In this document: positions 1-64,000 of the stretch, piece by piece
Layout: the number at the start of each line of letters is the position of its first letter
How positions within the stretch are numbered: position 1 is the stretch's first letter
Origin: Terriglobia bacterium
GTDB lineage: Bacteria; Acidobacteriota; Terriglobia; Versatilivoradales; Versatilivoraceae
DNA length: 64,000 nucleotides
Assembly (NCBI GenBank): GCA_965215235.1
Contig: OZ244053.1
Coordinates: forward strand, 2,471,192-2,535,191
Direction: 5' to 3'
Program-made: the position numbers and the translations under genes
The notes under the pieces: model-generated
Told to the model about the DNA's origin: nothing
Database searches by the model: none
Seen by the model: only the letters and a program-made list of their open reading frames with translations

Positions 1-687
1 GGTTGATCTTCCCTCTCCCTTCCAAATCCTGGGCCAAGACTTTCAGCAGTCGATCCATGACACCAGATTGACGCCATTGTTGGAATCGACGATGACAGGT
101 CTGATAGGGTGGATAGCGAGGGGGCATCTCCGACCATTGGGCGCCGGTGCGCAATATCCACAGAATCCCGTTGAACACCTCCCGCGAATCTCGCCAAGGA
201 CGACCACGGCCGTCCGGCCGCTGGGGTAATTCGGGAAGCAGAGGTTTGATGAACGCCCACTGGGCGTCGGTAAGGTCTTGCGCCATGGAAATCTCCCATT
301 GTCTTCCTAACCAACTTCATCATGCTAACATCACTCTTTCGTATTTATGAGATGGCCTGTAGTCAAATTATCTCCGCCGTCTTGGTTGTGGGAAAATGGA
401 AAACTCGGAGAGTTTTCCAAGGTCGCGGAGATGCCGTCTTTTCCACAGCCTGTCTGGCTCGCCTGACCCTGCGTAAGCTCCCCCGTCAAGTAGACAGTTC
501 CGAACTGGAATTTTCTGGCAAGATAACTAAGGGAAGCTCTGATTAATCAGGGTTTCTGCGACCCAAGGGAGGCACCGCCCTGTTCAATGGCTGATAAGCT
601 GTTGAAAATGAAAGAAAAACAAAACCACGTTTTCCGGCTTCCGTGCTCTGAATAACTCATGGATGAGTTATTCAGAGCTCCCTAAGC

Positions 688-842
688 TAAGCGGTCGGCC
701 TGCGTCGATGTTCACTTTGTAAATCCATCCTCCAATGGACCCACCCCTACACCCCTCCCAAGAGGGGAATTATGTCGAGTCGATCCTACAAGAGGGGATT
801 TACACAATGACGGAGTGACATTGACCGAGGCCAGCCGCTTAG
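688..842. repeat. TIR element family A, copy 1 (about 155 bp; ~26 bp imperfect inverted termini 'TAAGCGGTCGGCCT..GTCGATGTTCA' / 'GACATTGACCGAGGCCAGCCGCTTAG')
   Basis: Inverted termini read directly. The same termini recur at 13843-14000, with a half copy at 15785-15812. The interior differs between copies. Confidence 0.6.
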
Positions 843-959
843 AAACCTCTGCATAACTCAAGGATCTGACCATCGAACACTATATGTAGTATGAGAACCA
901 TCAGAAACCTACTACATAAAGGGTTCAGTTTTAGCCAAACTAAGTTATGCAGAGGTCTC
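843..959. repeat. TIR element family B, copy 1 (about 117 bp; termini 'GAAACCTCTGCATAACT' / 'AGTTATGCAGAGGTCTC'; inner GTAG/CTAC palindrome)
   Basis: Perfect 13-16 bp inverted ends read in the sequence. A second copy with the same ends lies at 50381-50501. CGCTTAG abuts both flanks. Confidence 0.55.
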
Positions 960-974
960 GCTTAGAAGGTTCCG

Positions 975-1241
975 TTGAAACGTAGTCGATTCACCAAGAC
1001 CCGGATTGTCTCGATTCTGAAGGAGGCCGATGTAGTGGCGTCGGTGAAAGACATTTGCCGGCGCCAGGGCATTAGTCCGGCGAGTTGGTATCAGTGGAAG
1101 TCGGAGTCCGGCGGGATGGGAGCGTCTGAGCTGAAGAGGACCAAGGAGCTGGAGGCTGAGTTGGGTCAGATAAACTGCAGTTGCACGCCACTGCGCTGGG
1201 ACCACAGCTACAGGGCCTTGCTGGTAAACTCCGGTCCGTGA
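975..1241 (+). pseudogene. IS3-family transposase OrfA fragment (HTH N-terminus, truncated)
   Basis: Translation 'KRSRFTKTRIVSILKEADVVASVKDICRRQGISPASWYQWK...ELEAEL' matches IS3 OrfA HTH and leucine-zipper architecture. The C-terminus diverges and is truncated. Confidence 0.6.
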
Positions 1242-1546
1242 TCGGTGACGATGGCTTCTGGACAACCCCGCTCGAGAGTGAGTTGATCCAGCAGCCGGCT
1301 GACCCGTTCACCCCAGATTGAAAAGTCCATGATCGGGCCCACGCATTCCCGGCTGTAGTCGTCGACGATGTTAAGGATGCGGATATCATCGTCCTTCGCC
1401 ATCTGATCCGACATGAAGTCCATCGACCATCGCTGGTTCGGTCCGCTCGAAATCGGCAGCCGAACCCGATCCCCTGTCCACAGCCGTTTGCGCCGTTTTC
1501 TGCGAACTTGCAGGTTCTCTTCCCGATAGATCCCGATAGGTCTTAT
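1208..1546 (-). pseudogene. IS3-family transposase OrfB (DDE integrase) N-proximal fragment, opposite strand to the OrfA fragment
   Basis: Minus-strand translation 'YREENLQVRRKRRKRL...PNQRWSMDFMSD...DDYSRECVG...ERVSRLLDQLTLERGCPEAIVTDHGPEFTS' matches the IS3 OrfB core. It is truncated where it meets orfA and lacks its downstream catalytic half. Confidence 0.6.
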
Positions 1547-1606
1547 TTGCCTTCATGACCCCCCCCCCCCAACGGTCCGCTTCGAGAGTGGGTTTTCGGG
1601 TAAAGG

Positions 1607-2362
1607 TCAGCGATAGCTGTCTGCGGAGTCCCTGGGTTCGAATCCCACCATCTTCCGGGCGTGGGCCGTATCCCGGTAACTCAGTCTGTTTCTGGAAACG
1701 GCAAAGAAGATGTCATAGCGAAGGTCGTCCGGAGCCTCCAGGCAGCATTCCACCATGTGGGCGATGTCTCGCTGACTGCACCACACCGAGAACTCGCGGG
1801 CGCGGCGGGGTTGGTCCAGGCGATTGACCGCACCGATGCGGATACAGAGAATGGACAGATCCGAAGTGTCGGTGAAGTGCCGGGCCAGAACCTCGCCCCA
1901 GACCTTGCTGCAACCATACAATCCGCTCGGTCGTGGCGGTGACTCATGGGTCAGTTTATCCCAACTGGGCAGGGATGTCGGAGGCTGTTCCTGAACGAGG
2001 GCCTTGTAGGGCGGAATGGCTTCCCGGCCTGACACTGTGGCCCCGCTGCTGGCGTAGATGACCCGTTTGACGCCGGCGCGACGGGAGGCTTCGAAGACAT
2101 TGTAGGCGCCGATGACGTTATGGCGTAATATTTCCTCCCAGGGCGCACTGCCTGAAGCCAGAGCAGCCAGGTGCACGACGGCGTCCTTGCCTTCGAACGC
2201 CGGAAGAATCGAGCCGAGGTCTGAAATATCAGCCCGGTGACATTCCACTCCCGAGACCTCTCGGCGGTTCAGCGCGCTGAGTTCATACTTCTCACTGAGA
2301 TAACGATGCAGGATGCCGCCGATCAGACCGCTCATCCCTGTGACGAGTACCTTTCGAGCCAT
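1607..2362 (-). CDS. NAD-dependent epimerase/dehydratase (SDR family)
   Basis: N-terminal 'MARKVLVTGMSGLIGG' Rossmann motif and overall SDR epimerase-like sequence. ATG at 2362 is preceded by GGAGGGA. The longer six-frame ORF (to 2620) has an implausible N-extension. Confidence 0.75.
   Translation of the reverse strand: MARKVLVTGMSGLIGGILHRYLSEKYELSALNRREVSGVECHRADISDLGSILPAFEGKDAVVHLAALASGSAPWEEILRHNVIGAYNVFEASRRAGVKRVIYASSGATVSGREAIPPYKALVQEQPPTSLPSWDKLTHESPPRPSGLYGCSKVWGEVLARHFTDTSDLSILCIRIGAVNRLDQPRRAREFSVWCSQRDIAHMVECCLEAPDDLRYDIFFAVSRNRLSYRDTAHARKMVGFEPRDSADSYR
1617..1657 (+). other. tRNA 3'-end-like fragment (T-arm GGTTCGAATCC plus acceptor 3' strand), possible att-site remnant
   Basis: 'GGAGTCCCTGGGTTCGAATCCCACCATCTTCC' carries the canonical T-loop. 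No matching 5' acceptor strand or D-arm occurs upstream, so this is not a complete tRNA. Confidence 0.3.
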
Positions 2363-2667
2363 TCGGTTTCCTCCCTCTTGTTGCTGAATGGATTGTTCAG
2401 ACCGAGCCATTTTAGCCGATTGCCAGCCCGAACAGGGCGCCTGTTGTGAGGCGGCAGCCTTTGGCGGGCTCTTCCTGCGAGTTCTGGTCTGTCCTTGCCT
2501 CGGCATGGGCGCATCACTTTTCCCTTTGAGATGTGTTTGAACTTCGACTAAATTAGGGCCTGATCCGCAGGAATCCGGACTGGTCCTGGCCGAGCCGGTC
2601 AGGCCATGGCGGCGCCCCACTCCAGCACGGACCCTGACAAACTGAGCCGAAGGAGGAGGAATCGAGT

Positions 2668-3942
2668 ATGCCTGACCAGAATTGCTACACCGATGACTGG
2701 AAGCGGACTACCCCGGATTATGCAGTGTATCTGCAGAAGATTCCGGGGGAACGCGATGAGTATTCTGACCATATTCATGTGTTCTATACGCCCGGGGGCG
2801 ATCTCATGTGCCTGTGGACACAGGGATCTTATGAAAGTTCACTCGACCTGCGGGTGGTTTGCTCTCGTAGCAAGGATGGGGGAAAAACCTGGTCCCCGAT
2901 TGTCGCCATCGACGAGCCCAGGTACAAGAACATGGTCCCGGCCCTGGGATTTCCCCTCATCAGCCGCTCGGGACGCATCTACTGCCTCTACAACCAGCAC
3001 TTGGGTTACGGAGACGGGGGCCTCTATTCCGGACCGTTACGGGTGAAGTATTCCGATGACGACGGCCACACATGGGTCGCCGGCGGTGTGGATATCCCCT
3101 GGTGGCGGACCCGTTTCGACCACCCCGACCCCAAGGTCCACCCGACGGGCATCATTTGGCAGCAGCCCATCCGGGATGCCAGGGATCGCATGATCGTGGG
3201 GTTCACGCGTTGGAGCAGTCCTATGGCTTTTCCCCGACCCATTGGGGGCAATCGCAATCACTCCGACAGTGGCATTGAGTTCATGCGTTTCGAGAACGTT
3301 GATGAGGGTCCTCATCCCAAGGACCTTCAAATCACCTGGCTGCCGGACCAGGCCGGAACCGTTCGCGTCTCGCCGAACATCGAACCGGAAGCCTCTCGCG
3401 GCTATAGCTTGGCGCAAGAGCCCGGTCTGGTTCTTCTCCCTGACGGGCGCTTGTTCACCACCATGAGAACGGTGACCGGCTACATCTGGTACACCGTCTC
3501 CGACGACCACGGTCATAGCTGGCGGCCGACTCGGCCGTTGCTCTTTCGCGACAATGGCGCCAAAGTTGAGCATCCCAAATCGCCCGAGCCTTTGTATCGC
3601 TTGGCCGATGGCCGCTATCTGTTGTTCTTCCACAATCATTCCGGCTACCGCGACGGGGCTACGGGTCCCTGGGACATGGATGCTCGACGCCCCGTCTACA
3701 TCACCGTTGGAGAGTTCCGGCCTCAGGCGCAGCAACCGTTGTGGTTCAGCGAGCCGAAGTTTCTCTTTGACACCCAAAAAGTCACGGCCGGGGTGACCCG
3801 GCTCTGGTGGTTGGCCATGTACGCCAGTCTGACCGAACGTGATGGCCAGAGAACCTTCTGGTATGCCGACCGTAAGCAGTTTGTCCTGGGAAAGAACATC
3901 ACCGACGAAATGCTGGCCGACATGAAAGCACCGGAAGCTTGA
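2668..3942 (+). CDS. BNR/Asp-box repeat protein, sialidase-like glycoside hydrolase
   Basis: Three Asp-box motifs (SRSKDGGKTWSP, YSDDDGHTWV, VSDDHGHSWRP). GGAGGAAT lies upstream of the ATG. Confidence 0.6.
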   Translation: MPDQNCYTDDWKRTTPDYAVYLQKIPGERDEYSDHIHVFYTPGGDLMCLWTQGSYESSLDLRVVCSRSKDGGKTWSPIVAIDEPRYKNMVPALGFPLISRSGRIYCLYNQHLGYGDGGLYSGPLRVKYSDDDGHTWVAGGVDIPWWRTRFDHPDPKVHPTGIIWQQPIRDARDRMIVGFTRWSSPMAFPRPIGGNRNHSDSGIEFMRFENVDEGPHPKDLQITWLPDQAGTVRVSPNIEPEASRGYSLAQEPGLVLLPDGRLFTTMRTVTGYIWYTVSDDHGHSWRPTRPLLFRDNGAKVEHPKSPEPLYRLADGRYLLFFHNHSGYRDGATGPWDMDARRPVYITVGEFRPQAQQPLWFSEPKFLFDTQKVTAGVTRLWWLAMYASLTERDGQRTFWYADRKQFVLGKNITDEMLADMKAPEA

Positions 3943-4007
3943 GTGGCTTGGCGGCTCTCCATGCCCAGGGTCGCTTGGTCGGGTTCGGCTCCAAAGGAGG
4001 GGCAATT

Positions 4008-5840
4008 ATGACAAGTATGAAAAGACGGACCGCGGGTTACCTGTCGTTCAAGTGGCGACAGATGCTGATCTTCGTGGCAGCGGCTCTATGGATGGGCAAT
4101 TTCGGGCCACCGCGTCTCCCGGCTCAGCAGTCGGGCAAGAGTCCCAACGTCAGCCCGCAGCCCAAAGCGATTTACCTGACCGATCTTGAGAGATGCCAAC
4201 CGGCTTCCGCTTTGGCCCGGGAATGGACGCACGGTACTTGGCGCTTGCTCAGTTACGAAACCGAGTCTTTCAGTGGAAACCTGCTGTTGGCAACCGAAGA
4301 CAGCCGCGCTCCTGAGGTGACCTACCCGCTGCAGCAGGACGGTTGGCATGAAATCTATATCGGTATCTACCGCAAGCCCTTTACCGCTCCCAAACAAGTG
4401 CGGGTCCGTTTGAGCAACCATGTGGCCTACACCACCTTGAGGGGGCGTGAGGGCGCCAAGGATCATCAAGAGCACTGGATCGACGAAGTTTTCTGGAAGG
4501 CGGCCGATCTCACGGGAAAGGGAATGGTTTTCAAGCAGATCACCGAGCCGACCGTGGAGCACGCCTGGGTGGCCTTCATCAAGCTGGTGCCGCTGTCGGC
4601 GCAGCAAGTGAAATCGGTAGAGGACGACCGGCGGCGCTCCGACACCAAGCGGCTGTTTATCCATAATGACGCTGGGGTCATCAATCGGAGCGGGACCGAG
4701 CAGGAGATTCGCGATGTGCTCGAACCGCTGCGTCATTCCGACGTTTCCCGAGTTTACTGGGAAGGGGGCACGGGAGACCGGGCCAAGCGTTTTTCCAAAA
4801 TCGCCAGGGATCACTCATTGGAATTGACGGAGCCACTGACGGGTCGGCCGTTCTTTACCAGTCCTTACGGCCGGTGGTGGGCGGAGAGTTGGCGCGCCTA
4901 CCATCGGACCGGGGTGGACCCCTTCAGGATTGCCGCTGAATATGCGCACCAATTGGGACTTGAGTTTCACGCTGCCTACCGGCCGGGCGGCTTCATCTAC
5001 CCGCCGCCCAGTCCTCCCCTTCCCGGCCGAAGTTTTTATGAGCAGCATCCTGAACTCGTGTGCTTGTCTCGAGACGGCAAGCCGTTACCCCGTATTTCCT
5101 ATGCGTTCCCTGAAACCAGGCGGTACGTCCTGTCGCTGTTTCGTGAAATGGCGACCGACTATCCCATCGACGGAGTGGCAGTCCTCTACAATCGCCGCCC
5201 GCCGCTGGTGGCCTATGAGGCTCCGGTGGTTCAGGGATTTCAGGAAAAGTTCGGCAGGGACCCCCGCGAGCTTCCGGAAACGGATCCTCGCTGGTTGCGC
5301 TACCGCTCGCAGTTCCTGACTCAATTCATGAGAGAACTGCGCAGCGAGCTCGATCAGGTGGGCCGGGAGATGAAGCGGGAGAAGCGCCTCGAAATCACAG
5401 CCGTCGTTTCCAGGGGCGAGGAAAATCTGCTGTATGGGATGGACCTGGCGACCTGGATCAGCGAAGGTCTGGTGGATATGATCATTCCTTACTCCTCAGC
5501 CGTACGCCTGGGCGCCTATGAACCGATGTGGGAAAATCCCGAAGACGTCGACTGGTTTGTCTCCTTGGTGAAGGGAACCCGGACCCGACTGGCCTTGAAC
5601 CTCTTACCTCGGGACCTGACGGCGGAGGAATACTACCAGAAGGCGCACACTCTCTACCAAGCCGGAGTGGAGAACCTGTTCTTCTGGGACGGGACCCATC
5701 GGGTGCGGAAGGTCCTGCGACTGGGGCACCGTGAAGAAGTAGCGGCCTGGATGGCGTCCGGCCAGCCGCCGCGCCGGCCTTCCGCCGTTCGTGTATGGAA
5801 CCTCGGAGGCTGGAACTTGCGCCTGGAAACTCCGGGGTAG
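4008..5840 (+). CDS. Secreted hypothetical protein (signal/TM N-terminus 'MTSMKRRTAGYLSFKWRQMLIFVAAALWMG')
   Basis: Long ORF with AAGGAGG 7 nt upstream of the ATG at 4008. Good codon periodicity. No family recognised with confidence; it sits next to the sialidase-like gene. Confidence 0.55.
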   Translation: MTSMKRRTAGYLSFKWRQMLIFVAAALWMGNFGPPRLPAQQSGKSPNVSPQPKAIYLTDLERCQPASALAREWTHGTWRLLSYETESFSGNLLLATEDSRAPEVTYPLQQDGWHEIYIGIYRKPFTAPKQVRVRLSNHVAYTTLRGREGAKDHQEHWIDEVFWKAADLTGKGMVFKQITEPTVEHAWVAFIKLVPLSAQQVKSVEDDRRRSDTKRLFIHNDAGVINRSGTEQEIRDVLEPLRHSDVSRVYWEGGTGDRAKRFSKIARDHSLELTEPLTGRPFFTSPYGRWWAESWRAYHRTGVDPFRIAAEYAHQLGLEFHAAYRPGGFIYPPPSPPLPGRSFYEQHPELVCLSRDGKPLPRISYAFPETRRYVLSLFREMATDYPIDGVAVLYNRRPPLVAYEAPVVQGFQEKFGRDPRELPETDPRWLRYRSQFLTQFMRELRSELDQVGREMKREKRLEITAVVSRGEENLLYGMDLATWISEGLVDMIIPYSSAVRLGAYEPMWENPEDVDWFVSLVKGTRTRLALNLLPRDLTAEEYYQKAHTLYQAGVENLFFWDGTHRVRKVLRLGHREEVAAWMASGQPPRRPSAVRVWNLGGWNLRLETPG

Positions 5841-6029
5841 CCCGGCGGCTCCGCCGGGGCGCAGATACTGCCAACAGACCCCGGTCGGGCACAAAAGGCT
5901 CCCCGCCGTCTGGCTGTGGCAGTGAGCCTTTGATGGTGCAGAAGTGGGGTCAGGTTAACGCACCCATCTATCCGCTTTTAAAGTCAACTCCGCGCTCCAC
6001 GATAAACACCCTGCTTGGTCAATCGAGGT

Positions 6030-6403
6030 AAATCCCGGACCCCACCAGGATCGGTGCTCCGTAGGCCGTCACCCGCTTGACGAAGCCGATCTTGCGCTGC
6101 CAATTTCCTGTCACGGGATCAATCGCATTGTAGTGGAAAGAGGTCTCGCCGAACGTCATGGCCATGCTGATGACATCTCGGCCACTGAGAAACGTGGCGG
6201 GATCTGGCCCCCCCCCACTCGAGAAAGCTGGCTCCGTTGACGTTGCTTCGGTTTCCGGAGAACAGTTGGTTCCCTATCTGGTTCATGCCGAACAACCTGA
6301 CTGATAGGCATTGGGAACGAGTGTGGAACACCTTCTTGAAGAACCCGTTCCCAGAGCCGGCTAGGGCGTCGGTCCATCCTGCGTCCGGGGGACCTCGGGC
6401 CAT
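6030..6403 (-). pseudogene. C-terminal gene fragment interrupted by a C9 homopolymer (unknown family)
   Basis: Minus-strand translations on both sides of the 9-C run (6213-6221) join into a plausible about 150 aa C-terminal fragment '...FLEWGG/PDPATFLSGRDVISMAMTFGETSFHYNAIDPVTGNWQRKIGFVKRVTAYGAPILVGSGIYLD'. Confidence 0.2.
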
Positions 6404-6531
6404 AGGCCCGTGCGCGAGGTGGCGCAGATCGGGTTAAGGGCGATTGGCGGAGACGGAGATGGGATTGTCCCGTTGCCGTGGCAGTGGTAACATTCTACGA
6501 ACTCGAACACTGAGGATGAGGTGAAGGAGGC

Positions 6532-7581
6532 TTGAAGATGTCCGGCTCCAGCCGCAGATCGCTTCTCAGGAACGTTGGCCTGATCGCAGGGGCCATGGCT
6601 GTGGACTCCCCGATGGCCGCGTTTGCCCGGCCGAGACCCGGAGATTTGCCGGACATGGACCGGCTCAGAGAGCGCATTCAGGGAGTCCATGGCTTCATGG
6701 TCACGCCCTTTCAGCGCAATGGCCGGTTAGACGCCGATGGTCTGCGCCGCAACGTTGCCCACCATGCAGAGGCCGGGGCTCGAGACATGACGATCGTCGT
6801 GGGCGGTGGAATGGGCGAAATTTTCTCCCTGGACCTGGAAGAGCACAAGGCCATGGCGGTTGCTGCAGCGAGGGGCGCACAAGGGAAGCTTCCGGTAGTG
6901 GTCGGAGCTTGCGGTGGCTACCAAATGGCCAAGATCATGGCGCGCAACGCGGAGCAGGCGGGCGCCGATGCGATTCTCTTGTTTGCCCCGCCTTACTGGA
7001 ACTGGATTCCGGGATACGATGAGGGCGCCATTCGGTATTTCACCGAGGTGGCTGGGTCGATAAACATCGGCGTGTTGCTGGCGACGGTCTCCGGTCACAA
7101 CTTTCCGACGGGCAAGGAGCAGTATTGGCCGAAGGTTTTGAGCAAGCTAGCCGAGCTTCCCAACGTCATTGGGTTCGAGGATTCCAGCGGCGGCGTCGCC
7201 ATGGGGCAGCAGCTCGGGCCTCTGGTTGCCGACCGTTTGGTCTGGGTCGCCCGGGGTGAGGGTCATGCGGTTCGAGCGCTGCCCGCCGGGGCCCGCGGGA
7301 ACACTTCAGCGGTCGCCACTTTTGTCCCTGGGGCCTGCCGGGAGTTTTGGAGGCAGGGAAGGCTTGGGGAAGTTGCCCGGATGAAGGAAATCCTGGAGAC
7401 GCGGATCCATCCCATGGCTCGGGTGAGAGCGGTAAAGCCGGGCTACCACGTGAGCGGGATCAAGGTTGCCTTGGAAGCATTGGGCCGAGCCGGCGGTCCG
7501 GTCAGGCCCCCGGGAAGACCCGTCTCGACCGAGGATCGTCCCAGGATCGCTACTATCGCCCGCAAATATGCCGAGACTTGA
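6532..7581 (+). CDS. DapA/NAL-family (dihydrodipicolinate synthase-like) protein with twin-arginine signal peptide
   Basis: N-terminal 'SRRSLLRNVGLIAGAMA' Tat motif. The core resembles class I aldolase DapA family (GGGMGEIFSL, PVVVGACGG, FAPPYW, NVIGFEDSSGG). The usual Schiff-base Lys position appears to be F/E. Confidence 0.5.
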   Translation: MKMSGSSRRSLLRNVGLIAGAMAVDSPMAAFARPRPGDLPDMDRLRERIQGVHGFMVTPFQRNGRLDADGLRRNVAHHAEAGARDMTIVVGGGMGEIFSLDLEEHKAMAVAAARGAQGKLPVVVGACGGYQMAKIMARNAEQAGADAILLFAPPYWNWIPGYDEGAIRYFTEVAGSINIGVLLATVSGHNFPTGKEQYWPKVLSKLAELPNVIGFEDSSGGVAMGQQLGPLVADRLVWVARGEGHAVRALPAGARGNTSAVATFVPGACREFWRQGRLGEVARMKEILETRIHPMARVRAVKPGYHVSGIKVALEALGRAGGPVRPPGRPVSTEDRPRIATIARKYAET

Positions 7582-7619
7582 GGGTTGCCGGTGGTTCCAT
7601 AGGGGAATGAGCGCAGATT

Positions 7620-9605
7620 ATGAACTGGATATCTCCTGAAGCCAAAAAATCAAGCGTCGGGGTTGATAGTGCTTCCCGGAGTAGCCTCGTCATCCTGGTC
7701 TCGACACTGCTTGCCTTCCTGTTGCCTGCTCATTTCATAGCCCAGGAAACTTCGTCTGCGATGCCAACGGAACCGGAAGTCGACTGGATCTTTCCCCTGG
7801 GAGGTCAGCCGGGCGGTCACTGGCAAGCGGAAGTTGAGGGCCGGTTGCTGGACGAAGTCCATGGGGTCTGGTTCCCCAACCAGGGCCTGAAGGGTAAGAT
7901 ACTGGAAGTTCGAGAGCTGCTGACCGAAGAGAAGAAGACTGAACCGGATGAGTCCGGGGCCGAGGAAAAGCCGCGGACTCAGCGAGTCTCACTCCATCTG
8001 GAAATCGATCCGACGGTCCGGTCAGGGATCCATTCGCTGCGACTGGTGTCGAAACGGGGGGTTTCTAATTCCTTGACCTTTCTGGTCAGTTCGGAACCCG
8101 TCATCAAAGAGTCCAAGAGCGCCCATCAGAAGCCCTCCGAGGCGCAGGCGGTCAAGCACCCGGTCATCATCAACGGCAGGATTGCCCAAACGGGCGAGGT
8201 GGATTACTACGCTGTCGCGGTTTCTGCCCGGGAAGAACTTTCTTTCGAACTCTTCACTCCAGCCGAGACCTTTCGACCCACCATCAGGCTGTACGAGGAA
8301 AGGGGAAGCTGGTTGAGGGGGGATGAGCCCAGCCAACTGGAGTTCAGTTATCGGGATGACTATCGATCGTCTCGGGGGAAGCGGTGGCGTCATCGCTTCA
8401 GCCGGGCCGGGCGTTATCTGATTGCCCTGGGGTCCGTCTACGGTAAGGCTGAGCCTGGCTTTATCTACCAGCTTCGAATCGTGTCTGCTGAACGATCGTC
8501 GGCAAAAGGGGAATGGCCCGGTTCCGAGGGACAGGCCCAATGGAGCGAACGGCAGTATGTTCGAAAACTGACGCCGCTCAGGTTGCAGCAGCTCTGGTCG
8601 CGCACCGTCAAAGCCCCCCGGAATCTTCCTCGGGCCAAGGTCACCCAAAGGTCGGCAAATCAGCCTGAGGAGAACGCTGCCAAGCAAGACGTTTCCAATC
8701 CTGGTTCTGATAACGGCAATTCGTCGCCAACGGTCTCCGCAGAAAAAGAACCCAATGGAGAACGCACGCAAGCCCTGACGGTATCGCTGCCCGCTCTCGT
8801 CCGGGGCAGGATCGAAGCTCCCGGGGACGTCGATCTCTTTCAGTTCCAACTGCCGGCGAGACAGTCTCTGGTTTTTGAAGTGGAGACTCCCTATGTGTCG
8901 CCGCCCAGCTTCAGTCCCAGCGTCAAGGTCCTGGACTCTGAGGGTCACGAGCTGTTCAACAACAAGCACAGGAAGATTGCCCTGACCCGGCAAGATCCCA
9001 TCTTTCTGGTGGAGCTTCTCAAGCTTCATCTTCCTGACAGGGGAAGCTGCGGCGTGGGATCCGTTTCCTTTTTTGAGTCGTTGGAAGCTAAAATGGTGGC
9101 CGACTTCGCGGTTGCCGGACAGTACTACCTGCAGATCGGTGACGTCACCTCTCAAAAAGGCCACCCGGACTATGCCTATCGGGTCATGGTTCGACCGCGG
9201 ATTCCTCATGTGGGAGAGCTGGAGCTTGAGGGGGACCGCATCAACCTCCGGCAAGGGGAGGTCAAGAAGCTGAAGATCACCACGGGCTTGGAAGAAGGCT
9301 ATGCCGGCGACGTTGCCCTGAGTCTTGAGGGCCTCCCGCCAGGAGTGGTCCCTTTGACCGGTATGGAAGTGGAGCCCGGAAGCCCGATCGGTCCCACCAC
9401 TGACGGACAGGAAAAATTTCTGGCCTTCACCGAAAAAGCCATCATCTTGTTGCGCGCCGAGGAGAATGCGCCGCTGACTGAAACACCGGTGCTGATCCGG
9501 GTATGGGCGCGGCCTGCCATGAAAAATGAGTTGGGGGCCAAGCTGCTGGTCGGCGAGATTCCGCTCATGGTCATCATCTCCCGGGATCAACCCCAAGAAT
9601 CCTGA
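7620..9605 (+). CDS. Secreted hypothetical protein with two pre-peptidase C-terminal (PPC)-like domains
   Basis: N-terminal TM/signal sequence. Segments 'INGRIAQTGEVDYYAVAVSAREELSFEL' and 'LVRGRIEAPGDVDLFQFQLPARQSLVFEV' match the PPC-domain pattern. Confidence 0.5.
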   Translation: MNWISPEAKKSSVGVDSASRSSLVILVSTLLAFLLPAHFIAQETSSAMPTEPEVDWIFPLGGQPGGHWQAEVEGRLLDEVHGVWFPNQGLKGKILEVRELLTEEKKTEPDESGAEEKPRTQRVSLHLEIDPTVRSGIHSLRLVSKRGVSNSLTFLVSSEPVIKESKSAHQKPSEAQAVKHPVIINGRIAQTGEVDYYAVAVSAREELSFELFTPAETFRPTIRLYEERGSWLRGDEPSQLEFSYRDDYRSSRGKRWRHRFSRAGRYLIALGSVYGKAEPGFIYQLRIVSAERSSAKGEWPGSEGQAQWSERQYVRKLTPLRLQQLWSRTVKAPRNLPRAKVTQRSANQPEENAAKQDVSNPGSDNGNSSPTVSAEKEPNGERTQALTVSLPALVRGRIEAPGDVDLFQFQLPARQSLVFEVETPYVSPPSFSPSVKVLDSEGHELFNNKHRKIALTRQDPIFLVELLKLHLPDRGSCGVGSVSFFESLEAKMVADFAVAGQYYLQIGDVTSQKGHPDYAYRVMVRPRIPHVGELELEGDRINLRQGEVKKLKITTGLEEGYAGDVALSLEGLPPGVVPLTGMEVEPGSPIGPTTDGQEKFLAFTEKAIILLRAEENAPLTETPVLIRVWARPAMKNELGAKLLVGEIPLMVIISRDQPQES

Positions 9606-9664
9606 GAGGTCTTTCTTCCTGGGGTGGAGTCGTCATCTCGCAGCCCAATAGATGTTCAATCGGA

Positions 9665-11921
9665 GTGGTTGCAATGAAGAGTGTTCGATGGATGCCGGTT
9701 CTGGGAATCCTGTTGATTTCGGTTCCCGGCTTCGCCACCTCGGGAATCGCTGTCGAAGGCGCGGATCAAGCCGAACCTTTTGATTTCTCCCGGGACGTCG
9801 TCGGGGTCTTGACGCGCAACGGGTGCAACGGTAGTGAATGCCATGGCGGGGTCAAGGGACGCGGGGGCTTCAAGCTGTCGTTGCATGGAATCAATCCCAG
9901 GGAGGACTACCGCTGGACCGTCAAGGGCGGGATTTACCAGGTGCTATCCCCTGAGGCCGCGGAACCGTTTCGTCCTCGAGTGAACCTCGAAGAGCCGGAG
10001 CAAAGTCGCTTGCTCCTGAAACCCACCCTGAGGTTGCCCCATGGGGGCGGGCAGCGCTTCGAGCCGGGCTCAGCCGATTACCGGATTCTGCTGGATTGGA
10101 TTCGCCAAGGGGCTCCTTACGAAGCGGACGGCCAGGCGCCGTCTCGAATCGAGCGGCTGGAGGTTTTCCCCGGAAAGGTGATCGTGGAACCGGAGGCTCA
10201 GCGGAAGCTCCGGGTGACCGCTTACTTGTCGGATGGCCGAACGGAGGACGTCAGCCCCGAGGTGCTTTATGAAACCAGCGATCCCCAGGTGGTTTCCGTT
10301 GGCTCCACCGGCTTGGTCCGCGCGCTGAAACCGGGGCAGGCAATCGTCACCGTGCGAGCCGCTGGAAAGCTGGTTCATGTCCGATGCGGAGTCATTCGGG
10401 GCCCGGTCTCGGATTATCCGGAGGTCGTCAAGCACAATTTCATTGATGACCATGTCTTTGGGCGACTGCGGAAGCTGCATATTCTTCCGGCGGCTCTGGC
10501 AAGCGACTCGGCCTTCTTGCGGCGAGTCTGTCTCGATCTGACGGGGACCTTGCCGCCGCCTGATCGGGTGCGGGAATTCCTCGCTGACCGGAACCCTCGG
10601 AAACGAAAACATCTGATTGAACAATTGCTGAACTCGCCCCGATATGCCGACTATTGGACCTTCCGCTTCGCCGACTTTTTTCGAGTGGTCTATCGGAACG
10701 CTTATACCTACAAAGGTTGGATTCGACAAAGCCTGGCTCGGAACAAACCCTATGATCAAATGGCCCGGGAGCGCGTGGCGGCCCAGGGCAACGGGGGGGC
10801 CACGCGACATTTTATCAAGTCGGTCAGCGGGGAGGTCATGCTGCCGCACGAGAAAATGGGTGAGGACGTTCGAGTCTTCCTGGGTATACGGTTGGACTGC
10901 GCTCAGTGTCATGACCACCCCTACGAAACCTGGACCCAGGATCAGTTCTGGGGGATTACGGCCTTCTACGGCCAGTTGACTCGAATCAGGAACCTCTCCG
11001 TCTTCATGGACGATTCCGCCGGCAATGGTGAGCGGCCGGAAGGGTCTCGGGTGATTCATCCCCGTCGCAGGCAGGAGGTGGCTCCCAGGTTTCTGGACGG
11101 CTCGGTTCCGCCGACGATTGGTAATAACCCGCGGGAGCGATTGGCGGACTGGATGACGGCGCCGGGCAATCCTTACTTTGCCCAAGCCATCGTCAACCGG
11201 GTATGGGCTTACTTTTTCGGAAAGGGTTTCGTAGAGCCGGTGGACGATTTCAGGCCCGGTAACCCCCCGACCCATCCCGAGTTGCTGCAGGGCCCTGGCG
11301 GAGGATTTCCGGCGGAGCGGCTATGACCTCAAGCATCTGATGAGAGTCGTTGCTCAATCCAGAACCTATCAGTTATCCGGAGATCTCAATGAGACCAACC
11401 AGGAGGATGAGATCAACTACTCCAGGGCTCTGCCGCGCAGGTTGGATGCTGAGATCCTGCTGGATGCCATCTCTGACGTGACCGGCGTCCAGGAGACGTT
11501 CCCGGTCCACGACTACGTGGGCGGGGGGACGGAGCCCCTGGGAACCCGAGCCATTGACCTGGTTCCTGAAGTGACGCCTTCCCAATTTCTGGAAGTTTAC
11601 GGGAGACCTATCAGCCGAGACAGTATGCCGTGGCGTGACCGCCGATCCACCCTCAGGCAGGCGCTGCACCTGCTGGTTGGCTCCACTTACACCACCAAGA
11701 TTTCGGCGGAAGGCGGCAGGGTCGATCGCCTCTTGGCCCGCGGCGCCTCCGACCGGGAGATCGTTGAAGAACTTTATCTGGCGGCTTTTTCCCGGTATCC
11801 GACCGCTGAAGATAAAGCGGGGCTCGAAGCCTTGATGGAAAAATCCTCTTCGCGCAAGAAAGGCATCGAGAACCTGGCCTGGGGGTTGCTCGCCTCTCGG
11901 CAGTTTACCTATAATCACTAG
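9665..11921 (+). CDS. PSCyt2/DUF1549-DUF1553 (PSD) family protein, split by an apparent +1 G insertion at about 11287
   Basis: Signal peptide, then '[11 protein letters not shown]' and '[11 protein letters not shown]' (DUF1549). Downstream '[19 protein letters not shown]' (DUF1553) lies in the next frame. Removing one G from 'CAGGGCC' restores '...[24 protein letters not shown]...'. Confidence 0.8.
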
Positions 11922-11977
11922 CCAGGCATCAACCGAACTCAGGGGGTTTCATACGGACAGGGGTCAGAGGATGTTTT

Positions 11978-12178
11978 ATGAAACTCAAGGTCGTCATACA
12001 TGAAGCAGAAAAAGGCGGGTACTGGGCTGAAGCGCCGTCTATTCCTGGTTGCGCCACACAAGGCGATACCTTTGATGAACTATTGAGCAACCTATACGAA
12101 GCTGTTGAGGGCTGCTTGTCTGTGGATGTTCAAGATATTGACCTATCAAAAGATAAGGTTATGGAGATAGCCGTTTGA
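11978..12178 (+). CDS. hicB: HicB-family antitoxin (UPF0150)
   Basis: '[44 protein letters not shown]' is the canonical HicB fold signature. The region is AT-rich. Confidence 0.8.
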
Positions 12179-12180
12179 AG

Positions 12181-12380
12181 ATGGTTAGCGGCAAGAAATT
12201 TTGCCGTTTTCTCGAAGGCAAAGGATGGGGCTGAAGCGAATTAACGGAAGCCATCATATCTATACCAAGACAGGCATTGATGCTCGTATTTCACTACCAG
12301 TGCCTGGAAGCAAACCGTTAAAAACAGGTTTGCAAAGGTATCTGATGAAAGTCGCGGGAGTTGAAGAATCCGACTTGTAA
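12181..12380 (+). pseudogene. hicA: HicA toxin, frameshifted (1-bp deletion in a GGGG run)
   Basis: 'MVSGKKFCRFLEGKGWG*' then the next frame gives 'LKRINGSHHIYTKTGIDARISLPVPGSKPLKTGLQRYLMKVAGV' (HicA RNase core). Its ATG overlaps the hicB stop. Confidence 0.7.
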
Positions 12381-12480
12381 TCATCGCCTGAAAAGGTGCT
12401 GTACTGGACGACAATTCCGTTGCGCTTCATTGGCCGCCGGTGAGTTTGGTCAGGTATTTGGGCAGATAAAGGATACGCTT

Positions 12481-13816
12481 ATGAAAGAACTTGCCGATCA
12501 TGTTCGATGCTGCCAACCCCGTCGGGAATTCCTCAGAATCGGCTCTCTGAGCCTGCTGGGTCTGAGCCTCAGGCAGTACCTGGAACTGGAAGCCGCCACC
12601 CCGACTACCGTCGGTTCGAGGCAAAAAGCCCAGGCTTGTATTCTTCTGTGGCTGGAGGGTGGTCCCTCTCAGATCGACACTTGGGACCCTAAGCCCCATA
12701 GCCGGTTCAAGGCCATCCCGACCCGGGCCGACGGCGTTCGGATCTCGGAACTCTTCCCTCGGATCGCCGGGCACATGGACAAGTTGGCGATTGTGCGCTC
12801 CATGCACACCGAGGAGAACAACCACCCGCAGGGCACTCACTATGCCTTGACGGGTCATCGACCCAATCCGGCCTTGAAATTTCCCAGTCTGGGTTCGATC
12901 ATCTCCAAGGAGCTGGGCGCTCGGAACAACCTTCCCCCCTACATCATGGTGCCGGAGCACCACGAGAGCGATTTTTTCTCCTACGTCGATGCCTACACGG
13001 CGGCTTTCCTGGGTTCGGAATACGATCCGATTATCCTTCCGGATCCGAGCCAGGAATCCTTTCACATTCCGGATCTGTCTCTGCCGGATACGCTGTCGGC
13101 TGCGGATATTGCGAATCGCCGGTCGTTTCTGGGGGTCGTGGATCGGGCGTTCCGTCAAAAAGAAAAGAACGCCGAGTTCGGCAAAATGGACCGTTTCACC
13201 AACCAGGCCCCTGACCATGCTGCTTTCGCCGAGTGTCAAGCAAGCCTTCGACCTCTCCCAGGAGTCCGATAAAACCAAAGAGGCCTACGGACGCACGCGA
13301 GTCGGCCAGAGCGTTCTCCTGGCTCGCCGCCTGGTTGAAGCCGGTTGCCGGTTTGTGACCACCTCCGGTTACACGCACGGCGCCTGGGATACCCACAAGG
13401 ACAATGACCAGGTCCTTCGGGACAAGCTGGCGCCGACCCTGGACCAGACGCTTTCCGCCTTGCTGGAAGATTTGCAGCAACGCGGGTTGCTGGAGTCCAC
13501 CGTGGTTCTGGCCATGGGCGAGTTCGGTCGCACCCCTCATCTGAATGCCAACAACGGGCGGGATCATTATCCGGATTGTTGGTCGGTACTGCTGGGCGGA
13601 GGGGGTATTCAGGGAGGGCGAGTCGTGGGCGCCAGTGATGATCAGGGAGCCCAGGTGGCCGAACGGATGGTCACCATGGGAGACCTCTTCGCCACTATTT
13701 ACAAGGCCATGGGCATCGATTGGACCAAAGCCTACGTCAACCCCGGCGGGCGACCGCTTTACATCGCAAACTCCATTGACGACGTCATGGGGCAGCCGTT
13801 GAACGAACTGGTGTAG
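12481..13816 (+). CDS. DUF1501 family protein (Tat signal), split by an apparent +1 C insertion at about 13210
   Basis: 'RREFLRIGSLSLLGL' Tat motif plus 'LLWLEGGPSQIDTWDPKP' DUF1501 signature. The C-terminal half continues in the +1 frame; deleting one C from 'GGCCCCT' joins them. It pairs with the upstream DUF1549/1553 gene. Confidence 0.8.
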
Positions 13817-13842
13817 TCCGCAGAACTCCCGCACCTTCCGCC

Positions 13843-14000
13843 TGAGCGGTCGGCCTCAGTCGATGTTCCCTTCACGAATTCACACTCGCCCTCTCCCATC
13901 GAGAGAGGGAAGGATTGCCAAGCGGCGAACCAGTTTTTAACTCCCGTCCAATTACGTCTGTCCAATGACGGTGTAGCATGAACCGAGGCCGACCGCTTAG
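13843..14000. repeat. TIR element family A, copy 2; its terminal CGCTTAG supplies the vapC stop codon
   Basis: Termini 'TGAGCGGTCGGCCTCAGTCGATGTTCC' / 'CATGAACCGAGGCCGACCGCTTAG' are inverted repeats matching copy 1. The interior is unrelated to copy 1. Confidence 0.6.
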
Positions 14001-14410
14001 GCAGGCTCTTCCCATACCTCAACGATTAAACCTGGGACACGGGTAAACTCACGGGCGTTGGCCGTGACCATGGTCAGACCGTGGGCAAGACCCGTGGCTG
14101 CAAGCCAGAGATCGTTTGGCCCAATCATCTTGCCGGCTGCCGTCAGCTCTGCCCACACTTGCGCATGGGCTCGGGCGGTCGCCAAATCTATCGGCAACAG
14201 GGGAAAGCGCTCCAGCAGCGCTTCGACAAAGGCCGAACGCTTCGCTCGAACCTCCGGCTGCACTGCACGATGCACTCCGTGGAGGAGTTCGCTCGCTGTG
14301 ACCACTGAGAGAAAGAACTCTTCCTGTTGTCGCTGTGCGAGATGACGCTGCAGATTGAGACGCCCCCGCTCGTATTCGATCAGGATACTGGTATCAATCA
14401 AGACTGCCAC
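13997..14410 (-). CDS. vapC: VapC PIN-domain toxin
   Basis: 'MAVLIDTSILIEYERG...' PIN fold with conserved acidic residues. Overlaps the upstream antitoxin gene. Confidence 0.8.
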   Translation of the reverse strand: MAVLIDTSILIEYERGRLNLQRHLAQRQQEEFFLSVVTASELLHGVHRAVQPEVRAKRSAFVEALLERFPLLPIDLATARAHAQVWAELTAAGKMIGPNDLWLAATGLAHGLTMVTANAREFTRVPGLIVEVWEEPA

Positions 14411-14676
14411 GGGTCGTGGCCCTCCGCCCGAGCGAGCGCCTCCCGAGCCGCCGTGAGGTCGTCGGCAAGTTGCGTGGCTTCGGTTGGGGAGAGATGGGGA
14501 AGCGACGCCAATAGCGCAGGGAGTTCCGCAAGCCGTTTCCCCGCAGGAAGCGGGCGGAGTTCCGCCACGGGTTTATTGCCACGCACGAGTACAAAACATT
14601 CGCCACGATAGGACACGCGGTTGATGTACTCCGCGAAGTGACGAGCTACTTCAGTAACGGAGAGTGCCTGCGCCAT
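14398..14676 (-). CDS. vapB: Phd/YefM-type antitoxin (VapB partner)
   Basis: 'ALSVTEVARHFAEYINRVSYRGECFVLVRGNKPVAELRP' is typical of Phd/YefM. Has a 13-nt overlap with vapC. Confidence 0.75.
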   Translation of the reverse strand: MAQALSVTEVARHFAEYINRVSYRGECFVLVRGNKPVAELRPLPAGKRLAELPALLASLPHLSPTEATQLADDLTAAREALARAEGHDPWQS

Positions 14677-15262
14677 CAGAGATTCTCCATGAAAACCTGA
14701 AAATCATATTATCTGATTTCAATCTCGACGTCCACCAACTCCCCCCAAACGCCGAGCACGGTAGCTCAGGATCGAGAGGCCTGATGTGGAACCTGCCACT
14801 CCTACCGTTGGACATTCGCGCTGCTCCGGTTGTTGTAGATCCGTATAAGGTCCTCACCTCACGCGATTGCAGTGAGGTTGTCCGCGCCCTTACTGCAATC
14901 CGTGCAGCTGGTTGTTGGCGTCCGTCGGTCCATCAGACTCCAAACACCTCATTCGTCCAGTCGTCATTCTGCGGAAAGGACCCGTGGATCGACTTGTAGC
15001 AGCCCTTGCTCGACACGACCCGCATCATGTCCCGAAGAACTCAGTCAGCGTAAATACGCTTGTCGCCGGGATCGATCTCCTGCGCGATCCCGATGGCTCG
15101 GATCTCCATATTGGGTGAGCCTTGCCCAAGCATCCGCTTGATCGCGATGCGGTCTTCGGCTTGAATCTGAGTCGCGACGACGCGCCCAATGGTTTAATGT
15201 GGTGAGCCTCGGAGCATCGTGCGCCATCGGGCGGTTCAATCGCGGTACGGCAAATCCGACAT

Positions 15263-15776
15263 TTATTGATTGTGATGCAACTCTTTGATGAGGCGCGCCA
15301 GTGTCGTATCGCGGACAGTACGGATAGTTGTGATTGAGATTCGAGTTGCCGAGAGCGGTTCGATATCAGAGGGCTGCAATCCTAAATTATCATGCCGCAG
15401 TGCGACCCATCCAAGATGTTCCAGTGCGGTTGCGGCTTGTGGGTGCATTACCCATAAAAAACCCGTCGGGATGCGAACAGCCGGACGACCATACGCGCCA
15501 CCAACTAGGGTAGCCATCAGGACGTTTGTCAAGGGCCAAGCCGGTTTCATCACAGAACATGCGACCAAGCCGCCCGTAATGCAAGTTTGCTACAGAATAA
15601 CCGCCGGTGATTTCGGCGAGCTCGGCAAGTTTCGGCGACGTCGCCGTTCGATGTGGCGCAGCGTATTGCGATTGGAAAAGACGCCGTTGGATGCTATTCA
15701 TGCGATCCCGTACCGCGCGTAATCCGGCGACATATTCGTCGGCAGCGGGAATGTTCGCGAGTGTGCATTCACGCAA
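15263..15776 (-). CDS. Hypothetical protein, two ORFs joined across an A/T6 homopolymer frameshift
   Basis: ORFs 15390-15776 and 15263-15568 overlap. Changing one base in the homopolymer or the adjacent CCC joins 'RMNSIQRRLFQSQYAAPHRT...' to '...AATALEHLGWVALRHDN...IKELHHNQ'. No family recognised. Confidence 0.35.
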
Positions 15777-15784
15777 TTGACGGT

Positions 15785-15812
15785 GTGGTATGAACCGAGG
15801 TCTCCCGCTTAA
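15785..15812. repeat. Half copy (right TIR only) of family A element; its CGCTTAA supplies the Fe-ADH stop codon
   Basis: 'GTGGTATGAACCGAGGTCTCCCGCTTAA' matches the right terminus of copy 2 ('GTGTAGCATGAACCGAGGCCGACCGCTTAG'). No partner terminus was found within 200 bp. Confidence 0.45.
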
Positions 15813-17014
15813 TAGGCTGCCTGCAAGATTTCCTCCAGATCATCGACCGTGGCCGACCGGGGGTTACTGCGCATGAGCCGCTTGATCCCGAAGGCCATCT
15901 CCGCAAAGGAGCGGAGTTGGTGTTCCCGGACGCCGATCTCCCTGAGCTTGTCGGGAATTCCGATCTCTTTCCTCAGGGCGCGCACCTTCTCGATGGCTGC
16001 GTCGGCTGCAGCCTGAGGTGACGCGCCGGCTGCCTTGACGCCCATTAATTCGGCCAGGCGGTCCAGAGCCTCCACCCGACCTGGTTTGTTGAACTCCATC
16101 ACATAGGGCAATAACAAGCCGTTGCCGCAACCGTGCGAGCAGTGCACGGCCCCGCCGATGGGATATTCCAGCGCGTGCACCGCACCCACACCCACATTGC
16201 TGAACCCCATTCCCGCCATTAGAGCTCCCAGATGCATTCCCTCGCGGGCTGTCAGGTCTTGACCGTTCTTGACGGCGTCGGGCAGGTGGCAGACGATCAG
16301 CCGAACCGCCGGCTCCACCAGGGAATTTCCCAAGGGGTTGCGCCCCTGATAGATGGAAACTTCACCTTCCGGAATTTGCAGATCAGCGCTGTCGGTCGCC
16401 ATGAAGGCCTCGATGGCGTGAGTCAGGGCGTCGATGCCGCTGTCGGCCGTGGCCTTGGGAGGACAACTCACGGTCATGAGCGGATCGACCACGGCAACCC
16501 GGGGTCGCAGGTAGTTGCTGGCAATGGCGACCTTGATGTTGTTCTCCGTGTCGGTCAAGACGCCCGCATGGGATACCTCCGAACCCGTACCAGCCGTGGT
16601 CGACACGGCTATCAACGGCAGGATGGGCCCCGGGACAATCCCTTCACCGAAGTAGTCCTGGGGCCTGCCCCCGTGAGTGAGCAGGACGCCTACAGTCTTG
16701 GCCAGGTCCATATTGCTGCCCCCACCCAGTCCTACCAGTAAGTCCGGCTTCTGCTGCGAAGCAAAGCGGTGGCAATGGAGCAAGGCGTTGATGGAAGGCT
16801 CCGGCTCACCGCCATCGAAGAGGGTGACTTGAACACCTCCAGCAGTCAGGTGGGATTGAACCTGGTCGGCCAGACCTGCTGTAACCAGCACCTTGTCCGT
16901 CACCAGCAAGGCATTCCTGGCGCCGAGTTCCCGAGCGATTTCACCCAACTGGCTGGTGGCGCCTCTGCCAAAGTGAATGGCCCCGGCGGTGTGAAAACTC
17001 CAAGTGGTGCGCAT
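15809..17014 (-). CDS. Iron-containing alcohol dehydrogenase
   Basis: Fe-ADH family motifs throughout (GGGSNMDLAK, conserved His cluster region). Confidence 0.85.
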   Translation of the reverse strand: MRTTWSFHTAGAIHFGRGATSQLGEIARELGARNALLVTDKVLVTAGLADQVQSHLTAGGVQVTLFDGGEPEPSINALLHCHRFASQQKPDLLVGLGGGSNMDLAKTVGVLLTHGGRPQDYFGEGIVPGPILPLIAVSTTAGTGSEVSHAGVLTDTENNIKVAIASNYLRPRVAVVDPLMTVSCPPKATADSGIDALTHAIEAFMATDSADLQIPEGEVSIYQGRNPLGNSLVEPAVRLIVCHLPDAVKNGQDLTAREGMHLGALMAGMGFSNVGVGAVHALEYPIGGAVHCSHGCGNGLLLPYVMEFNKPGRVEALDRLAELMGVKAAGASPQAAADAAIEKVRALRKEIGIPDKLREIGVREHQLRSFAEMAFGIKRLMRSNPRSATVDDLEEILQAAY

Positions 17015-17242
17015 ATTGGCCTCTCCATGAGGGACAAAGGATCAATGAAAGCAGAACAAAGTATAAAGACTCCGTTCTGGATTGTCACCGCCCTTGATTG
17101 CCGGTTTGGTGATGGCCTGATTTTCTGCTGGAAAGAGATCCCGGAAGGGGAGTATTCTGAAAGAGATTGACTCACACCCGCCGAGAGGCTGGCGAAGGCG
17201 CACAACGGATGATGGACGTTTGATTGGCTGAAGAAGGAGGTC

Positions 17243-18310
17243 ATGATCCTCGCCATCTGGCTACTGCTGCAGCTCCCACGAAGGATCTTTCGTTTTGTCA
17301 CCCGGGCCACCCGGCTTTCGATTGCAACGGTGTTGCTGGCTCTCTTTCTGATGGGTGCTCTCTTGATGCCGTTGTTCGAAGGCCCGGAGAGCCGTTTCGC
17401 TTCGCTGGGGGACTACGCCTGGTGGTTCGTTGTGACTGCCACGACCGTGGGTTATGGAGACATCGCTCCTGTCACGGTGGGCGGACGCTTGGTGGCCATG
17501 GGAATCATGTTGTTGGGCATCGGCGTGATCGCCGTGGCCGTGGCCAAGCTGGCCGAATCCATGTTTGATTTTGGGAGAAAGCGTATGAAAGGGTTATCTC
17601 AGCTCGATGAGCAGGACCACTTGGTTGTCTTCGGATACACCCCGGGAGCGACGGAGGAACTGGTGCGGGAAATCCGCCATGACAAGTCGGCCAGGCGAAC
17701 GCCGATTGTGCTGTGTTCCAGCCGCGCGGAAGAAAACCCCATGCCGGGCCAAGTCCAGTTCGTCAAGGCGGATTTGGGATTTGGTTCCCATGACGTTCTG
17801 CAGCGCGCCTGCGTCAGTCGCGCCAGCCGCATCATTGTGCACGGCCACGACGACAACGAAACCCTCATTGCCGCCCTTGCGGCCAGAAGCGTCAATGCCT
17901 CCGCCCATATTGTCGCGCAACTGGATCGGTCCGAGAGTGAGATGCACATCAAACGGATTGATCCCGGGATCGAATGTGTCACGCCCTTGGCCGTTCCGCT
18001 CCTGGTTCGGGCGGTGCAGGAACGGGGAGCAACCTCAGTGATCAACTCCCTGCTGAGTAACTCCAATGATGACACCATCTACCGCCTCGACATCCCCTCG
18101 AGTCCGCTCAGTTGGAGCTTCGGCAGGTTACAGCGTTTCTTCAAGGAAAAGCTGGGAGCGACGCTCATCGCCGTCGCCACCGATTCCGAAGCTCAAGGCA
18201 ATCTCAAGCTCAACCCGGCTTTCGATTTTCAGGTGCGTGCAGGAACGTCCCTCTTCTATATTGCGCCGGAGCGCCTGGATTCGAGCGCGATCGAGTGGCA
18301 GCGGATCTGA
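17243..18310 (+). CDS. Two-TM potassium channel with C-terminal RCK/TrkA-N domain (MthK-like)
   Basis: Selectivity filter 'TTVGYGD'. Downstream Rossmann-like 'LVVFGYTPGATEEL'. Divergent from the ADH gene. Confidence 0.8.
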   Translation: MILAIWLLLQLPRRIFRFVTRATRLSIATVLLALFLMGALLMPLFEGPESRFASLGDYAWWFVVTATTVGYGDIAPVTVGGRLVAMGIMLLGIGVIAVAVAKLAESMFDFGRKRMKGLSQLDEQDHLVVFGYTPGATEELVREIRHDKSARRTPIVLCSSRAEENPMPGQVQFVKADLGFGSHDVLQRACVSRASRIIVHGHDDNETLIAALAARSVNASAHIVAQLDRSESEMHIKRIDPGIECVTPLAVPLLVRAVQERGATSVINSLLSNSNDDTIYRLDIPSSPLSWSFGRLQRFFKEKLGATLIAVATDSEAQGNLKLNPAFDFQVRAGTSLFYIAPERLDSSAIEWQRI

Positions 18311-18451
18311 GTCGGGCTGAAAGCCGGCAGGCGCGAGCGTTTTCCGGCAGTGGTCTCTGAGGCCGCCGACCGCTGGTGTCCTGTCCCGGCTGAAACCGAC
18401 TCTCCCCGCAGGCGCGCCCCCTCGGAAGTCGAAGGCGAGACCCACCCCTGC

Positions 18452-18474
18452 ACTCCTCAGAGGAGTGCAGCTCC
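18452..18474. terminator. Perfect 11-bp-stem palindrome CTGCACTCCTC-AGA-GGAGTGCAG between convergent genes
   Basis: Read directly. Lies between the K-channel 3' end (18310) and the speE-like 3' end (18550). No T-tract, which is common in GC-rich genomes. Confidence 0.35.
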
Positions 18475-18549
18475 TCCCAGGAGGGGAATGAACTTCCCCG
18501 CAGGCTCACTCCCCGGAAAATCAAGGCCCGTGCAGCCTGAGGCCAATCG

Positions 18550-20128
18550 TCAGTTTCGCCAGGCTTGTCGATGGTACTGAAGAATGGTGGGTCGGAACTT
18601 GGTATTGACTTCGATGTGCGCGTCGTCGAGCCAGGTCTTGCCAAAGGCGGTGGCGGTCGACACCAGTTGCGCCGTGAGGTAGCCGGTGGGGGCGCCGATG
18701 GACTTCAGCCCCTCCAGCTTTTCCTTCATGGCGGCTTCACTGACCCCATGCAGCCAAGCCAGATGCCAGCCCCACTCTCCGAAGCTGGGAACGTTCTGGT
18801 GGTAGGGCAGAACCCGGTAGCCGCCCGCCCGCAGCGTTTTTCCAATGCAAAGGAAAATCTCCTTGGAATGATAGGGTGAGGTGGATTGCACCGCCAACAG
18901 ACCGGTTGGACCCAACTGGTAGGCGAGTTTCCGATAGAAATCCAGAGAATAGAGTTTGGCAGTGCCCACCGATCGTGGATCGGGAAAGTCGATGATGATC
19001 ACGTCGTAGGGCCCCCTGAAGCTTTGAACGAATTGGTCGGCATCGACGTTGAATACCTGGACCGTTGCCTGGGAGTACACGGCGCCGCTCAGGAAAGAGG
19101 CGGCCAGCTTGCTGGGCCGGGATACCGTCCGGGCTTCTCCGCCGGAGACCCCCAGCGCCGGCCGAAGGGCCACGCGGCCGTCCAGCAATGATCGCCGGTT
19201 GAGCTGAACCAGATCCGGATGAGTGGCGGCCCAGGTGGGTCATGGCGGGATCGATGTCCACCAGGTCGACCCGTTGCACCCGATCGTATTTCAAGACCTC
19301 TCTGAGAGCCAGACCGTCTCCCCCTCCCAGAATCAGAATTCTTCCGGGTGAAGAAGCCACGGAAAAGGGAACGTGGACCAGCATCTCGTGGTAGATGTGC
19401 TCGTCCCGGGAATTGAACTGCAGGTGGCCATTGATGAAGAGGCTGAGTCGGTCATGCTTGCGGGTCATGACGATGTGCTGGTGCTTGGAGGTCTGACTGT
19501 AGATGATGGGATCGCTGTAGGTCCTTTGTTCCAGCGATACCCTCCAATCCTCTGACAAACTCAGCAGACAAACCAACAGAGCAGCGCAGGCGCATGAGAG
19601 GACCAGGAGTTTCTTGAAGTGTCGAAGCAGGGGGCGGAAATAGGCAATTCCCAGCAAGGCCAGGAGGAGGTTGGCGCACCCCAGGGCAACGGCGATCTGG
19701 TTGATGGACAGATTGGCGAAAAGGACGAAGGTAAACAACAGCGCCCCCACCAGCGAACCCACGTAATCCATGCTCAGAATCTCGGAGAGGTTGGTTTTCA
19801 GGCTGGAGGAATACTCTCGATTGATGCGTATCAACAGGGGGATTTCGAGCCCGATGAGGACGCCGATCCCCAGGGAGAATCCCCAAAGCAAAATCATATA
19901 GCTGGAGGAATAGACGTAGGCCAGATAGATGAGCAGTGCGCTGACGCCTCCCGTCAGCCCCAGCAGGATCTCAACCAGCAGAAACTTGTCGACGAGATCG
20001 CCGCTGATGTTTTTCTGGAGGGTTGCGCCCAGGCCCATGGCGAACATCATCAACCCGATGACCACGAAGATCTGTTCGTGGGAGGAACCCATCAGGTTGT
20101 TGCCGAGAGCCCCCCAAGGTATACTCAT
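18550..20128 (-). CDS. speE: Membrane-anchored polyamine aminopropyltransferase (spermidine synthase-like) with N-terminal multi-TM domain; apparent G-insertion frameshift at about 19231
   Basis: N-terminal about 230 aa of hydrophobic helices, then 'ILILGGGDGLALREVLKYDRVQRVDLVDIDPAMTHL' (SpeE AdoMet motif). The C-terminal half 'HPDLVQLNRRSLLDGRVALR...DVIIIDFPDP' lies in the adjacent frame. Removing one G from 'CTGGGCC' gives a continuous '...AMTHLAATHPDLVQLN...'. Confidence 0.8.
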
Positions 20129-20216
20129 AGGCAATCCCGCAGGCCCCCCATGACGAACATGGACGCGGCCAGCACTTTCCGGGCGTGCCCAAATCGATTC
20201 ATCGGGCAACCTGCCT

Positions 20217-21109
20217 TCAAATCATAAAATAGATGATCGTCGCCATGCCGATGGCCACCACTCCCTCGATCCAGGCGGCTCCCAGGTTCTTGTCGACCGC
20301 AATCTCATGGGCAATGCTGTTTTGCGGCAGTAGCGCGTGATCGACGAGTTCACGCATCAGAAAGAGAACCACAAACCCGATGACCGTCAGGCTGACGTAT
20401 TCGGTGAGGCTGTTCCTGAAGGACTCGAAGTGGTGGGCTGTGGCCTTCAGCAATAGGATGCCCAGGGCGATCATGTTGCCTCCGAAAGCCACTCCTGCCG
20501 CTGCGTTGTCTTTCTCGATCTCAGCATGAATATCGTATTTCGTGATGAGCTGATAAAAGATGGAGAAGATCACCAACGTCACCTGACCCACAACGAAATA
20601 GCACGCGGCGGTGATGGCGCCGGTCCAGGGCCCCCGGCAAAGGCAGATTCAGGGGGAATGTCTCCATAGATTCCACCCGCCAGGATCAGAGCGGTGGCGA
20701 TATAGCCTCCACACATTACCGCTCCGGTCCCGACGTTTCTGTCCTCAACCAGTTCTTTGTAAATACTGAATTGGCGCAGCACCAGCTTGTCCAGGAGCTT
20801 TCTGCCCAGATTTAGCAAGAGAATACCGCCGAGGGCATAGGCAGCGTCTATCAACAGTTCGTGGATAAACCGGTCGAGGGCCGGAATGCCGCTGTCTGCT
20901 CCCGTGGCCGCCCCGAGGAAGATGATGATGACTCCAGCGTAATATCCGGTCAAACTCAGCCCGATGGCCGGGTTGTCCCGGGTTGTCAGCTCCCGGTCGA
21001 GAGAATAGGGCGTGAGCAGGTCGTTGACGAACTTCGCAATGATCAAAATGACCGCGCCGAGGACGACGTAGCACAGGCTGACTCCAAGATCGATCCAGTC
21101 CATAGTCAT
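20217..21109 (-). CDS. Tandem DUF350 membrane protein; apparent 1-bp deletion at about 20630
   Basis: Two halves each with four TM-like helices and a DUF350-like '...KYDIHAEIEKDNAAAG' pattern. Adding one base in 'GGGCCCCC' joins '...GGIYGDIPPESAFAGGPWTGAITAACYFVVGQVTLVIF...'. Confidence 0.65.
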
Positions 21110-22543
21110 TTGCCTCCGAAAGAGCGGCTTCCACCATAACGATAGGACCCGCCTCGGCCTCCGCTGCCGGCAGCTTGGTATCGAGATGATCGATACCCCC
21201 TGAGATTGCCGCCGCTCCGCTTGTAATAGGAGTTTCGATAGCCCCCGCTTCGCACATACTGAGAGGACCGATATCTGGAGAGGGTCGTCTGGCTATTGGT
21301 GCCGTAGCGGCGCTGGCCGGTCTCGGTTGTGCCGTAGTAAGTCCTTCCCGAAGTGTGGGATCGGCGATAGTCGTTGTAGTTGTTGGGATAGATGGGGTGG
21401 TAAGAGGGTCCCCAGAACAGGGAGCGCATGAACATATACTGGCCATAAAACACCCAGAAGGAACCCCCGTAGCTGTCCCTGCGCCATTGGCCGAACTGGT
21501 TGCTCTGTCCGGGGGGTGCAACGTAGGAATAGCCGGCCGGCTGAGCCAGGTCTTCCGCTTCTTCCTCATATTTCCCCGCCGGCTTGCGGGCTACCGACAT
21601 CCCCAGCTTGTCTTCCAGGACATCGTAGGTGGCTTTCGAAACCTGAACCCATGCCTCGCTTTCCGAGTGGGCGCCCTGTTTCTTTTGTGGGTCCTGGATT
21701 TGAACGGTTACCGTTTTGTACTTGTGGTGAAGGGTGAGCGCATCCCCTTCCTTGATTTCCATGTCGACTAAAATCTTATCCCAGGAGACGTAGAGTTGAT
21801 CCACGCGCTGGCCCAGCTCGCTGTCGAGCCGCGCCAGTTGCAGCCCGTCGGCTTGCAGCGTCTGGTGGGTATCCAAAATCAGAAGGACATCGGCATTGGC
21901 TGCGGCGATGGCTCCGGAGCGTTCTTTCCAAAGAGCCTTTGACCGGGCCTTGACTTCAGCCACTCGTTCGATGGCCTGACTCAAGTCGGCCTTTTTTTCG
22001 GGCCAGTCAATCATGGCTCTCTGAGCGCGGGAGACACTGGCGGCGGGATAGGCGGAGATATCTTGATAGCTCGCTTGCGCCTCTCGGACGTATTGGCTCC
22101 GATTCTTATCGATCTCGCTGATGGTCTTGGCCAGATCCGAAATCTCTGTGGCGTCCTGCAAGGCCCTGGGTCCGCTTTTGGTTCACTTGGCCGATCCGGC
22201 TTTCGATCTCCACCCGCAGTTCATTGTCGTTCTGACCGGCCAGTTCCTTGGCTTGGTCCAGTTCCCGGGAAGCCGACTCCATTTCCTGGTCTGAACGGGC
22301 AAGCCGGGCAAGCCACTGCTCGCGCTTGGACTGGAAGAGTGCCGGGTTGGAGTCGATCGAAGATCGCACGCCCTGGACCCGTTTTCGGTAATTGGCCAGC
22401 GAAGAACTCAACAACTGCTCAGCCGTCTCCAGATTGGCTCGGGTCTGTGGGTTCAAACCCCCGATCGAGATGGAGATGATCCCCACTAAAAGCGCCAGAA
22501 CAACCACTCCGGCCGAGGCGTAGAGCAATGACTTTTTGTCCAT
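21106..22543 (-). CDS. Membrane-anchored coiled-coil protein with C-terminal Y/G/R/S-rich low-complexity tail; apparent G-insertion frameshift at about 22164
   Basis: N-terminal TM helix 'LLYASAGVVVLALLVGIISISIGG'. Long heptad-like Q/E/R/L-rich middle. Tail '...GYRNSYYKRSGGNLRGYRSSRYQAAGSGGRGGSYRYGGSRSFGGK'. Removing one G from 'CAGGGCC' fuses ORFs 22106-22543 and 21106-22161. Has a 4-nt overlap with the DUF350 gene. Confidence 0.6.
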
Positions 22544-22552
22544 GGTGTCCTC

Positions 22553-23002
22553 CTACTGAACCACCGTCACTGACCGGCTCAATACGGCGGTGGACTCCTG
22601 GGAATAGTAGTGCAGGGAACGGACTTCCAACCCCTGTTGTAGAGGATCGACTCCTACCCGGGTCATCGGCGGAGCATGATCGGCTTTGGCCCGCGCAAAC
22701 TCCGAAGTGACTTGGACCTTATAGCGGGCAAGCTGCAATCGCGCCTGCTCCAGTCGCTCGAGTCCCGCGGCATCCCCGGTTTCGATTCGTCTGATTTCGA
22801 ACTCGAAGCGGAGGTCGTGGTCCCGGTACTTGAAGGGCTGCTTGCCGGTAAAGTCCGGCCCGAGGGAGAAAACCGGATCGATCTCACTGCGGGTGGCGCA
22901 AGAGAGCAACTCCGACCAGCGGCCACACTGGATGAGGTGACTGGCGCCGATCACGTGAACCTTGAAGTCGAGCTTGAGATGGCGAAGGGTGGCCGAGGAC
23001 AC
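22553..23002 (-). CDS. Hypothetical protein (149 aa) within the pspA-DUF350-speE operon
   Basis: ORF with a 9-nt gap to the next gene, same strand. No recognised family. Confidence 0.4.
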   Translation of the reverse strand: MSSATLRHLKLDFKVHVIGASHLIQCGRWSELLSCATRSEIDPVFSLGPDFTGKQPFKYRDHDLRFEFEIRRIETGDAAGLERLEQARLQLARYKVQVTSEFARAKADHAPPMTRVGVDPLQQGLEVRSLHYYSQESTAVLSRSVTVVQ

Positions 23003-23091
23003 GACAGTAAACGGGGATAAACTGATGGCTTCCCGAAACAGACAGAGCCGCAGGTTTTGGTGTGACGTGTCTTGATATTGTATGGTGAACC

Positions 23092-23706
23092 CTAGGCTCG
23101 AAATACTCTGACCCGGCCGGGGCTGATCTTTTCCGAGATGCCCACCTCGAACGGGTCGCCCTCATACTTCTCAATGAAGAGCTGCAGGTCGTCGCTCTCG
23201 AATTTCCAGAAGTAGAAACCCTCGCCCTCCGGACCATCATCCTTGAAATAACCTGCCTCGGCGCTTTCCCGGTAATACCATCGTTTTCCCTGAAAATCCA
23301 CGAAGCGGGACCGCGATCGCTCCTCATCCATCCGGGCCAGATCGTCCTCGCTGACGCCGATTTCTTCGAGGTGCAGATCACTCTTCCTCTGAATGCTGAT
23401 TTCCAACTCGTCGTCTTCGGACCACTCCACAAAAATTCTCTTGCCGCCCCAGAGACCGCTCAACTCGTACCAGTGATCGTCGCCGGACTCGTAGCGGTTC
23501 AGCCGATCGACGGTAAAGGAAATGTCTTCGTAGGTTTCGCTGGCGCCGGAGAGGATCAGGTTGTCCCCTCGACCCGCATCTTTGATGGTGAGGTTGGCCA
23601 GATCAGCCCTTTGCGGCAGCGCCTTTGCCTTGCCCTTCTTGCGCATCGCCATATAGAAGAGATAACCGGCCAAGCCCAGCAGGATCAGGATGAGGACGGT
23701 CTTCAT
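23092..23706 (-). CDS. N-terminally TM-anchored protein (DUF4178-like, tentative)
   Basis: 'MKTVLILILLGLAGYLFYMAMRKK' TM anchor plus about 180 aa acidic soluble domain. The DUF4178 assignment is tentative, based on position within the PspA/DUF350/SpeE-type neighbourhood. Confidence 0.45.
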   Translation of the reverse strand: MKTVLILILLGLAGYLFYMAMRKKGKAKALPQRADLANLTIKDAGRGDNLILSGASETYEDISFTVDRLNRYESGDDHWYELSGLWGGKRIFVEWSEDDELEISIQRKSDLHLEEIGVSEDDLARMDEERSRSRFVDFQGKRWYYRESAEAGYFKDDGPEGEGFYFWKFESDDLQLFIEKYEGDPFEVGISEKISPGRVRVFRA

Positions 23707-23732
23707 GATGGTGAGGCGCTGTTCCGCATGGC

Positions 23733-24428
23733 CTATGGAGATTTGGAGGTATTCAACTCGGCCTTCAGCTTGGCCAGTTCCGTGTCGGTGGTGGACACGT
23801 CCAACGCCGCGAACTCTTTGTCCAAATCCGGGTCGGCGCCGGCCGACATATTCTCATAAGCCTTGGCGGTAGCTTCTTCTCGGTTGACGGCTTCCTCGAA
23901 GCGCGAGATGGAAGCAAAGGCATTGTCGTCGTTTCCCAGACCGGTCATCACTTGGGCCATCTTCTTCTGGGCGTTGGCTGCGTTTTTCCTGGCGATCAGG
24001 GTGCTGGCTTTGCGCTTCGACTCGTCGATTTTTCGCCGGAGCTGTTCCACCTGGTTCTTGAGCTTGTCCCGAGCCGCTGCGCCTTGCTCCACCGCCGCCT
24101 TGAGAGACGCCGCCTGCCCGTCGCATTCACCCTTCTTGGCCAAGGCCTTCCGCGCCAGATCCTCGTTGCCTGCCAGAAGGGCCTTTCTTGCTTTTCCTTC
24201 CCAATCCTTGGACTGTTCAAGGAACTTGCTGTACTCGGCTTCGAGACGATTGCAGTTGCTCATGGCATCGGCGGCCGATCGGATCACCTTGTGAAGCTGA
24301 TCCTCCATATCCCGAATACTTTGCCGCAGGGTCGACTCGAAGGTTGCATCCTCCAATTTGTCAACGCCTTCATTGAGTTTGCCTTTGCTCACTCGAAACA
24401 ATCTGTCCAGAATCCCCATCGTATTCAC
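23733..24428 (-). CDS. pspA: PspA/IM30 family protein (phage shock protein A-like)
   Basis: 'MGILDRLFRVSKGKLNEGVDKLED...' N-terminus and all-coiled-coil 231 aa sequence typical of PspA/Vipp1. Confidence 0.85.
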   Translation of the reverse strand: MNTMGILDRLFRVSKGKLNEGVDKLEDATFESTLRQSIRDMEDQLHKVIRSAADAMSNCNRLEAEYSKFLEQSKDWEGKARKALLAGNEDLARKALAKKGECDGQAASLKAAVEQGAAARDKLKNQVEQLRRKIDESKRKASTLIARKNAANAQKKMAQVMTGLGNDDNAFASISRFEEAVNREEATAKAYENMSAGADPDLDKEFAALDVSTTDTELAKLKAELNTSKSP

Positions 24429-24499
24429 TCCTTAAATTGGTGAAACCCTTCCCAGAAACAAGCGGATAGCGCAGACGGTATCTCCTCGGCCTCTGATCC

Positions 24500-24913
24500 T
24501 CAGGCGCCCCGAGTCTCTTTCAAGAAGTCCCTGGCCTCGCAAGCATCCCCGATCAAAAAACTGATGCAGGACAAGATGTCGTCCCGATCGTCCTCGCCCA
24601 AGCTCTGCAGCTTGGAAAAGTTGTTCAGGGTAATGGCGGTCTTGCCGTTTCCCAAGTCGTAAAGCTGAAAGCTGGAGGTGGAGATGCCATTCTGTGCATC
24701 CAGCATCTTGGACATCAAGGTTCCCGTGACCGATTGCGAGTCGACCACCATGCAGGAAACCGTATTGAACAGAATGTCCTGCTCCAGCACGCAGGAGACT
24801 GAGATCCCACTTTCAAGGTCTCTGAGCTGCAGGGTGTCGCCTTCCAGTTTCACAATCTCGTAACCCGCACCGGCAACGATTTCCTCAACCACGTCGATCG
24901 ACGGACTCTCCAT
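24500..24913 (-). CDS. YbjN/DUF2170-like small acidic protein (first gene of the psp-like operon)
   Basis: Start at 'MESPSIDVVEEIVAGAGYEIVKLEGDTLQLRD...' (ATG 24913). Composition and size resemble YjfI/YbjN-type proteins. This is a weak family call; the longer ORF to 25072 has an implausible N-terminus. Confidence 0.4.
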   Translation of the reverse strand: MESPSIDVVEEIVAGAGYEIVKLEGDTLQLRDLESGISVSCVLEQDILFNTVSCMVVDSQSVTGTLMSKMLDAQNGISTSSFQLYDLGNGKTAITLNNFSKLQSLGEDDRDDILSCISFLIGDACEARDFLKETRGA

Positions 24914-25554
24914 TCCGAAACCTCCATGACGAACGATCCCAACCAAAATCGTAATTGCCGTATTATTGCAGCAATAGCCGGGATTATCAATGCCGGCAGG
25001 ATCTTTTGTGCGAGGTCGAAAGCCTGCTCTCATTCGGACAGATACCGGACACCTGTCAGGGGCGTGCAGCAATCGAGATTAGGACGATAGGCTGGTTCCA
25101 CCGGGAGAATCGGTAGAGAGATCATCCACGACTTGCGGCCCAGCTTCGCCAGCGGCGGGTGGCTGGTCGGCCAGGGTCTGCCGATGATCGGCAAGTTGCT
25201 GGCCACAACCAGGCGCATAAGATGGCCGCTATGCCCCTCTCGCCAATGATCCCCTCAAAGCCGCCGCCAACGGCGTCGCAAGCCGGATAGCCGAGGTGGC
25301 GGAATGGTTTCTGATCACGACGCCGGTCAGAACTTCTCGTCGGCGGTGCATTCCGTCGATGGATTTTCTTCGCGCCCCTGTGGTAATCGCATATTATGAG
25401 CATAATCGGGGTAATGATGTTCGAGTGGAGCAAGGCTGAAAACCAGGCGGACATCCACACGCCCAGACGATGAACCGGACGATGCAGAAGACAAGCCGGA
25501 CTGGAATCGAGCGGCTTTCGCCGGCAGCCTGAAATTCAACCGGAAGGAAGGTGC

Positions 25555-27600
<2,046 letters not shown>

Positions 27601-27676
27601 AGAACAAGACGACAGCTTGAAACTTCAACTGGCTAGACTTATAATCTAGCCAAATTCATCCTGGGTGGAGGCGAGT

Positions 27677-27931
27677 ATGACCGATTGGCCGTTGCAAGAT
27701 GCCAAGAACCGTTTCAGCGCCGTTGTGGATGCCGCTCTCGCCGGGAGCCCGCAGCGGGTGACTCGACGGGGCAAACCCGCCGTGGTCATTCTGGCGGTGG
27801 ATGAGTACGAGCGTCTGCGCAATGCAAAGAGGGCGAACGCGCCGACACTTGCGGATTTGCTCCTCTCCATCCCCCAAGACGACAAAGAGTTCGAACGGCT
27901 TCGACTTCCGACCAGACGGGCCGATTTCTGA
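27677..27931 (+). CDS. vapB: Phd/YefM-family antitoxin
   Basis: 'MTDWPLQDAKNRFSAVVDAALAGSPQRVTRRGKPAVVILAVDEYERL' with GGAGG 7 nt upstream. Stop overlaps the vapC start. Confidence 0.75.
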   Translation: MTDWPLQDAKNRFSAVVDAALAGSPQRVTRRGKPAVVILAVDEYERLRNAKRANAPTLADLLLSIPQDDKEFERLRLPTRRADF

Positions 27932-28344
27932 TGTTTCTGATCGATACCGACGTACTATCGGCGCTCCGGAGGCGGAAGCGCAACCCCGATGTCGTCCGAT
28001 GGATGGAAGCTCAACGTACGTCGGACCTGTACATCAGCGTGGTGACCGTTGGCGAGATAGAGCGTGGAGTCGCACGGCAGCAGAGCCGCGACCGGACGTT
28101 CGCGCTGACGCTGGCCGCTTGGCTGGACGGTGTGCTGTCGCTGTACGGTGACCGCGTTCTCGGCGTTGACGTCTCCACGGCGCGCCGCTGGGGCCAACTG
28201 TCCGGCTCGCTTGGACACGAAAGCGCAGACTTGCTGATCGCCGCCACGGCGCTCGAACACGGTTTGACCCTGGTGACCCGGAATGTCGGGCGCTTCGAGC
28301 CGACGGGCGTCCCTGTGCTCAACCCGTTCACTGTTGAAGTATGA
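27931..28344 (+). CDS. vapC: VapC PIN-domain toxin
   Basis: 'MFLIDTDVLSALRR...' PIN domain with conserved D residues, 137 aa. Confidence 0.8.
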   Translation: MFLIDTDVLSALRRRKRNPDVVRWMEAQRTSDLYISVVTVGEIERGVARQQSRDRTFALTLAAWLDGVLSLYGDRVLGVDVSTARRWGQLSGSLGHESADLLIAATALEHGLTLVTRNVGRFEPTGVPVLNPFTVEV

Positions 28345-28382
28345 TTCACGATGCCTCAAATCGGCCGTTGGGAGGACGCACG

Positions 28383-28694
28383 ATGATCCCGGCAGTTGCC
28401 GAGCACGCCGCTGAACTGGAGTCGATCTGCCAACGCTACAGCGTGGCGCGGCTTGACCTGTTCGGCTCGGCGGCCACCGGCAAGTATCGACCGGAGGACA
28501 GCGACCTGGACTTTCTGGTGGAGTTCCAGGAGTTGCCCGCCGGAGGCCACGCAAGCGTCTATTTTGGCTTGCTGAAGTCCCTGGAGCGGCTCTTCTTTGG
28601 GCGGCCCGTGGACCTGGTGGTGGAATCGGCCATCAAGAACCCCTATTTCCGGGAATCGGTTGAAGAAACCAGGGTGATGATTTATGCGGCGTGA
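28383..28694 (+). CDS. MNT-type nucleotidyltransferase antitoxin (HepT/MNT module)
   Basis: 'LDLFGSAATGKYRPEDSDLDFLVEF' minimal nucleotidyltransferase motif (GS...D.D). GGGAGG upstream of ATG 28383. Confidence 0.7.
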   Translation: MIPAVAEHAAELESICQRYSVARLDLFGSAATGKYRPEDSDLDFLVEFQELPAGGHASVYFGLLKSLERLFFGRPVDLVVESAIKNPYFRESVEETRVMIYAA

Positions 28695-28965
28695 AGCCGG
28701 AAAATACCTATGGGACATACAGCGCGCCATCGGTTTGATCCAGGACTTTACCGATGGCAAGACCTTTGCCGACTACCAGTCCGACGTCATGATGCGCTCT
28801 GCTGTAGAACGGCAGTTTGAAATCATCGGTGAGGCCATGACCCAACTGGCAAAACTTGCCCCGGCCCTCGCCTCCCGGATAAGCGAATGTGAGCGGATTA
28901 TCGCTTTCCGCAACGTCCTGATTCACGTCTACGCTGATGTGGATGACATACGGTATGGGATGTAG
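28684..28965 (+). CDS. HepT (DUF86) toxin
   Basis: 'RNVLIHVY' R(x4)HxY motif. Overlaps the MNT gene by 11 nt. Confidence 0.7.
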   Translation: MRREAGKYLWDIQRAIGLIQDFTDGKTFADYQSDVMMRSAVERQFEIIGEAMTQLAKLAPALASRISECERIIAFRNVLIHVYADVDDIRYGM

Positions 28966-29020
28966 TGGAGAACAATCCGCCAACCCTCAGCCGCGAGATT
29001 GACGCCCTTCTGGAGGAAGA

Positions 29021-29266
29021 ATGACCGTCCAAGAACTTACCCGGTTGCTGGCAACCTATCCACCCGGCTTGCGCGTGGTCGTGAGCGGCTATGAAGAGGG
29101 CTACGACGACCTGTCGCCAGAACAGATATCGGTGGTGAAGATTTGCCTGAACACCGGGACCGAGTCCTGGGTGGGACAGCACGAAGAGCCAAACCTTCTG
29201 ACGGGAGGACTGCCCGACGACGCTGAGATCGTCGAGGCACTAAGTTTACGGCGAGTCTCTAATTGA
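29021..29266 (+). CDS. Hypothetical small protein (81 aa)
   Basis: ORF with GGAGGAAGAATG start context. No family recognised. Confidence 0.35.
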   Translation: MTVQELTRLLATYPPGLRVVVSGYEEGYDDLSPEQISVVKICLNTGTESWVGQHEEPNLLTGGLPDDAEIVEALSLRRVSN

Positions 29267-29270
29267 TGAA

Positions 29271-29379
29271 GATGACCCTCCTCACTGCCCAGTGGCGGGA
29301 GCAGCAGACAGAAGCCGTGAGGCTCAGTGCCGCCATTGCGGTCAATCTTAAGAGCCTTACCTTTGGAAAGCTCTGTTGA
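29271..29379 (+). pseudogene. Duplicated, diverged hsdM 3'-end remnant ('[37 protein letters not shown]')
   Basis: Aligns with the real hsdM C-terminus at 27496-27600 ('[34 protein letters not shown]'). The 20-nt 'CCCAGTGGCGGGAGCAGCAG' is identical. Confidence 0.65.
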
Positions 29380-29388
29380 GGACTACGC

Positions 29389-30396
29389 ATGAGCTCGGAA
29401 TTTCAAAAGCGGTTGACCCTCTTAAATGCCGATTACGAGCGTGTCGCTGGTTCTCCCTGTCGCCGTTTCTTTTGTCCAATTCTTTACAGGGACGAGGACA
29501 CTGAACTATGCCGCGCCCACGTGATCAATAGGTCATTCCGGAACTCTGACCGCTCGTGGACCATCCAACGGGCCGATGTCGATGCCTACTACGGCAGCCT
29601 GTTCGAAGCGGAGTTCCTGGCCATGCAGGAAAAAGACCGTCACCAAGCGGATGAAGCTCTGGCTGACAAAGACCTTGTTCGACAGCTAAAGCCGAAGATC
29701 GTCTTGGACGGTGAAGAAGTAGATTACTATTTCCCCCAAGGCCACGTGCCACCGGAGCATTCGGAGGCGACGTTATTCGCCTCAGGAAAAACTGCTCGAT
29801 TGGCACTTAAGCTACCACCAGCCGATATGCTGACCGTTCCAGATGGGAAATTAGAGATTCACATTGATAGGAATCTCCAACTCCCAGCGCTGGCATCACT
29901 TCTCAAGGTCGCGCACCTAACCCTGTTTCATCTGCTTGGATACCGATATGCGCTGTCGGCTAGTGGGCACTTTCTTGGCAAGACCGTGTTAGGTGATTTC
30001 TTTCTAAAGACTCAGAGCATGGGTCGGGCCTCTGTTCTTGTTCAGGCTGAGAGTCACTTTCAAGAATTCACCAACATGGTCCGTCCAATTCTCTCAATGT
30101 CGCCGTATTCTCAGGGCACTTTGACAGATCATTTTCTCTACCTCTGCATGAGAGGAAGTCAACCTTGGGCTCTTCAAGTCCTGATCCGAACCGCTGACCA
30201 CTTGTACGCTGTGATGGTACCCATCATAGACGAGAGCGAAGCGGCCGTTCGGTTTGTCGATTTCCTTAAATCGTCCTCCTCAGAGATTGAGATGAAGCTT
30301 GCTCGATGGAAAGGAGATGCTTGGGAGGTTTCTCCGAAATCGGAGATGCACGTTTGGCCGGAAGCGCTGTTCGATGCTGAATTGCCGACAACCTAA
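29389..30396 (+). CDS. Hypothetical protein (335 aa) embedded between hsdM and hsdS; N-terminal Cys/His cluster 'CRRFFCPILYRDEDTELCRAHVINRS'
   Basis: Strong ORF, lower GC than surroundings, start context 'GAGGACTACGCATG'. No recognised domain beyond a weak HNH-like C...C...C..H spacing. Confidence 0.6.
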   Translation: MSSEFQKRLTLLNADYERVAGSPCRRFFCPILYRDEDTELCRAHVINRSFRNSDRSWTIQRADVDAYYGSLFEAEFLAMQEKDRHQADEALADKDLVRQLKPKIVLDGEEVDYYFPQGHVPPEHSEATLFASGKTARLALKLPPADMLTVPDGKLEIHIDRNLQLPALASLLKVAHLTLFHLLGYRYALSASGHFLGKTVLGDFFLKTQSMGRASVLVQAESHFQEFTNMVRPILSMSPYSQGTLTDHFLYLCMRGSQPWALQVLIRTADHLYAVMVPIIDESEAAVRFVDFLKSSSSEIEMKLARWKGDAWEVSPKSEMHVWPEALFDAELPTT

Positions 30397-30407
30397 GGAG
30401 CTCGGGT

Positions 30408-31709
30408 ATGACGGGTGAGTGGCGCAAGGTGACGCTGGGCAGTGTGATTGACCTTAAACTCAGCAGTGTGGACAAGAAGTCGAAAGAAAGTGAGCGCTCT
30501 GTCCGTCTTTGCAACTACACGGATGTGTACAACAACAACTTTATTCATGGTGCCCTCGACTTCATGGCGGCAACCGCGACTGAGCGAGAGATCGCAAATT
30601 GCACACTGAAGGCTGGAGATGTTGTCATTACGAAAGATTCCGAAAAACATGACGACATCGGTGTTCCTGCACTGGTCCGAGAAGACATATCCAATCTGGT
30701 GTGTGGCTATCACTTGGCAATTCTTCGACCCTCCTCATCAGAAATTGACGGGGCCTATTTGTTTTACGCGCTGAGTGCGAGGGCAATGCAAGAACAGTTC
30801 CATTCATATGCAAACGGTGTTACTCGATTTGGATTGCGGAAGGCTGACATCGGTCTCGTTGAAGTCCCCCTTCCTCCCCTCCCCGAACAGCGTGCCATCG
30901 CCCACATCCTCGGTACGCTGGACGACAAGATCGAACTGAACCGGCGGATGAACGAGACGCTGGAAGAGATGGCGCGGGCGTTGTTCAAGTCCTGGTTCGT
31001 GGACTTCGATCCCGTCCGAGCCAAGATGGAGGGCCGCGACACGGGCCTGCCGCCGGACATCGCCGCCCTCTTCCCCGACCGCCTCGTGGACTCGGAACTG
31101 GGGGACATCCCGGAGGGGTGGGAGGTGAAGGCGCTACCTGAGACGATTGAAATCAACCCAGCACGGTCGCTACAAAAGGGTGAGGTTGCCCCATATCTCG
31201 ACATGGCGAATATGCCAACGAAGGGTCATACCCCCAATGCAGTGACTGCACGGCCCTTTGGCTCGGGTATGCGTTTTATCAACGGAGATACGCTTGTTGC
31301 ACGTATAACGCCGTGTCTTGAGAACGGCAAGACAGCCTACGTCGACTTCCTACAGGATGGCGAGGTCGGATGGGGGTCAACCGAGTATATCGTCATGAGA
31401 CCCAAACCTCCGCTCCCTGATGAGTTCGCATACTGTCTTGCGCGTAGTGTTGATTTCCGCGAGTTTGCAGTTCAGAACATGACCGGGACGAGCGGGCGGC
31501 AACGTGTCCCTGCCACCGCCATGTCAAACTACCAACTACCGCTTCCCGGTGGATTTGAGATCACGGAAGTATTTGGAGAGCTAGTTGAGCCTCTTTTTTC
31601 GCTTGCTTCTCAGAAAGCAGAGGAATCCCGTACCCTCGCCGCGTTGCGGGATACACTGCTGCCGAAGCTGGTGTCGGGGGAGTTATGGGTCGGGGATGTG
31701 AATAGTTAA
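30408..31709 (+). CDS. hsdS: Type I restriction-modification specificity subunit HsdS (two target recognition domains)
   Basis: Conserved central and C-terminal coiled-coil 'LPPLPEQRAIAHILGTLDDKIELNRRMNETLEEMARALFKSWFVDFDP' and '...LRDTLLPKLVSGEL'. Two variable TRDs. Confidence 0.85.
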   Translation: MTGEWRKVTLGSVIDLKLSSVDKKSKESERSVRLCNYTDVYNNNFIHGALDFMAATATEREIANCTLKAGDVVITKDSEKHDDIGVPALVREDISNLVCGYHLAILRPSSSEIDGAYLFYALSARAMQEQFHSYANGVTRFGLRKADIGLVEVPLPPLPEQRAIAHILGTLDDKIELNRRMNETLEEMARALFKSWFVDFDPVRAKMEGRDTGLPPDIAALFPDRLVDSELGDIPEGWEVKALPETIEINPARSLQKGEVAPYLDMANMPTKGHTPNAVTARPFGSGMRFINGDTLVARITPCLENGKTAYVDFLQDGEVGWGSTEYIVMRPKPPLPDEFAYCLARSVDFREFAVQNMTGTSGRQRVPATAMSNYQLPLPGGFEITEVFGELVEPLFSLASQKAEESRTLAALRDTLLPKLVSGELWVGDVNS

Positions 31710-31712
31710 CCA

Positions 31713-33002
31713 ATGGTCAGAACCTCTATGTATGAAGCTAATCGGCCCGTTCCCCTCGGAGAAATGGAGATCGAGTTCGTCATCGATGGACGATCCGTCC
31801 GAGCTCGGGCGAGAGCCGTCGAATACCTGCTCCCCCATCCGATCCTTGCCTTGGAGGTAAGCGATGTTCCTCGGGAACCTTGGTCTGTTGAGCCTGCGGC
31901 TGAACGGCCCAACGTCAAGATATTAAGCGCTCCCGTGATGTCTGAAGGACCTTCAGGTATCACCTTGGAGAATGGCATACAATTGGATGTACTTCCTTTT
32001 TCGTGGGCAGCTACTCAGCGGGATGCCACCCTCTACCTCGCGCAATCACCTTCTGTTGTCTTACAGACGGGCAGTCGCCTCGAGTCTTTACAATTCAATA
32101 TCCTCAACTTTTCGAGGGATTTGCCTTTCGGAACAGTTGCCTTAAACGCTGATCCATGGGCGATAACCATCTACTCGGTTCCAAGTCTTAACAAACTCAA
32201 GGAAACACTCAGAGCTGATGGAGGATACGCTGTCACTCATAACGGGGTAATCAAACTTCGGGGTGACGACACATTCTCTGTCGAAGAAGTTATGGATCTA
32301 CTCTATGGGTTGGATGATTTCCTTTCATTTGTGTGTGGATCCTACTGTTCGCTAACCAATGTGGTTGGCATTGAAAGTGAGGATAATGAAGCCTGGAAAC
32401 GATGGGGATCACATCATGTATCGTCGTGGGGTCACCACCGGTCTTGGTTTGACATTACTGTCGGTGGTGCGCTTTTGGAAATCTTTCCGGTCTTCTGGCA
32501 GGAGTACAAGAAAAACACGAAAACTCTGAGTAGGGTTTTGAAATTGTACGCACATAGCAACGAGACCTTTTCCATAGATGTGAGTTGTATTCTCAGCCAG
32601 ACTGCCCTTGAAATGCTTTCCTACCTAACGGTCGGTAGCCAGACAAACCAAGAAAAACCTGGTCAGTGGATAGAGAGAGCTCTCAATCAGGCTGGAATTC
32701 CCTTCGTAATTTCTCCCCAATGCAAGGATTTGGAGGGGTTCCGCCAGCAAAATCGGCTGACGCATGGGCCACACGCATTAGTTGAGATTCGGAACTCAAT
32801 CATTCACCGCAATGCAGGGCATGGCGATATTCCCTTCGATGTGTATCGCGAAGGGTCCCAACTGGGACTGTGGTACATAGAACTAATGCTATTGCAAAGA
32901 TTTGGTTATACGGGTAAATACGCAAATCGTCTGGAACCGGTGGGATTTGCTGGCCGTACCGAGCCTGTTCCATGGGTATCAGGCCAAGGAGTCAACCCAT
33001 GA
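31713..33002 (+). CDS. Hypothetical protein (429 aa) embedded between hsdS and hsdR
   Basis: Strong ORF starting 4 nt after the hsdS stop, low GC. No Walker A, so not PrrC-like. Its stop overlaps an hsdR-start remnant (ATGA). Confidence 0.6.
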   Translation: MVRTSMYEANRPVPLGEMEIEFVIDGRSVRARARAVEYLLPHPILALEVSDVPREPWSVEPAAERPNVKILSAPVMSEGPSGITLENGIQLDVLPFSWAATQRDATLYLAQSPSVVLQTGSRLESLQFNILNFSRDLPFGTVALNADPWAITIYSVPSLNKLKETLRADGGYAVTHNGVIKLRGDDTFSVEEVMDLLYGLDDFLSFVCGSYCSLTNVVGIESEDNEAWKRWGSHHVSSWGHHRSWFDITVGGALLEIFPVFWQEYKKNTKTLSRVLKLYAHSNETFSIDVSCILSQTALEMLSYLTVGSQTNQEKPGQWIERALNQAGIPFVISPQCKDLEGFRQQNRLTHGPHALVEIRNSIIHRNAGHGDIPFDVYREGSQLGLWYIELMLLQRFGYTGKYANRLEPVGFAGRTEPVPWVSGQGVNP

Positions 33003-33049
33003 CCACCATCACCAAGGCCGACGCCAAGCAGGCCGCCCCTGGACCCTGA
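32999..33049 (+). pseudogene. hsdR 5'-end remnant 1 ('MTTITKADAKQAAPGP*')
   Basis: 'ATGACCACCATCACCAAGGCCGACGCCAAGCAGGCC' parallels the real hsdR start 'ATGACCACCCTCACCGAAGCCGACGTCGAGCAAGCGGCC' at 35527. Confidence 0.55.
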
Positions 33050-33060
33050 GAGTGTGAGCG

Positions 33061-33612
33061 TTGAGCAGCCGCTACGACCCGGAATGCCATCACCGGCGCT
33101 CCATCCGGCTGAAGGGGTACGACTACACACAGCCGGGTACCTATTTCGTCACTCTATGCACACGCGACCGCAAGTTTCTGTTCGGTGATATCGTGAACGG
33201 CGCAATGTGTTTGAACGATGCAGGGAGACTGATCGCCGATGCGTGGAAATGGCTGTCGATTCAGTACCCTTACGTGATGTTGGACGAATACGTCGTCATG
33301 CCTAATCATCTGCACGGCATCATTGTGATCGCCGACCATCGTAGGGGCGGTTCGCGAACCGCCCCTACCCCTATCCGTCGTAAGCCCTTGGGAGGTCTCA
33401 TAGGCGCATTCAAAACCACCGCAGCCAAGCACGTCAACCGTATCCGTAATACGCCCAATCAACCCATTTGGCAGCGCAACTATTACGAGCGCGTCATTCG
33501 AAATGAGAACGAACTGGACCGGGTTCGGGAGTACATAATCAGCAATCCAGCGCGGTGGGCTTTCGATTCCGAGAACCCGCTGGCCGCAATGCCCAAGGAA
33601 AAGGACGCATGA
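33061..33612 (+). mobile_element. REP-associated tyrosine transposase (RAYT; IS200/IS605 Y1 transposase-like)
   Basis: 'GTYFVTLCTRDR', 'MPNHLHGIIVI' (HuH motif) and 'QRNYYERVIRNE' (catalytic Tyr region). 183 aa, typical RAYT size. Confidence 0.8.
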
Positions 33613-33677
33613 CCACCCTCACCGAAGCCGATGCGCTCATCGCGCTGGAGAAGCGCCGGATAGATGCGACCGAATGA
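33609..33677 (+). pseudogene. hsdR 5'-end remnant 2 ('[22 protein letters not shown]')
   Basis: First 24 nt match the real hsdR start. ATGA overlap with the RAYT stop. Confidence 0.55.
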
Positions 33678-33822
33678 GATTACCCGGACTTCGGCGGACC
33701 GGTCACAGTTCCGTTGGTCTCGATCGACGGGCTCGAATCATTCCTTCTTGATCTGCGCCGGGCGCGGACCGACCTCGACAAGGGCACCTGCCCAAACCGC
33801 GGCCGGCAGGTCGTAGTCCCTC

Positions 33823-34047
33823 GTGCGGCTGGATTTTGGTGGCACGCCACATCGCAACCCGGACGGGGAGCAAGCCGGGTCACCGCGCCTCCATCTTTAC
33901 CGCGAGGAATTTGGCGATAAGTGGGCGTTTACCGTCCCGAGCGACCGATTCACGAACTTGGACGATCCATGGCAAACGCTTGAAGACTTCATGCGGTTCT
34001 GCAACATCGTCGAACTGCCCGTCATCCGGAAGGGGCTGTTCACATGA
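33823..34047 (+). CDS. Hypothetical small protein (74 aa)
   Basis: ORF whose stop overlaps the next gene's start (ATGA). Confidence 0.25.
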
Positions 34048-34808
34048 TCGGAGAAATTCAATCGCTGCTGGATCAGTATTGGATCTGGTTGCGGGACAGG
34101 ACCAGCCTTCGCCAGATCGATGACTGGACAGAAATTACTACACCGTACCTGGACCGACACAACGACTGCCTCCAGATCTACGCTAAACGCGACAACGGAG
34201 GGTTCGTGCTGACGGACGACGGTTACGTTCTCGAAGATCTGGAGCAGTCCGGCTGCAAGATCGACAGCGCCAAGCGCCAAGCATTGTTCAGGACGACGCT
34301 CAACGGTTTCGGCGTGAAGGTCAACGAGAAGGCGCTCGAAGTGCGGGCGTCGCCGGACAATTTCGCGCTGCGAAAGCACAATCTTGTGCAGGCGATGCTC
34401 GCCGTCAACGATCTCTTCTACTTGGCATCGTCCACAATCGCCAGCTTGTTCCATGAAGACGTGGTGGCTTGGCTCGATCTCTCCGACATCCGGTATACGC
34501 CCAGCGTGAAGTTCACGGGCAAGAGCGGCTATGATCATCGATTCGATTTCGTCATACCGAAGTCGAGAGTCCAGCCGGAGCGTGTACTGCGCGCCATCAA
34601 CCGCCCGAGCCGTGACACCGCGCAGGCGATGGCGTTCTCCTGGGTCGACATCAGGGAGGTGCGTTCTCTGGAATCCCGCGCCTATGCGATCCTGAACGAC
34701 TCGGACCAACCAATCTCGGCGAGCGTGCTGGACGCGATGCGCAGCTACGACGTGCATCCGGTCCCATGGTCGGGCCGAGATGAAGCGCGCGAGGAACTCG
34801 CCGCGTGA
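34044..34808 (+). CDS. DUF1828/DUF1829-like hypothetical protein
   Basis: '[39 protein letters not shown]' resembles the DUF1828 N-terminal signature. The C-terminal half is DUF1829-like. This is a family call from memory. Confidence 0.45.
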
Positions 34809-35502
34809 TTCCTTCCCGGGTGATGGAATCCGAAGTTGAAGACGCCGCCCCGCCTAGCTGGAGAGCTTGGGCTGGTGCGTCTGCACAGACAGCCCGGTTG
34901 TTCAATCTGTCTGCCCTGGCCTCGCCTTTCCAACTCAGCCGCCTTACCATCGGGGACTACATTGGATTGCTGGAGCGCCTGTTTCTTATCGACCGGCTCC
35001 CGCCGTGGCGCGGCAACCGGCTGAGTCGTCTGGTCAAAACCCCAAAGCTCCACGTCGGCGACACCGGACTCGGGTGTGCTCTGATTGGGTGTAACCCCGG
35101 CGCTCTGGCCCAGGATCGCCACTCTTGGGGCAGTTTCTGGAAACTTTCGTGTTTCAGGAATTGAAGCGGCAGGCCATCTGCCAGGAGCAACCCCTATCGT
35201 TTTATCACTACCGCGACAAGGATCAGGTGGAAGTTGACATTGTCATCGAGCGGGGAGCAACATCTGTAGCCGGCGTTGAGGTGAAAGCCTCCGCCACGGT
35301 AACCACGTCCGATTTTCGGGGCCTCCATAAATTGAAGAGAGTCACCAGCGAGAGGTTCGCTTCCGGGGTGATACTCTACGACGGCGAGATAGCCTCCAGC
35401 TTCGGCGGCCAGATGTTCGCCGTGCCGATTCGATCCCTGTGTGAAGGCCGGAGCGTTAGGCCAGGCTCATTCCTCCCGGGAGGGGACCGGTTGGCGCCGT
35501 AG
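34805..35502 (+). pseudogene. DUF4143/AAA-ATPase family C-terminal fragment (N-terminal ATPase domain missing; internal frameshift at about 35120)
   Basis: 'LTIGDYIGLLERLFLIDRLPPWRGNRLSRLVKTPKLHVGDTGLGCALIG' and 'FLETFVFQELKRQA...YHYRDKDQVEVDIVIERG' are the DUF4143 C-terminal region split across two frames. No Walker A portion is present. Confidence 0.6.
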
Positions 35503-35526
35503 TTCATCGGCTCTCTGAGATTTACT

Positions 35527-38500
35527 ATGACCACCCTCACCGAAGCCGACGTCGAGCAAGCGGCCCTGGACTGGCTGGAGGGCCTCGGCTGGCGGCTGGC
35601 CCGCGGGCCGGATATCGCCCCCGATACTCTTGCCGCGGAGCGCACCGACTACGGGCAAGTGGTGTTGGAGCGGCGGCTGCGGGATGCCCTGGCCGAGTTG
35701 AATCCCGATCTCCCCGCCGGGGCGCTGGACGACGCCTTTCGCAGGTTGACCCGCCCGGAGGGGGCGACGCTGGAAGCCCGCAACCGCGCCTTTCACCGGA
35801 TGCTGGTGGAGGGTGTGACGGTCGAATACCGCACCGATGCCGGCGCAATCCGCGGGGCGCAGGCGCGGGTCATCGACTTCGAAGATTCTAGCAACAACGA
35901 CTGGCTGGCGGTCAACCAGTTCACCGTCAGCGAGAGCAGGAACACCCGCAGGCCCGACGTCGTGCTGTTTGTCAACGGTCTGCCCCTGGGCGTCATCGAG
36001 CTCAAGAACCCGGCGGACGAAGACGCCACCCTCTGGACCGCTTGGCAACAACTACAGACCTACAAGGTCGAGTTGCCTTCGCTGTTCTCCATGAACGAGC
36101 TGCTCATCGTCTCCGACGGGACGCAGGCCCGCATCGGCACGCTCACCGCCGGGCGGGAGTGGTTCAAGCCCTGGCGCACCATATCGGGCGAAGCTCTGGC
36201 CGACCCGCACATGCCCGAACTCCAGGTGATGCTGGAAGGCGTCTGCGCTCACGAGCGGTTCCTGGCTATCGCCCGCGACTTCACCGTGTTCGAGGACGGC
36301 GGCGGCGGGGCGCTGGTCAAGAAGATGACCGGCTATCACCAGTTCCACGCGGTGCGGGTGGCGGTGGCGGAGACTTTGCGGGCATCCGAGTTACAGCGCA
36401 TCGCCGATAAGTCCGGCAGATACGAGTCGGGCCGCAAGCCGGGCGGCGACCCGGGCGACCACCGCATCGGCGTGGTCTGGCACACTCAGGGATCGGGCAA
36501 GAGCCTGACCATGGCCTTCTACGCCGGAGCCATCATCCGCGAGCCGGCCATGGAGAACCCCACCATCGTCGTGCTGACCGACCGCAACGACCTGGACGAT
36601 CAGCTTTTCGGTACCTTCTCCCGCTGCCAGGACCTCTTGCGCCAGCCACCCGTGCAGGCCGAGAGCCGGGCCGACCTGCGCCGCAAGCTCGCCGTCGCAT
36701 CGGGCGGCGTGGTGTTCACCACCATCCAGAAGTTCTTCCCCGAGGAGACAGGAGATATCTACCCTGCACTCTCCAACCGTCGCAACGTCGTGGTCATTGC
36801 CGACGAGGCCCATCGCAGCCAGTACGACTTCATCGACGGGTTCGCGCGCCACATGCGCGACGCGCTGCCGCATGCCTCCTTCGTTGGTTTCACCGGCACG
36901 CCGATCGAATTGCGGGACGCCAACACCCGGGCCGTGTTCGGCGACTACATCAGCATCTACGACGTCCGGCGTTCGGTCGAGGACGGGGCCACGGTGCCCA
37001 TCCACTACGAGAGCCGTCTTGCCAGGCTGGCCCTGGACGAGAGCGAACGACCGACCATCGACACGGAGTTCGAGGAGGCCACCGAGGGCGAGGAGGTGGA
37101 GCGCAAGGAGAAGCTCAAGATCAGATGGGCGCAACTGGAGGCCGTCGTCGGCGCGGAGAAGCGGCTGAAGCGGGTGGCCGAGGATATCGCGGCCCATTTC
37201 GAGAAAAGGCTCGAAGTCCTTGACGGCAAGGCGATGGTGGCGTGCATGAGTCGGCGCATCTGCGTCGAGTTGTACCGGGAGCTCGTCCGATTGCGTCCCG
37301 ACTGGCGCGACGAGGACGACGACAGGGGAAGCATCAAGGTGGTGATGACCGGCGCCGCCTCCGACCCGCCTGAGTGGCAGGCGCACATCCGCAACAAACC
37401 GCGGCGTGAGGCTCTGGCGAAACGTTTCCGAGACCCCGAAGACCCGCTCCGGGTCGTGCTGGTGCGCGACATGTGGCTGACCGGCTTCGATGCGCCCAGC
37501 CTGCACACCATGTACGTGGACAAGCCGATGCGCGGTCACGGGCTGATGCAGGCCATCGCCCGGGTCAACCGGGTGTTTCGGGACAAGCCGGGCGGTCTGG
37601 TGGTGGATTACCTCGGCTTGGCTCCTGAATTGAAACGCGCGCTGGCGACTTACACCGAAAGCGGCGGCGCGGGCCGAACAGCCCTCGATCAGTCGGAGGC
37701 GGTGGCGGTGATGATCGAGAAGTACGAAATCTGCCGCGGCCTGTTCCACGGCTTCGACTGGTCGAAGTGGATCGCCGGCGCGCCGGTGGAGCGGCTGGGC
37801 CTGCTGCCGGCCGCGCAAGAGCACGTCCTGGCGCAGGAGAACGGCAAGGATCGTTGCCTGCACGCAGTGCGCGAACTGTCTCAAGCCTTCGCGCTGGCCG
37901 TCCCGCACGAGGACGCGCTGCGCATCCGCGACGACGTGGCCTTCTTTCAGGCAGTGAGCGGCAGCCTCGCCAAACGCGCTCCCGGTGAGACGCGGCCCGA
38001 AGAAGAGTTGGACCATGCGCTGCGCCAGATTGTCTCGCGCGCGGTGGCCTCCGAAGGCGTCATCGACATTTTCGCCGCCGCCGGGCTGAAGAAGCCCGAC
38101 ATCTCGATCCTCTCCGATGACTTCCTGGCCGAGGTGCGCGGCATTCCCCAGCCCAACCTGGCCGTCGAGCTGCTGCGGAAGCTGCTGAGGGGCGAGCTGG
38201 CTGCGCGCCGAAAGAAGAACGTCGTCCAGGCGAGATCTTTCGCCGAGATGCTGGAGCAAGCCCTCCGCCGCTATCAGAACCGCGCCGTCGAAGCTGCGCA
38301 GGTGATCGAAGAGTTGATCCAACTGGCCCGGGACCTCCGCGAGGCCAACGCCCGCGGCGAAGAGCTCGGGCTGTCGGAAGACGAGCTGGCTTTCTACGAC
38401 GCGCTGGAGACCAACGACAGCGCGGTCCGGGTGCTCGGCGATGAAACGCTCCGCGCCATCGCCCGCCAACTGGTTGAAACCGTCCGCAACAACGTCACCG

Positions 38501-38655
38501 TCGACTGGACGCTGCGCGAGAACGTGCGCGCCCACCTCCGCGTACTGGTCAAGCGCATACTGCGCAAGCACGGCTACCCGCCGGACAAGCAGGAGAAAGC
38601 AACGCTGACCGTTCTGGAGCAAGCCGAGGCCCTGTCCGCCGGCTGGGCTGTCTGA
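35527..38655 (+). CDS. hsdR: Type I restriction enzyme R subunit HsdR
   Basis: '[22 protein letters not shown]' N-terminus. SF2 helicase motifs ([26 protein letters not shown]). 1042 aa. Confidence 0.9.
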
Positions 38656-38815
38656 GCCGGTTCCGGACGGCTGCAGGGGGAGCCTGGTCGGCAGCCGAAC
38701 AAGCCCTTTTCGGGGAGATCCCTTTAGAGATGAACGGTGAGTCCAAGGGCGACCGCAACACTGACCGGGACAGGCAGCGAGCCTCGGTCTTCAGGCCGGA
38801 GCTGCCGCGCAGTCC

Positions 38816-39970
38816 TCACCAGTAGGAGCCGATCCAGGTGGCCTCCTGGGGGAGCTTCAGAGGAGGGTGGCGGCGGATGGCCTCTTCGTTGATGTCGGTA
38901 CCCAATCCCGGACCCTGGGGAATGCTGAGGTATCCGTTTCGGTACTCGATGGGTTCCGTGAGCACCTGGTTGTAGCGCTCCAGGTAGGGATAGAAGAATT
39001 CCTGGATCAGGACGTTGGGGATACAGGCGTCCAGATGCAGGCTGGCGACTGTCGACAGGGGTCCGTTGGAGTTGTGAGGCTGGACACTGACGTAATAGGT
39101 TTCGGCCATGGCTGCGATTTTTTTCAGTTCCAGGATGCCCCCGGCGTGACAGATGTCGGGTTGGATGACGCGAGCGGCCTGTTTTTCCAGCAGAGGCCGA
39201 AAATCCCAGCGGGTGTACAAGCGCTCGCCGGTGGCGACCGGCAGGCGAATGGCGCGCTGCACCTCTGCCATGGCGTCGATGTTGTCCGGGGGAATGGGTT
39301 CTTCATAGAAGAAGGGGTCCAGAGGTTCGAGCTTGTGCGCCATGCGAATGGCGCTCCACACGTTGAAACGGCCGTGGCATTCGATCAGCAGATCGACGTC
39401 CGGACTCACGGCCTGGCGCACGGCCTGGACCGACTCGATGGCATATTTCTCCTCGCTTTTGGGGATGACTTGTCCGCCCTGGCGGAAGGGGTCCCATTTC
39501 ATAGCCGTGAATCCCTGCTCCACCATGGCTTGGGCCCGCAGGGCCACCGATTCAGGGGTGTCCTCGGCCTTGGTTTCCGTCACCACTCCCCGGAAGGCCC
39601 AGGCGTTGGCATAGGCTCGAACCCTGTCTCTCAGCCGCCCCCCCAACAGCTCATGGACAGGGACTCCCAAGGCTTTGCCCTTGATGTCCCAGAGGGCTTG
39701 CTCGACCCCGCTCAAGGCAGCCAGGTGGATGAGCTGGCCGTACCAGAAGGTCTGCTTGTAGAGTGAGTTCCAGATGAACTCGATCTGATGGGGATCCTTG
39801 CCAACGAGAAAGTCCCTGAACGACTCCAGCGCCTGGATCACTATGGGATCGTGGCGCTCCATGCTGGATTCTCCCACGCCCGTCAGGCCGACGTCGGTGT
39901 AAAGCTTCACGAAGATCCAATTGGCGTGGCCGCCGGCCATATGAAAAACTTTCAGATCTGTAATTTTCAC
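38816..39970 (-). CDS. Enolase-superfamily dehydratase (mandelate racemase/muconate lactonizing family; D-galactonate/mannonate dehydratase-like)
   Basis: 'MKITDLKVF...VKLYTDVGLTGVGE' N-terminal capping domain and barrel-domain metal-ligand regions. Confidence 0.75.
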   Translation of the reverse strand: MKITDLKVFHMAGGHANWIFVKLYTDVGLTGVGESSMERHDPIVIQALESFRDFLVGKDPHQIEFIWNSLYKQTFWYGQLIHLAALSGVEQALWDIKGKALGVPVHELLGGRLRDRVRAYANAWAFRGVVTETKAEDTPESVALRAQAMVEQGFTAMKWDPFRQGGQVIPKSEEKYAIESVQAVRQAVSPDVDLLIECHGRFNVWSAIRMAHKLEPLDPFFYEEPIPPDNIDAMAEVQRAIRLPVATGERLYTRWDFRPLLEKQAARVIQPDICHAGGILELKKIAAMAETYYVSVQPHNSNGPLSTVASLHLDACIPNVLIQEFFYPYLERYNQVLTEPIEYRNGYLSIPQGPGLGTDINEEAIRRHPPLKLPQEATWIGSYW

Positions 39971-40206
39971 GGTTGCCTTTCTGAGGGTGTGCGGTCTTCT
40001 GGGCTTTTCAGAACTCGCATCGGTTGCTTGGAACGCAAGCGTGTTGATCGCTCACCCCAAAGCCTCCGGGAAGGAGGCGGGGAAGGAAAGAAGATAATCA
40101 GACTGCCGGAATCCGACAATGACCCCCGTCATGGGATCGACCCGGGCTGGCCGTTTGGAACCTCCGGATGTCTGCGGCAAGTCACCAGGCGGGGGAAACC
40201 TATGGG

Positions 40207-41030
40207 TCACGGGAGACTCCACCGCACTGCTTCGACAAAAGGGAAGCTTTTCTGTCCTTGGGGGGAGAAACCATAGTAGAGGGTCAGCAGGTGGCGCGAG
40301 TCCAACCGGATCGAGCAGGGATAACCGCCACCCCCCCAGGAGTTATAACCCAACATGATCTTTTGGGCCTGATCCCAGGTTCGCCCGTCATCACGGCTCA
40401 AGAGAGCTTGAGCCCCGTAAGGAGGGTGGCGTACCCCGTGGCTCAGGATGACGATGCCATCGGGCATCTGCAGGAGGAATAAGAGGCCAGCGCCAAGTTG
40501 TCGGTTCGCGGTATCTTCGCTGGGGAACTCCAACTTTCGCCATGATCGGTGGAGCGAATGACGTCATAGGAAAGAAACCGGGCCTGGGGAGGGTCCTTTC
40601 CTCGAAAGAGGCGGAAGGTCTCGTAACCTAAAAGGACGGCGCCGTCCTTGAGCACACCGAGCGCCAGGTTGCCTTCGCTGTCGTCGCTGTCCACGAGAAC
40701 TTGGGGCTCGGACCAGTGAAGACCCCCATCTTTCGACCGAGCCCAAAGGACACGCCAGTCCGAATCAGCCTCCCAGGCTTGAAAGGCCGCCAAAATCTCA
40801 CCGTTCTTTAACCGGCAAACCAAAGGATGCCCGCCCCCGCTGCCGGGGGGTCCCTGGTAAATTCGGGTTCTGTCAGCCTTGAGAGATCGAAACAGGTGGA
40901 CTTCTCCTGCCTGCGCCATCCAAGTCCCGCTCGAAGAGCCAAGCAGGATCATCCCACTCAGAAGACAGGCCTGCCGCCAGGTTCTTGCTGAAAGGAATCT
41001 TGGGCGGTGACCTGGTTTCCTGGCAATCAT
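40207..41030 (-). pseudogene. BNR/Asp-box sialidase-like protein, frameshifted at about 40490
   Basis: Asp-boxes 'SKDGGLHWSEP', 'STDHGESWSSP' and 'SRDDGRTWD' across two overlapping ORFs. A single-base deletion would join '...IPRTDNLALAGLLFLLQMPDG...'. Confidence 0.55.
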
Positions 41031-41400
41031 CAGACGACTTCCTGGCTGAGGATCGGGTCAGTCTGCGTGACGTAGATATTATGACTTTTGGTCATCTTTG
41101 CCGCGCCCGCGCCGGTTCAAGCCTCGAGGGCATTTTGACGACGCGGCCCATAAACATAAAGAGGATCTTACCACAGCGATCTTTGCAGCGTAGATGCAGT
41201 GCGGATTCGATCGAGGGCGCTTTTTCACCGTCAGCGCCAGCCGGCTGCCTCTGATCAAGGCCGGCTTTACCCCATTTGCATCACCGGCGGCCTTGTGTGA
41301 CAATCGGAGCCCTGTAACGATGGGGGCCCACGGCGAATTCAACAGCGATTCGTCATGGCGGTCCCTTCCTTCCCGAGCGATTTATGTCTGCGGAGAACCC

Positions 41401-42503
41401 ATGTCTCAACCCTTGATTATCGATTTGCACCTGGATCTGGCCTGGGATGCTATCTTCTGGAATCGTAACCTCACCTTGACGGCTCACGAAGTGCGGCGCC
41501 AGGAAGCCAATGGACCTCCCCAAGTGGCGGCGGACTACAACGTGGGTCTCTGCACCGTGACCTTTCCGGAGATGCGTCGGGGCAATGTCGGCGTCATGCT
41601 GAGCACGATCATGTCGCGGATCGACGAGCGCCGGGGAGCGATGCGGGACGGCATGAGGACCCAGGAGCAGGCCATTGCCATGGGCCGCGGCCACTTGGCC
41701 TACTATCAGGTGATGGCCGAGCGGGGCCACATCAAGCCGGTCAAGTCCCTTCAGGATCTGGACGAAGCTGTCGAAGCCTGGAAAAACCCGACGGAACACA
41801 CCCCGGTCTATCACGTGCTCTCCATGGAAAGCGCCGATCCCATCATGGACCCCGACGACGTGGAGTTCTGGTGGAATGCGGGACTTCGCGTGGTCGGACC
41901 TGCGCACTTCGGGCACAATACCTACATCCACGGCACCAACACCGTGGGCGGCTTGAAGCCTCCGGCCAGGGACCTCTACCGGGCGATGCGCGCAGCCGGG
42001 ATGGTTCTGGACATCACCCACATGGCCGATCAAGCCGTCTGGGAGTCCTTCGAGATCTGGGATGGCCCGGTGATGGCTTCACACTGCGTTTGTCGTTCCA
42101 TCGTGAAGGGACAGCGGCACCTGACCGACGACATGATTCGAGAACTCATTCGTCGAGATGGCGTCATGGGCCTGGTTTTCTGCCAGTGGTTCATGGATCC
42201 CCAGGTCGAGTGGGAAAACAGGCCCGAGAAGTCGACCTACGTCTCAAAATACGGGATGGAGGGGCTGATTCCCCACATCGAACACATTGGCAATCTCGCC
42301 GGCGGGTCGCTGGAAAACATCGCCATAGGAACCGACATGGATGGAGGATTCGGCGCTGAGATCACTCCCACCGACGTGGACACCATCGCCGCCTGCAGGA
42401 GTTCTCGCCCGTGCTCAGGAAGGCCGGCTACGCCGAGGAAACCGTGGACGGCATCCTGAGCGGCAATGCCCTGCGGTTCCTCAGAAAGGCGTGGCAGCCG
42501 TAG
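41401..42503 (+). CDS. Membrane dipeptidase (peptidase M19)-like; apparent 1-bp deletion at about 42392 near the C-terminus
   Basis: 'MSQPLIIDLHLDLAWD' and M19-like core. The C-terminus 'LQEFSPVLRKAGYAEETVDGILSGNALRFLRKAWQP*' is in the +1 frame relative to the listed ORF. Confidence 0.6.
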
Positions 42504-42550
42504 GCTCAGGACGTTGGATCTTTTGGCATCAACAGGCTCGGAGAGTTGCT

Positions 42551-43378
42551 ATGGAAAAGTACCGCTACGCTGAGATGATCTGGTATGAAATTCGAGAGGC
42601 GGCAAAACAAGATCGGGTGGCGGTGCTGCCGGTCGCCACCTATGAGGATCATGGGCCTCACTTACCGGTCGACGTGGATGTCAGGCTTTGCACCGAGATT
42701 TGTGAGCGGGCCGTTGAGCGCATCCCTTCCGAGGCCATCCTGATTCCGGCAGTGGCTCATGGCTACAGCCCCCATCACATGGATTTCCATGGCACCATCA
42801 CCATTGCCTGGGATACCTTCATCCAGTATGTCAAAGATGTTTGCTGCAGTCTGGCCTACCATGGCTTCAAACGCATTTTGGTCGTCAACGGCCATGGGAG
42901 CAACACCTCGCCGCTGGACTTGTCAGCCCGCTTGTCCAACATAGAGTACGGGGGGAAAATCCTGTGCGCCACGGTGAACCACTGGGGTCTCCGTAAAGTG
43001 AGAGAAGTGGGTGCGGCCCTGCGGGAGTCGGACTATGGCGGCGCCTCTCATGCAGGAGAATACGAGACCGCTCTCTATCTGGCCTTGAAACCGGAACTGG
43101 TCGATATGGCCAAGGCCCTGGATGAAAGGTCTCCACTGCCCCCCAGTTTTCAGAGCGACCTGCTGGCTGGAAGCCATCCGAACGGGTCCGTTGCCCGTCT
43201 GGTCCCCTACTGGAGCTCGCAGAGCGCCAGCGGAATCAAGGGGGATGCCACCAAAGCGACCGCGGAAAAAGGAAAACAGTTTCTGCAAGCGGCCATTGAA
43301 GGGCTGATCGAATTGATCGGGGAACTGAGGGCCACTGAGATCCTCCCGCGCCGCGACCAGCATGAACCTTCCCGTTGA
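42551..43378 (+). CDS. Creatininase (creatinine amidohydrolase) family protein
   Basis: 'VAVLPVATYEDHGPHLPVDVDV' and 'ILVVNGHGSN' motifs. Confidence 0.75.
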   Translation: MEKYRYAEMIWYEIREAAKQDRVAVLPVATYEDHGPHLPVDVDVRLCTEICERAVERIPSEAILIPAVAHGYSPHHMDFHGTITIAWDTFIQYVKDVCCSLAYHGFKRILVVNGHGSNTSPLDLSARLSNIEYGGKILCATVNHWGLRKVREVGAALRESDYGGASHAGEYETALYLALKPELVDMAKALDERSPLPPSFQSDLLAGSHPNGSVARLVPYWSSQSASGIKGDATKATAEKGKQFLQAAIEGLIELIGELRATEILPRRDQHEPSR

Positions 43379-43431
43379 AGTTTCCAGGTTGCAACGGCTG
43401 CTCAACGGTTTCCTGGGCTGAAATTCACCCG

Positions 43432-46250
43432 CTATTTCTTGCGGACGTCGATATGCACGGCCTCCAGCACGGGAGTGCTGCCGCCGTTGGGGGTGGTGAG
43501 CGTGGCTCGATATTGAAGCCAGCGGTGGCTCTTGGGCAGGTCGAAGGCGGCTCCGGAATCCTTGAAGTGGTCGCCCGTTCCCTTGGGTCCTGTCCATGGG
43601 GCTTCTTCCAGGGCCGAGTTGCTTTCAGCGCTGCGCACTTGCAGCAGGACCCCGGTTCCGTGGGGAGTGCTGGCATCCCAACGAAGGCGGCCGGGCTCTT
43701 GGCTCGCCGGAATTTGGATGGGGGCCGAAAGGTAGGTTTCGCGCAGCTTGCGGTCATAGATGTTCCCCACATCTTTTCGCGGGCCGAAGTGAGGGCCAAA
43801 AGTCTGGATCCAATGACGCCGAGCCGAAGAGTAGCCCTCGGGACCACCCCAGTAGATGTTGCTGCCGGCGCCGTGATCGCCCCGGTCGAGGTGGTTGAAG
43901 ACCACAATATCGAACCAAGTGTCCTGGTTGAGGTCAGCCACCGTCAGGGCACCCGACGATTCGGCTGGCAGGTTGCTGCGACGAGCTTCGCTGTAGGTTC
44001 CCTCCGAAGAGCCCCAGTAGATGAAGGCAGGAATGCTGCGGGTGAAATAGGCATGATAGTTGCTCATGACAATGTCCAGGAAGCCGTCCTGGTTGAGGTC
44101 GGCCACCGCGTGTTCCAAGGGATCGTAGGCTTCCAGGCGTAAGATCTTCTGCTCGGAATAGCCTTGCCGGCTTCCCCACAAGATCGACACATGACGAGTT
44201 GGGCGGCCAAAGTTCTTGGAATCCCAGCCGCCTCCCACGATCAGGTCCAACCAGCCGTCGGCATTCAAGTCTGCAACCTCCACGGTGGAAGAGGGTTGGA
44301 CCTGGAGAGAAGTGTAGTGCCGCGAACTGAACGCTCCTTGGGCCGTCCCCCAAAAAAGGTCCACCTGATCGCCGTCCACGTCGCAGAAAATCAGATCGAG
44401 GAAGCCGTCCTTGTTCAAGTCCGCAATGGTGGGGCTTTGGCTGATGAGGGTATTGAGTTTCAGTTCGCTTCGCCGTGACCATTGGTAGCCCGTTTCATCT
44501 CCCCAGAGGATAAAGCCCGTCGGCTTCAAATCGGTGCTATAGGCCGTGCCGGCAGCAACGACCAGGTCCAGGTAGCCATCCCGATTCAAGTCGGCAGTCG
44601 CTGCGCCATATCCCAAGGGGATGGACAAATCCTGCCTGTGACCCCGGCTGTAACCCTGGTGGCCTCCCCAGTAGATCGGGCCATTGGGAAAGGCCACGTC
44701 TGCCCAACTGTCGTGGTTCAGGTCGGCGATGGCCGGCGCGGACATGGAATCGGGGAGGGTCGACAGGGCTGCCGGGGAGTAGTGATGATAGGGGTTGCCC
44801 CAGTAGATGAGGGAGTTGAGAGATTCCCGGCTTCCGGTGTTGCGGTTAATGAGAACCAGATCGGCATTGCCGTCGTGGTCCAGATCGTCGGCTTGCAGGC
44901 TGACGGCGCCAAAACCCTGGAGTTCCAGACGATGGGCGGCGTCGAAGCCGCTGGGACTGTTCCAATAGATATAGGAGTTGACGTCAAAGGTGTGGTCATC
45001 GTGCTCGTTGGCGAATGCCAGGTCAACCCAGCCGTCTCCATTGAAGTCCTGGTAGGCGGAGGCCGTCGCGTGCAGGGTGGGAAGCTTTAGCATTGCCTGG
45101 GTTGACGGACCCGTTCGGCTCCCCCAATAGAGATAAGAGAACTTTCCTTTCTGGTTGGGAAAGACCAGGTCGGCGAATCCGTCCTGGTTGAAATCCGTCA
45201 CACTGGAGGTTGCTGCGCCCTGGGTCGGTAATTCACGCCATGGCCTTTCCTCAAAACCTTCCGGGGTTCCTCGTCGGATCTCTGCTCGGTTGTCCCGGTG
45301 CGTCACAACCAGATCGAGGACCCCATCCCCATTCAAGTCAGCCAGTTCCGCACCCTGCAAGTCTCCCCAGCGGTGGATTTGGCGTCGGGCCTCTGAAAAC
45401 CCGCTTGCGCCCCCCCAATAGAGATAGAGACTTTTTTCCTTGGGGTTATTGTTGAGGAAAAGCAATTCAGGGTAGCCATCCCCATTCAGGTCACCCGCTT
45501 CGCAGTCAACGGCGCTGATGCTGGCGATAGAGCTTCGATGCCTAGGGCTGAAGCCGGTCGGGCCCCGTTCCAGTAGATGTAAGATTCCAGGTGCTGGGCG
45601 TGCCCATGACGCTCACCACCTTCAGTGCCGTTGTTGGCGAATGCCAGATCCAGGTAGCCATCCTGGTTGAAATCGGCAGCTTCCAGGTCGGAGGCCATCA
45701 GAGTCGGCAACTCCGTTCGCCGGTCGGCCCGATATCCCTCCGGGCTTCCCCAATAGATCAAGGCCTTCATGTAAACAGAGTAATTGTGGATGAAGTTGCA
45801 GAAGACGATCTCCAGATAGCCGTCCCCGTTGAGGTCGACCAGGAGAGAGCGGCCCCCTCCATCGCTGGGCAGGCGAGTCACCGCGTTCCGCCGGGAGCGA
45901 ATTTCCCGGAGCAGCTTGCCCAGCGGCTGCTGGTCGGGAAGCGGAGGCAGAATCGACCGCGGTCCCTGTTGGGTGCCCCAGTAGATCAGAAGATCTTCGT
46001 TTTCCAATTGGTTGTGGTCCTGGGCCACGAAGAGGTCGAGGTAGCCATCGTTGTTCAGATCCAGGGTGTGAATCATGCGTACGGATCCCGAACGGGTGAC
46101 GTAGATATTGGCGCCGCCGTCTCCCAAAGTGCCGGAAGAGAAGTCTGCGAAGTCGGTATGGTGCAACCAGGGCTCGTGTGGATCATTCCCGGATGACCAA
46201 CCGGGCCAACAGAGGCACATCGCAATTGCAAAGCTCAGCCTGGATCTCAT
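43432..46250 (-). CDS. Secreted FG-GAP/VCBS repeat protein (ASPIC/UnbV-like), about 940 aa; apparent 1-bp deletion at about 45562
   Basis: Repeated 'DLN.DG..DL' FG-GAP calcium-binding motifs in both ORFs (45486-46250 and 43432-45465). Signal peptide at the upstream ORF. Adding one G in 'GGGGCCC' joins the frames. Confidence 0.75.
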
Positions 46251-46492
46251 GGGTTAACCTCTCTTTGAATTCCGCTTGAACTCAAGTTGGGAAGGATGCT
46301 AAGGCATTTACTGGAAGTGGGTCAAGAGGTTCAATATTCAGTAATGGCCCCCGCCGACTTAATTGCGAGGTTCCTTTACAAAGAATCTTAAACGTGAGAA
46401 AAATGCTATCCGTCGAGTGACCCTGGCCCGTGACTCGGGTTGTCTTCAGGCGTGGGCGCCGACTCGACCATTGAAAGACCGAGGATCTGAAC

Positions 46493-48118
46493 ATGACGAT
46501 TGCAGAACTGATTATGGAGGACGCGCGAACCCGCAACGTGCGCCATTTCTTTGGTATTCCCGGTGGGGGTTGTCCGTTGGACTTGATGGAGGCCGGCCGG
46601 AAGCTGGGGGTGGACTTCATCAGTGTGAACCACGAGTCTTCAGCCGCCATCATGGCGGCCTATTACGGCTTGATGAAGGATACGGCCGGTCTGGCTTTGA
46701 CCATTCGAGGCGTGGGAGCGGCCAATCTCGTCGGCGGGGCCGCCAACGTTCACTTTGAAAGAGCGCCCATGGTGGCGGTTTGCGAGACCTGTCCCCCTTC
46801 CGTCGCCGACTATCAGATGGTCCAGCACTGTGACCAGTTGAGCCTCTTCAGCGGCATCGAGCGCTACCGGCAGACGCTCTCGGTGGAGAACGCCCCGGCG
46901 GCGGTTCAAGAGGCCACCTTTTATGCCACCGAAGGTCGTCCGGGACCGGCCCTCCTCAACTTCCCCGCCGACCTGGGCAAGGCGGTGTGCGGTCCGCCCC
47001 TTTCACCCAAGGCCCACTGCGTCTCCCCTCCGGCGCCGGAGAACGAAGTGGCCGCCTGCAGAGAAGTTCTCTCGAAGTGGCGTAAGCCGGTGGTCATTGC
47101 CGGGGCCGATGTGGTGCGGGACGACGCCACCAGGGAGTTGCTCTCCCTAGTCGAGAATTTGGGGGCCGCGGTTCTGGTGACCATGGAAGCTCGCGGGGTT
47201 TTCCCCGAATCTCATGACCGCTGGGCCGGCGTCTTCGTTGGAATGTATACTCCCGGCGTGATTGAGTCGAATGTCTTTGAGAAAGGCGATGGAGTGCTGC
47301 TGGTGGGTGCGGATGCCCTCATGACCCACGGACCCTGGAAATGCGAACTGCCCACGGCGGAAGTCCTCAGCCGCCCGGAGTATCGAGCCCTTTCTCAGCA
47401 ACCCTCGGTCCGAGTCAACGGTAACCTCAAGACCGTGCTGCCGGCTCTGGCGCCTCAAGCCAGGTCCGGATTTGGCAGCGAAGAGGTCCGGACGCTGCGC
47501 CGAGAGGTGTTACCGTTCTTCAAGCGACCCGGCCCTGCGCGGTTTGCCGCACAGGATATCATTGAGATTGCCCGGAAAGTGCTGCCCCCGGATGGGATTC
47601 TCGTTTCAGAAACCGGTGTCTTCGTCTGTATGCTGGAACACCTTTGGCCGGTGGATCAGCCGGGTACCTACTATGGGACCTCGGGAGGGCGGACGATGGG
47701 GCTGACCCTTCCTGCGATCTGCGGCGCGCGCCTGGCCGAACCGGAAAGGCCTATGATTGGACTGGGAGCAGACGGCAGTCTGCTGATGCGTCTGGGTGAG
47801 TTGGAAGTGCTGGCGCGCACGGGGTGCGCTGTGCCGCTGGTGGTGGTCAATGATCAGGCTCTGGGGACGATGAAGGCCAGGCAGAAACTGCGCAGGATGC
47901 CTCCTTACGCGCTTGATCTGCATCCGGTGCGCTTCGAGGATATAGCCCGGGCTTGCGGACTGAGGGCGGCCACCGTGGACAACCCGGAAGACTTTGAGCG
48001 CGAGCTGGTCGCTGCCATGACCGCCGACCGATGCACGGTGATCGACGCCAGGGTAGACCCGGAGATCTACCAGGATAGTTTTGGCCGTACCGTGGGGATG
48101 CCTCAATCGCGGGGGTGA
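46493..48118 (+). CDS. Thiamine pyrophosphate-dependent enzyme (acetolactate synthase/benzoylformate decarboxylase family)
   Basis: N-terminal TPP-pyrimidine binding 'RHFFGIPGGG', central domain, and C-terminal 'GLGADGS...' TPP-binding motif. Confidence 0.8.
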   Translation: MTIAELIMEDARTRNVRHFFGIPGGGCPLDLMEAGRKLGVDFISVNHESSAAIMAAYYGLMKDTAGLALTIRGVGAANLVGGAANVHFERAPMVAVCETCPPSVADYQMVQHCDQLSLFSGIERYRQTLSVENAPAAVQEATFYATEGRPGPALLNFPADLGKAVCGPPLSPKAHCVSPPAPENEVAACREVLSKWRKPVVIAGADVVRDDATRELLSLVENLGAAVLVTMEARGVFPESHDRWAGVFVGMYTPGVIESNVFEKGDGVLLVGADALMTHGPWKCELPTAEVLSRPEYRALSQQPSVRVNGNLKTVLPALAPQARSGFGSEEVRTLRREVLPFFKRPGPARFAAQDIIEIARKVLPPDGILVSETGVFVCMLEHLWPVDQPGTYYGTSGGRTMGLTLPAICGARLAEPERPMIGLGADGSLLMRLGELEVLARTGCAVPLVVVNDQALGTMKARQKLRRMPPYALDLHPVRFEDIARACGLRAATVDNPEDFERELVAAMTADRCTVIDARVDPEIYQDSFGRTVGMPQSRG

Positions 48119-48125
48119 AGAATAC

Positions 48126-48851
48126 ATGCCTCGACCATCAGCCTCTTTCCAAGCACTTTCGCCCCACAACATTCGATTTCGTCCGGAGTTCCTGGATTTT
48201 CGTCGGGGGATTCGGGTGGGAAATCTGGGTGACGACGAGCGAATCACCCGCATTCTGAAGCTGGCTCTGGAGTCGAGATACCAACAGTCCTTTGTCACCG
48301 AACGTTGGGGGCGAGGCGTCTACTGGCAGTGGATCGGCTACCTGGCCAAAGCCAATCGGGCGGCAAAGCCGATGTCCTCGAAAGTGAGTTTTGGGTGCTC
48401 GAAGTTCTTCCTCATGATCGATAAGGAGGAACAGCTCTTCAAGTGTGGCCTGCAAGTGGAGCGCGGCTTCCTGAAGGCTCCTGCCGGCGAGGATCGATTC
48501 ACGCTGAGGGACGACTGGGATTGGTGCCGACTGCTGCAAGCGCTCGAGCCAAAGGGGCCTATGGAGAAGGAGTTGAAGCGATTGGTGACCCGTGAGGGCT
48601 TCTGGCTGCAAGCGGGTAGTTGGCACTCCGAAGTGTTCCGCTTCTCCAAAACGACCCTTCCCACCACGTCCCAATTGCGCCGCAGGCTGGAGAAATTTCC
48701 GGAAAGTAGCTGGGCCGGCTTCATGCTCTATTTCCCCATGAACGAAGAAGCCGTGCAGCGCACTTCCGGAAGAGACCTGGTCGAGTCCATGCTGGCCATT
48801 TTCGAGGAAGTCACTCCAGCCATGAGGCTCTGTACCCAGACCCGGCTGTGA
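48126..48851 (+). CDS. Hypothetical protein (241 aa)
   Basis: ORF with ATG at 48126 just after the TPP-enzyme stop. No family recognised. Confidence 0.4.
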   Translation: MPRPSASFQALSPHNIRFRPEFLDFRRGIRVGNLGDDERITRILKLALESRYQQSFVTERWGRGVYWQWIGYLAKANRAAKPMSSKVSFGCSKFFLMIDKEEQLFKCGLQVERGFLKAPAGEDRFTLRDDWDWCRLLQALEPKGPMEKELKRLVTREGFWLQAGSWHSEVFRFSKTTLPTTSQLRRRLEKFPESSWAGFMLYFPMNEEAVQRTSGRDLVESMLAIFEEVTPAMRLCTQTRL

Positions 48852-49037
48852 TGCCGGTCATTGGAGGGGGCCACCGTCCTGACTCCGGCAACTGCTTAAC
48901 CCCGGTGGAGCCCTGTGCTAAGCTCTCCGGCGACCCTTCAAGGCTGGACCCGGAACCAAGGGTGGGAGATGTTTTGCTCACGGGGCAGCTCTGCAGGCGC
49001 ATCGTTAACTTTGCAGTCCAAGGCCAAAGAGGAATCC

Positions 49038-49544
49038 ATGCAAACTCCCATCGATTCGTCTCAGTTTCGCAAGATCATGTCGCGCTTCGTGACCGGGATC
49101 ACAGTGGTCACGACCAGATTGGGTCATGAAATCCATGGTCTGACCTGCAATGCCTTTTGCTCGATCTCACTGAACCCTTGCACGGTAATGGTGAGTGTGG
49201 CCAAGGACGCCCGCTCCTGGCCGCTCATTGACAGGAGTCGGCTTTTTGCCGTCAACGTTTTGAGCGAGGGCCAGACCCACCTATCCGATCGCTTTGCCGG
49301 GCGGCACCGGGACAAGGACGACAACCGTTTTGAGGGTATCGAGTGGACCACGGCGGCGACCGGGGCTCCTATCTTGTGCGGGACCCAGGGTTATCTGGAC
49401 TGCCGGGTGACCCGGGCTTACGACGGCGAAAGCCACACTCTTTTTCTGGGGGAAGTCGTTGCCCTGGAACTCGACGACACCCGGCCCCCTCTGGTCTTCT
49501 ACCAGTCCCGTTACATGGGAGTGGACAGCCTTAAAGCGCTCTGA
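49038..49544 (+). CDS. Flavin reductase-like (NAD(P)H-flavin oxidoreductase) domain protein
   Basis: 'FRKIMSRFVTGITVVTT...GLTCNAFCSISLNPCTVMVSV' is the canonical flavin reductase-like fold. AGAGG lies upstream of the ATG. Confidence 0.75.
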   Translation: MQTPIDSSQFRKIMSRFVTGITVVTTRLGHEIHGLTCNAFCSISLNPCTVMVSVAKDARSWPLIDRSRLFAVNVLSEGQTHLSDRFAGRHRDKDDNRFEGIEWTTAATGAPILCGTQGYLDCRVTRAYDGESHTLFLGEVVALELDDTRPPLVFYQSRYMGVDSLKAL

Positions 49545-49577
49545 GGCTGATGCCCGATCGGACTTTGAGGTATTTCA

Positions 49578-49650
49578 ACAGGGATAGACAGGATGAACAG
49601 GATGAGCAAGATTTTTTTATCCTGAATATCCTGTTCGTCCCTGTTTAAAA
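49578..49650. terminator. Long imperfect hairpin (about 18-bp arms 'AACAGGGATAGACAGGAT' / 'ATCCTGTTCGTCCCTGTT') with T7 loop, between convergent genes
   Basis: Read directly. Lies 3' of the flavin reductase gene (+) and 3' of higA (-). Confidence 0.4.
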
Positions 49651-49852
49651 AGAAGGGCGGCAACCCCATCTGCCCGAAGGTAGATGCTCCAGTTCTGTGG
49701 CGGAAACAAACATCTCAGGCTGGGTGGTGAATGATTTTTGCATTATGTATCCTGACCTATGAGCCGTAGTGATGCAGAGATCTCCGAAGGATAGTTTGTT
49801 GCAGGCGGACGGAAGCGGAAGGCGAGGCGCCCGTTGGCTTCATCCGTTCCGG

Positions 49853-50146
49853 CTATGCGAATTCAAGCGCTTTGAAAGCACTGAGATCGACCTCTTGCCT
49901 CGCCGCCCATAAATCATAGTTATCTTGCATCGAAAGCCAGCTCTCCGGGGACCGGCCAACGACTTTGGACAGCTTCAGCGCCATCGTTGGCGTTACACTG
50001 CCCTTGCCGTTGATAATTCGGCTCATCACGGATTCACTGACCTGCAACTTGTTGGCCAGTTCTTTTGCGCCGATGTCAAAGGGTTCCAGGTAAACCCGCT
50101 TAATAAACGCCTCTGGATGCATGGGGTTATGTTGCTGAATGCTCAT
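49853..50146 (-). CDS. higA: HigA-family HTH (XRE) antitoxin
   Basis: 'VYLEPFDIGAKELANKLQVSESVMSRIINGKGSVTPTMALKLSKVVGRSPESWLSMQ' is the canonical HigA signature. Confidence 0.8.
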   Translation of the reverse strand: MSIQQHNPMHPEAFIKRVYLEPFDIGAKELANKLQVSESVMSRIINGKGSVTPTMALKLSKVVGRSPESWLSMQDNYDLWAARQEVDLSAFKALEFA

Positions 50147-50289
50147 GAGTGATAGTCCTCGTAATTCACAACGTAGGCGTCACCGTCTACAAACTCGAAT
50201 GCGATCCGCCAGTTGCCACTCACATTGACAGCCCACTGTCCTCCCTTGTCACCTTTGAGCGGGTGCAGACGCCAGCCCAGGATATTCAT
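50143..50289 (-). pseudogene. higB: HigB (RelE/ParE-superfamily) toxin remnant: C-terminal 48 codons in frame, N-terminus frameshifted or displaced
   Basis: 'MNILGWRLHPLKGDKGGQWAVNVSGNWRIAFEFVDGDAYVVNYEDYHS' is the HigB C-terminal half. Upstream 'GIEERLQALHTAFSIKEKI' lies in another frame. A family B repeat element abuts at 50381. Confidence 0.65.
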
Positions 50290-50380
50290 ATCTTTTCTTT
50301 GATGCTGAACGCGGTGTGAAGGGCCTGCAATCGTTCCTCAATCCCCGCTTAACCATTGAAAATGAGCGGAACTACAGTTT

Positions 50381-50501
50381 GAGACCTCTGCGTAACTCCT
50401 CGGGTGAGGCGAAATTTGGCAATGCGCTATCGCTATCCTACTGAAAACTCGCCGTTCCTGGATTCCGGCTTTCGCCGGAATAACGGTTATGCAGAGGTCT
50501 C
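50381..50501. repeat. TIR element family B, copy 2 (termini 'GAGACCTCTGCGTAACT' / 'GTTATGCAGAGGTCTC')
   Basis: Same 16-17 bp inverted ends as 843-959. The interior is unrelated. Confidence 0.55.
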
Positions 50502-50589
50502 GAGTTATAAGAAACCGCCCTCTTTCGACTACCAATCGGTGAATCGTTACGGTCCTGCAGAGATGTTTCAGCATGGAGTCCCCTTTCGC

Positions 50590-52263
50590 TCAGAAGAGAC
50601 CCACCACTTGTCCTTCATCATCCAGATCAATCCGGTTGGCGGCGGGTTGCCTGGGTAGGCCCGGCATCGTCAGAATATCTCCACAGATCACCACCAGGAA
50701 TTCGGCTCCGGTGGCCAAGCGAACGTCCTTCACCGGCAGGACGTGCCCCGAGGGCGCGCCCCGCAGCAGCGGGTCGGTGGAAAACGAGTATTGGGTTTTG
50801 GCGATGCAGACCGGATAATGTCCGAATCCTGCATTCTGGTAGCGTCGGATCTTGGCCCGTATTCTGGTGTCTGCGATGACTTCCGAGGCGCCGTAGATCC
50901 TGGTCGCAATCTTGGTGATCTTGTTCCAGAGCGAATCCTGCTCTTCATACACGAATTTGAAGTTGCTCCGGGTGGAGCCGAGGGTCTCGACGGCCGTCTG
51001 AGCCAGTTCCAAGGCTCCCTCACTGCCCCGAGCCCAGTGGTCACAAACCATCACGGGGACCGAGTGATGAGCCATTCGACTCTTGAGGAGTACGATCTCG
51101 TCCGGGGTGTCGTGGGTGAATCGATTGAGCGCCACAATACACGGCAAGCCATAGTGGTTGCGTACGTTGTTCAGGTGTCGCTCCAGATTGGGAATCCCTT
51201 TCTCCAGCGACTCCGGGTCTTCCCGGTGCGAAGCTGTCCTGTCCGCTCCCCCGTGATACTTGAGAGCCCGCAGGCTGGCCACCAATACCACCAGAGCGGG
51301 AGCTATTCCTGCCTTGCGGCATTTGATGTCGACAAATTTCTCTGCGCCCAGGTCGGCTCCGAATCCGGCTTCGGTCACCACGTAGTCGGCCAGTTGCCGT
51401 CCGGCCAGGGTGGCGATCATGGAGTTGCAGCCATGAGCGATATTCGCAAACGGGCCTCCGTGCACCAACGCGAGGTTGTTTTCGAGCGTCTGAACCAGGT
51501 TGGGCTTGATTGCCTCCTTGAGCAGCACCGCCATGGCTCCATGGGCGTCGAGGTCTCTAGCATAGATAGGACTTTTGGAACGGCTGTAACCAACGGTAAT
51601 GTTGCCCAGCCGCTGCTTGAGCTCCGGCAACGAACGGGAGAGGCAGAGAATCGCCATGACTTCGGAGGCCGCGATGATTTCGAAGCCGTCTTCTCTGGGA
51701 TAGCCGTTGCCGATTCCACCCAGGCCTACGGTGATCTTGCGAAGCGCTCGGTCATTGAGGTCCGCGACTCGATTCCAGGTCACTCGACGAAGATCCACAT
51801 CCAAGGCATTTCCCTGATGAATGTGGTTGTCGAGGAGGGCGGCCAGAAGATTGTGGGCCAAGCCCATCGCGTGAAAATCTCCGGTGAAGTGAAGGTTGAT
51901 GTCCTCCATGGGAACGACTTGGGCAAAACCGCCTCCGGCGGCGCCGCCCTTCATGCCGAAGCACGGTCCCAGGGAAGGTTCGCGCAGGCAGATCACCGCC
52001 TTCTTGCCCAGACGATTGAGTGCGTCGCCAAGCCCCACCACGGTAGTGGTCTTGCCCTCTCCGGCCGGGGTTGGAGAAATGGCTGTCACCAGGATGAGCT
52101 TCCCCTTCCCGGGGCTCGACGAGTCCAAGGCGTCGAGCGACAGCTTGGCTTTGTAGTGGCCGTAGGGCTCCAGATGGTCCTCCGGAATCTGAAATTTTTC
52201 CCTGGCCAGATCCACCATTCTTCGCAGACGGGCCCGGCGAGCAATCTCAAGGTCGGTTTTCAA
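50590..52263 (-). CDS. fhs: Formate--tetrahydrofolate ligase
   Basis: '[13 protein letters not shown]', '[19 protein letters not shown]' and overall FTHFS family sequence. Probable TTG start at 52263 with AAGGAGG 8 nt upstream. Confidence 0.9.
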
Positions 52264-52506
52264 GGGCGGCTATCCTCCTTTTCAGCGATTCAATGTTGGG
52301 CGGCGTCTTGTTAACGCCGGCATCGCTTGTGGCGCCTGACCGTTGCCGGCTCGGGACTGAAACCAAGCGGCGCCCGTTCTGGCCCAAAGGGCCTGATCGA
52401 GGTCTGCTTCACTTCCGTGACCATGTTTCTGCCGCGGCCCAACCGCACCGTGTCATAATAGCGGAGACTTGGCTGCGGCTTCAATGAACGCTCAGGAGGC
52501 AAGCCT

Positions 52507-53490
52507 GTGCCCACTGTAATGATCTTCACCCAACCGTTGCATGAGCAACCCGGCCCCCACGTGGACCTGCTGCGCGAGGCCGGCTTTACCGTCCGCTATC
52601 CGTCCGAACCGGACCTCTCCGACGAGGACGAAACCGTTCGTGTGCTGCAAGGCGTTTCGGCCACCATCGCCGGCGGAGAACCCTACAACCGGCGGGTGCT
52701 GGCCGGCCTGCCGGATCTGAGAGTGATTTCCCGCTGGGGCGTGGGCGTCGACCGCATCGATCTCGAGGCCGTGACCCGCCACAACGTCGCGGTCGCCATC
52801 ACGCCAACCGCTAACCACGAGGCGGTGGCAGAACATGCGATGGCGTTGCTATTAGCGGTGTCGCGCTTTCTGGTCCAAAGAAACGATCAAATTCATCAGG
52901 GACTATGGGTTCGAAGAGCTTCGCTGCCGCTCCGAGAAAAGACACTGGGGCTGGTTGGCCTGGGGCGCATCGGACGAAGCGTGGCGGTCAGGGCCGGGGC
53001 CTTTCGGATGCGCCTGCTGGCTCATGAGGCGTTTCCGGATCGGGCTTTCGCCCGGAGCCATGGCATCGAACTGGTGGATCTCGACACTCTGTTGGCTCGA
53101 TCGGACTATGTCAGTCTGCATGTCCCTTTGACCGAGGAGACCCGAGGCCTGATCAACCGCCGGACGATCTCGCGCATGAAAAAAGGGGCCTTTCTGATCA
53201 ACACTTCTCGCGGTGGCCTGGTGGTTGAGGAGGACTTGGCGGCTGCTTTGAAGATCGGCCGGTTGGCCGGGGCCGGGCTGGACGTCTTTGACGAGGAACC
53301 CATCCGTCAGGATCATCCCTTACTGCAGTTGGAGAACCTTTTGGCTACCGATCACTCGGCCGGCATCGATACCCGCTCAGTGGAGGCCATGGCCGTCGAA
53401 GCCGCCCGGAACATCGTTGATCTTTATCGAGGCAGGTGGCCGGCAGCCGCGGTCGCCAATTCCGCCGTCCGCAAAACCTGGAAGTGGTGA
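52507..53490 (+). CDS. D-isomer-specific 2-hydroxyacid dehydrogenase (phosphoglycerate dehydrogenase-like)
   Basis: NAD-binding 'LGLVGLGRIGRSVA', catalytic 'NTSRGGLV...' and 'AGLDVFDEEP' motifs. AGGAGG upstream of the GTG at 52507. Confidence 0.8.
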   Translation: MPTVMIFTQPLHEQPGPHVDLLREAGFTVRYPSEPDLSDEDETVRVLQGVSATIAGGEPYNRRVLAGLPDLRVISRWGVGVDRIDLEAVTRHNVAVAITPTANHEAVAEHAMALLLAVSRFLVQRNDQIHQGLWVRRASLPLREKTLGLVGLGRIGRSVAVRAGAFRMRLLAHEAFPDRAFARSHGIELVDLDTLLARSDYVSLHVPLTEETRGLINRRTISRMKKGAFLINTSRGGLVVEEDLAAALKIGRLAGAGLDVFDEEPIRQDHPLLQLENLLATDHSAGIDTRSVEAMAVEAARNIVDLYRGRWPAAAVANSAVRKTWKW

Positions 53491-53635
53491 GACCCGATTG
53501 CAGGCTCAGGCTGGGGGGCGTCCCGATCCCGATTCCACCCACTTCAGTAACACCGGATCCTTGACCGTTCCCTGCCGTGAGCAGGGACGGCCGGACAGGG
53601 TTCGGAGGATCGGTTCCTTCCAAGACCAGCCAGGT

Positions 53636-55003
53636 TCAGTCGCGGCCAGCCTCCCTGACTGCGTGGTTGTCTTGCAGCGAGGCACGGAGGATTTCCTTGT
53701 CGTTGCGGGCGAAAATGTGCCGATTCGCATAGGCGGGGTGCGACCAGTTGACAGCGCCGGCCTCACGCCGGCCAATGCCAAAGCGCGAGGTAGGAGTGAT
53801 CAGGTCGGTCCGACTGATCTCCTCATAGCCCGAAGGCGAAAGCTTGGCGATGATCAACTCGCCCCGGTCGTTGGAGATGAAATACCGGTCCCGGTGGCGG
53901 ACCAGGAAACCCGAGGCCCAGCGAGCCTTTTCCCCGGTCACGGCCAGCGTCTCCCACAGCCGCTTGCCGGTCTTGGCGCTCAGACACCGGAGATGTCCAT
54001 AGCTGCCAATCCCGTAGACGTAATCCCCTGCGATCACCGGCGTGCTGATCAGGGAGTGAAGCGTGTCCGTTTCGATCTCACTGTCGCTGTTTCCGCGCCA
54101 GAGCAGGCGGGCCGCGGGGGATTGGGCCTCGAGCTGAAGCATCATCGAACCGTTCATGAATGCGGTGACCAGCAAGCGGGAACCGCTGAACACGGGGGTA
54201 GCGACGGATAAGCCTTTGTCGACCCGGAAAGGCTGTTGCCAAAGGATCTCACCCGTTTGGGGGTCGAGAGCGCTCACGGCTTGGGGGTGCCAGACGATAA
54301 GCTGCCGATGCCCGCCCGCCGAGACGAGAATGGGAGGGGCGTAACCGGGCTCCGAGTCTGAAGGCAGGGCGCGCCAGAGTTCCTGGCCGGTCTGCTTGTC
54401 GAAGGCCACCACCTTGGCCTCATCTCGCCCTCCCACCAGAGCGATCAGGCGGGGGCCATCCACCAGGGGAGCTCCCACCATTCCCCAGACGGGGACGTCA
54501 GTCTGATAATCTCGAACGAAATCTTTTTGCCACAGGACCTCTCCGGTGTCCGAACGGAGACACCGCAAGGCTCCCTTGGCGCCCAGGGCGTAGACGCGCT
54601 CGCCATCCACGGTTGGAGTGGCTCGGGGACCGATGGCATAGCTGCCGGACAGTCCGGTGTAGTCCACTTTCCAGGACCGGGTCCAGAGGCGGCGGCCGCT
54701 GCTCTCGTCCAGAGCCACCAGCCGCTCGGTTCCTTGGCGGCTGGTTTCGGCCAGGAAATCCATCACGAAGACTCGGCCGTCGGCGACGGCAGGGCCGGCG
54801 TAGCCTCCGCCCAGCGACTCCCGCCATTTCACCTGAAGACCCGAGTCTGGAAATTGCTTCAGAATGCCGTGGTCGCGCCAAACCCCGAGCCGCCCCTTAC
54901 CCCGCCATTCGGGCCAGTCTGCCGCCGGGGTCGGAGCAACCAGACAGACCGCCAGCAGGAGAGGGGTAAAACCCAAGGTTCGGATCGAAGAATCAGTAAA
55001 CAT
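53636..55003 (-). CDS. Secreted PQQ-like beta-propeller repeat protein (BamB-like fold)
   Basis: Signal peptide and repeated 'G.vyalda.tG..lW' propeller blades. Confidence 0.65.
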   Translation of the reverse strand: MFTDSSIRTLGFTPLLLAVCLVAPTPAADWPEWRGKGRLGVWRDHGILKQFPDSGLQVKWRESLGGGYAGPAVADGRVFVMDFLAETSRQGTERLVALDESSGRRLWTRSWKVDYTGLSGSYAIGPRATPTVDGERVYALGAKGALRCLRSDTGEVLWQKDFVRDYQTDVPVWGMVGAPLVDGPRLIALVGGRDEAKVVAFDKQTGQELWRALPSDSEPGYAPPILVSAGGHRQLIVWHPQAVSALDPQTGEILWQQPFRVDKGLSVATPVFSGSRLLVTAFMNGSMMLQLEAQSPAARLLWRGNSDSEIETDTLHSLISTPVIAGDYVYGIGSYGHLRCLSAKTGKRLWETLAVTGEKARWASGFLVRHRDRYFISNDRGELIIAKLSPSGYEEISRTDLITPTSRFGIGRREAGAVNWSHPAYANRHIFARNDKEILRASLQDNHAVREAGRD

Positions 55004-55045
55004 GAAGCCCCTCTGCCGCTGGCGTCCGAGCTGCGATGCAAATCG

Positions 55046-55951
55046 TCAGCGCATGTGCCATGGCGAGGTCAACGGCTTGGCGCTATTCAACTCACCGTAT
55101 CCGATTCCGGTCGTCCCCCTGGGGTCCGGTCCAAAGTAGCGATCGTCCAGGGGATCGGCCGCCGGCTGAAAGCGAACGTCGCAGGAAAGCCGCACTCGCC
55201 CCGCCTCGGAACGATTGTCGAGTGAGCCGTGCAAGGTGTGCATTCCGAAAACGGCCAAGTCCCCCGGGTGAAAGTCGGTGGTCAGCAGCTTGACCCGGCG
55301 CTGCCGGGCCAGGGTGACCGCATCCGTTTCCACCATCACTCGTGGGGAGGCTGTGGAGTCGTAGTCGATGCTTCGAGCTCGATCGATCAGGTCTGAAAAC
55401 CGGTTGGAGCCCTGAACCACCACCAGGGGACCCTCCTCGAGGGGAACCTCCCCCAGGGCCAACCACACCGTGTGAATGCGCTGCGAGCCCCTGGCGAAGA
55501 ACGGATGGTCGTAGTGAAGGTCGGTGGAGCGGCCAGGGGGAGCCACTCGGATGAAGAGGTAGTCCTGGGGTCTGCTGGGTTCCCCAAAAACCCGATCCAT
55601 GATCTCGCGAAGCTGAATGCCGTGGGTCACCTGCCGAATCAATGGACCCTCGCTCACCGACTTCCAGAAAGCGCCCAGTCCCTCGGGTCGCTCGAGCCGT
55701 CGACTCGTCCCGGAAAAGACGCCCCGGATAGCCGGCGGTTCAATCTCACCCACGTCCATCAAGGCTTCCAAGATCTCCTGGCGCGCCGCCAGCACACAGT
55801 CTTGATCCAGCACTTGCCGCAGGAGCAAGTACCCCTCGTTTTTGAGACGCCGCTGCAACTCGGGGGGATCGGCGAGGCAGCCGGAGCTGTCGCTCAGCTC
55901 GCCCATGACCTCTTGGGGGATCGGTTGTTCCTGAACCACACACTCTCGCAC
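55046..55951 (-). CDS. Phytanoyl-CoA dioxygenase (PhyH) family Fe(II)/2OG oxygenase
   Basis: 'TDLHYDHPFF' with an upstream His/Asp, and a later His region consistent with PhyH. Weak family call. Confidence 0.5.
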   Translation of the reverse strand: MRECVVQEQPIPQEVMGELSDSSGCLADPPELQRRLKNEGYLLLRQVLDQDCVLAARQEILEALMDVGEIEPPAIRGVFSGTSRRLERPEGLGAFWKSVSEGPLIRQVTHGIQLREIMDRVFGEPSRPQDYLFIRVAPPGRSTDLHYDHPFFARGSQRIHTVWLALGEVPLEEGPLVVVQGSNRFSDLIDRARSIDYDSTASPRVMVETDAVTLARQRRVKLLTTDFHPGDLAVFGMHTLHGSLDNRSEAGRVRLSCDVRFQPAADPLDDRYFGPDPRGTTGIGYGELNSAKPLTSPWHMR

Positions 55952-56327
55952 CGCGGGGACACCTCCTGTTCGAATAGGAACGCCATTCTACTCGGAAACC
56001 CCAGGAAGAGAAAGCAGAACGTCCTGAAAGCTCATACAAGGTTTGCAGGGCGTGACTCGCTTTGGTTATGCTGATCTTTGGTAGTCCCGCCGGCGTTTCT
56101 TGTCAGAGACTGGGATTCTCGGCAGGGACTCTGCTGCGCTGCCAAGTTCTCCTCCTGACCCCAGGGGAGCTTGGCAACGTCCGCATCCTGTCGCCGTCTC
56201 GGAAGTCAATGAGAGCGAGCTTCCCTGGCCAATCTCAGGTAGACGGTTCTCGCCCGATCGAACTGACCCAGAACGTGCTCTTTCTCCTTTGACGATCTCC
56301 AATCCGGCCACCGAGTCGCCAGTTCCT

Positions 56328-58823
56328 TCAGCCGGTCGATCCAATCCAGGAAGTACTCTGCCGAGCGGAGGTTGCGGATCTTTTGGTTTCCAACGTAGAC
56401 CCGGATGGCGTTGGTCGAGGCCATCGGATAGGAGGTCTCCAAGGGGTGAGAGTGCCGGGGGGCCCGGTGGCCGTCAAGGTGAACCAGCCGCTTTCCCTGA
56501 CCTCGAGAGTTTCCCGAAAGGAAGCCGAGGTTTGCCCACCGGTGAGTGGAATCTCTTTGAGGACCCTCCCGTTGTGGTAGACAGTCACCGTCGCCAGAGG
56601 GGTTATGGACCAGACGTTGCCCTCCAGTCGGATATTTCTCCCATTTTCGGGCAAGTTCAATAGGTCACCGGGAATCCGATCGTTTATGCGAAAGTCCAGC
56701 AGCGGACCGCTGCTGAAAAAGGTCCGCCCCTTTTTGATCGACTCGAGCCAGGACTCCGCGTTCAGCTGACCTTCCAGATAGACGTAGGTCCTGAAGGCGC
56801 CGGGTAAGCGGGATCGGTGCAAGTCGGTGATGGCGTCTTCGCCCCCCACCGGCGTGATGCCCAGGTCGTTGTTCAAGGTGTGGTGCCAAACCCGCAGGGC
56901 CGCAGAGCTGGCCGCCGACCACTCCAGGGTGTCGACAGTTCCCAGAGCCGCATCCACCGGGAAGGCCTTGGCCTGTCCCAGATCCTCCTGCAGGGGATCG
57001 GTCTCCCCGCCGTAGCTGTGGACATAGCCCACGACAGCTTCTTGGGATCGGGCTTTGCGGAACATGTCTGTGTTGCTGGGATAGAGGCTTTCAATGGCTG
57101 TTCCTTCGTAGCCGGTGGTGAAGGGCGAAATCAGGTGATCTCGAAGTCCCAACAGAGAGACGTGGCCATGAAAGGGGGGACGGTACTCCTCGCCCACAAT
57201 CACCACCATATGGGGATCCGATGCGGAGACGGGATGCTCGGTCCGGCCCGGGACGAAGGAGTCCCAATCCAGGATGCGGTTGTCCTTATTGGCGATCAGT
57301 TCACAGACTACCTCCTGGTCCTCGGCCCTGGACATGAACATCAGGTTCTGCAAGGTATTGCGTAGATTGCCGCCGTAGTTCATGTGCACGTGAGTCGATC
57401 CGCTGAACCATCCCCGGGCTGCCATATCGATCATCGACGAAAGCTTCAGGCTGACTCGGGAAACCTGGCCGGCTTGGATTGCCACTTCTTGTTGCGTGGG
57501 CCAGTACTCCAGACCTTTGACGGCCTCGATGGTCATTTTGCCCGGAGGCGCCGTCATCTCGAAATCCCCATCGGTATGAAAAAGGGGCTCGCCCAAGGTG
57601 CTGATTCGAGCATAGCTGGCTCGAGGGGGGTAAAATTTTCCATCCGCCGCCCTTCCATAGATTCGGGCAGCCGTTTTCCGGCCGCTGCCGAGGTCGCGTA
57701 CCTCTACCTGTAAAGTGCCCATCGGGCGCTTCCAGTGATATTTCTGAAGCTGCACCTTTTTTCTCTTGCCTCCGTAGGTTTCCATCAGCCACAACTGGGG
57801 CAAGCCGGGGCCGGAGGGGAGCGGAGGCCGGTTTGAAATGTAAGCGATCCATTCTCCGTCTGGAGACCAACGGGGGTGGAAGTCGTCGTAAGAGCCAAAG
57901 CTCAGCTTATAAGGCGCTCCGCCGGTGGTGGGAAGCACATACAGGTGATTGAATTGGTCGGCGGTGCCGCCTGTGGACGAATAGATGAAGCGTTTCCCGT
58001 CGGGGGAGACATGAGGCCGAGTCCGGTAGAGGCTCTGTTCCTTCAAAATGGGTTGGGCTTTGCGAATGCCCAGCCGTTCTGCCGGCATTCGCCACACGTG
58101 TCCCGACCCCAGCGGAACGTTGCGATTCGACACCAAAAGCAGTTCCTTCCCATTCGGCATCCAGGTGGGTTGAATGTGCATGTCCCATTGGCCAAAGTAG
58201 AGCCGCTTTTTTCCATAGGAGTGGTCCTCGGTGAGTGGAATGGCCTTGCCGGCCCATCGCCCCTGTTGGATAGGGCGAACATGGATATTGAAATATCCGT
58301 TGGGCTCCGTGGAAACGTAGGCCAACTGGCACCCGTTCGGCGAAAAGGTTGGATCGGTGTAAAGGTTCGAGTCGTTGGTGAGCGGGTGGGATTCGCCGGT
58401 TTCCACGTTCAGAATTTGAAGTTGAATGGTTCGCCCCCCGTGATCAGCGGTGTAAACGATCCACTTGCCGTCGGGGGACCAGTCGGGAGAGGAGTGATAG
58501 TGTTGATCGTAGGTCAGTTCATAGGCTTCGGAAGTTGCCAGGTCGATGCCCCAGATCGAGCCGTACAGGCCAACGGCGATCTGCCTTCCGTCAGGAGACC
58601 AGGAGGGTGACCAGGGTGTCGTGCCGGGTGCGGGAGGGAAGTAATAGTTGAACATGTAGTTGCCGCCGTGCCTGGAAGCAGGATAGGTTTGCCTGGGTTG
58701 GGGCGGCGCTTGGCGAGCTGAACCCGGTCGTTGAATTGGGGTAGTCGAGAGACTGGAGGGCAGACTTCCAATGGCAAAGAGGACGATCCAGAGGGCTGGA
58801 GAGATTCGAGGCGCTGTGTTCAA
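56328..58823 (-). CDS. TolB-like PD40 beta-propeller protein with C-terminal metal-dependent hydrolase-like domain
   Basis: Signal peptide. Repeated 'SPDWSPDGKWIVY'/'PTFSPNGCQLAYVS' PD40 repeats. C-terminal 'GSTHVHMNYGG' HxH region. Confidence 0.6.
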   Translation of the reverse strand: MNTAPRISPALWIVLFAIGSLPSSLSTTPIQRPGSARQAPPQPRQTYPASRHGGNYMFNYYFPPAPGTTPWSPSWSPDGRQIAVGLYGSIWGIDLATSEAYELTYDQHYHSSPDWSPDGKWIVYTADHGGRTIQLQILNVETGESHPLTNDSNLYTDPTFSPNGCQLAYVSTEPNGYFNIHVRPIQQGRWAGKAIPLTEDHSYGKKRLYFGQWDMHIQPTWMPNGKELLLVSNRNVPLGSGHVWRMPAERLGIRKAQPILKEQSLYRTRPHVSPDGKRFIYSSTGGTADQFNHLYVLPTTGGAPYKLSFGSYDDFHPRWSPDGEWIAYISNRPPLPSGPGLPQLWLMETYGGKRKKVQLQKYHWKRPMGTLQVEVRDLGSGRKTAARIYGRAADGKFYPPRASYARISTLGEPLFHTDGDFEMTAPPGKMTIEAVKGLEYWPTQQEVAIQAGQVSRVSLKLSSMIDMAARGWFSGSTHVHMNYGGNLRNTLQNLMFMSRAEDQEVVCELIANKDNRILDWDSFVPGRTEHPVSASDPHMVVIVGEEYRPPFHGHVSLLGLRDHLISPFTTGYEGTAIESLYPSNTDMFRKARSQEAVVGYVHSYGGETDPLQEDLGQAKAFPVDAALGTVDTLEWSAASSAALRVWHHTLNNDLGITPVGGEDAITDLHRSRLPGAFRTYVYLEGQLNAESWLESIKKGRTFFSSGPLLDFRINDRIPGDLLNLPENGRNIRLEGNVWSITPLATVTVYHNGRVLKEIPLTGGQTSASFRETLEVRESGWFTLTATGPPGTLTPWRPPIRWPRPTPSGSTLETKRSATSARQSTSWIGSTG

Positions 58824-59053
58824 GACCAGGTATTCCTTTGTCGATGTCGACTGAGGCAGTCCGAGCGCAGTTTAATACAAACTTTTTCTTTTTGTCTGCT
58901 TTTTCCGCTTGCCGGCAGGAACCGGCGCGAGGCTCAGATCCGGGGCGGATCGGGTTCGGCGATGACCGGACCACGTTTTCCGGTTGGCCTGAAGGGGACT
59001 CTGGGATATCTTCAGGAAAACGTTTGAGGGCGGCTGTGAGCCGGGGAGGCGCC

Positions 59054-60610
59054 ATGAATCTGAAAACCTGGGTTCGTTCAAGGCTGGTCTTGTGTCTTGC
59101 TTGCGTTGTATTGCCCCCTTTGGGGGCTCTTCTGCTCTGGATCAGACCCAGTCTGACCTTGACGGCGAAATCTCTCCTCACTTTACCCCTCTTGGCAATG
59201 GGCGCTTTCCAACTGGTCTTTTTCTTTGGACTCCGCCTGGAGTTTGATGGCAGCGGCGTTTTCCCTCTCCTGTCGTTTCACGAACCCAATGCCCATTATG
59301 ACGAGCTCGAACTCAGCCGGCGGAAGCAGCCGGTCGCAGACGCCAGCTCGATCCTCCAAACTGGAGCGTCCAGCGATGGTGAGCTGAAATCGCCCGCGGC
59401 CAATTTCGACTCCGGGGCGACCGGGCATGGCTCCACTGCCGCATTGGCCGCAAGCGGCTGGACCGATTTTCGAGGGCCAAAGCGCGACGGCCATTATCGG
59501 GAAATGCCCGTCCTGACCCGCTGGCCTCGGCAAGGACTGAAACCCCTTTGGCGGCAGCCCGTGGGCGGCGGTTACGCCTCCTTTGTCCTGGCCGGGGGGC
59601 GGGCCTTCACCATTGAGCAACGTCGCCATCAAGAGGTGGCGGCTGCTTATGATGTGAAGACAGGGACTGAGATCTGGACTTATTCCTGGGATGCATCGTT
59701 TCAAGAATCCTTGGGCGGGGACGGACCCCGCGCCACTCCCACCTGGGACGCAGGTCGGATCTACGCTCTTGGAGCCACCGGCGAACTCCACTGCCTGGAT
59801 GCAAAACAGGGAACGTTGATCTGGTCCCGAAACATCTTACAGGACAATCAGGCGAGCAACCTGACTTGGGGCATGTCGGCTTCGCCCCTGATCGTTGAGG
59901 AGAAGGTCATCGTTTTGCCGGGAGGCCCCGGCGGCAAGTCGGTAGTTGCCTATCACAAGGAGACAGGAGCGCCTTTGTGGAAAGCGCTGGATGACAAGCA
60001 GGCCTATACCTCGCCCATGTGGGTGACCTTGGCGGGCAGACCACAGCTCCTGATTGTGAGCGCCAAGCGGATGATGGGACTTTCAGCCGAAGACGGATCC
60101 CTTCTCTGGGATTATCCCTGGGTCACCGACTATGGCATCAACAGCGCCCAGCCGATCGTGTTGGGAAAGAACCGAATCTTCATCTCGGCGGGCTATGGCC
60201 ATGGCGCGGCGGTGGTGGAAGTGAACCAAACGCCTCAAGGCTATCAGGCGAGAACCGTGTGGCAAAATCGCCGTATGAAGAACAAGTTCACCAGCTCGGT
60301 GCTCAGAGACGGATTCATATACGGCCTGGACGAAGCCATCCTGGCTTGCGTCCAGGCCGGGAGCGGCGAACTCCAGTGGAAGGGGGGCCGTTACGGGCAT
60401 GGCCAGGTGCTGCTGGCCGGCGGACACCTGATTGTCTTGACCGAGTCGGGCGATTTGGTTCTGGTTGAGGCCGATCCCGAACGGCGCCGGGAGTTGACTC
60501 GATTCTCGGCGATCCGTGGCAAGACCTGGAATCACCCGGCGATCTCCGGGGGACTGCTCCTGGTCCGGAATACCCGGGAGATGGCGTGTTTCGACCTGAG
60601 GTTGAGATAG
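59054..60610 (+). CDS. Membrane-anchored PQQ-like beta-propeller repeat protein
   Basis: N-terminal TM helices then eight-bladed propeller-type repeats ('GELHCLDAKQGTLIW'). ATG at 59054 after GGGAGG. Confidence 0.65.
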   Translation: MNLKTWVRSRLVLCLACVVLPPLGALLLWIRPSLTLTAKSLLTLPLLAMGAFQLVFFFGLRLEFDGSGVFPLLSFHEPNAHYDELELSRRKQPVADASSILQTGASSDGELKSPAANFDSGATGHGSTAALAASGWTDFRGPKRDGHYREMPVLTRWPRQGLKPLWRQPVGGGYASFVLAGGRAFTIEQRRHQEVAAAYDVKTGTEIWTYSWDASFQESLGGDGPRATPTWDAGRIYALGATGELHCLDAKQGTLIWSRNILQDNQASNLTWGMSASPLIVEEKVIVLPGGPGGKSVVAYHKETGAPLWKALDDKQAYTSPMWVTLAGRPQLLIVSAKRMMGLSAEDGSLLWDYPWVTDYGINSAQPIVLGKNRIFISAGYGHGAAVVEVNQTPQGYQARTVWQNRRMKNKFTSSVLRDGFIYGLDEAILACVQAGSGELQWKGGRYGHGQVLLAGGHLIVLTESGDLVLVEADPERRRELTRFSAIRGKTWNHPAISGGLLLVRNTREMACFDLRLR

Positions 60611-60624
60611 CATGAGCTGGAGGT

Positions 60625-61158
60625 ATGGCGAAGGCCCGGTCCATTGTTGATGAGCTGTGCAGAGTTGGGGTCACCGATCTGGTAGGATTGCCGGACAATT
60701 GCTCTGCTGCTTTGTTCGCCTTGTTGAAGAACTCCCGTGAGCCCGTCATCCGCCTGGTCACCCGAGAGGGGGAAGCCTTTGCCATGGCGGCGGGGCTTTG
60801 GATGGGGGGCCGGGCTCCGGCCGTTCTGATTCAGAACACCGGTTTGCTGGAGAGTGGAGACAGCCTTCGCGGCACGGTCATGCGCATGAGGGTTCCCCTG
60901 CTTTGCCTGATCACCTATCGCGGCTATGCCGGGATGGTGAAGGGGGGACCCCGGCCGCAGAAGCGCGACAGCCCGTTGCTGAGCCGTCCCGACCTGGACT
61001 CGGTAGCACTGCTCACTGAGCCCACCTTGCGAGCCTGGGGGTTGCCCTTCGATTACCTCCATACCGAAAAGGACGTGGCGAAAGTTGCTTCCTCGGTCGA
61101 GAAAGCCCATCGGTCATCGTCACCCGTTGCCCTCTTGGTGACTCAGGATATGACCTGA
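60625..61158 (+). CDS. TPP-enzyme N-terminal-domain protein (sulfopyruvate/phosphonopyruvate decarboxylase alpha-subunit-like), no adjacent beta subunit
   Basis: 177 aa with 'REGEAFAMAAGLWMGGRAPAVLIQNTGL', typical of TPP-pyrimidine-binding domains. Confidence 0.45.
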   Translation: MAKARSIVDELCRVGVTDLVGLPDNCSAALFALLKNSREPVIRLVTREGEAFAMAAGLWMGGRAPAVLIQNTGLLESGDSLRGTVMRMRVPLLCLITYRGYAGMVKGGPRPQKRDSPLLSRPDLDSVALLTEPTLRAWGLPFDYLHTEKDVAKVASSVEKAHRSSSPVALLVTQDMT

Positions 61159-61368
61159 GGAGAAGCACTGCCCCCAGCATGATTCCTGTCTGCTCGCCGG
61201 GCAGGGAGCCGGTATGGGAACTGCTGTAGAACCCTATCCCGGGCTCACCGGCTCGGGGTGAACGATGAGTGACCGCCCGAAGATAACCCAACAGAAACGG
61301 ATGGGATTCTTTGCCGATTGCAGTCGGCAGGAGTTTGAGCGGCGCGTTGGACGTCTCTCAGGGAAGCA

Positions 61369-62584
61369 ATGGAGCAATCCCAAGCGGATGGATTGCTCCT
61401 GACCCAGCAGACCAACGTGCGTTATGCCGCGGGATTTTATGAAGCAGGCCGGATTGTGCCAGCCTACTTCTACATGACCTTCGTTCCCAGAAAAGAGGAG
61501 CTTCCCTTAGCTGTTTTTTGTCCCGAGGGCGGGCAGATTCAGACGGAAGCTGCTTGGGTGGAGATGGTGATTCGAGGGGACTTTCCGGTTGGCTTCCATA
61601 CCGGCGACGTCGGTGACAGTCTGGTGCAGGCAACGGTGGCCTGGTTGAAGAAGATGGGACTGAGTCGGGCTCATATCGCCACTGAGCTGAGCGCCCATTT
61701 CCGCATGGGACTATCCGTCGAATGCTTTGATTGTATTCGGGCGGTCTTACCTGGGGAGCACTGGAGCGATTGTGGGGACATCATGTGGGCCGTGCGATGT
61801 ATCAAGTCTTCGGAGGAAGTACGACGACTGCGAGAGGCTTGCCGGATCTCCTGCCTGGGTGTGAAGGCCGGCTTTGAGGCGATCAGTGATGGAAAGAGCG
61901 AACGCGACATCGCCAACGTCATGGTGGCCACGATGCAGGCCGAAGGCGGCAGTCAAATCCACTTTCTGTCCCTCTACGCGGGACAGGACAGAGCCCTGTG
62001 GGCCGATTCGACCCCACGGCGGGAGATGATCATTCGTCCGGGCAGCCTGCTTCAGTTTGATGGCGGCTGCACCTACGATGGTTACTTTGCCGATTTCAAG
62101 CGGTTTGCCTGCCTGGGAGAGCCGACTGCTGATCAGCGCCGTGGTTTTGAGATCGCCAAGGCGAGTGAGCAGGCGGCGATGGAGGCCGTGAAGCCGGGCA
62201 CCCGTTTCGGGGAGGTCTACCAGGCTTCCCAAAGGGTCATTCGCGAAGCCGGCTATCCTGAGTTCGTCGATTGGCGCCAACGCATGGGCTGGTCCAGCAT
62301 CGGCCACAACCTCGGACTGGATATCCACGAGATGCCCGGGATTTCCATTGGGAGCCAGATGCAGGATCAGACCCGATAGGGTGCTCGCCGTGGAGCCTTT
62401 CTTTTACCACGGGGGGCGATATCCCCTTTGGGAAGTGAGCAACAAGTACGGATTGGAGGACGTGGTGTTGGTGACAGAGACCGGCTGTGAGATCCTGACC
62501 CCGGAGTCGATCATCGGTCGAGACATGTGGGTGGCCTGGCTCTTGGCGAGGTGGATTGCCGGAACCGCGCCGGCTGGCTTTTAG
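61369..62584 (+). CDS. M24 family peptidase (Xaa-Pro aminopeptidase/creatinase-like); apparent +1 C insertion at about 62372
   Basis: Creatinase-N domain then the M24 'pita-bread' core ('YDGYFADFKRF', 'IGHNLGLDIHEMP'). The terminal '...VLAVEPFFYHGG...' is in the next frame; deleting one C from 'ACCC' joins them. Confidence 0.65.
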
Positions 62585-62853
62585 GCAGGCGGGACTCCCT
62601 GGGAGACCGGATCGTTGGAAGTGCTCAACAAGCACTGCGAAGGGATTTCTCCAAAGGGATGTAGGGGCGGGTTCATTCATCAAGGTCGTTCCCACACCGA
62701 CAACCCTTTGGTTTCCCCTGGCTCCAAAACCGATTCATGCGGCTCCCAAAGAGGCAGAGGGAAAAGGAGCGATTTTAGAGTTCGACCAGCGAAGCTGTTT
62801 GCCTGCTCTTGCTGAACTCCAATGCGTTACTATTGATGGAATAGGTTCAGCAG

Positions 62854-63045
62854 ATGATTTCCCTGGAGGCAGCCAATGCGGCAATCCGCAACGTGTGGCA
62901 GCGACTCGCGTCCGAGTTTTCTCAGGAACTCTTATCGGGAACCTGTCGATACGGCGCTACCTTTGGCAGACTGGCGATTTCTCGCTCCGTAGCTTGGGCG
63001 AAGGTGTTCGGGTACGCGATGGACACGCTACCCTCCTTCGTCTGA
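62854..63045 (+). CDS. Possible small protein (63 aa) in an AT-richer intergenic block
   Basis: ORF only; weak RBS. Low confidence. Confidence 0.2.
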   Translation: MISLEAANAAIRNVWQRLASEFSQELLSGTCRYGATFGRLAISRSVAWAKVFGYAMDTLPSFV

Positions 63046-63247
63046 TGGGTTTTGGTCGGGAGAATTGGTTGGCCTCCCCTCATGATGGCCGTTTCCAACG
63101 GTTCACCGGCGTCGGGGGGATGGAAATGGTTGCCTGGACCTTGCTCGGGGCGATGGGGCCCCCCAACTTTCCTTGCTGGCCGGGGGTGTGGTCGGTGCAG
63201 GAGATCCAGCAGAGAACCTTCGAACGTTCCTCAAGGTGAGGTTGTGT

Positions 63248-64000
63248 ATGTTCTTGCAGAGAGAATCCGTGGCGCCCGCTCAACTCCTTATGGCTTTGCT
63301 GGGGGTGGTGCTGATCAGTTCACCCGCTACCCTGTTGTTTTCCTCGCCCTCGGAGTCCTCCCCTTCCCAATTCTCACCCCCATTGGCCCAGCAAGCCCGA
63401 GCGATTCTGGAGCAACACTGCATCACCTGTCACGGCGAGCTTCAGCTCTCGGGTCTGGACCTGCGCCAACGAAAGACCCTCTTGCGGGGTGGCGACCGAG
63501 GCCCTGCCGTCATTGCCGGCGCGGCCGACGCCAGCCTGCTGTACCGGGCGGTTTCGCATGTCGGGAACCTCCGAATGCCTCCGGACAAGCCGGCGCTTCC
63601 CCCGGCCGATCGAGAGGTGCTGCGGCAATGGATCGACCAGGGGGTTCCCTGGGAGGCTGCCCGGCAACCGACTGCCGGTCCCACTTGGTGGTCCTTTCGC
63701 AAACCGAAACGCCCACCGCTTCCGGAAGTCGAGCAGGCAGCCAGGGTTCGAAATCCGATCGATGCGTTCGTGTTGGCCAGGTTGGAGGAGAAAGAGCTAA
63801 CGGCAGCCCCCCCGGCAGACCGACGAACCCTGATTCGGCGAGCCTGCTTCGATCTGATTGGCTTGCCGCCGACTCCTGAACAGGTGGAGCGTTTTGTCGC
63901 CGACTCTTCGCCGCACGCCTATCGGAACCTGGTCGAAGAGCTGTTGGCGTCCGCCCGCTATGGTGAAAGGTGGGGTCGCCACTGGTTGGACGTGGTGCGC
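63248..64000 (+). CDS. PSCyt1/PSCyt2 (DUF1549)-family protein, 5' partial (runs off window end)
   Basis: 'LEQHCITCHGELQLSGLDLRQRKTLLRGGDRGPAVIAG' (planctomycete cytochrome-c-like) then 'DAFVLARLEEKELTAAPPADRRTLIRRACFDLIGLPPTPEQVERFVAD' (DUF1549). Open frame to 64000. Confidence 0.75.
   Translation, partial: MFLQRESVAPAQLLMALLGVVLISSPATLLFSSPSESSPSQFSPPLAQQARAILEQHCITCHGELQLSGLDLRQRKTLLRGGDRGPAVIAGAADASLLYRAVSHVGNLRMPPDKPALPPADREVLRQWIDQGVPWEAARQPTAGPTWWSFRKPKRPPLPEVEQAARVRNPIDAFVLARLEEKELTAAPPADRRTLIRRACFDLIGLPPTPEQVERFVADSSPHAYRNLVEELLASARYGERWGRHWLDVVR

Follow-up and report, generated by a model that had tools for sequence, protein, structure and literature searches.

A probable mobile element family with conserved inverted ends overlaps stop codons without supplying them in a planctomycete genome

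Inverted repeats that end exactly on the stop codons of genes raise the question of whether they provide those stops, serve the genes as a 3'-end signal, or have merely landed there. The window analysed here, a stretch of 64,000 nucleotides numbered from its first letter, contains such repeats, and a sequence-only reading had described them as a family (Family A) sitting at gene 3' ends and donating the stop codon through the termini CGCTTAG or CGCTTAA. Either a REP-like terminator or mRNA-stability module, or a site-specific insertion preference for stop codons, was offered as the interpretation. In our follow-up, the repeats and their overlap with two stop codons held up, but the heptamer as a signal, the placement of one copy and the donation of stops did not; of the two interpretations, an insertion preference was supported but the terminator or stability module was not. 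Small, mobile and non-coding, Family A has so far been seen in one planctomycete genome only, and it is of a rather ordinary kind, a new family of a known class that is no source of stop codons for genes. With a probability of about 0.6, we regard it as a lineage-restricted, non-autonomous family of DNA transposons (type II MITEs, conserved at their ends only) that duplicates TA upon insertion and has a composite derivative. Two full copies and one further end were found in the window:

690-839, plus strand: Family A copy 1, 150 nt, with TA flanks at 688-689 and 840-841, amid IS debris and at no gene end.
13845-13997, plus strand: Family A copy 2, 153 nt, lying between TG (13843-13844) and TA (13998-13999), its last base being T13997.
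15778-15809, plus strand: Family A solo right end, with 85% identity to its counterpart in copy 2; the following TA (15810-15811) is part of the Fe-ADH stop codon.

The family is defined by its ends. About 28 nt on the left and about 38 nt on the right are conserved (79-92% identity across 28-38 nt), and the outer 17-26 nt are inverted repeats starting with 5'-AGCGGTCGGCCTC. In copy 2, the terminal inverted repeats (TIRs) have arms of 26 nt that are 85% complementary and give a perfect 17-bp basal stem in the predicted fold, copy 1 being similar. A 16-nt motif from the ends matched the window 8 times against 1.8 expected, a count reached in none of 100 shuffles. The solo right end has no left-end partner nearby. 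The interiors of copies 1 and 2 show no detectable relation (128 of 500 shuffles scored at least as high as the observed alignment), as the sequence-only reading had noticed; its view that this is unusual for MITEs was wrong, however, since conservation limited to the TIRs is precisely what defines type II MITEs (PMC10969869). Family A shows this defining property, which places it in a descriptive class that stands for no lineage and gives no information on the transposase. The sole open reading frame overlapping a full copy, of 53 aa on the minus strand (712-873), spans most of copy 1 and was taken as spurious. The heptamer CGCTTAR itself occurs at chance frequency (8 matches, 7.6 expected), and only four of those eight fall on Family A termini; another, at 959-965, arose when a different element, Family B, made a short duplication of the copy 1 terminus. 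Family B adjoins copy 1 together with IS3 and IS5 fragments.

The stop codons in question belong to two genes:

13997-14410, minus strand: vapC, a PIN toxin of 137 aa (Pfam PIN, E = 1e-16), with a stop TAA that reads from 13999 to 13997.
15809-17014, minus strand: Fe-ADH gene, 401 aa, with a stop TAA that reads from 15811 to 15809, at the native position.

Both stops appear on the plus strand as TTA (13997-13999 and 15809-15811), made up of the terminal T of the element and the TA that flanks it; T13997, which closes copy 2, pairs with the third base of the vapC stop. Ten vapBC loci of relatives, in three genomic contexts, represent the empty site: Family A is absent after the vapC stop and the sequence reads GCC-TAG-cgtgtctgt. 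The window reads GCC-TA followed by AGCGGTCGG, and the 93% nucleotide homology to the relatives stops at 13998, a breakpoint exactly after the TA of the native C-TA-G stop. VapC homologues are nearly all 137 aa long. Likewise, Fe-ADH orthologues are 401 aa long and have stops of their own, which in relatives are TAA, TAG, TAG and TGA. Since the same codon is already a stop in relatives that lack Family A, both stops are native, and at vapC the element supplies the third base only, turning TAG into TAA. To speak of stop codon donation is thus an overstatement. Similarly, the location at gene 3' ends applies to copy 2 and the solo right end, which overlap the TAA of vapC and of Fe-ADH, but not to copy 1.

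What remains is the choice of target. TA is found on either side of copy 1 and next to the solo end, and copy 2 lies between TG and TA; of the targets that can be reconstructed from a sample of three events, two are C-TA-G. Within the window, TA is about 2-fold depleted (1299 occurrences, 2682 expected) and CTAG about 15-fold (15 against about 234). The candidate harmless TA sites comprise 278 intergenic TAs and 22 TAA or TAG stops, and by our own arithmetic, which assumes uniform use of such sites, two of three events falling at stop codons amounts to only p ~0.015. Most simply, the pattern suggests a preference for TA or CTAG and not for stop codons as such, the association with stops arising because TA and CTAG are scarce in a genome of 59% GC and stop codons make up a big share of the harmless sites. 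The proposed preference for stop codons is supported in substance: the junction lies inside the TA of a native C-TA-G and copy 1 has TA on both sides, but the simplest preference is the broader one.

Insertion of Family A at TA would be the work of a transposase acting in trans, for which the most plausible candidate is one of the IS630/Tc1-mariner type, whose elements duplicate TA (PMC2170065). Because the element begins with A, a TA-specific insertion into a TAG or TAA stop would rebuild TAA and be silent at the protein level; with the gene product unaltered, the insertion would survive, and this, in combination with the scarcity of TA and CTAG, could produce the association with stops. Family A would then be a worked example of a mobile element that ends up on stop codons without providing them, and a warning against inferring function from position, given that rare TA and CTAG in GC-rich genomes can alone give a functional-looking 3'-end bias. 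Against this, with only five ends available, the TA flanks could also be the outermost bases of the TIRs instead of a target duplication, and one of the flanks is TG. Within the window, no transposase with matching ends and no IS630-family IS with matching TIRs was found, the sole remnants being IS5- and IS3-family fragments that have different ends. Searches of GTDB representative genomes, JGI metagenomes, IMG/VR and plasmids, and of about 300 kb from the loci of relatives, gave no further copy of Family A.

The solo right end and copy 2 also delimit a larger unit, whose parts and one neighbour are as follows:

12361-13816, plus strand: DUF1501 gene, interrupted by a frameshift near 13,250, with the stop TAG at 13814-13816.
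13845-15809, plus strand: 1,965-bp composite resembling a cassette, in which the copy 2 left end and the distal solo right end enclose passenger DNA.
13998-14746, minus strand: vapBC module, 93% identical in nucleotides to the vapBC of relatives at other loci, the homology ending at the stop TA.
14398-14676, minus strand: vapB, a Phd/YefM-type antitoxin of 92 aa, based on PhdYeFM_antitox (E = 9.2e-06; 25.8 bits, under the Pfam cut-off of 29.8 bits) and on the gene order in relatives.
15184-15776, minus strand: HNH endonuclease pseudogene covering aa 1-200 of 262, with two frameshifts and a deleted 3' end.

Copy 2 was reported to start 27 nt past the DUF1501 stop, which agrees with the distance of 28 nt from 13845, or 26 nt when counted from the TG flank at 13843. 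In sister genomes, the DUF1501 and Fe-ADH stops are 15 nt apart, and in the window about 2 kb lies between them. The unit is absent from this spacer in six loci of the closest relatives, which makes it, like copy 2 at vapC, a presence/absence polymorphism, and each limit of the ~2-kb insertion has a Family A terminus in the correct orientation no more than 12 nt away. Between the inverted ends there are 1.97 kb with vapBC and the broken HNH nuclease gene, and no transposase. The start codon of the HNH pseudogene directly borders the solo right end on its inner side; an intact homologue (P0243, 79% identity over residues 1-107) matches Pfam HNH_2. The conserved 3' flank of vapBC is missing beyond the copy 2 left end and anywhere else in the window, which is predicted if the unit moved from the left end to the distal right end. 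MITE pairs are known to mobilise intervening DNA (PMC4133298), and here any left end together with any right end, in the correct orientation, could move the DNA lying between. In the order of events that we infer, the composite unit would have landed where DUF1501 and Fe-ADH converge with a very short spacer between them, on the Fe-ADH stop or next to it.

There is a rival for this junction, as the composite is flanked by TG and TA at its Family A termini, but a perfect 7-bp repeat is also present, once 12 nt outside the left terminus and once 8 nt inside the right one:

13826-13832, plus strand: CTCCCGC, first occurrence of the 7-bp direct repeat, which is either another candidate for the target duplication or a match by chance.
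15802-15808, plus strand: CTCCCGC, second occurrence of the repeat; it is here, at 15802 and not at 15810, that BLAST alignments to relatives set in again.

The 2-kb block 13833-15801 might thus have come via a 7-bp-duplicating mechanism unrelated to Family A, or the relatives might have lost the block by slippage between the CTCCCGC repeats; in both cases the Family A ends would have been carried as passengers, and the half copy's final 10 nt would be native spacer. Besides the repeat itself and the point where homology resumes, this agrees with the spacer of one relative (L054), TAA-gtgggag, when set beside TAA-gcgggag in the window. However, it leaves unexplained why both boundaries are within 12 nt of oriented Family A termini, for which the chance is ~1e-5 with five ends in 64 kb. 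It also needs an extra event, as the 12 nt outside the copy 2 left end do not match the vapBC 3' flank, and the block has no terminal inverted repeats beyond ACCT/AGGT. The 7-mer match, moreover, is not very improbable, considering that the spacer is internally repetitive (GCGGAAGGT next to GCGGGAGTT) and that TIR positions 6-9 vary between ends. We consider this origin unlikely. Just as improbable, in our judgement, is the more ambitious proposal that Family A is a stop-codon-homing cargo transposon, targeting C-TA-G or TA, with a terminal A at both ends so that TAG or TAA becomes TAA, and routinely capturing small defence and toxin-antitoxin modules and moving them between gene 3' ends. If true, stop codons would be safe landing sites, which is more than a MITE surviving there by chance.

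Under the terminator interpretation, Family A would be a host-maintained REP/REPIN-like hairpin, a transcription terminator or a 3'-end mRNA stabiliser, kept at gene ends. Folding of the full elements, which had been suggested as a check, does predict hairpins of very high stability (-71 to -75 kcal/mol, with z between -6.0 and -7.2; copy 1, -71.3 kcal/mol, z = -7.2), and copy 2 lies between convergent genes, directly past the vapC stop. Such stability is automatic given inverted repeats, however, and no U-tract or T-run follows the hairpin on either strand. The one site that a terminator scan returned, weak and with 5 bp, is internal to copy 2 and not shared by copy 1; no terminator-like feature is common to the copies, and no Rfam match to Family A was obtained. 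The half copy at Fe-ADH cannot form the hairpin, copy 1 comes after no gene, and sister genomes do without the element at the same genes. REPs are units of 20-40 bp, individually palindromic and with a GTAG or CGTC head (PMC3733652), whereas the Family A ends are not self-complementary and have no consistent head of this kind; a RAYT gene, which along with more than 100 copies per genome is expected of REP/REPIN elements, was not seen among the scanned ORFs. A host function of this type is therefore very unlikely.

We hold equally little of a reading in which a cassette system, of the integron attC kind or similar, recombines at the ends: a site-specific recombinase would capture co-oriented defence and toxin-antitoxin cassettes (HNH, vapBC), and the site would start at the stop of the preceding gene. 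Toxin-antitoxin cassettes are typical of chromosomal integrons. Like Family A, attC sites have imperfect inverted repeats around a centre that varies, follow mobile genes at their 3' end and often contain the stop codon. Further points in favour of this reading are that conserved ends go with variable interiors, that Fe-ADH, HNH and vapBC are all on the minus strand, that the HNH start adjoins the inner edge of the half site, and that AGGT-CTCCCGC-ACCT would make a small symmetric core in a circular junction. The core sites differ, though: the termini are CTAAGCG/CGCTTAG (CTAAGCGG and CCGCTTAG) and not R'' RYYYAAC / R' GTTRRRY. The predicted fold is a continuous 17-bp duplex stem without the unpaired central spacer or extrahelical bases of attC, and copy 1 has symmetric mismatches only. 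Nor is there an array, as only 2.5 sites occur in 15 kb, with 13 kb of conserved syntenic chromosomal genes between them. Copy 1 has no cassette, the block neither contains nor adjoins a recombinase gene, and no integrase was found among the examined ORFs. Chance similarity with coincidental stop overlap, to which the heptamer frequency and the small number of loci (three) might point, is scarcely credible and effectively refuted as regards the repeats, given the length and identity of the shared ends, the enrichment of the 16-nt motif and the exact vapC breakpoint.

Among known elements, Family A as a transposon family most resembles RUP of Streptococcus pneumoniae and other IS630/Tc1-mariner MITEs (ISY100, IS630), which are likewise small (~100-150 bp), non-coding and bounded by TIRs with TA flanks. 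RUP also folds as a long hairpin, tends towards IS-rich junk and intergenic DNA, and is, with IS630-Spn1, the precedent for a MITE mobilised by an IS630-type transposase (PMC2229807). For Family A, in contrast, it is the TA flanks that suggest this link, no such transposase or IS with matching ends having been found; the ends are unrelated in sequence, and the interiors are wholly different where RUP copies are similar throughout. The Correia/NEMIS elements of Neisseria share the TA-flanked inverted repeats, the intergenic position near genes and the co-transcribed hairpins (PMC2229807), but their sequences are unrelated, they belong to another phylum, and Family A has no known IHF site or RNase III processing.

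The finding opens no new biological principle. It provides, for a planctomycete, an example of a small MITE-bounded unit that would have brought its passengers, a nuclease gene and a toxin-antitoxin pair, in between two convergent genes only 15 nt apart, and it is useful for annotating such genomes and for grasping how defence and toxin-antitoxin modules travel. MICs and solo IRs are precedents (PMC3129680), and MICs and other MITE-bounded composites (TIME mosaics, the qnrS2 MIC) also have inverted IS-type ends around passengers, lack a transposase and are present or absent as a block (PMC3129680, PMC4133298, PMC5444012). The Family A composite differs from them in having a complete MITE at one boundary and a solo right end at the other, and in its junction duplication, which is TG/TA or 7 bp. 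Its passengers differ as well, being a toxin-antitoxin pair and a dead nuclease gene, while those of MICs are resistance genes.

Family A, an inverted-repeat family, is present in the window as two full copies and a third right end, as the sequence-only reading had held:

690-839: Family A copy 1, flanked by TA (688-689) and TA (840-841)
13845-13997: Family A copy 2, with left flank TG and right flank TA
15778-15809: a third (solo) Family A right end, the half copy

The left end reads AGCGGNNNRCCTNNGTCGATG and the right end CAATGACGGNGTNNNATNNACCGAGG. The left ends have ~28 nt in common (AGCGGTCGGCCT..GTCGATGTTC), the three right ends ~38 nt (CAATGACGGNGT...AT..ACCGAGG.C..CCGCT), and the outer 17-26 nt of left versus right ends form inverted repeats. 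A 16-nt end motif gave 8 matches versus 1.8 expected, a count reached in none of 100 shuffles; the 7-mer CGCTTAG/A, singled out earlier, has no enrichment of its own (8 matches versus 7.6 expected). The interiors of copies 1 and 2 have no detectable kinship (alignment score equalled or beaten in 128 of 500 shuffles) and the sequence inside the 38-nt end differs among all three right ends; the interiors behave as filler or cargo. Unrelated interiors had been considered unusual for MITEs; this is contradicted by the type II MITEs, which are conserved only in their TIRs (PMC10969869) and to which Family A is nearest in structure. Because the ends are inverted repeats, each full copy folds as a long hairpin (-71 to -75 kcal/mol, z -6.0 to -7.2); at gathering thresholds, Rfam gave no match for Family A. 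A C/G-rich hairpin lies mid-interior in both copies (CCCCTCCCAAGAGGGG in copy 1, CCCTCTCCCATCGAGAGAGGG in copy 2), and two similar CCCTCTCCC...GGGAGAGGG hairpins are found at 26793-26813 and 27172-27192, bracketing a segment of ~360 nt. These hairpins may represent a separate short palindromic repeat.

Pfam assignments placed DUF1501 on the plus strand (stop TAG at 13814-13816) and the PIN-domain VapC, the Phd/YefM-type antitoxin (a match under Pfam's own cut-off) and Fe-ADH on the minus strand. At both the vapC stop (13997-13999) and the Fe-ADH stop (15809-15811) the plus strand reads T-TA, in which T is the final base of the element and TA belongs to the flank, and therefore the gene-strand stop consists of the flank TA plus an A from the element. 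VapC homologues from many taxa are nearly all 137 aa long. Ten vapBC loci in related genomes, in three genomic contexts, end ...GAGCCTGCC-TAG-cgtgtctgtctgcgccgaa, versus ...GAGCCTGCC-TA|A-GCGGTCGGCC in the window, and the 93% nucleotide homology of the window vapBC to those loci breaks precisely at 13998. Since the relatives end in TAG at this point and the homology stops there, copy 2 lies within the TA of a native C-TA-G vapC stop, converting TAG to TAA. The Fe-ADH orthologues are 401 aa long, as is the window protein, and in element-free genomes this codon is a stop of the gene's own (TAA, TAG, TAG or TGA); the Fe-ADH stop is native under either junction model (TA or 7-bp, see below). With native stops in element-free relatives, the stop codon donation attributed to Family A is reduced to one nucleotide of an existing stop. 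The placement of the elements at gene 3' ends holds for copy 2 at vapC and for the half copy at Fe-ADH, and fails for copy 1, which follows no gene and has as neighbours a hairpin derived from Family B (a second repeat family), a Family B element, and IS3 and IS5 debris. An insertion preference, offered as the alternative reading, agrees with the junction within the TA of the native vapC stop. Taken together, the original observation is partly confirmed and its interpretation partly supported, as regards insertion preference and not donation or a terminator role.

In the closest relatives (Fe-ADH at 91% protein identity, flanking genes at 88-90% nucleotide identity), DUF1501 and Fe-ADH are convergent, with stops 15 nt apart (TAG-tttgcacgctcccac-TTA); in the window, 1,992 bp separate them. 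On the DUF1501 side, 28 nt past the stop, the inserted DNA opens with the copy 2 left end; on the other side it closes with the solo right end, which lies on the Fe-ADH stop. Inside, besides the remainder of copy 2, are:

13998-14746: vapBC module, present in relatives at other loci
14747-15183 (437 nt): stretch between vapBC and the HNH pseudogene, with no recognisable coding or repeat content
15776 down to 15184: HNH endonuclease pseudogene (aa 1-200 of 262), with two frameshifts and the 3' end missing

An intact HNH homologue (P0243) has 79% identity across residues 1-107 and matches Pfam HNH_2. The word-index homology search returned no match for a 128-aa ORF, which exhaustive HMMER searching assigned to an HNH nuclease N-terminus. 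The HNH start codon adjoins the inner edge of the conserved solo right end, for which no left-end partner was found within 14,700-15,800. In the relatives, at least three unrelated contexts contain vapBC, at ~89-93% nucleotide identity (loci L060, L061, L124-L130 and L138), with limits ~70-90 nt before vapB and ~20 nt past the vapC stop; the module therefore moves as a unit of its own, by some route that does not involve Family A. The DUF1501 gene (12361-13816) consists of two overlapping ORFs (12361-13272 and 12989-13816), with a frameshift near 13,250, and is also split in one relative assembly (L052), which could be due to a pseudogene or to a long-read homopolymer error.

We propose that, at a donor locus, a Family A MITE would have inserted in the TA where vapC stops, that the left end of this MITE would later have acted as a pair with a distal right end, and that the intervening segment would then have moved to the DUF1501/Fe-ADH spacer, at a TA at or beside the Fe-ADH stop. 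Movement of the whole segment would explain why the left end of copy 2 borders the target spacer and not the conserved vapBC 3' flank, and why this flank, sought across the window as the reciprocal product of a recombination between copies, was absent. Movement by those two ends would likewise explain why both boundaries of the insertion fall on correctly oriented Family A termini, the chance of which we estimate at ~1e-5 (five ends in 64 kb). In its make-up, the 2-kb unit corresponds to a mobile insertion cassette or MITE-bounded composite (PMC3129680, PMC4133298, PMC5444012). The exact junction in the spacer has a second candidate, as a perfect 7-bp direct repeat, CTCCCGC, is present at 13826-32 and 15802-08, and BLAST homology to the relatives picks up again at 15802, not 15810 (beside the Fe-ADH stop, TAA-gtgggag in a relative versus TAA-gcgggag in the window). 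This match could have arisen by chance, considering that repeats occur within the spacer itself (GCGGAAGGT|GCGGGAGTT) and that end positions 6-9 vary over the five ends (TCGG, CTGG, GAGA). Alternatively, the block could have been inserted with a 7-bp duplication, or the relatives could have lost it via slippage between the 7-bp repeats. We favour the TA junction over the 7-bp one, since it takes fewer events and agrees with the other Family A junctions.

The window has a GC content of 59%, and contains 1,299 TA dinucleotides versus 2,682 expected and 15 CTAG sites versus ~234 expected. Based on a rough gene set (278 intergenic TAs, 22 genes with TAA or TAG stops), a TA-specific element surviving only at harmless sites would meet a stop codon in ~7% of insertions, so that two of three events correspond to p ~0.015, conclusions on target choice being drawn from n=3 insertion events. 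Targets of the CTAG type are found at vapC (GC-TA-GG) and copy 1 (GC-TA-GA). By the same gene set, the 15 CTAG sites include 2 stop codons and 3 intergenic sites; of the latter, the one at 6361 terminates a 109-aa ORF whose standing is doubtful. Stops therefore make up about half of the harmless CTAG sites and, if Family A prefers CTAG, a stop-codon association is expected. Given that both termini start with A, TA+A remakes TAA from either side; this terminal A may be due to chance (one in two for A or G), or be part of why insertions persist.

The terminator or mRNA-stability module suggested by the sequence-only reading has no support: there is no U-tract downstream of the hairpin, whichever way it is read, no terminator-like feature is common to the copies, the Fe-ADH half copy is unable to fold into a hairpin, copy 1 lies behind no gene, and the corresponding genes in sister genomes lack Family A. 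The predicted hairpin may have a by-effect on the vapBC transcript. As for other identities, attC, REP/REPIN and intrinsic terminators each fail the defining features tested; an IS5- or Harbinger-type duplication of 3 or 4 bp was rejected, as the flanks (TAA/TTA, CTAA/TTAG) are inverted, not direct, and so were Tn3-type 38-bp ends, with no GGGG terminus and no 5-bp duplication. In behaviour, Family A is nearest to MITEs that duplicate TA, for example RUP, mobilised by a transposase of the IS630 family (PMC2229807; mechanism, PMC2170065). As neither a transposase nor an IS matching it turned up, Family A is only a candidate member of an IS630-mobilised family; Pfam identified no transposase partner in ten further window ORFs. 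Exact-pattern scans with the Family A ends covered 185,579 GTDB representative genomes (51 matches), JGI metagenomes (none and 58 matches in two scans) and IMG/VR, all matches being single chance or coding ones from which similarity did not extend. BLAST with both full copies against PLSDB plasmids returned no matches, and the relatives' loci (~300 kb) contained no Family A. We regard Family A as a narrowly distributed new element of known type, with a small cargo-carrying derivative.

Other mobile DNA is found elsewhere in the window. Family B, with ends GAGACCTCTGCATAAC, lies at 842-959, 50381-50501 and 643-682. One copy is inserted in Family A copy 1, at the right terminus, and the 5-7-bp direct repeat of this insertion (GCTTA / CGCTTAG) made the extra CGCTTAG at 959-965; a second adjoins a small HigBA-like gene pair, and a ~40-nt derivative consisting of the two ends only forms a perfect 16-bp hairpin (645-678) immediately left of copy 1. 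The left terminus of copy 1 (681-690) carries a tandem CTAAG duplication (cc-CTAAG-CTAAG-CGG), the mirror of the CTTAG struck by Family B at the right terminus, which may be an excision footprint or a residual target duplication. The first 1.6 kb of the window is mobile-element debris with no counterpart in relatives, including:

1-286, minus strand: IS5-family transposase N-terminus (DUF4096, NCBIfam transpos_IS5_3), continuing past the window's left edge
975-1238, plus strand: IS3-family orfA fragment
1211-1423, minus strand: rve fragment

At 43800-46100, about nine diverged direct repeats of 42-48 nt, irregularly spaced within large minus-strand ORFs, are consistent with a repeat-domain protein gene with no relation to the Family A finding. 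Finally, 24999-38793 is a 13.8-kb insertion in comparison to sister genomes, in which ~220 nt lead from the PspA-cluster genes to the MR_MLE gene. Within the insertion lie Methylase_S (30408-31706), the specificity subunit of a type I restriction-modification system, and several further ORFs without a Pfam match, and it looks like a defence island.

Follow-up and report, generated by a model that had tools for sequence, protein, structure and literature searches.

PspA-type proteins are bacterial relatives of ESCRT-III that protect membranes, and why their genes are repeatedly linked with those of polyamine-type enzymes and DUF350 proteins is a recognised puzzle, met with in E. coli, Shewanella, Pseudomonas and M. 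tuberculosis. The window considered here, the whole 64,000-nucleotide stretch of DNA that we analysed, carries seven genes that pose this puzzle again: do they form a single operon with all of its members intact, is the arrangement new, and what might its products do together? On balance we lean towards an intact operon of an already published class, working by the envelope mechanism proposed below. The host organism is an uncultured acidobacterial symbiont of the sponge type.

Organization and conservation of the operon

The seven genes all lie on the minus strand, from the ATG of gene A at 24913 to the end of the gene G stop codon at 18550; the initial annotation had given these outer limits exactly and had correctly described seven co-directional genes. 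In order, they encode a YbjN/CesT-fold protein (A), PspA (B), a membrane-anchored DUF4178 protein (C), a DUF2617 protein (D), an exported coiled-coil protein (E), a double DUF350 protein (F) and an aminopropyltransferase with seven transmembrane helices (G). Spacing is tight, if less uniformly so than the gaps or overlaps of at most 10 nt claimed earlier: 80 nt between A and B (71 nt with a GTG start), 26 nt between B and C, 9 nt between D and E, a 4-nt overlap of E and F in which the stop of E and the start of F share ATGA, and 14 nt between F and G. For C and D, the gap comes to 8 nt provided that D begins with the conserved near-cognate ATA at 23083; a start at GTG 23002 widens it to 89 nt. 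A consensus scan finds a sigma-70-like promoter at 24962..24990 on the minus strand, about 50 nt upstream of A (TTGATA-17 nt-AATAAT with a TG extension, matching the consensus at 10 of 12 positions). Nine Versatilivoraceae loci keep its -35 and -10 hexamers and its spacer but share no such conservation beyond them in the upstream direction, and the spacer, which is partly palindromic, may be an operator. Because of the tight spacing, the ATGA overlap and the conserved promoter, we hold with high confidence that the seven genes are a genuine operon of the uncultured Acidobacteriota lineage Ca. Versatilivoraceae, transcribed from the promoter upstream of A.

In 11 related loci (L001-L010 and L012), at approximately 78-88% nucleotide identity, the full set of seven genes is unbroken and in the same order; without D, the order A-B-C-E-F-G is found again in L017, a distant acidobacterium, and in L020, a myxococcote. 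Conserved synteny among relatives, which the initial annotation had named as the check on its proposal of a co-directional PspA / DUF350 / membrane-SpeE cluster, is thus what these loci display, and the seven-gene arrangement is far beyond chance. Gene C always adjoins gene E, across phyla, and the two stay together even where PspA and A or F and G are missing (L018, the P0068 contig and L022); judged from these sequences, the DUF4178 protein and the exported protein are the invariant core of the arrangement across phyla.

A K+ channel gene with Pfam matches to Ion_trans_2 and RCK/TrkA_N lies at 17243..18310 on the plus strand, convergent with G. Among close relatives it adjoins the operon in the window and L001 only, but in L017 it closes the operon, reading in the same direction. 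Popp et al. (2024, PMC11237479) describe a ligand-gated K+ channel in the cluster of the E. coli type, which is related, and the channel may be an accessory partner.

Frame breaks in genes E, F and G

As assembled, none of the last three genes is a single open reading frame, and the initial annotation, which had treated each as one protein, does not stand on this point. Calling insertions against L001, L006 and L012 located six extra G residues at five G-runs: one at approximately 22166 in E, leaving pieces of 145 and 351 aa in different frames; two at 20631-20632 in F, leaving pieces of 176 and 124 aa; and one each at 20149, 20115 and 19232 in G, which spread that gene over four frames. Deleting the six residues restores reading frames of 478 (E), 296 (F) and 549 aa (G), with no premature stops or further lesions in the repaired genes.

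Two readings of these breaks have to be weighed: errors of homopolymer length in the assembly, or decay of the operon in this strain, whereby slipped-strand insertion of G, for example during a past mismatch-repair-deficient episode, would have made E, F and G true pseudogenes and left only A-B-C-D working. Decay gains from the distribution of the breaks: the window has at least 8 frameshifts, and 5 of them lie within 4 kb, in three adjacent genes (P ~5e-5 by length, with detection less sensitive outside the operon), which counts against the artefact reading because random error does not predict clustering. Breaks of the same kind in three unrelated genes of the window (PSD1, DUF1501 and FG-GAP) speak for the artefact reading, but the families concerned are multi-copy and expendable, a number of long genes outside the operon remain unbroken in the window, and modules without F and G occur naturally. 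Against this, every event is an insertion, one of them of two bases in a run of three G, and the genes are intact in 11 of 11 related genomes. Along the branch leading to the window, E, F and G together have accumulated 53 nonsynonymous and 81 synonymous changes, with neither stop codons nor a nonsynonymous excess; set beside the 94 and 123 of the intact L001, this speaks against any relaxation of selection, and the branch pattern shows purifying selection. A sister species' contig with 2x coverage (L024) carries 11 one-base insertions and 2 deletions, mostly in G/C runs, across the same operon and short flanks, and is 97.4% identical to L006, the intact reference copy of that species. Since the relatives are intact, selection is purifying and L024 bears the same insertion-biased homopolymer signature, we judge the breaks very probably artefactual and decay unlikely; in the organism itself, all seven genes are probably whole. 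In practice, a gene of this assembly that looks like a pseudogene is best taken as a case of homopolymer error unless read data show the contrary.

Proteins of the operon

Gene A (24500..24913, minus strand) encodes an acidic, cytoplasmic protein of 137 aa. Its AlphaFold2 model (pLDDT 93.8) has the alpha-beta(5)-alpha chaperone fold of the YbjN/CesT-like superfamily, that of type III secretion chaperones: the top PDB match in Foldseek is E. coli YbjN (6vu7, E=2e-4, TM 0.58-0.72), other matches include AmyR, P. aeruginosa BacA (8q8o), SicP, ExsC and CesT, and the best PDB matches have a probability of 1.00 and TM 0.55-0.72. A homologue with 50% identity is named 'YbjN domain-containing' in UniRef. 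The description of A as YbjN/DUF2170-like is therefore borne out in its first half by the modelled fold but not in its second by sequence: A has no Pfam match even at E<=1, hence neither PF10722 nor PF09938, no NCBIfam match, and an hhalign probability of 0.1 against E. coli YjfI.

Gene B (23733..24419, minus strand; 228 aa) is a member of PspA/IM30, of the ESCRT-III superfamily, as had been proposed: PF04012 matches it over the full length (152.8 bits, cut-off 33.9; positions 1-218 of a 220-position profile), and it is 85-95% identical in 14 related loci. It falls far below the equivalog cut-offs of both PspA (TIGR02977, 100.2 vs 243 bits) and LiaH (78 vs 380 bits).

Gene C (23092..23706, minus strand; 204 aa) had been read as an anchored acidic protein, which its pI of 4.8 and N-terminal transmembrane anchor confirm; a DUF4178 domain follows (PF13785, 39.2 bits), and because the basic run RKKGKAK comes after the anchor, this domain is placed in the cytoplasm.

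Gene D (22553..23083, minus strand) is the 'orf149' of the initial annotation and belongs to the Pfam family DUF2617. That annotation began it at GTG 23002; judging from the alignments, it probably starts instead at the ATA at 23083-23081, 8 nt past the stop of C, which gives a protein of approximately 176 aa. The extended product covers positions 5-159 of 160 of PF10936 (48.2 bits) and the 149-aa version only 31-159; the extension is kept as protein in all relatives, and the codon at the proposed start is ATA, ATG, TTG or ATT in 10 of 12 sequences compared, with GTC and TTA in the other two.

Gene E (21106..22543, minus strand; 478 aa once repaired) encodes a signal-anchored, probably exported protein composed of a bundle of helices, a core rich in beta structure and a Gly/Ser/Arg/Tyr tail of 93 aa with an RSFGGK end; it had been described earlier as an anchored coiled-coil protein with an RGG/YG tail. 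It matches no Pfam family, DUF4247 included. An AlphaFold2 model of its orthologue P0001 (pLDDT 85) has no PDB neighbour, and one homologue has a lipobox. A profile search for a link to Ctha_1186 returned no named Chloroherpeton or Shewanella protein.

Gene F (20217..21109, minus strand; 296 aa once repaired) was rightly called a tandem DUF350 protein. It has eight transmembrane helices and two DUF350 (YjfL) units, with two full PF03994 matches (179.4 bits) after repair; each unrepaired half also matches separately, and the orthologues are single intact frames of 296 aa.

Gene G (18550..20202, minus strand; 549 aa once repaired) fuses a domain of seven transmembrane helices to a SpeE-like polyamine aminopropyltransferase, much as the initial annotation had it. 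The repaired protein matches NF002956/PRK03612 over residues 7-548 with 580.8 bits (cut-off 472), and it scores 29.8 bits, under the cut-off of 40, against the fused MFS/spermidine synthase NF037959; unrepaired, positions 1-56 and 68-178 of the Spermine_synth profile lie in different frames. Aligned with spermidine synthase of P. falciparum (4uoe), G shows the motifs GGGDG, D-I-D, DFPDP (DxxDP) and Q..DE..YHE. Within the membrane domain, polar and charged residues are invariant between sequences approximately 50% identical, and the polar residues, together with an insert of approximately 35-40 aa, are kept in L017 and L020. In three divergent sequences, 9-12 Lys/Arg (12 in the window) lie in the N-terminus and alternate loops, with none in the other loops; by this positive-inside pattern the catalytic domain is predicted to lie outside the cytoplasm, and the most conserved loop of the membrane domain falls on the predicted outer side.

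Possible function

With low confidence, we propose from these sequence features a trans-membrane envelope-stress module that would couple PspA to aminopropyl transfer. C, with DUF4178 inside, and E, with its body outside, would work as a unit across the membrane, reporting or transmitting envelope state, as their co-occurrence suggests. PspA would be the effector, binding, stabilising or remodelling the stressed inner membrane, and A may keep PspA or the operon in check, a role suggested by its co-occurrence and fold and by the precedent of P. aeruginosa BacA. D could be an additional cytoplasmic component. F and G would make up a membrane-embedded chemistry module in which G aminopropylates an acceptor located at or within the membrane instead of making bulk cytoplasmic spermidine; we suggest a membrane acceptor because the dcAdoMet and catalytic motifs are all kept and the membrane domain shows strong conservation and many polar residues. 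Two observations count against the model: the window contains no AdoMet decarboxylase gene, and the catalytic domain of G is predicted to lie outside the cytoplasm, where dcAdoMet is not known to occur, a difficulty for aminopropyl transfer of any kind. Taken at face value, that topology would have the domain aminopropylate an envelope component outside the cytoplasm, be it a lipid head group, a cell-wall amine or protein E, with the membrane domain supplying donor or acceptor. We consider this a long shot; if true, it would be an undescribed extracytoplasmic modification beside an ESCRT-III-like repair protein.

The operon might instead belong to an ordinary polyamine pathway, with G a membrane-tethered spermidine or spermine synthase, DUF350 exporting or handling the polyamine, and PspA merely co-regulated; the product would then coat and stabilise the envelope. 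G does lie above the NCBIfam 'polyamine aminopropyltransferase' equivalog cut-off and keeps the putrescine-type catalytic motifs, and polyamines stabilise membranes (cited in Popp et al. 2024, PMC11237479). Yet the membrane domain of G is conserved like a functional domain rather than an anchor, the catalytic domain carries a conserved subfamily-specific insert, its predicted position is outside the cytoplasm, and neither an AdoMet decarboxylase gene (speD) within the window nor any other polyamine gene nearby was found. Li et al. (2019) are reported to have found that membrane-fused SpdSyn-like proteins clustered with DUF350 fail to complement an E. coli speE mutant and come from hosts without spermidine, which also counts against the pathway; we regard it as improbable. 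The name 'phage shock' and an adjacent island of type I restriction-modification and toxin-antitoxin genes bring to mind anti-phage defence: HsdM, encoded on the opposite strand, begins 640 bp upstream, toxin-antitoxin-like pairs and HsdR come next, and HsdM-like genes lie upstream in several relatives too. The operon itself, however, contains no nuclease, NTPase or other typical defence effector and keeps a constant composition in genomes with quite different neighbours, and PADLOC returned only weak coiled-coil matches and one generic methyltransferase/Rossmann-fold match; we give defence hardly any credence. The envelope-stress module remains our preferred reading, and in this the initial annotation agrees with the in-silico inference made for the class (Popp et al. 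2024, PMC11237479).

Comparison with known systems

The locus reveals no new kind of system: this class of neighbourhood has already been described by comparative genomics (Popp et al. 2024, mSystems, PMC11237479). What it adds is modest, namely the constant core of C and E, the topology prediction for G and a further well-conserved variant of the arrangement.

The PspA/IM30 effector of the canonical Psp (PspF-PspABCDE) and LiaIH systems is of the same superfamily as B. The locus nonetheless does not match the canonical system, given the TIGR02977 score of B and the lack of PspB, PspC and PspF among the Pfam-scanned reading frames within approximately 10 kb; LiaI, LiaF and LiaRS are likewise not nearby. 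In the bac operon of P. aeruginosa (PA3732-PA3729), the YbjN/CesT-fold BacA lies directly upstream of a PspA homologue, as A does of B; BacA regulates its own operon negatively, and cells that have lost it are altered in rhamnolipids, swarming and biofilm. That operon lacks DUF4178, DUF350 and SpeE, and the downstream partners in its class are band-7/flotillin-type proteins (Popp et al. 2024, PMC11237479).

The initial annotation likened the operon to E. coli yjfIJKLMC, and this holds in part, for PspA, DUF350 and the chaperone fold. The PspA-family YjfJ is 27% identical to B (E=3e-5), YjfL matches the DUF350 of F with one unit rather than two, and both clusters begin with a chaperone-fold gene and end with a polyamine-related enzyme; YjfM, like E, is exported with a Ser/Gly/Arg/Tyr-rich C-terminal tail. 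BLASTP and hhalign detected no homology, however, between A and YjfI, C and YjfK, or E and YjfM, and YjfC is an ATP-grasp peptide-spermidine ligase whereas G is of the dcAdoMet aminopropyltransferase class. The operon contains none of the ATP-grasp (YjfC), DUF1190 (YjfM) and DUF2491 (YjfK) domains that mark the E. coli type, group 3 of Popp et al.

Closer relatives are S. oneidensis SO_3762-SO_3767 and M. tuberculosis Rv2597-Rv2601. The components described earlier as extra, DUF2617 and the exported tailed protein, are indeed present but already known from these variants. The Shewanella cluster, of the 'second major group' of Popp et al., shares with the locus the CesT/Tir-like and PspA pair, DUF4178, an 8-TM DUF350 (YjfL) protein, a 7-TM spermine-synthase-like enzyme and an exported protein with a low-complexity tail; E, exported and tailed, may fill the role of the group 2 lipoprotein (Ctha_1186 domain, low-complexity tail). 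Its order differs, with the exported protein, DUF350 and SpeE first and the pair and DUF4178 last; its chaperone-like protein is DUF2170 whereas A has no Pfam match, and its RHH regulator is absent here, where DUF2617 is extra. In M. tuberculosis the order is, in type, that of C to G (TM+DUF4178, DUF2617, SIG+DUF4247, DUF350, TM+SpeE), with a membrane SpeE of the PRK03612 kind as in G, but the exported protein is DUF4247, which E does not match, and the pair of PspA and a chaperone-like protein is missing. With the CesT-like and PspA pair, DUF4178, 8-TM DUF350 and 7-TM Spermine_synth in one operon, the locus falls within group 2 of Popp et al.; by gene content and order, it is a Shewanella-type CesT-PspA pair joined to an M. 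tuberculosis-type gene order.

Operon organization and family assignments

The genes A to G form a co-directional row on the minus strand whose outer limits are exactly those of the initial annotation: the first ATG, at 24913, is preceded by a GGAGG ribosome-binding site, and the last stop codon ends at 18550. The claim that all gaps or overlaps are 10 nt or less holds at some junctions only, the measured spacings being 80, 26, 8, 9, -4 and 14 nt, of which the 8 nt between C and D applies only with the start of D at 23083. Most of the family labels proposed from the sequence were upheld by Pfam and NCBIfam. Gene B is a full-length PspA_IM30 protein (minus strand; Pfam, 152.8 bits), and Pfam likewise identified, all on the minus strand, C as a TM-anchored DUF4178 protein, D (previously orf149) as DUF2617, F as two DUF350 units, and G as a polytopic membrane domain followed by a Spermine_synth domain. 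The repaired form of G, from which extra G bases were removed, matches the NCBIfam equivalog PRK03612, 'polyamine aminopropyltransferase', with 580.8 bits against a curated cut-off of 472.

A promoter-like TTGATA-17-AATAAT lies ~50 nt upstream of gene A and is kept in nine loci, while the sequence further upstream is not conserved. The spacer of this promoter (24962-24990, minus strand, for the whole promoter) is also conserved and partly palindromic, overlapping the -10 element; the palindrome reads TATTGC-T-GCAATA in the window versus GCCATT...AATGGC in relatives, and it looks like an operator. The operon itself contains no regulator gene, and an Rfam scan of 18000-25700 returned zero RNA families.

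Conservation and modular structure

Chromosome-scale MAGs give the best matches to the operon; their labels are Candidatus Versatilivoraceae, Versatilivorator, Terriglobia or Acidobacteriota, and the closest locus (L001) is 87.7% identical over 6.5 kb. The gene row proposed in the initial annotation is indeed conserved: in 11 loci the seven genes are all present, each as a full-length single match and in unchanged order, and three shorter contigs carry whatever part of the operon they cover. More distant neighbourhoods were gathered from look-ups of remote homologues of E, the exported tailed protein. The order A-PspA-C-E-DUF350-SpeE was found in a myxococcote (L020) and, with a K+ channel added, in another acidobacterium (L017); two loci (L018 and L021) have A-PspA-C-E alone, one further locus has DUF4178-E-DUF350 without PspA or SpeE, and a Bacteroidota genome (L022) has DUF4178-E alone. 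From these neighbourhoods we conclude that C and E are the constant unit. A-PspA and F-G are pairs that act as add-on modules, and among the loci examined only the Versatilivoraceae version includes D.

Frame interruptions in E, F and G

Genes E, F and G, listed as single genes in the initial annotation, are interrupted in the window, so that the operon had been read through five frame breaks. Gene E is divided between ORFs of 145 and 351 aa that do not share a frame, F is divided between ORFs of 176 and 124 aa, and G is spread over four frames, with Spermine_synth profile positions 1-56 and 68-178 on separate ORFs. Alignment with three orthologous loci located five insertions, at 22166 (+1), 20631-2 (+2), 20149 (+1), 20115 (+1) and 19232 (+1); all of these events are insertions of extra G within coding-strand G-runs, the +2 in a run of three. 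Deleting the six bases yields uninterrupted ORFs of 478, 296 and 549 aa, sizes seen in every relative. Three breaks were also found outside the operon: in a PSCyt2/PSD1 gene (~11290, plus strand), in a DUF1501 gene (13208, plus strand), where deletion of one C of GGCCCC repairs the frame, and probably in an FG-GAP gene (~45566, minus strand). Seven of these eight sites are at or beside GGCC, and there is overlap with CCWGG at several of them. We rejected programmed frameshifting and transcriptional slippage: the breaks in the operon affect five different short G-runs, one of them by +2, and no orthologue shows any of these breaks.

We consider it very probable that the frameshifts are sequencing artefacts. 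Two of the points that favour this are given above: every event in the operon is an insertion into a G-run, and breaks of a like kind affect genes of the window that are unrelated to it. In addition, repaired E, F and G contain no stop codon or other lesion. When substitutions were divided by parsimony between the window and L001 branches, with L006 and L012 as outgroups, the window branch showed 53 nonsynonymous and 81 synonymous changes over E, F and G and the branch of the intact L001 showed 94 and 123, indicating that selection on these genes is not relaxed. As a control for error signature we used two public contigs, L023 and L024, that come from the species of L006, are 97.4-97.7% identical to this intact locus and whose coverage was taken from the 'ctg_coverage_x' pattern of contig names. 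Over the operon and short flanks, L024 (2x) has 11 one-base insertions and 2 deletions, mostly in G/C homopolymers (3900-10520), and L023 (32x) has one insertion, at 8812, which splits E. Insertion-biased homopolymer errors thus belong to this kind of assembly. That E, F and G are instead true recent pseudogenes seems improbable to us; the clustering of the breaks would fit it, since 4 kb of the window contain five of its at least eight breaks (P ~5e-5 by length), a comparison in which breaks outside the operon were detected by ORF-merging heuristics that are less sensitive than the search inside it. Apparent pseudogenes in the window's assembly are not to be accepted as they stand.

Genes A, D and E

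Gene A has no match in Pfam or NCBIfam, and nothing beyond noise came from comparing it with PDB sequences. AlphaFold2 modelled it with confidence (pLDDT 93.8), and the nearest PDB structures are E. coli YbjN, AmyR, P. aeruginosa PA14_16140 (BacA) and SicP, ExsC and CesT, the last three being type III secretion chaperones. The label YbjN/DUF2170-like is accordingly retained at the level of fold for YbjN, and its DUF2170 part has no sequence support in the comparison of A with YjfI.

Gene D gains a conserved N-terminal extension of 30 residues, with which the DUF2617 profile is matched almost whole. At the codon where this extension begins (23081-23083, minus strand), compared with the same position in L001-L014, the window and five relatives have ATA, one has ATG, two have TTG and one has ATT. 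These codons suggest that D begins at a near-cognate codon 8 nt past the stop of C, and suggest a deliberately weak or coupled initiation.

The family of E has no Pfam model. An alignment-profile search collected 122 proteins, of which those with labels are from Acidobacteriota, Myxococcota, Bradymonadia or Bacteroidota. The N-terminus has two basic residues followed by a single TM segment, with a lipobox in one homologue; the body comprises a long helical bundle together with a beta-rich core that has the motifs DWPxKK, QLYxSWDKILVDME and KPAGKY...SFWVFYGQYALMR; and the tail, 93 residues of which 68% are Gly, Ser, Arg or Tyr, has a conserved end, RSFGGK or FGRR. No significant structural neighbour of the E model was found in the PDB. 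We down-weighted the tail as a substrate of G because it persists in loci without F or G nearby.

Flanking genes

An RCK-domain K+ channel (17243-18310, plus strand) is convergent to the operon. It also adjoins the operon in L001 and, in the distant L017, closes the row in the same orientation as the other genes; the remaining close relatives lack it. The channel may be an accessory partner that recurs. On the other side, HsdM, a type I methyltransferase (25555-27600, plus strand), carries a complete DUF559 domain (Vsr-like endonuclease fold) in frame at residues 432-538, inside N6_Mtase, and the latter is matched in two separate parts. Next to the operon, at 27665-38652, is an island of defence or mobile type, with an antitoxin-like ORF that forms a putative VapBC-type pair with a 137-aa ORF (27665-28344), a second, small overlapping pair resembling a putative nucleotidyltransferase/HEPN system (28341-28965), a C-terminal DUF6978 fragment (33817-34044), DUF1828/DUF1829 (33984-34805) and HsdR (35503-38652).

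Proposed function and alternatives

The catalytic motifs of G are intact (GGGDG, D-I-D, DFPDP and Q..DE..YHE), and polar residues of its membrane domain are strongly conserved. The catalytic domain holds a subfamily-specific insert of ~35-40 residues; the idea that this is a foreign insertion was dropped, since distant homologues conserve it at the protein level. In the membrane domain of G, which has seven TM segments, the N-terminus and every second loop have 9-12 Lys/Arg (12 in the window), and the other loops have none. From the charge distribution, C is predicted to be N-out with DUF4178 in the cytoplasm, E to be N-in, and both the body of E and the catalytic domain of G to lie outside. 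Placing a dcAdoMet-dependent domain outside, as predicted, fits awkwardly with any model of aminopropyl transfer, and this is the most interesting point of the mechanism.

In our working model, a trans-membrane C-E unit would be linked to PspA-mediated membrane stabilisation, with A as a possible chaperone or negative regulator and D as a putative additional cytoplasmic component, and F-G might transfer aminopropyl groups at the membrane, with an acceptor that is not bulk putrescine. This model is in agreement with what Li et al. reportedly found in 2019. Popp et al. 2024 (PMC11237479) have suggested that systems of this kind keep track of polyamine levels or of the aminopropylation of other substrates, and the model is consistent with this as well. 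An operon for ordinary polyamine synthesis and export, favoured by the equivalog score of G, is an unlikely reading given the conserved membrane domain of G, its predicted topology and the lack of polyamine genes nearby. Far less likely still is a defence system, to which only the adjoining restriction-modification and toxin-antitoxin island would point and for which PADLOC found no match.

Relation to known systems

Literature on Rv2597-Rv2601 and the yjf genes yielded functional data only for the ligase activity of YjfC/YgiC and for BacA. The latter, encoded upstream of a PspA homologue in P. aeruginosa, negatively controls its own operon, has effects on rhamnolipids, swarming and biofilm, and is the one experimental precedent for a chaperone-like PspA partner of the gene A type. 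The likeness to E. coli yjfIJKLMC drawn in the initial annotation extends by sequence to PspA/YjfJ and DUF350/YjfL and to nothing else: sequence-profile comparison linked neither A with YjfI, E with YjfM nor C with YjfK, YjfC is an ATP-grasp peptide-spermidine ligase, and YjfM resembles E solely in its Ser/Gly/Arg/Tyr-rich tail.

Exactly this class of neighbourhood has been described by Popp et al. 2024 (PMC11237479), whose supplement gives the order LipoSIG+Ctha_1186+Low-comp, YjfL, TM+Spermine_synth, CesT_Tir-DUF2170, PspA, DUF4178, RHH for S. oneidensis and TM+DUF4178, DUF2617, SIG+DUF4247, YjfL, TM+Spermine_synth for M. tuberculosis Rv2597-2601. The initial proposal of an envelope-stress or membrane-repair module coupling polyamine chemistry to PspA is in line with the literature and not new. 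Gene E takes the place of DUF4247 in M. tuberculosis or Ctha_1186 in S. oneidensis; the profile search with E, meant to equate it with 'Ctha_1186' or Shewanella SO_3762, gave only proteins that were unnamed or carried the label Acidobacteriota, Myxococcota or Bradymonadia. The window has the Rv2597-2601 order with a chaperone-PspA pair in front, and its operon adds one more locus, of hybrid gene order and predicted functions, to the described class.

Follow-up and report, generated by a model that had tools for sequence, protein, structure and literature searches.

Gene content of the locus

We analysed a window of 64,000 nucleotides (the whole stretch of Terriglobia bacterium contig OZ244053.1 under study) in which a Type I restriction-modification (R-M) operon encloses an uncharacterised gene, here called X. 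The operon contains the following features.

25555..27600, + strand: hsdM, Type I methyltransferase subunit (Pfam N6_Mtase, E = 7.7e-99; HsdM_N, 1.6e-26; DUF559, 4e-33)
27665-28344, + strand: Phd/YefM-PIN toxin-antitoxin cassette (Pfam), inserted between hsdM and X
28341-28965, + strand: MNT-HepT toxin-antitoxin cassette (Pfam), with hepT frameshifted
29021..29266, + strand: 81-aa ORF, function unassigned (no family match in Pfam, NCBIfam or PADLOC)
29269..29379, + strand: 3'-terminal relic of a second hsdM gene (33 codons matched, then the stop codon), ending 9 nt before the X ATG
29389..30396, + strand: gene X, an intact 335-aa member of an uncharacterised single-architecture family of ~330 aa
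30394..30410, + strand: X-hsdS junction; the X TAA (30394-30396) overlaps the AAGGAG of hsdS (30395-30400), and the hsdS ATG is at 30408
30408..31709, + strand: hsdS, Type I specificity subunit (Pfam Methylase_S, E = 2.1e-20)
31713..33002, + strand: 429-aa ORF (orf429), candidate ApeA-like HEPN protein, starting 4 nt after hsdS
35527..38655, + strand: hsdR, Type I restriction subunit (1042-aa ORF)

The preliminary description of this DNA placed X between hsdM and hsdS. The position is right, but hsdM does not directly adjoin X: two toxin-antitoxin pairs and the 81-aa ORF lie between them. A promoter-like site is present at 27617-27645. The hsdM of the window holds an in-frame DUF559 insertion, seen in alignment with the HsdM proteins of two other X loci (L001 and L005), and a homologue of the 81-aa ORF is found upstream of hsdS at a third (L025:17526-17744; phmmer E = 2e-16). 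The hsdM relic is 73% identical to HsdM residues 647-679 (tblastn, E = 3.6e-11) and, at the nucleotide level, 74% identical over 81 nt to the 3' end of the resident hsdM. On the other side of hsdS, orf429 matches Pfam ApeA_NTD1 with an E value of 0.0019, under the curated cut-off, and carries an R-x4-H motif (RNSIIH) at residue 360. The framework of the operon, within which X and the other cassettes lie, is closed by hsdR, with which homologues were found at L005, L007 and L037 (E = 0 to 1e-107).

X had been described as a strong open reading frame in a block of lower GC content, and both points hold. Positions 29389-30396 (+) form an intact ATG-to-stop reading frame of 335 aa with a GAGGA ribosome-binding site 5' of the ATG, and the GC3 values of X (0.55), hsdS (0.61) and orf429 (0.49, the lowest in the block) contrast with those of hsdM (0.82) and hsdR (0.86). 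The overlap of the X stop codon with the hsdS ribosome-binding site implies that the two genes are co-transcribed, and their translation is probably coupled. The same X-hsdS junction, TAAGGAGCT, recurs at L001, where the gaps on both sides of X are 12 nt. In all, three loci have X placed between hsdM and hsdS. X and hsdS, probably with the ApeA-like orf429, may have arrived in the window as a foreign low-GC module; the donor would have been an ancestral hsdM-X-hsdS operon, and the hsdM relic would be the stub that remains of the donor hsdM.

A widespread family of host genes

A homology search returned 256 relatives of X, and a profile search extended the family to 709 cluster representatives (50% identity). 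Almost all of these are ~330 aa long, and no fusions occur among the 709 clusters. The family spans at least 10 phyla and is present in two cultured strains, Lacipirellula limnantheis I41 and Desulfoluna butyratoxydans MSL71. Each genome carries a single copy of X, and truncated copies occur.

The earlier statement that X has no assignable family was borne out by Pfam, NCBIfam, PADLOC and PHROGs, none of which has a match to it. Neither did 51 family members yield any Pfam family, HNH included, by hmmscan at E values up to 10. The 5027 models of PADLOC-DB v2 gave no family for X at E values up to 1, and the same searches matched neighbours of X to PDC-M24A/B, BrxB/C, PglX, PglZ and BrxL. Among PDB sequences, a profile of full-length X found only noise (E > 0.5) and a profile of its N-terminal part found no match; a bridging search from the most divergent branch, a Lacipirellula protein, recovered only further unannotated proteins of ~340 aa. 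The X family is previously undescribed; it is widespread, yet absent from every family library searched and from PDB fold space.

X is a host-side gene: it is unmatched in 50,697 phage records and in 72,556 plasmids, and a single truncated remnant of 89 aa was found among 2.9 million viral contigs. These results make an anti-restriction role, one of the two roles initially suggested for X, unlikely.

Conserved residues and predicted structure

X is a single, predicted soluble, globular protein with a compact AF2 model (pLDDT 89.8, pTM 0.88) that has no structural neighbours in PDB or BFVD. Conservation was scored across 49-51 family members, and ten charged or polar residues are universal: D35, H44, Q60, R61, D63, D65, E73, K141, K173 and D247. 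Judged from the alignment, this set looks like that of an enzyme, and its composition, mostly acidic plus His/Lys, is found more typically in catalytic sites than in those that read DNA. The numbers of relatives, the constant length, the ten universal residues and the confident compact model together establish that the family is real and under constraint. Two conserved blocks stand out.

29473..29607, + strand: conserved N-terminal core of X, C29 to E73 (C29, D35, H44, (N47), Q60, R61, D63, D65, E73; 49-51 members)
29905..29994, + strand: second conserved block of X, K173 to G202 (K173-x-A-H-L-T-x-F...G-Y...S..G...G....L-G), helical

In the AF2 model, the N-terminal core forms a strand (40-44) ending in H44, a second strand (57-61) and a helix (62-81) that starts with D63 and D65. 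This strand-strand-helix arrangement is compatible with a His-Me-finger-like active site. The second block is modelled as three helices (164-183, 185-188 and 191-208) and probably packs against the N-terminal core. Residues 1-101 predicted alone reach a pLDDT of 50, indicating that they do not fold without the remainder of the protein, and we therefore rejected the N-terminal module, modelled separately with a view to a His-Me finger, as an autonomous domain. A P-loop motif is absent from the family alignment.

The string CRRFFCPILYRDEDTELCRAHVINRS, singled out in the preliminary description for its C-x4-C-x11-C-x2-H spacing, is present in X, but the cluster is not a property of the family. 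C24 occurs in 1 of 49 members, 38 of which have Phe at this position. C29 is found in 49 of 49 and C41 in 46 of 49 (with Ile in two divergent members), and H44 is found in all 48 ungapped sequences. The zinc-ribbon reading of the string fails, since, of the four residues put forward as ligands, just C29 and H44 are universal and residues 1-101 have no fold of their own; four conserved metal ligands at fixed spacing, as in a zinc ribbon or Cys-His cluster, were not found in the X family. It is thus very improbable that X is an anti-restriction protein that binds zinc via a Cys3His cluster and interferes with restriction. Such a protein would account for the motif in the window's X and for the high conservation of C29, C41 and H44, but with C24 unique to the window and C41 replaced in two members no four-ligand site is conserved. 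Moreover, anti-restriction genes are carried by phages and plasmids, from which X is missing, and X appears to be co-transcribed with the host's own R-M genes.

For the HNH-like nuclease core that had been proposed from the same string, the predicted topology is compatible, but sequence comparison does not substantiate it. We rebuilt the HNH_2 family (PF13391) from 45 Pfam-labelled proteins and compared it with X by hhalign; the motif appeared in the expected register, but without significance (probability 0.4-0.9%, P = 0.058-0.16). The best register places C29, H44, R-A-D and F-E of X over C, H, R-A-D and F-D of HNH_2. N56 and G57 of HNH_2, which are invariant or nearly so in the rebuilt alignment, fall on a gap or on Ser-Trp of X, and the helix His position aligns to D65, leaving only the F-D to F-E correspondence in the helix. 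X thus has neither the Asn-Gly before strand 2 nor the His-x-x-Phe-Asp helix motif of HNH_2, and no residue equivalent to its metal-binding His. Nevertheless, the predicted structure has H44 as the last residue of the first strand in a beta-beta-alpha unit, as expected of a His-Me finger, and puts H44, N47, D63 and D65 at His-Me-finger positions.

X and the HNH_2 enzymes share an invariant His that ends a beta-strand, after which come another strand and a helix with conserved acidic or aromatic residues, and the overall size (~310-335 aa) fits that of stand-alone modification-dependent enzymes. The motif is C-terminal in the solved enzymes (residues 189-308 of the 6yex chain and 196-271 of TagI), whereas it would be N-terminal in X, and neither 6ghs (the TagI restriction endonuclease) nor 6yex (an HNH endonuclease) gave a structural match to X. 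A regex scan of the collected sequence for HNH_2-like or DUF4238-like ORFs found none.

Linkage to methylation systems and other defence genes

At 14 of 55 X loci, the 2.5 kb downstream of X contain the start of a methylation-system gene on the same strand, against 0-4 loci in the other 2.5-kb bins, a comparison in which the seed proteins for R-M detection were drawn from these same loci and the reference is the other bins rather than a genome-wide rate. Two clades account for most of the linkage, which comprises about six or seven independent arrangements; roughly three-quarters of the X loci have no methylation system nearby. The partners are Type I systems (the window, L001, L005, L007 and L025), MmeI-type enzymes (L003/L067), ISP-like proteins (L004, L014 and L063), Type III systems (L034/L065) and type 1 BREX, where X is inserted between brxC and pglX, immediately 5' of pglX (L040, L046-L048 and L061). 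In the clade to which the window belongs, the partner system changes from one close relative to another. Where X is linked, it always adjoins a methyltransferase or specificity gene and not a nuclease gene. No obligate partner of X was found either by BLAST clustering or by all-against-all phmmer over three genes on each side. Two candidate assignments at the BREX loci were rejected: the 338-aa gene upstream of X is not an X paralogue, and the L047 neighbour taken for an Eco57I-like type IIG enzyme is the BREX PglX.

The preliminary description had asked whether X accompanies hsdM and hsdS in other genomes and whether it is found with other defence systems. Both proved to be so: X lies directly upstream of, and co-oriented with, methylation-immunity genes of five architectures, and at other loci it is found in defence islands. 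Its neighbours there include an AAA_15+DUF4276 pair, SIR2, ThsB-TIR, GmrSD_N, Pnkp-Hen1, HipA and many toxin-antitoxin pairs. X thereby shows what marks a restriction-linked accessory gene: across unrelated genomes, it is recurrently linked, in a consistent orientation, to genes of R-M or BREX systems. Together with the defence islands, this five-architecture linkage supports the suggested phage-defence accessory role linked to R-M.

X might instead be a passenger or selfish gene, whether an enzyme with some unrelated function or a mobile-element gene in decay, that accumulates in variable genomic islands; R-M systems are found in such islands too, and the linkage would then be a hotspot effect. 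The 116 nearest-neighbour genes represent 87 Pfam families, housekeeping genes (for example gyrB, aroA and selA) lie beside X at some loci, transposases or integrases sometimes adjoin it, and the truncated copies are also in keeping with decay. However, a simple island effect would be symmetric, and therefore the directional and strand-specific enrichment (14 loci versus 0-4 per other bin) counts against a passenger. The X-hsdS coupling junction is kept between distant genomes, X is single-copy, and neither terminal repeats nor a recurring partner transposase were found at X loci. On balance, we regard this explanation as unlikely.

Alternatively, X could be a guard or abortive-infection effector that is inactive while HsdMS or PglX is intact and is unleashed when a phage anti-restriction protein, for example a DNA mimic, blocks the system. 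The apparently tight translational coupling of X to hsdS and its position between hsdM and hsdS in three loci would suit such an effector, as would its constant place beside a methyltransferase or specificity gene and never beside a nuclease gene instead. X is also linked to Type I and BREX systems, as reported for Ronin (10.1101/2023.04.06.535777), and PARIS-like genes occur in the same islands as X. Docking on one specific complex is nevertheless hard to square with five partner architectures, some 75% of X members have no such neighbour, and an ATPase or sensor domain like those of PrrC or PARIS is missing from X. A guard function thus seems rather unlikely.

It is also conceivable that X is a regulator or establishment factor that controls the expression or activity of the neighbouring system (a delay of restriction after transfer, for instance) and does not attack foreign nucleic acid. 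Its consistent position upstream of, and co-oriented with, the methyltransferase-bearing gene resembles that of RptR and the C-proteins (PMC12255303). The small R-M-proximal repressor RptR was rejected as the identity of X, RptR being a small transcription factor. We consider a regulatory function improbable: Pfam searches detected no helix-turn-helix or other DNA-binding domain in X, the universal residues are of a kind more often associated with catalysis, BREX loci already carry a separate HTH-M78 regulator, and most X members have no nearby system to regulate.

Interpretation

The reading we favour, at a probability of roughly 0.45, is that X is a soluble single-unit accessory enzyme of host immunity against foreign DNA, possibly a nuclease; its conservation and gene neighbourhood make it a good candidate for a new anti-phage accessory enzyme. 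X would be a metal-dependent nuclease whose active site combines H44 at the end of a beta-strand with D63 and D65 at the start of the next helix, in His-Me-finger-like geometry, and is supported by D35, Q60, R61, E73, K141, K173 and D247. It would act as a second defence layer beside Type I, IIL, ISP-like, III and BREX systems, cutting DNA that is refractory to restriction by those systems, much as type IV enzymes do; alternatively, it might fire when the neighbouring methylation systems are blocked. Against this accessory-enzyme reading, no homology ties X to an activity, the likeness to HNH_2 being non-significant. Defence islands also gather unrelated passengers, and the many loci without a methylation system and the housekeeping neighbours at some of them fit it less well.

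A bolder and unlikely version would make X the founding member of a new class of immune enzymes, with an unsolved fold, that plugs into any methylation-based self/non-self system, whether Type I, IIL, ISP-like, III or BREX. Such an enzyme might, for example, sense that a methyltransferase or specificity module has been disabled by phage anti-restriction factors, or it might provide a nuclease in trans to nuclease-less methyltransferase-specificity fusions such as the 1022-aa ISP-like proteins and PglX. The directional linkage to five systems raises the question of whether methylation-based immunity has recruited a generic accessory activity, and a second question concerns the chemistry of the ten-residue conserved site. 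If X is a nuclease, it might represent a new enzyme scaffold.

Comparison with known nested defence systems

Genes nested in R-M and BREX operons have repeatedly proved to be functional second layers of immunity, as in the cases of PrrC, PARIS, Ronin, TgvAB and DarTG. Published precedents for defence genes within Type I or BREX loci include PrrC (PMC3458546), Ronin (10.1101/2023.04.06.535777), TgvAB (PMC11411939) and DarTG2 (PMC12255303).

TgvAB is a GmrSD-like type IV restriction system embedded in the Type I R-M cluster of Vibrio cholerae VPI-2, and 79 of its 1,341 occurrences are embedded (PMC11411939). Like X, which is linked in 14 of 55 loci, it is a host gene nested in a Type I operon but commoner outside, and it is presumed to complement methylation-based restriction. 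Similar type IV enzymes within Type I or BREX loci are comparable to X in the same way. The GmrSD domains DUF262 (GmrSD_N) and DUF1524, however, are not detected in X by Pfam or PADLOC, and X is a single protein with a novel predicted fold.

PrrC consists of an ABC-ATPase plus an anticodon nuclease and is always R-M-linked (PMC3458546); with EcoprrI it forms a Type I locus in which the effector is released by anti-restriction proteins. RonA, a membrane peptide of 61 aa, invariably accompanies hsdM/hsdS, and Ronin as a whole is linked to Type I-like and BREX systems (10.1101/2023.04.06.535777); with HsdMS it likewise constitutes an effector released by anti-restriction proteins. X resembles both in being embedded in, and apparently co-expressed with, hsdM/hsdS. 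However, the N-terminal ABC-type ATPase (AAA_13) and C-terminal ribonuclease domain of PrrC/RloC were not found in X with Pfam, NCBIfam or PADLOC, and in being mostly unlinked to R-M it is unlike PrrC and more like RloC. Nor does X fit Ronin, being a globular protein of 335 aa that is mostly unlinked to hsd genes rather than a 61-aa membrane peptide linked to them.

PARIS (AriA/AriB) and other anti-anti-restriction systems that lie within BREX or Type I loci occupy the kind of place in which X is found, namely between brxC and pglX or within an hsd operon, but X is a single gene and lacks the ATPase and Toprim domains of PARIS. At L067, an AAA_15+DUF4276 pair and X occur together in the same island.

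X and its operon

The 335-aa open reading frame X (29389-30396, forward strand) exists exactly as claimed in the preliminary description; it runs from ATG to TAA and is preceded by a GAGGA ribosome-binding site 6-7 nt 5' of its start. Its placement between hsdM and hsdS also holds, but the Type I restriction-modification (R-M) operon is a scaffold with several nested cassettes.

Features of the operon
25555-27600, +, hsdM
27665-28344, +, Phd/YefM-PIN, between hsdM and X
28341-28965, +, MNT-HepT, between hsdM and X
29021-29266, +, 81-aa ORF, between MNT-HepT and X
29269-29379, +, relic of the hsdM 3' end, 111 nt immediately 5' of X
29389-30396, +, X
30408-31709, +, hsdS, first gene 3' of X
31713-33002, +, 429-aa ORF (orf429), 3' of hsdS
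33061-33612, +, 183-aa ORF, 3' of orf429
33823-34808, +, PDC-M24A fragment and PDC-M24B, before hsdR
35527-38655, +, hsdR, last in order

The AAGGAG ribosome-binding site of hsdS (ATG 30408) shares bases with the stop codon of X (TAA, 30394-30396), and directly upstream of X lies the hsdM relic, in which 33 codons match HsdM residues 647-679 at 73% identity (tblastn E 3.6e-11) and which closes with a stop codon 9 nt 5' of the X ATG; X thus belongs to the operon. The identical TAAGGAGCT junction occurs in the Latescibacterota locus L001, where X (61% identical) is separated by 12 nt from both hsdM and hsdS. The distinct composition block reported around X is real (GC at third codon positions, GC3, is 0.55 in X, 0.61 in hsdS and 0.49 in the next ORF), with GC3 of 0.82 in hsdM and 0.86 in hsdR and a GC content of 59% over the whole window. 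Taken together, the relic, the junction and the GC3 break indicate that X and hsdS derive from an ancestral hsdM-X-hsdS operon via recombination within hsdM, and orf429 probably came in from the same operon. The toxin-antitoxin cassettes are today located 3' of the resident hsdM and 5' of the relic.

X also co-occurs with hsdM and hsdS in other genomes. The order is hsdM-X-hsdS-(Abi_C protein) in L001 and hsdM-X-hsdS-(HNH_5 protein)-hsdR in the locus L005, so that X is retained while the slot after hsdS changes.

Family and distribution of X

The first reading of X found no assignable family, and searches of Pfam, NCBIfam, PADLOC and PHROGs were likewise empty, as was Pfam at E up to 10 for 51 members. 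Not one of 256 relatives in a 5.8-billion-protein collection has a name more specific than 'hypothetical protein', and none carries a Pfam domain. Searching 1.84 billion cluster representatives with a profile returned 709 at E ≤0.001 (587 at ≤1e-10), nearly all 320-350 aa long and with no fusions among them; a search seeded with the most divergent branch merely returned more X-family proteins. PDB sequence profiles gave no match to X. The family is new to every library searched and without a solved fold relative. It is also essentially absent from mobile elements, with zero matches among 50,697 phage records and 72,556 plasmids and a single remnant of 89 aa among 2.9 million viral contigs.

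The genome collection holds 61 X loci, from Latescibacterota, Binatia, Chloroflexota, Gemmatimonadota, Acidobacteriota, Planctomycetota, Desulfobacterota, Verrucomicrobiota, Bacteroidota and one CPR genome.

Linkage to methylation systems

No universal partner gene was found across the X loci. The nearest neighbours represent 87 Pfam families, housekeeping genes included, and N6-adenine methyltransferases of R-M systems are their commonest category. A methylation-system gene starts ≤2.5 kb downstream of X in 14 of 55 loci, on the same strand every time, and each of the seven other 2.5-kb bins around X holds 0-4 loci, a comparison between bins of the same loci (genes being greedy ORF calls) rather than with a genome-wide background rate. 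HsdS-like genes are probably undercounted because the R-M detection seeds were proteins from these same loci.

The partners comprise Type I, MmeI-family IIL/IIG, an ISP-like methyltransferase-specificity fusion, Type III and type 1 BREX systems. In a neighbour-joining tree, the window's clade is where linkage concentrates: at least 10 of its 17 members are linked, and even close relatives there differ in partner type. The BREX-linked group forms a clade of its own, and the soil-Acidobacteria clades are mostly unlinked. Independent arrangements number about six or seven. The other contexts of X are defence islands, with AAA_15+DUF4276, SIR2, ThsB-TIR, GmrSD_N, HipA, many toxin-antitoxin pairs and Pnkp-Hen1 with an AAA_13 ATPase.

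The X gene is intact and constrained, operonic, in oriented linkage to methylation-based immunity and host-side in its distribution. On sequence and genomic context it is a well-supported defence candidate, of a known kind (defence genes nested in R-M or BREX operons) and with many similar candidates already on record. The preliminary description had proposed a phage-defence or anti-restriction accessory role. We infer that X may be an accessory defence enzyme (probability about 0.45); its being a regulator, a passenger or an anti-restriction protein is less likely. Such an enzyme could complement R-M on its own, like TgvAB, a type IV system inside a Type I cluster that is embedded in 79 of 1,341 occurrences (PMC11411939), and both the variety of partner systems and the fact that most family members stand alone favour this. 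Alternatively, X might be a guard that is set free once the methylation system is blocked by anti-restriction proteins, for which PrrC (PMC3458546) and Ronin (10.1101/2023.04.06.535777) are precedents and which the coupling of X to hsdS favours.

In the type 1 BREX loci, brxC and pglX are separated by an insert of four genes, in which X is the one directly 5' of pglX. The insert (L047 6869-11014; also L040, L046 and L048) encodes an RmrA-like HTH-Peptidase_M78 protein, a PDC-S70-like 173-aa protein, a 338-aa unknown protein and X. The ISP-like protein downstream of X at L063 9165-14146 (equivalents in L004, L014 and L023) has 1022 aa and covers only the C-terminal coupler-methyltransferase-specificity part of the 1646-aa Type ISP model, with no nuclease/helicase part recognised; a conserved unknown protein of ~600 aa comes after it. 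At L073 8001-17014, X is directly 5' of the Hen1-Pnkp RNA-repair pair, with an AAA_13 (PrrC/RloC-type) ATPase and a GmrSD_N gene close by.

Conserved residues and predicted structure

The C-x4-C-x11-C-x2-H cluster, previously likened to a zinc-ribbon/HNH-like core, is not a family feature: C24 occurs in the window sequence only (Phe in 38 of 49 members) and in two divergent members Ile replaces C41. Both C29 and H44 are found throughout the family, as are D35, Q60, R61, D63, D65, E73, K141, K173 and D247, and structural Gly, Pro and aromatic residues complete the universal set. Such a pattern is suggestive of the active site of an enzyme. In the predicted structure, strand 40-44 ends in H44 and is followed by strand 57-61 (W-T-V-Q-R) and by helix 62-81, which starts D63-V-D65; this modelled strand-strand-helix follows the His-Me (beta-beta-alpha-metal) finger topology.

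For comparison with HNH_2, a search with a consensus sequence yielded 86 proteins, of which 84 carry the label PF13391 (HNH_2), and a profile built by aligning 45 of these was compared with X by hhalign. The alignment fell in the expected register, pairing C29 with C, L-C-R-A-H-V-I-N with L-x-A-x-H-I-x-P, Q-R-a-D-V-D with L-r-A-d-l-(H) and F-E with F-D. Its support was negligible (probability 0.4-0.9%, P 0.06-0.16), the invariant Asn-Gly of HNH_2 had no counterpart in X, and the solved HNH_2 enzymes 6ghs (TagI) and 6yex were missing from the structural matches of X. Nor are residues 1-101 an autonomous zinc-ribbon or HNH module, because they do not fold when predicted in isolation (pLDDT 50). 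Given the negligible HNH_2 match and this dependent N-terminal part, we treat X as a nuclease only as a topology-based hypothesis; a metal-dependent nuclease with a His-Me-like site would be its most likely chemistry, at about one chance in three.

Neighbouring genes in the window

The window's hsdM carries a clean, in-frame insertion of ~147 aa (26773-27213) that follows the catalytic domain and precedes the C-terminal region. Within the insertion lies a DUF559 (Vsr-like endonuclease) domain (Pfam E 4e-33). HsdM of L001 and of L005 lacks the insertion but is collinear in all other respects. The sole sigma-70-like promoter match in 25-39 kb (27617-27645, 11/12 consensus positions) is just 5' of the phd antitoxin gene, and the inserted toxin-antitoxin cassette may thus bring its own predicted promoter into the operon. 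The hepT toxin gene (28684-29024) is frameshifted: the annotated frame ends at 28965, and the canonical C-terminus (VWDVVENNPPTLSREIDALLEEE) runs on in another frame up to 29024, where its TGA overlaps the ATG of the 81-aa ORF (ATGA). This could reflect a pseudogene or a sequencing error. The 81-aa ORF, which lies 5' of X, has a homologue at L025 17526-17744 (E 2e-16), just 5' of hsdS in another Type I locus, and may be a second small restriction-linked gene.

The 429-aa ORF starts 4 nt after hsdS, and its GC3 of 0.49 is the lowest of the locus. It gave nothing in PADLOC; a weak, sub-threshold ApeA_NTD1 match (E 0.0019), together with the sequence RNSIIH at residue 360, an R-x4-H motif near the C-terminus, makes it a candidate ApeA-like HEPN defence protein. 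Pfam gave no match for the 183-aa ORF, which has a weak homologue (E 6e-7) at L015 8939-9766, immediately upstream of X there; we take its HLHGII motif to resemble REP-associated tyrosine transposases. The PDC-M24A fragment matches only profile positions 73-145 of 146, and the PDC-M24B after it is intact (E 1.7e-105); this candidate defence pair also occurs in L003/L067, ~9 kb downstream of X.

Follow-up and report, generated by a model that had tools for sequence, protein, structure and literature searches.

The 13-kb locus described here is a Type I restriction-modification operon that keeps intact copies of its outer frame genes, hsdM and hsdR, around an interior made up of an array of foreign cassettes. 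It lies in a 64,000-nucleotide stretch of Terriglobia bacterium DNA, called the window throughout. Three 5' stubs of hsdR and one 3' stub of hsdM mark the cassette boundaries, all in one orientation, as the edge fragments of displacement arrays do. Each of these stubs is probably a scar left when two different operon alleles recombined once, and repetition of such events would have stacked the defence array.

Remnants of hsd genes between cassettes

HsdM, HsdS and HsdR of a Type I system are all identifiable by Pfam. HsdM matched HsdM_N (E = 1.6e-26) and N6_Mtase (E = 7.7e-99) and carries an in-frame DUF559 insertion, and HsdR matched over its nuclease N-terminus, SF2 motor and C-terminal domain. 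HsdS matched Methylase_S (E = 2.1e-20) over the first target-recognition domain only and has the conserved C-terminal LAALRDTLLPKL tail. The GC content is 66.5% in the frame genes versus 49-61% in the interior. As in embedded-defence architectures, the extra genes lie between system genes, are all on the + strand and match defence or candidate-defence families. The RAYT-like gene aside, neither the interval 25.5-38.7 kb nor the genes immediately beside it contain an integrase or transposase. In locus order, the features are as follows.

25555..27600, + strand: hsdM, intact frame gene, 681 aa (Pfam HsdM_N, N6_Mtase, DUF559; GC 66.5%)
27665..29266, + strand: cargo block 1, with genes for a Phd antitoxin, a PIN toxin, MNT and HepT, and orf81 (Pfam, NCBIfam)
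29268..29367, + strand: hsdM 3' stub, a foreign hsdM's final ~33 codons (blastn E = 5e-12; tblastn)
29389..33002, + strand: cargo block 2, with orf335, hsdS (30408-31709) and a YopA-like gene (31713-33002) (Methylase_S; YopA_M and YopA_C in homologues); GC 49-55%, below the frame genes
32999..33049, + strand: hsdR 5' stub A, ~46 nt, MTTITKADAKQAAPGP* (pattern search, alignment, blastn)
33061..33612, + strand: cargo block 3, a RAYT-like Y1/HUH gene, 183 aa (NCBIfam REP_Tyr_transpos)
33609..33631, + strand: hsdR 5' stub B, 23 nt (pattern search, alignment)
33632..34808, + strand: cargo block 4, a PDC-M24A (DUF6978) pseudogene and intact PDC-M24B (DUF1828/DUF1829, 34044-34808) (PADLOC, Pfam, translation, homologues)
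34823-34878 (end approximate), + strand: hsdR 5' stub C, translation MESEVEDAAPPSWRAWAG (blastn, matrix)
34876..35502, + strand: cargo block 5, a C-terminal fragment of the PDC-S01 ATPase (PADLOC profile; alignment to full-length homologues)
35527..38655, + strand: hsdR, intact, 1042 aa (Pfam HSDR_N, SWI2_SNF2, T1R_D3-like, T1RH-like_C; GC 66.5%)

The sequence-only reading had placed copies of the hsdR start motif (ATGACCACC.TCACC...) at 32999, 33609 and 35527, where chance would put none. These copies are real. The pattern ATGACCACCCTCACCGAAGCCGA, searched with up to 3 mismatches, matched only at 32999 (3 mismatches), 33609 (0) and 35527 (0), all on the + strand, and had no match in 100 shuffles. 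The three copies had been described as sharing frame and orientation; the orientation is shared, but the frame differs (positions mod 3 are 2, 0 and 1). The first two do overlap the preceding stop as ATGA. Stub A begins in this way on the YopA-like stop (gene end 33002) and shares 83% identity with hsdR over 40-46 nt. Stub B overlaps the RAYT-like stop (gene end 33612), is identical to the real hsdR start at 23/23 nt with complete divergence beyond, and is joined in frame to PDC-M24A at the microhomology GAAGCCGA, a joint located by the intact M24A N-termini (MADLNLTQAEADALIAMEK) of five loci.

Three sites proved too few as a total, since stub C and the hsdM 3' stub had been missed. Stub C is a degraded copy whose ATG, at 34823, sits 15 nt past the PDC-M24B stop. 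It is 72.5% identical to hsdR nt 16-66 (blastn, E = 0.001) and scores 21.8 bits on an HsdR N-terminus matrix, on which none of 1.3 million control positions reached 20 bits. Its nearest relative is the hsdR of L095 (42/48 nt), not the resident hsdR, and it is joined to the middle of PDC-S01, as placed by full-length homologues. The 100-nt hsdM 3' stub, directly upstream of orf335, is the mirror image of the hsdR stubs; it is 70% identical to 27492-27591 and matches HsdM residues 522-554 (tblastn). Mirror-image hsdM 3' stubs holding only the last 25-35 codons are found in the window, L003 and L052, and the orf81 homologue of L003 sits after an hsdM stub.

Two cargo genes are incomplete. The PDC-M24A pseudogene has lost its first ~9 codons and carries a TGG>TGA stop at 33675 and a frameshift; the PADLOC matches in this block have E = 1.7e-105 (PDC-M24B) and 1.4e-4. 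The PDC-S01 fragment begins near residue 243 of ~430, contains a single frameshift and matches PADLOC profile positions 230-422 of 422 (E = 1.9e-38). The RAYT-like gene, at 64.5 bits, falls under the NCBIfam REP_Tyr_transpos cutoff of 80, and it has no Pfam match at E <= 0.01. No REP palindromes, flanking or dispersed, were found. The sole palindrome (33344-33365), internal to the RAYT-like gene, occurs only once in the window, which leaves no REP family. The ~7 terminal codons of a foreign hsdS probably precede the gene, at 33045-33065.

Stubs and cargo in related loci

The stubs are recurrent and confined to the hsdR 5' end. Among 89 loci of the same hsdR clade, mostly from metagenome assemblies, we found 20 clear stubs (E <= 1e-3), all on the + strand and upstream of hsdR. 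All 20 end within HsdR residues 21-108 of 1042, a clustering with P = 2e-20 if breakpoints were uniformly distributed. A matrix scan gave 21 upstream matches of at least 20 bits versus 0 in a three-fold larger control space, and tblastn controls gave no match better than E = 0.001. Stub length is variable, as in displacement arrays, from 23 to 324 nt. Behind YopA-like genes (L002, L003, L004, L006, L018, L106) the stubs have different 3' ends, which shows independent events and no fixed site. One orthologous stub is common to three independent assemblies (L002, L003, L106).

The cassettes flanking stubs are heterologous, with unrelated blocks on the two sides in 17/20 loci, and some stubs are of foreign origin: in L018 and L080, and for both L089 stubs and stub C of the window, the stub is closer to another locus's hsdR than to the resident copy. 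For 15/23 stubs the resident hsdR is among the three nearest relatives out of 89, a pattern that also fits duplication or gene conversion within a lineage. Six of the 20 clear stubs end at HsdR residues 39-40, at an 'AER' motif, and this cluster could reflect a preferred site or shared ancestry and not independent random joints.

The joints fall in 3-15 nt microhomologies with unrelated sequence, at codon 9 of M24A, in mid-S01 and in the tails of hsdS. Joints to hsdS tails in other loci carry the motifs AAL, AER and LRDAL, all common to HsdR N-termini and HsdS C-termini; in the window the stub B/M24A motif serves. The stubs of L043, L052 and L088 join the hsdS tail at AAL, and the joints of L069, L079 and L104 read ...RLRDAL/LPKLIRGEIRV, ...GALRD/SLLPKL and ...AKR/FIAEVGL*, respectively (slash, joint). 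Illegitimate joints at short microhomology are a feature of homology-facilitated illegitimate recombination (HFIR). Together with the variable stub lengths, the joints indicate illegitimate, microhomology-mediated joining between different operon alleles and argue against both site-specific recombination and a homologous crossover at the hsdR start.

Every cargo of the window adjoins an intact hsdR in other loci, in agreement with the earlier proposal that the blocks once lay directly upstream of an hsdR. The RAYT-like gene does so in L041, L060, L087, L088, L096 and L104, the first four of which retain the native order hsdS-RAYT-hsdR; PDC-M24B in L033 and L102; PDC-S01 in L045, L048, L056, L061 and L078; and the YopA-like gene in L108 and L109, with the junction TGAaaATG. 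Each displaced cargo (RAYT-like, PDC-M24, PDC-S01, YopA-like) occupies the active position in other genomes, as in displacement arrays. Serial capture, also proposed earlier, is supported: every block has a single scar, and the pattern recurs in roughly a quarter of related loci.

Origin of the stubs

The sequence-only reading had the cargo imported by homologous recombination anchored at the hsdR start, and this part does not stand, opposed as it is by the variable stub ends and the microhomology joints. A homologous crossover at the start would give one hybrid gene and no duplicated stub, so that anchor is unsupported. Since the stub 3' ends are spread over the full length range and the joints lie in microhomologies to unrelated sequence, the stub marks where the event closed illegitimately. 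A homologous anchor, if there is one, has to lie elsewhere, in the hsdR body or in hsdM/hsdS.

We infer a mechanism of the HFIR type. One end of the event would be homologous, at some point in the conserved hsd genes, and the other illegitimate, closed at a few bases of microhomology near a conserved-gene edge. Because the joint falls slightly inside hsdR or the hsdS/hsdM tail, the incoming cassette would be stacked beside the resident one without replacing it. The 5'-side cassette would retain its native junction to an hsdR start, the 3'-side cassette would often lose its 5' end (M24A, S01), and repeated rounds would yield a defence island within the operon. In the polarity that we prefer, a donor fragment would be anchored in hsdM/hsdS and end just within its own hsdR. 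Longer hsdR ends would presumably cross over legitimately and scar-free, which may explain why the stubs are short. The polarity and the homologous anchor are only inferred, because no donor/recipient pair recent enough (near-identical) for reconstruction of a single event was found.

Repeated sequences at cassette boundaries could also arise by circle-mediated shuffling in the style of Rhs tips, in which homologous recombination of a stub with the real hsdR start would release a circle holding the cassette and one hsdR 5' fragment, and the circle would integrate, Campbell-type, through one crossover within the 5' end of hsdR at another locus. Direct repeats do flank cassettes, among them the duplication-like 313-nt repeat of L002 (90% identity) that brackets its PDC-M24 cassette; stub B matches the real start perfectly, and variable core-fragment length is a prediction of this model (PMC2935791). 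However, most stubs are only 20-120 nt long and only 70-90% identical to the resident hsdR and therefore poor RecA substrates, and the PDC-M24 stub/cargo joints differ among the window, L002 and L003, so no cassette junction was inherited. The first stub would still require an illegitimate event, and stubs joined to the middle of a gene (S01) are left unexplained, making circles an unlikely source. Local tandem duplication is less likely still. Here the 3' tail of hsdS and the 5' region of hsdR would undergo unequal exchange between sister strands and create a second cassette slot, one copy being replaced later by allelic exchange. Such an exchange has its shared motifs in AAL, AER and LRDAL, stubs are usually closest to the resident hsdR, and the duplication-like L104 has the order RAYT - stub::hsdS tail - RAYT - hsdR with RAYT copies 81% identical in nt; but the blocks beside the stub are mostly unrelated, those of the window are all different, some stubs are clearly foreign, and every case requires a second replacement event.

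The co-oriented cassettes, the repeated sequence at every boundary and the presence of a Y1/HUH-like gene beside hsdR in at least 7 loci bring to mind integron-like, site-specific insertion at the hsdR start, possibly catalysed by the RAYT-like Y1 enzyme. The spread of stub 3' ends leaves no constant crossover point, the locus holds no integrase, and neither a dedicated recombinase with a constant site nor recombinase-dependent excision or integration was seen. The RAYT-like gene is absent from most stub-bearing loci in the sequence available, and its palindrome, unique in the window, belongs to no REP family. We regard such insertion as highly improbable. Assembly chimeras of strain variants, or fortuitous similarity, deserve even less credence. 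Many comparison loci are metagenome contigs and stub B is short, but the chance expectation was 0 in both the pattern search and the matrix scan, the stubs are diverged copies with indels and stops and not exact k-mer repeats, the window protein maps to a contig of 5.2 Mb, complete MAG chromosomes account for several loci, and the orthologous stub recurs in independent assemblies.

Returning to recombination between alleles, a broader and doubtful, if possible, extension is that Type I operons of this clade are recombinase-free cassette platforms. Each cassette would carry a short hsdS tail on its left and a short hsdR head on its right. Through these arms and the motifs that they share by chance (AAL, AER and LRDAL), cassettes would be stacked, deleted and swapped between alleles by general and microhomology-mediated recombination. 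If so, the operons would be integron-like in function without an integrase or attC sites.

Comparison with known systems

PrrC in EcoprrI is a classic embedded defence gene. Nested defence genes in restriction, BREX and related operons now serve 'guilt-by-embedding' discovery, and the idea of a 'genomic sink' is the only explanation offered for their route of entry. Payne et al. (2024, bioRxiv 10.1101/2024.01.29.577857) catalogued the embedded defence genes that Type I R-M, BREX, DISARM and Hma loci harbour. The window likewise has extra defence genes nested in an operon in the same orientation, and PDC-M24 and PDC-S01 come from that catalogue. That work offers the catalogue and the sink idea with no mention of remnants, truncations or recombination, whereas in the stubs the embedding process has left a physical record; our literature search found no earlier description of such stub arrays for Type I R-M loci. 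The scars document how bacteria stack such genes in an operon with no recombinase dedicated to the task. They can be read for one event per scar, for each cassette's former neighbour and for the clustering of illegitimate joints at conserved-gene edges. The assembly of embedded defence islands thereby becomes testable by stub counting, dating and transformation, and annotators gain a cassette-boundary marker.

Integron arrays share the ordered, co-oriented stack of promoterless cassettes beside a fixed gene, with new displacing old, but here there is no integrase, attC-like site or fixed crossover, and the boundaries are variable-length pseudogene fragments. The closest analogues appear to be the sequential-displacement arrays of Rhs and T6SS loci. 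The orphan cdiA-CT/cdiI modules of CDI are similar to the Rhs arrays. In Rhs C-terminal displacement arrays (Rhs tips; Jackson et al. 2009, PMC2935791), as here, an intact conserved gene accompanies a string of displaced variable cassettes, each with a variable-length edge fragment of the conserved gene, and displaced cassettes match active-position cassettes of other strains. Unlike the 3'-core fragments downstream in Rhs, our stubs are, in a mirrored arrangement, 5' fragments that precede the conserved gene, the cassettes are complete operon genes unrelated to one another and not alternative ends of one protein, and the joints lie in microhomologies with unrelated genes and hsdS tails. For the effector-immunity modules of the Vibrio cholerae T6SS, sequential displacement has been attributed to HFIR (Kirchberger et al. 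2017, PMC5361080). There too a conserved flanking gene is the proposed homologous anchor with an illegitimate joint at the opposite end, old cargo is kept and pushed along, and remnants of displaced genes mark the events. The present case differs in that the locus is a restriction operon, the scars come from the edges of frame genes (hsdR, hsdM and hsdS), and the events appear to come from both sides of the variable region. The stubs carry the logic of sequential displacement over from polymorphic toxin loci to immune operons.

Remnants of hsdR and hsdM within the operon

The Type I restriction-modification locus in the window carries foreign genes (cargo) between hsdM and hsdR. Short dead copies of the hsdR 5' end or the hsdM 3' end, referred to here as stubs, lie among these cargo blocks.

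Order of features at the locus (window positions)
25555-27600: hsdM, first in order
Between hsdM and the hsdM stub: Phd/PIN, MNT/HepT and orf81
29268-29367: hsdM stub, directly in front of the orf335 block
After the hsdM stub: orf335, hsdS (30408-31709) and the YopA-like gene (31713-33002)
32999, + strand: stub A, after the YopA-like gene and followed by the RAYT-like gene (33061-33612)
33609, + strand: stub B, after the RAYT-like gene and fused to the PDC-M24A pseudogene
34044-34808: PDC-M24B, intact
34823 to ~34878: stub C, after PDC-M24B and running into a frameshifted PDC-S01 fragment (C-terminal ~190 residues)
35527-38655, + strand: hsdR, last in order

We scanned the whole 64 kb with the 23-nt hsdR start, ATGACCACCCTCACCGAAGCCGA, allowing up to 3 mismatches. 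Three matches were obtained (32999, 33609 and 35527), all on the + strand, and the pattern gave none in 100 shuffles. The copies reported in the sequence-only reading are thus real and share one orientation, as it had stated, while the common absolute frame it had assigned to them was not upheld. The ATGA overlap that it described between each of the two upstream copies and the preceding stop was also confirmed. The copy at 32999 is 83% identical to hsdR over 40-46 nt; the copy at 33609 is identical over 23 nt and unrelated beyond. Its count of three missed a fourth copy, stub C (ATG 34823 to ~34878), which was recovered by a sensitive self-search with E = 0.001. Stub C begins 15 nt past the PDC-M24B stop, translates as MESEVEDAAPPSWRAWAG, and scores 21.8 bits on an HsdR N-terminus matrix for which 0 of 1.3 million control positions reached 20 bits. 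A mirror-image remnant at 29268-29367 corresponds to the final ~33 codons of an hsdM gene and lies 1.7 kb past the end of the real hsdM. This hsdM stub follows orf81 in the window and precedes the orf81 homologue in the related locus L003.

The GC content is 66.5% in both hsdM and hsdR (GC3 0.86-0.89) and 49-61% in the interior blocks. The nearest flanking genes matching a family encode PspA and an enolase-superfamily enzyme, and no integrase or tRNA gene was found at the locus or in the nearest flanking genes. PDC-M24A (33609-34047) is a pseudogene, with its first ~9 codons gone, a TGG to TGA change at 33675 and a frameshift, and PDC-S01 (34876-35502) is a frameshifted C-terminal fragment; on this basis the embedded candidate defence systems PDC-M24 and PDC-S01 are unlikely to function in the window.

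A DUF559 (Vsr-like endonuclease) insertion of ~125 aa lies in frame within hsdM, at residues 432-538. The palindrome CCCTCTCCC-NNN-GGG(A/C)GAGGG stands on both sides of it (26793-26813 and 27172-27192), with a third copy at 13889-13909. Orthologous hsdM genes in L002-L018 are without the insertion, which looks like a small mobile element inserting in frame. The RAYT-like Y1/HUH gene falls short of the NCBIfam RAYT cutoff, and no REP repeats were found near it. It holds a perfect 22-nt palindrome, GGGGCGGTTCGCGAACCGCCCC, at 33344-33365, unique in the window; the same position carries hypervariable inserts in L041, L087, L088 and L104, and those of L041, L087 and L104 take the form of tandemly repeated peptides (GQARPN in L104, for instance). 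The gene occurs upstream of hsdR in L041, L060, L087, L088, L096, L104 and L074; in this clade of Type I loci it is repeatedly met between hsdS and hsdR.

Stubs and cargo in related loci

We compared loci around YopA-like homologues (L002-L025 and L106-L110) and, from the same hsdR clade, 80 metagenome loci (L026-L105). The HsdR N-terminus is conserved across these loci as MTT(L/I)TE.DVEQ.AL.WL or M..FTESVVE.AALAWL, and the upstream region of each was searched with its own HsdR. This gave 20 clear stubs in 16 loci, along with one dubious match in L055. All 20 are on the + strand and end within HsdR residues 21-108 of 1042 (P = 2e-20 for 20 of 20 ends in the first 108 codons, assuming uniform breakpoints along hsdR). 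The control, minus-strand or downstream sequence in threefold greater amount, yielded no match better than E = 0.001, and a matrix scan at ≥20 bits gave 21 upstream matches versus 0 in the control. Short stubs escape both screens (among them window A and B and those in L006, L029, L043, L052, L074, L088 and L106); with these counted, about a quarter of the loci carry at least one stub. Remnants of hsdM comprise only the extreme 3' end, 25-35 codons, in the window, L003 (7448-7558) and L052 (1252-1326), each time beyond the real hsdM and immediately ahead of a cargo block. A tblastn search of plasmids with the HsdR N-terminus returned only relatives below 50% identity, at one place per record, and so gave no information on stubs. 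The stub pattern is general within this hsdR clade.

The sequence-only reading had proposed a search for cargo abutting hsdR in related genomes, and every window cargo was found in this arrangement elsewhere. The RAYT-like gene lies against an intact hsdR in L041, L060, L087, L088, L096 and L104, in the native order hsdS(...KERGL-stop)-RAYT-hsdR; PDC-M24B does so in L033 and L102, PDC-S01 in L045, L048, L056, L061 and L078, and the YopA-like gene in L108 and L109, with the junction TGAaaATG. The YopA-like gene directly adjoins hsdR in none of the nine other orthologous loci, six of which (L002, L003, L004, L006, L018 and L106) have a stub after it. These stubs have differing 3' ends, at about 30, 50, 105 and 129 nt, and therefore the same YopA-hsdR junction was broken independently several times. 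One orthologous stub is common to L002, L003 and L106; the position of its stop varies among the three, as in a decaying scar, and on this ground we rejected stub A as a functional small ORF. YopA-like homologues also adjoin MmeI-like restriction enzymes (L107 6001-9138, L110 2954-7293), with a SIR2 gene too in L107, and so are tied to defence loci widely, beyond Type I operons.

Joints, partners and the proposed route of recombination

Intact PDC-M24A starts MAD(L/M)NLTQ(A)EADALIAMEK (nucleotides ...CTCACCCAGGCGGAAGCCGACGCG...), and the window at the stub B joint reads hsdR(1-23), ATGACCACCCTCACCGAAGCCGA, then TGCGCTCATCGCGCTGGAGAAG. Comparison of the two places the crossover within a shared 8-mer, GAAGCCGA, with loss of ~9 M24A codons. 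Stub C meets PDC-S01 at ...AWAG/ASAQTARLFN, near residue 243. In other loci stubs are fused to the tail of hsdS.

Joints between stub and hsdS tail (slash, joint)
L069: ...RLRDAL/LPKLIRGEIRVKDAERFLKERGL-stop; shared motif LRDAL
L079: ...GALRD/SLLPKLISGELRL
L104: ...GEPDAKR/FIAEVGL-stop; shared motif AER
L043, L052 and L088: stub fused to hsdS tail; shared motif AAL

About 7 codons of hsdS tail probably also follow window stub A. The motifs AAL, AER and LRDAL are common to the HsdR N-terminus (residues 12-14, 37-39 and 51-55) and, in a different order, the last ~30 HsdS residues; the tail carrying them lies at 31640-31709 in the window and is also present in L043, L052, L069, L079, L088 and L104. 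Several of the stub-hsdS tail joints fall exactly in these motifs. Stub ends at HsdR residues 39-40, the AER motif, account for 6 of 20. L069 (1197-2420) has two successive joints of this kind, and its right-hand part, from the hsdS tail on, appears by peptide motifs to match the L052 array (2558-3620), both having the cargo start IA(K/R)AFRY and after it MITLAN.ASVTCAHAAL, a stub that runs into an hsdS tail. This likeness implies that an array already scarred joined as a unit to another allele.

Variable joint positions combined with microhomology are the hallmark of illegitimate recombination and disagree with the earlier proposal that the hsdR start acted as an anchor for homologous recombination. 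The variability likewise led us to reject site-specific insertion, which is further contradicted by the lack of a recombinase at the locus and by a RAYT palindrome that occurs just once in the window. Only L104 (RAYT/RAYT, 81% nt) is consistent with tandem duplication, which was rejected as a general cause because in 17 of 20 loci the blocks flanking a stub show no relation to each other; the other exceptions are L079, with a short hsdS-tail match, and L002, with 313-nt repeats of 90% identity around a PDC-M24 cassette. The direct repeats in L002 (9465-9776 and 11275-11587) each contain a Phd antitoxin, a PIN stub with the same internal deletion and an hsdR start, and are a plausible substrate for cassette excision. 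Campbell integration by way of circles may act as a secondary means of shuffling, in L002 above all, but it is unable to create the first stub and is a misfit with the differing joints seen for the same cargo. The stubs have diverged and decayed, and orthologous stubs occur in independent assemblies; both observations contradict an artefactual origin.

The L089 stub matches the hsdR of L040 at 95/108 nt versus 77/108 for the resident hsdR, the intact copy of its own locus, and the stubs of L018, L080 and window stub C are likewise nearer another locus's hsdR. The resident hsdR ranks 1-3 of 89 for 15 of 23 stubs, so the partners are usually close relatives. This is the expectation if a homologous anchor is needed, with some room for local duplication.

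The best reading is recombination of the homology-facilitated illegitimate type. Each scar would record a single illegitimate joining of two operon alleles, with the legitimate crossover of the same event elsewhere in the conserved genes; the window then needs at least 4 events (hsdM stub and stubs A, B and C). In the polarity that we favour, the incoming fragment would be anchored on the hsdM/hsdS side and end shortly after the start of its own hsdR. With more hsdR at its end, the fragment would recombine legitimately and leave no scar; with less, its cargo would be truncated. Together these limits would explain a stub span of only 23-324 nt. The same polarity would explain the frequent 5' truncation of the block right of a stub (M24A, S01 and hsdS tails), and hsdM stubs would be the mirror case. 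Stub-versus-resident identity, GC content and decay gradients point neither way on polarity; in the window the array is intact near hsdS and decayed near hsdR, and L104 is the reverse.

Comparison with known systems

Defence genes embedded in Type I R-M loci are documented in the source of PDC-M24 and PDC-S01 (bioRxiv 10.1101/2024.01.29.577857), where a 'genomic sink' is the sole idea offered on embedding and remnants, truncation and recombination are not mentioned. A recent R-M review added nothing on mechanism, and a literature search turned up no relevant work on hsdR remnants, truncated hsdR or illegitimate recombination at R-M loci. Homology-facilitated illegitimate recombination, the same type as we propose for the hsd stubs, has been proposed for T6SS effector-immunity arrays (PMC5361080), and Rhs tip displacement resembles the proposed mechanism (PMC2935791). 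The stub finding is mechanistically informative and testable, and the recombination logic beneath it is not new: sequential displacement with conserved-edge scars is known, and what is new is that it is seen in an immune operon.
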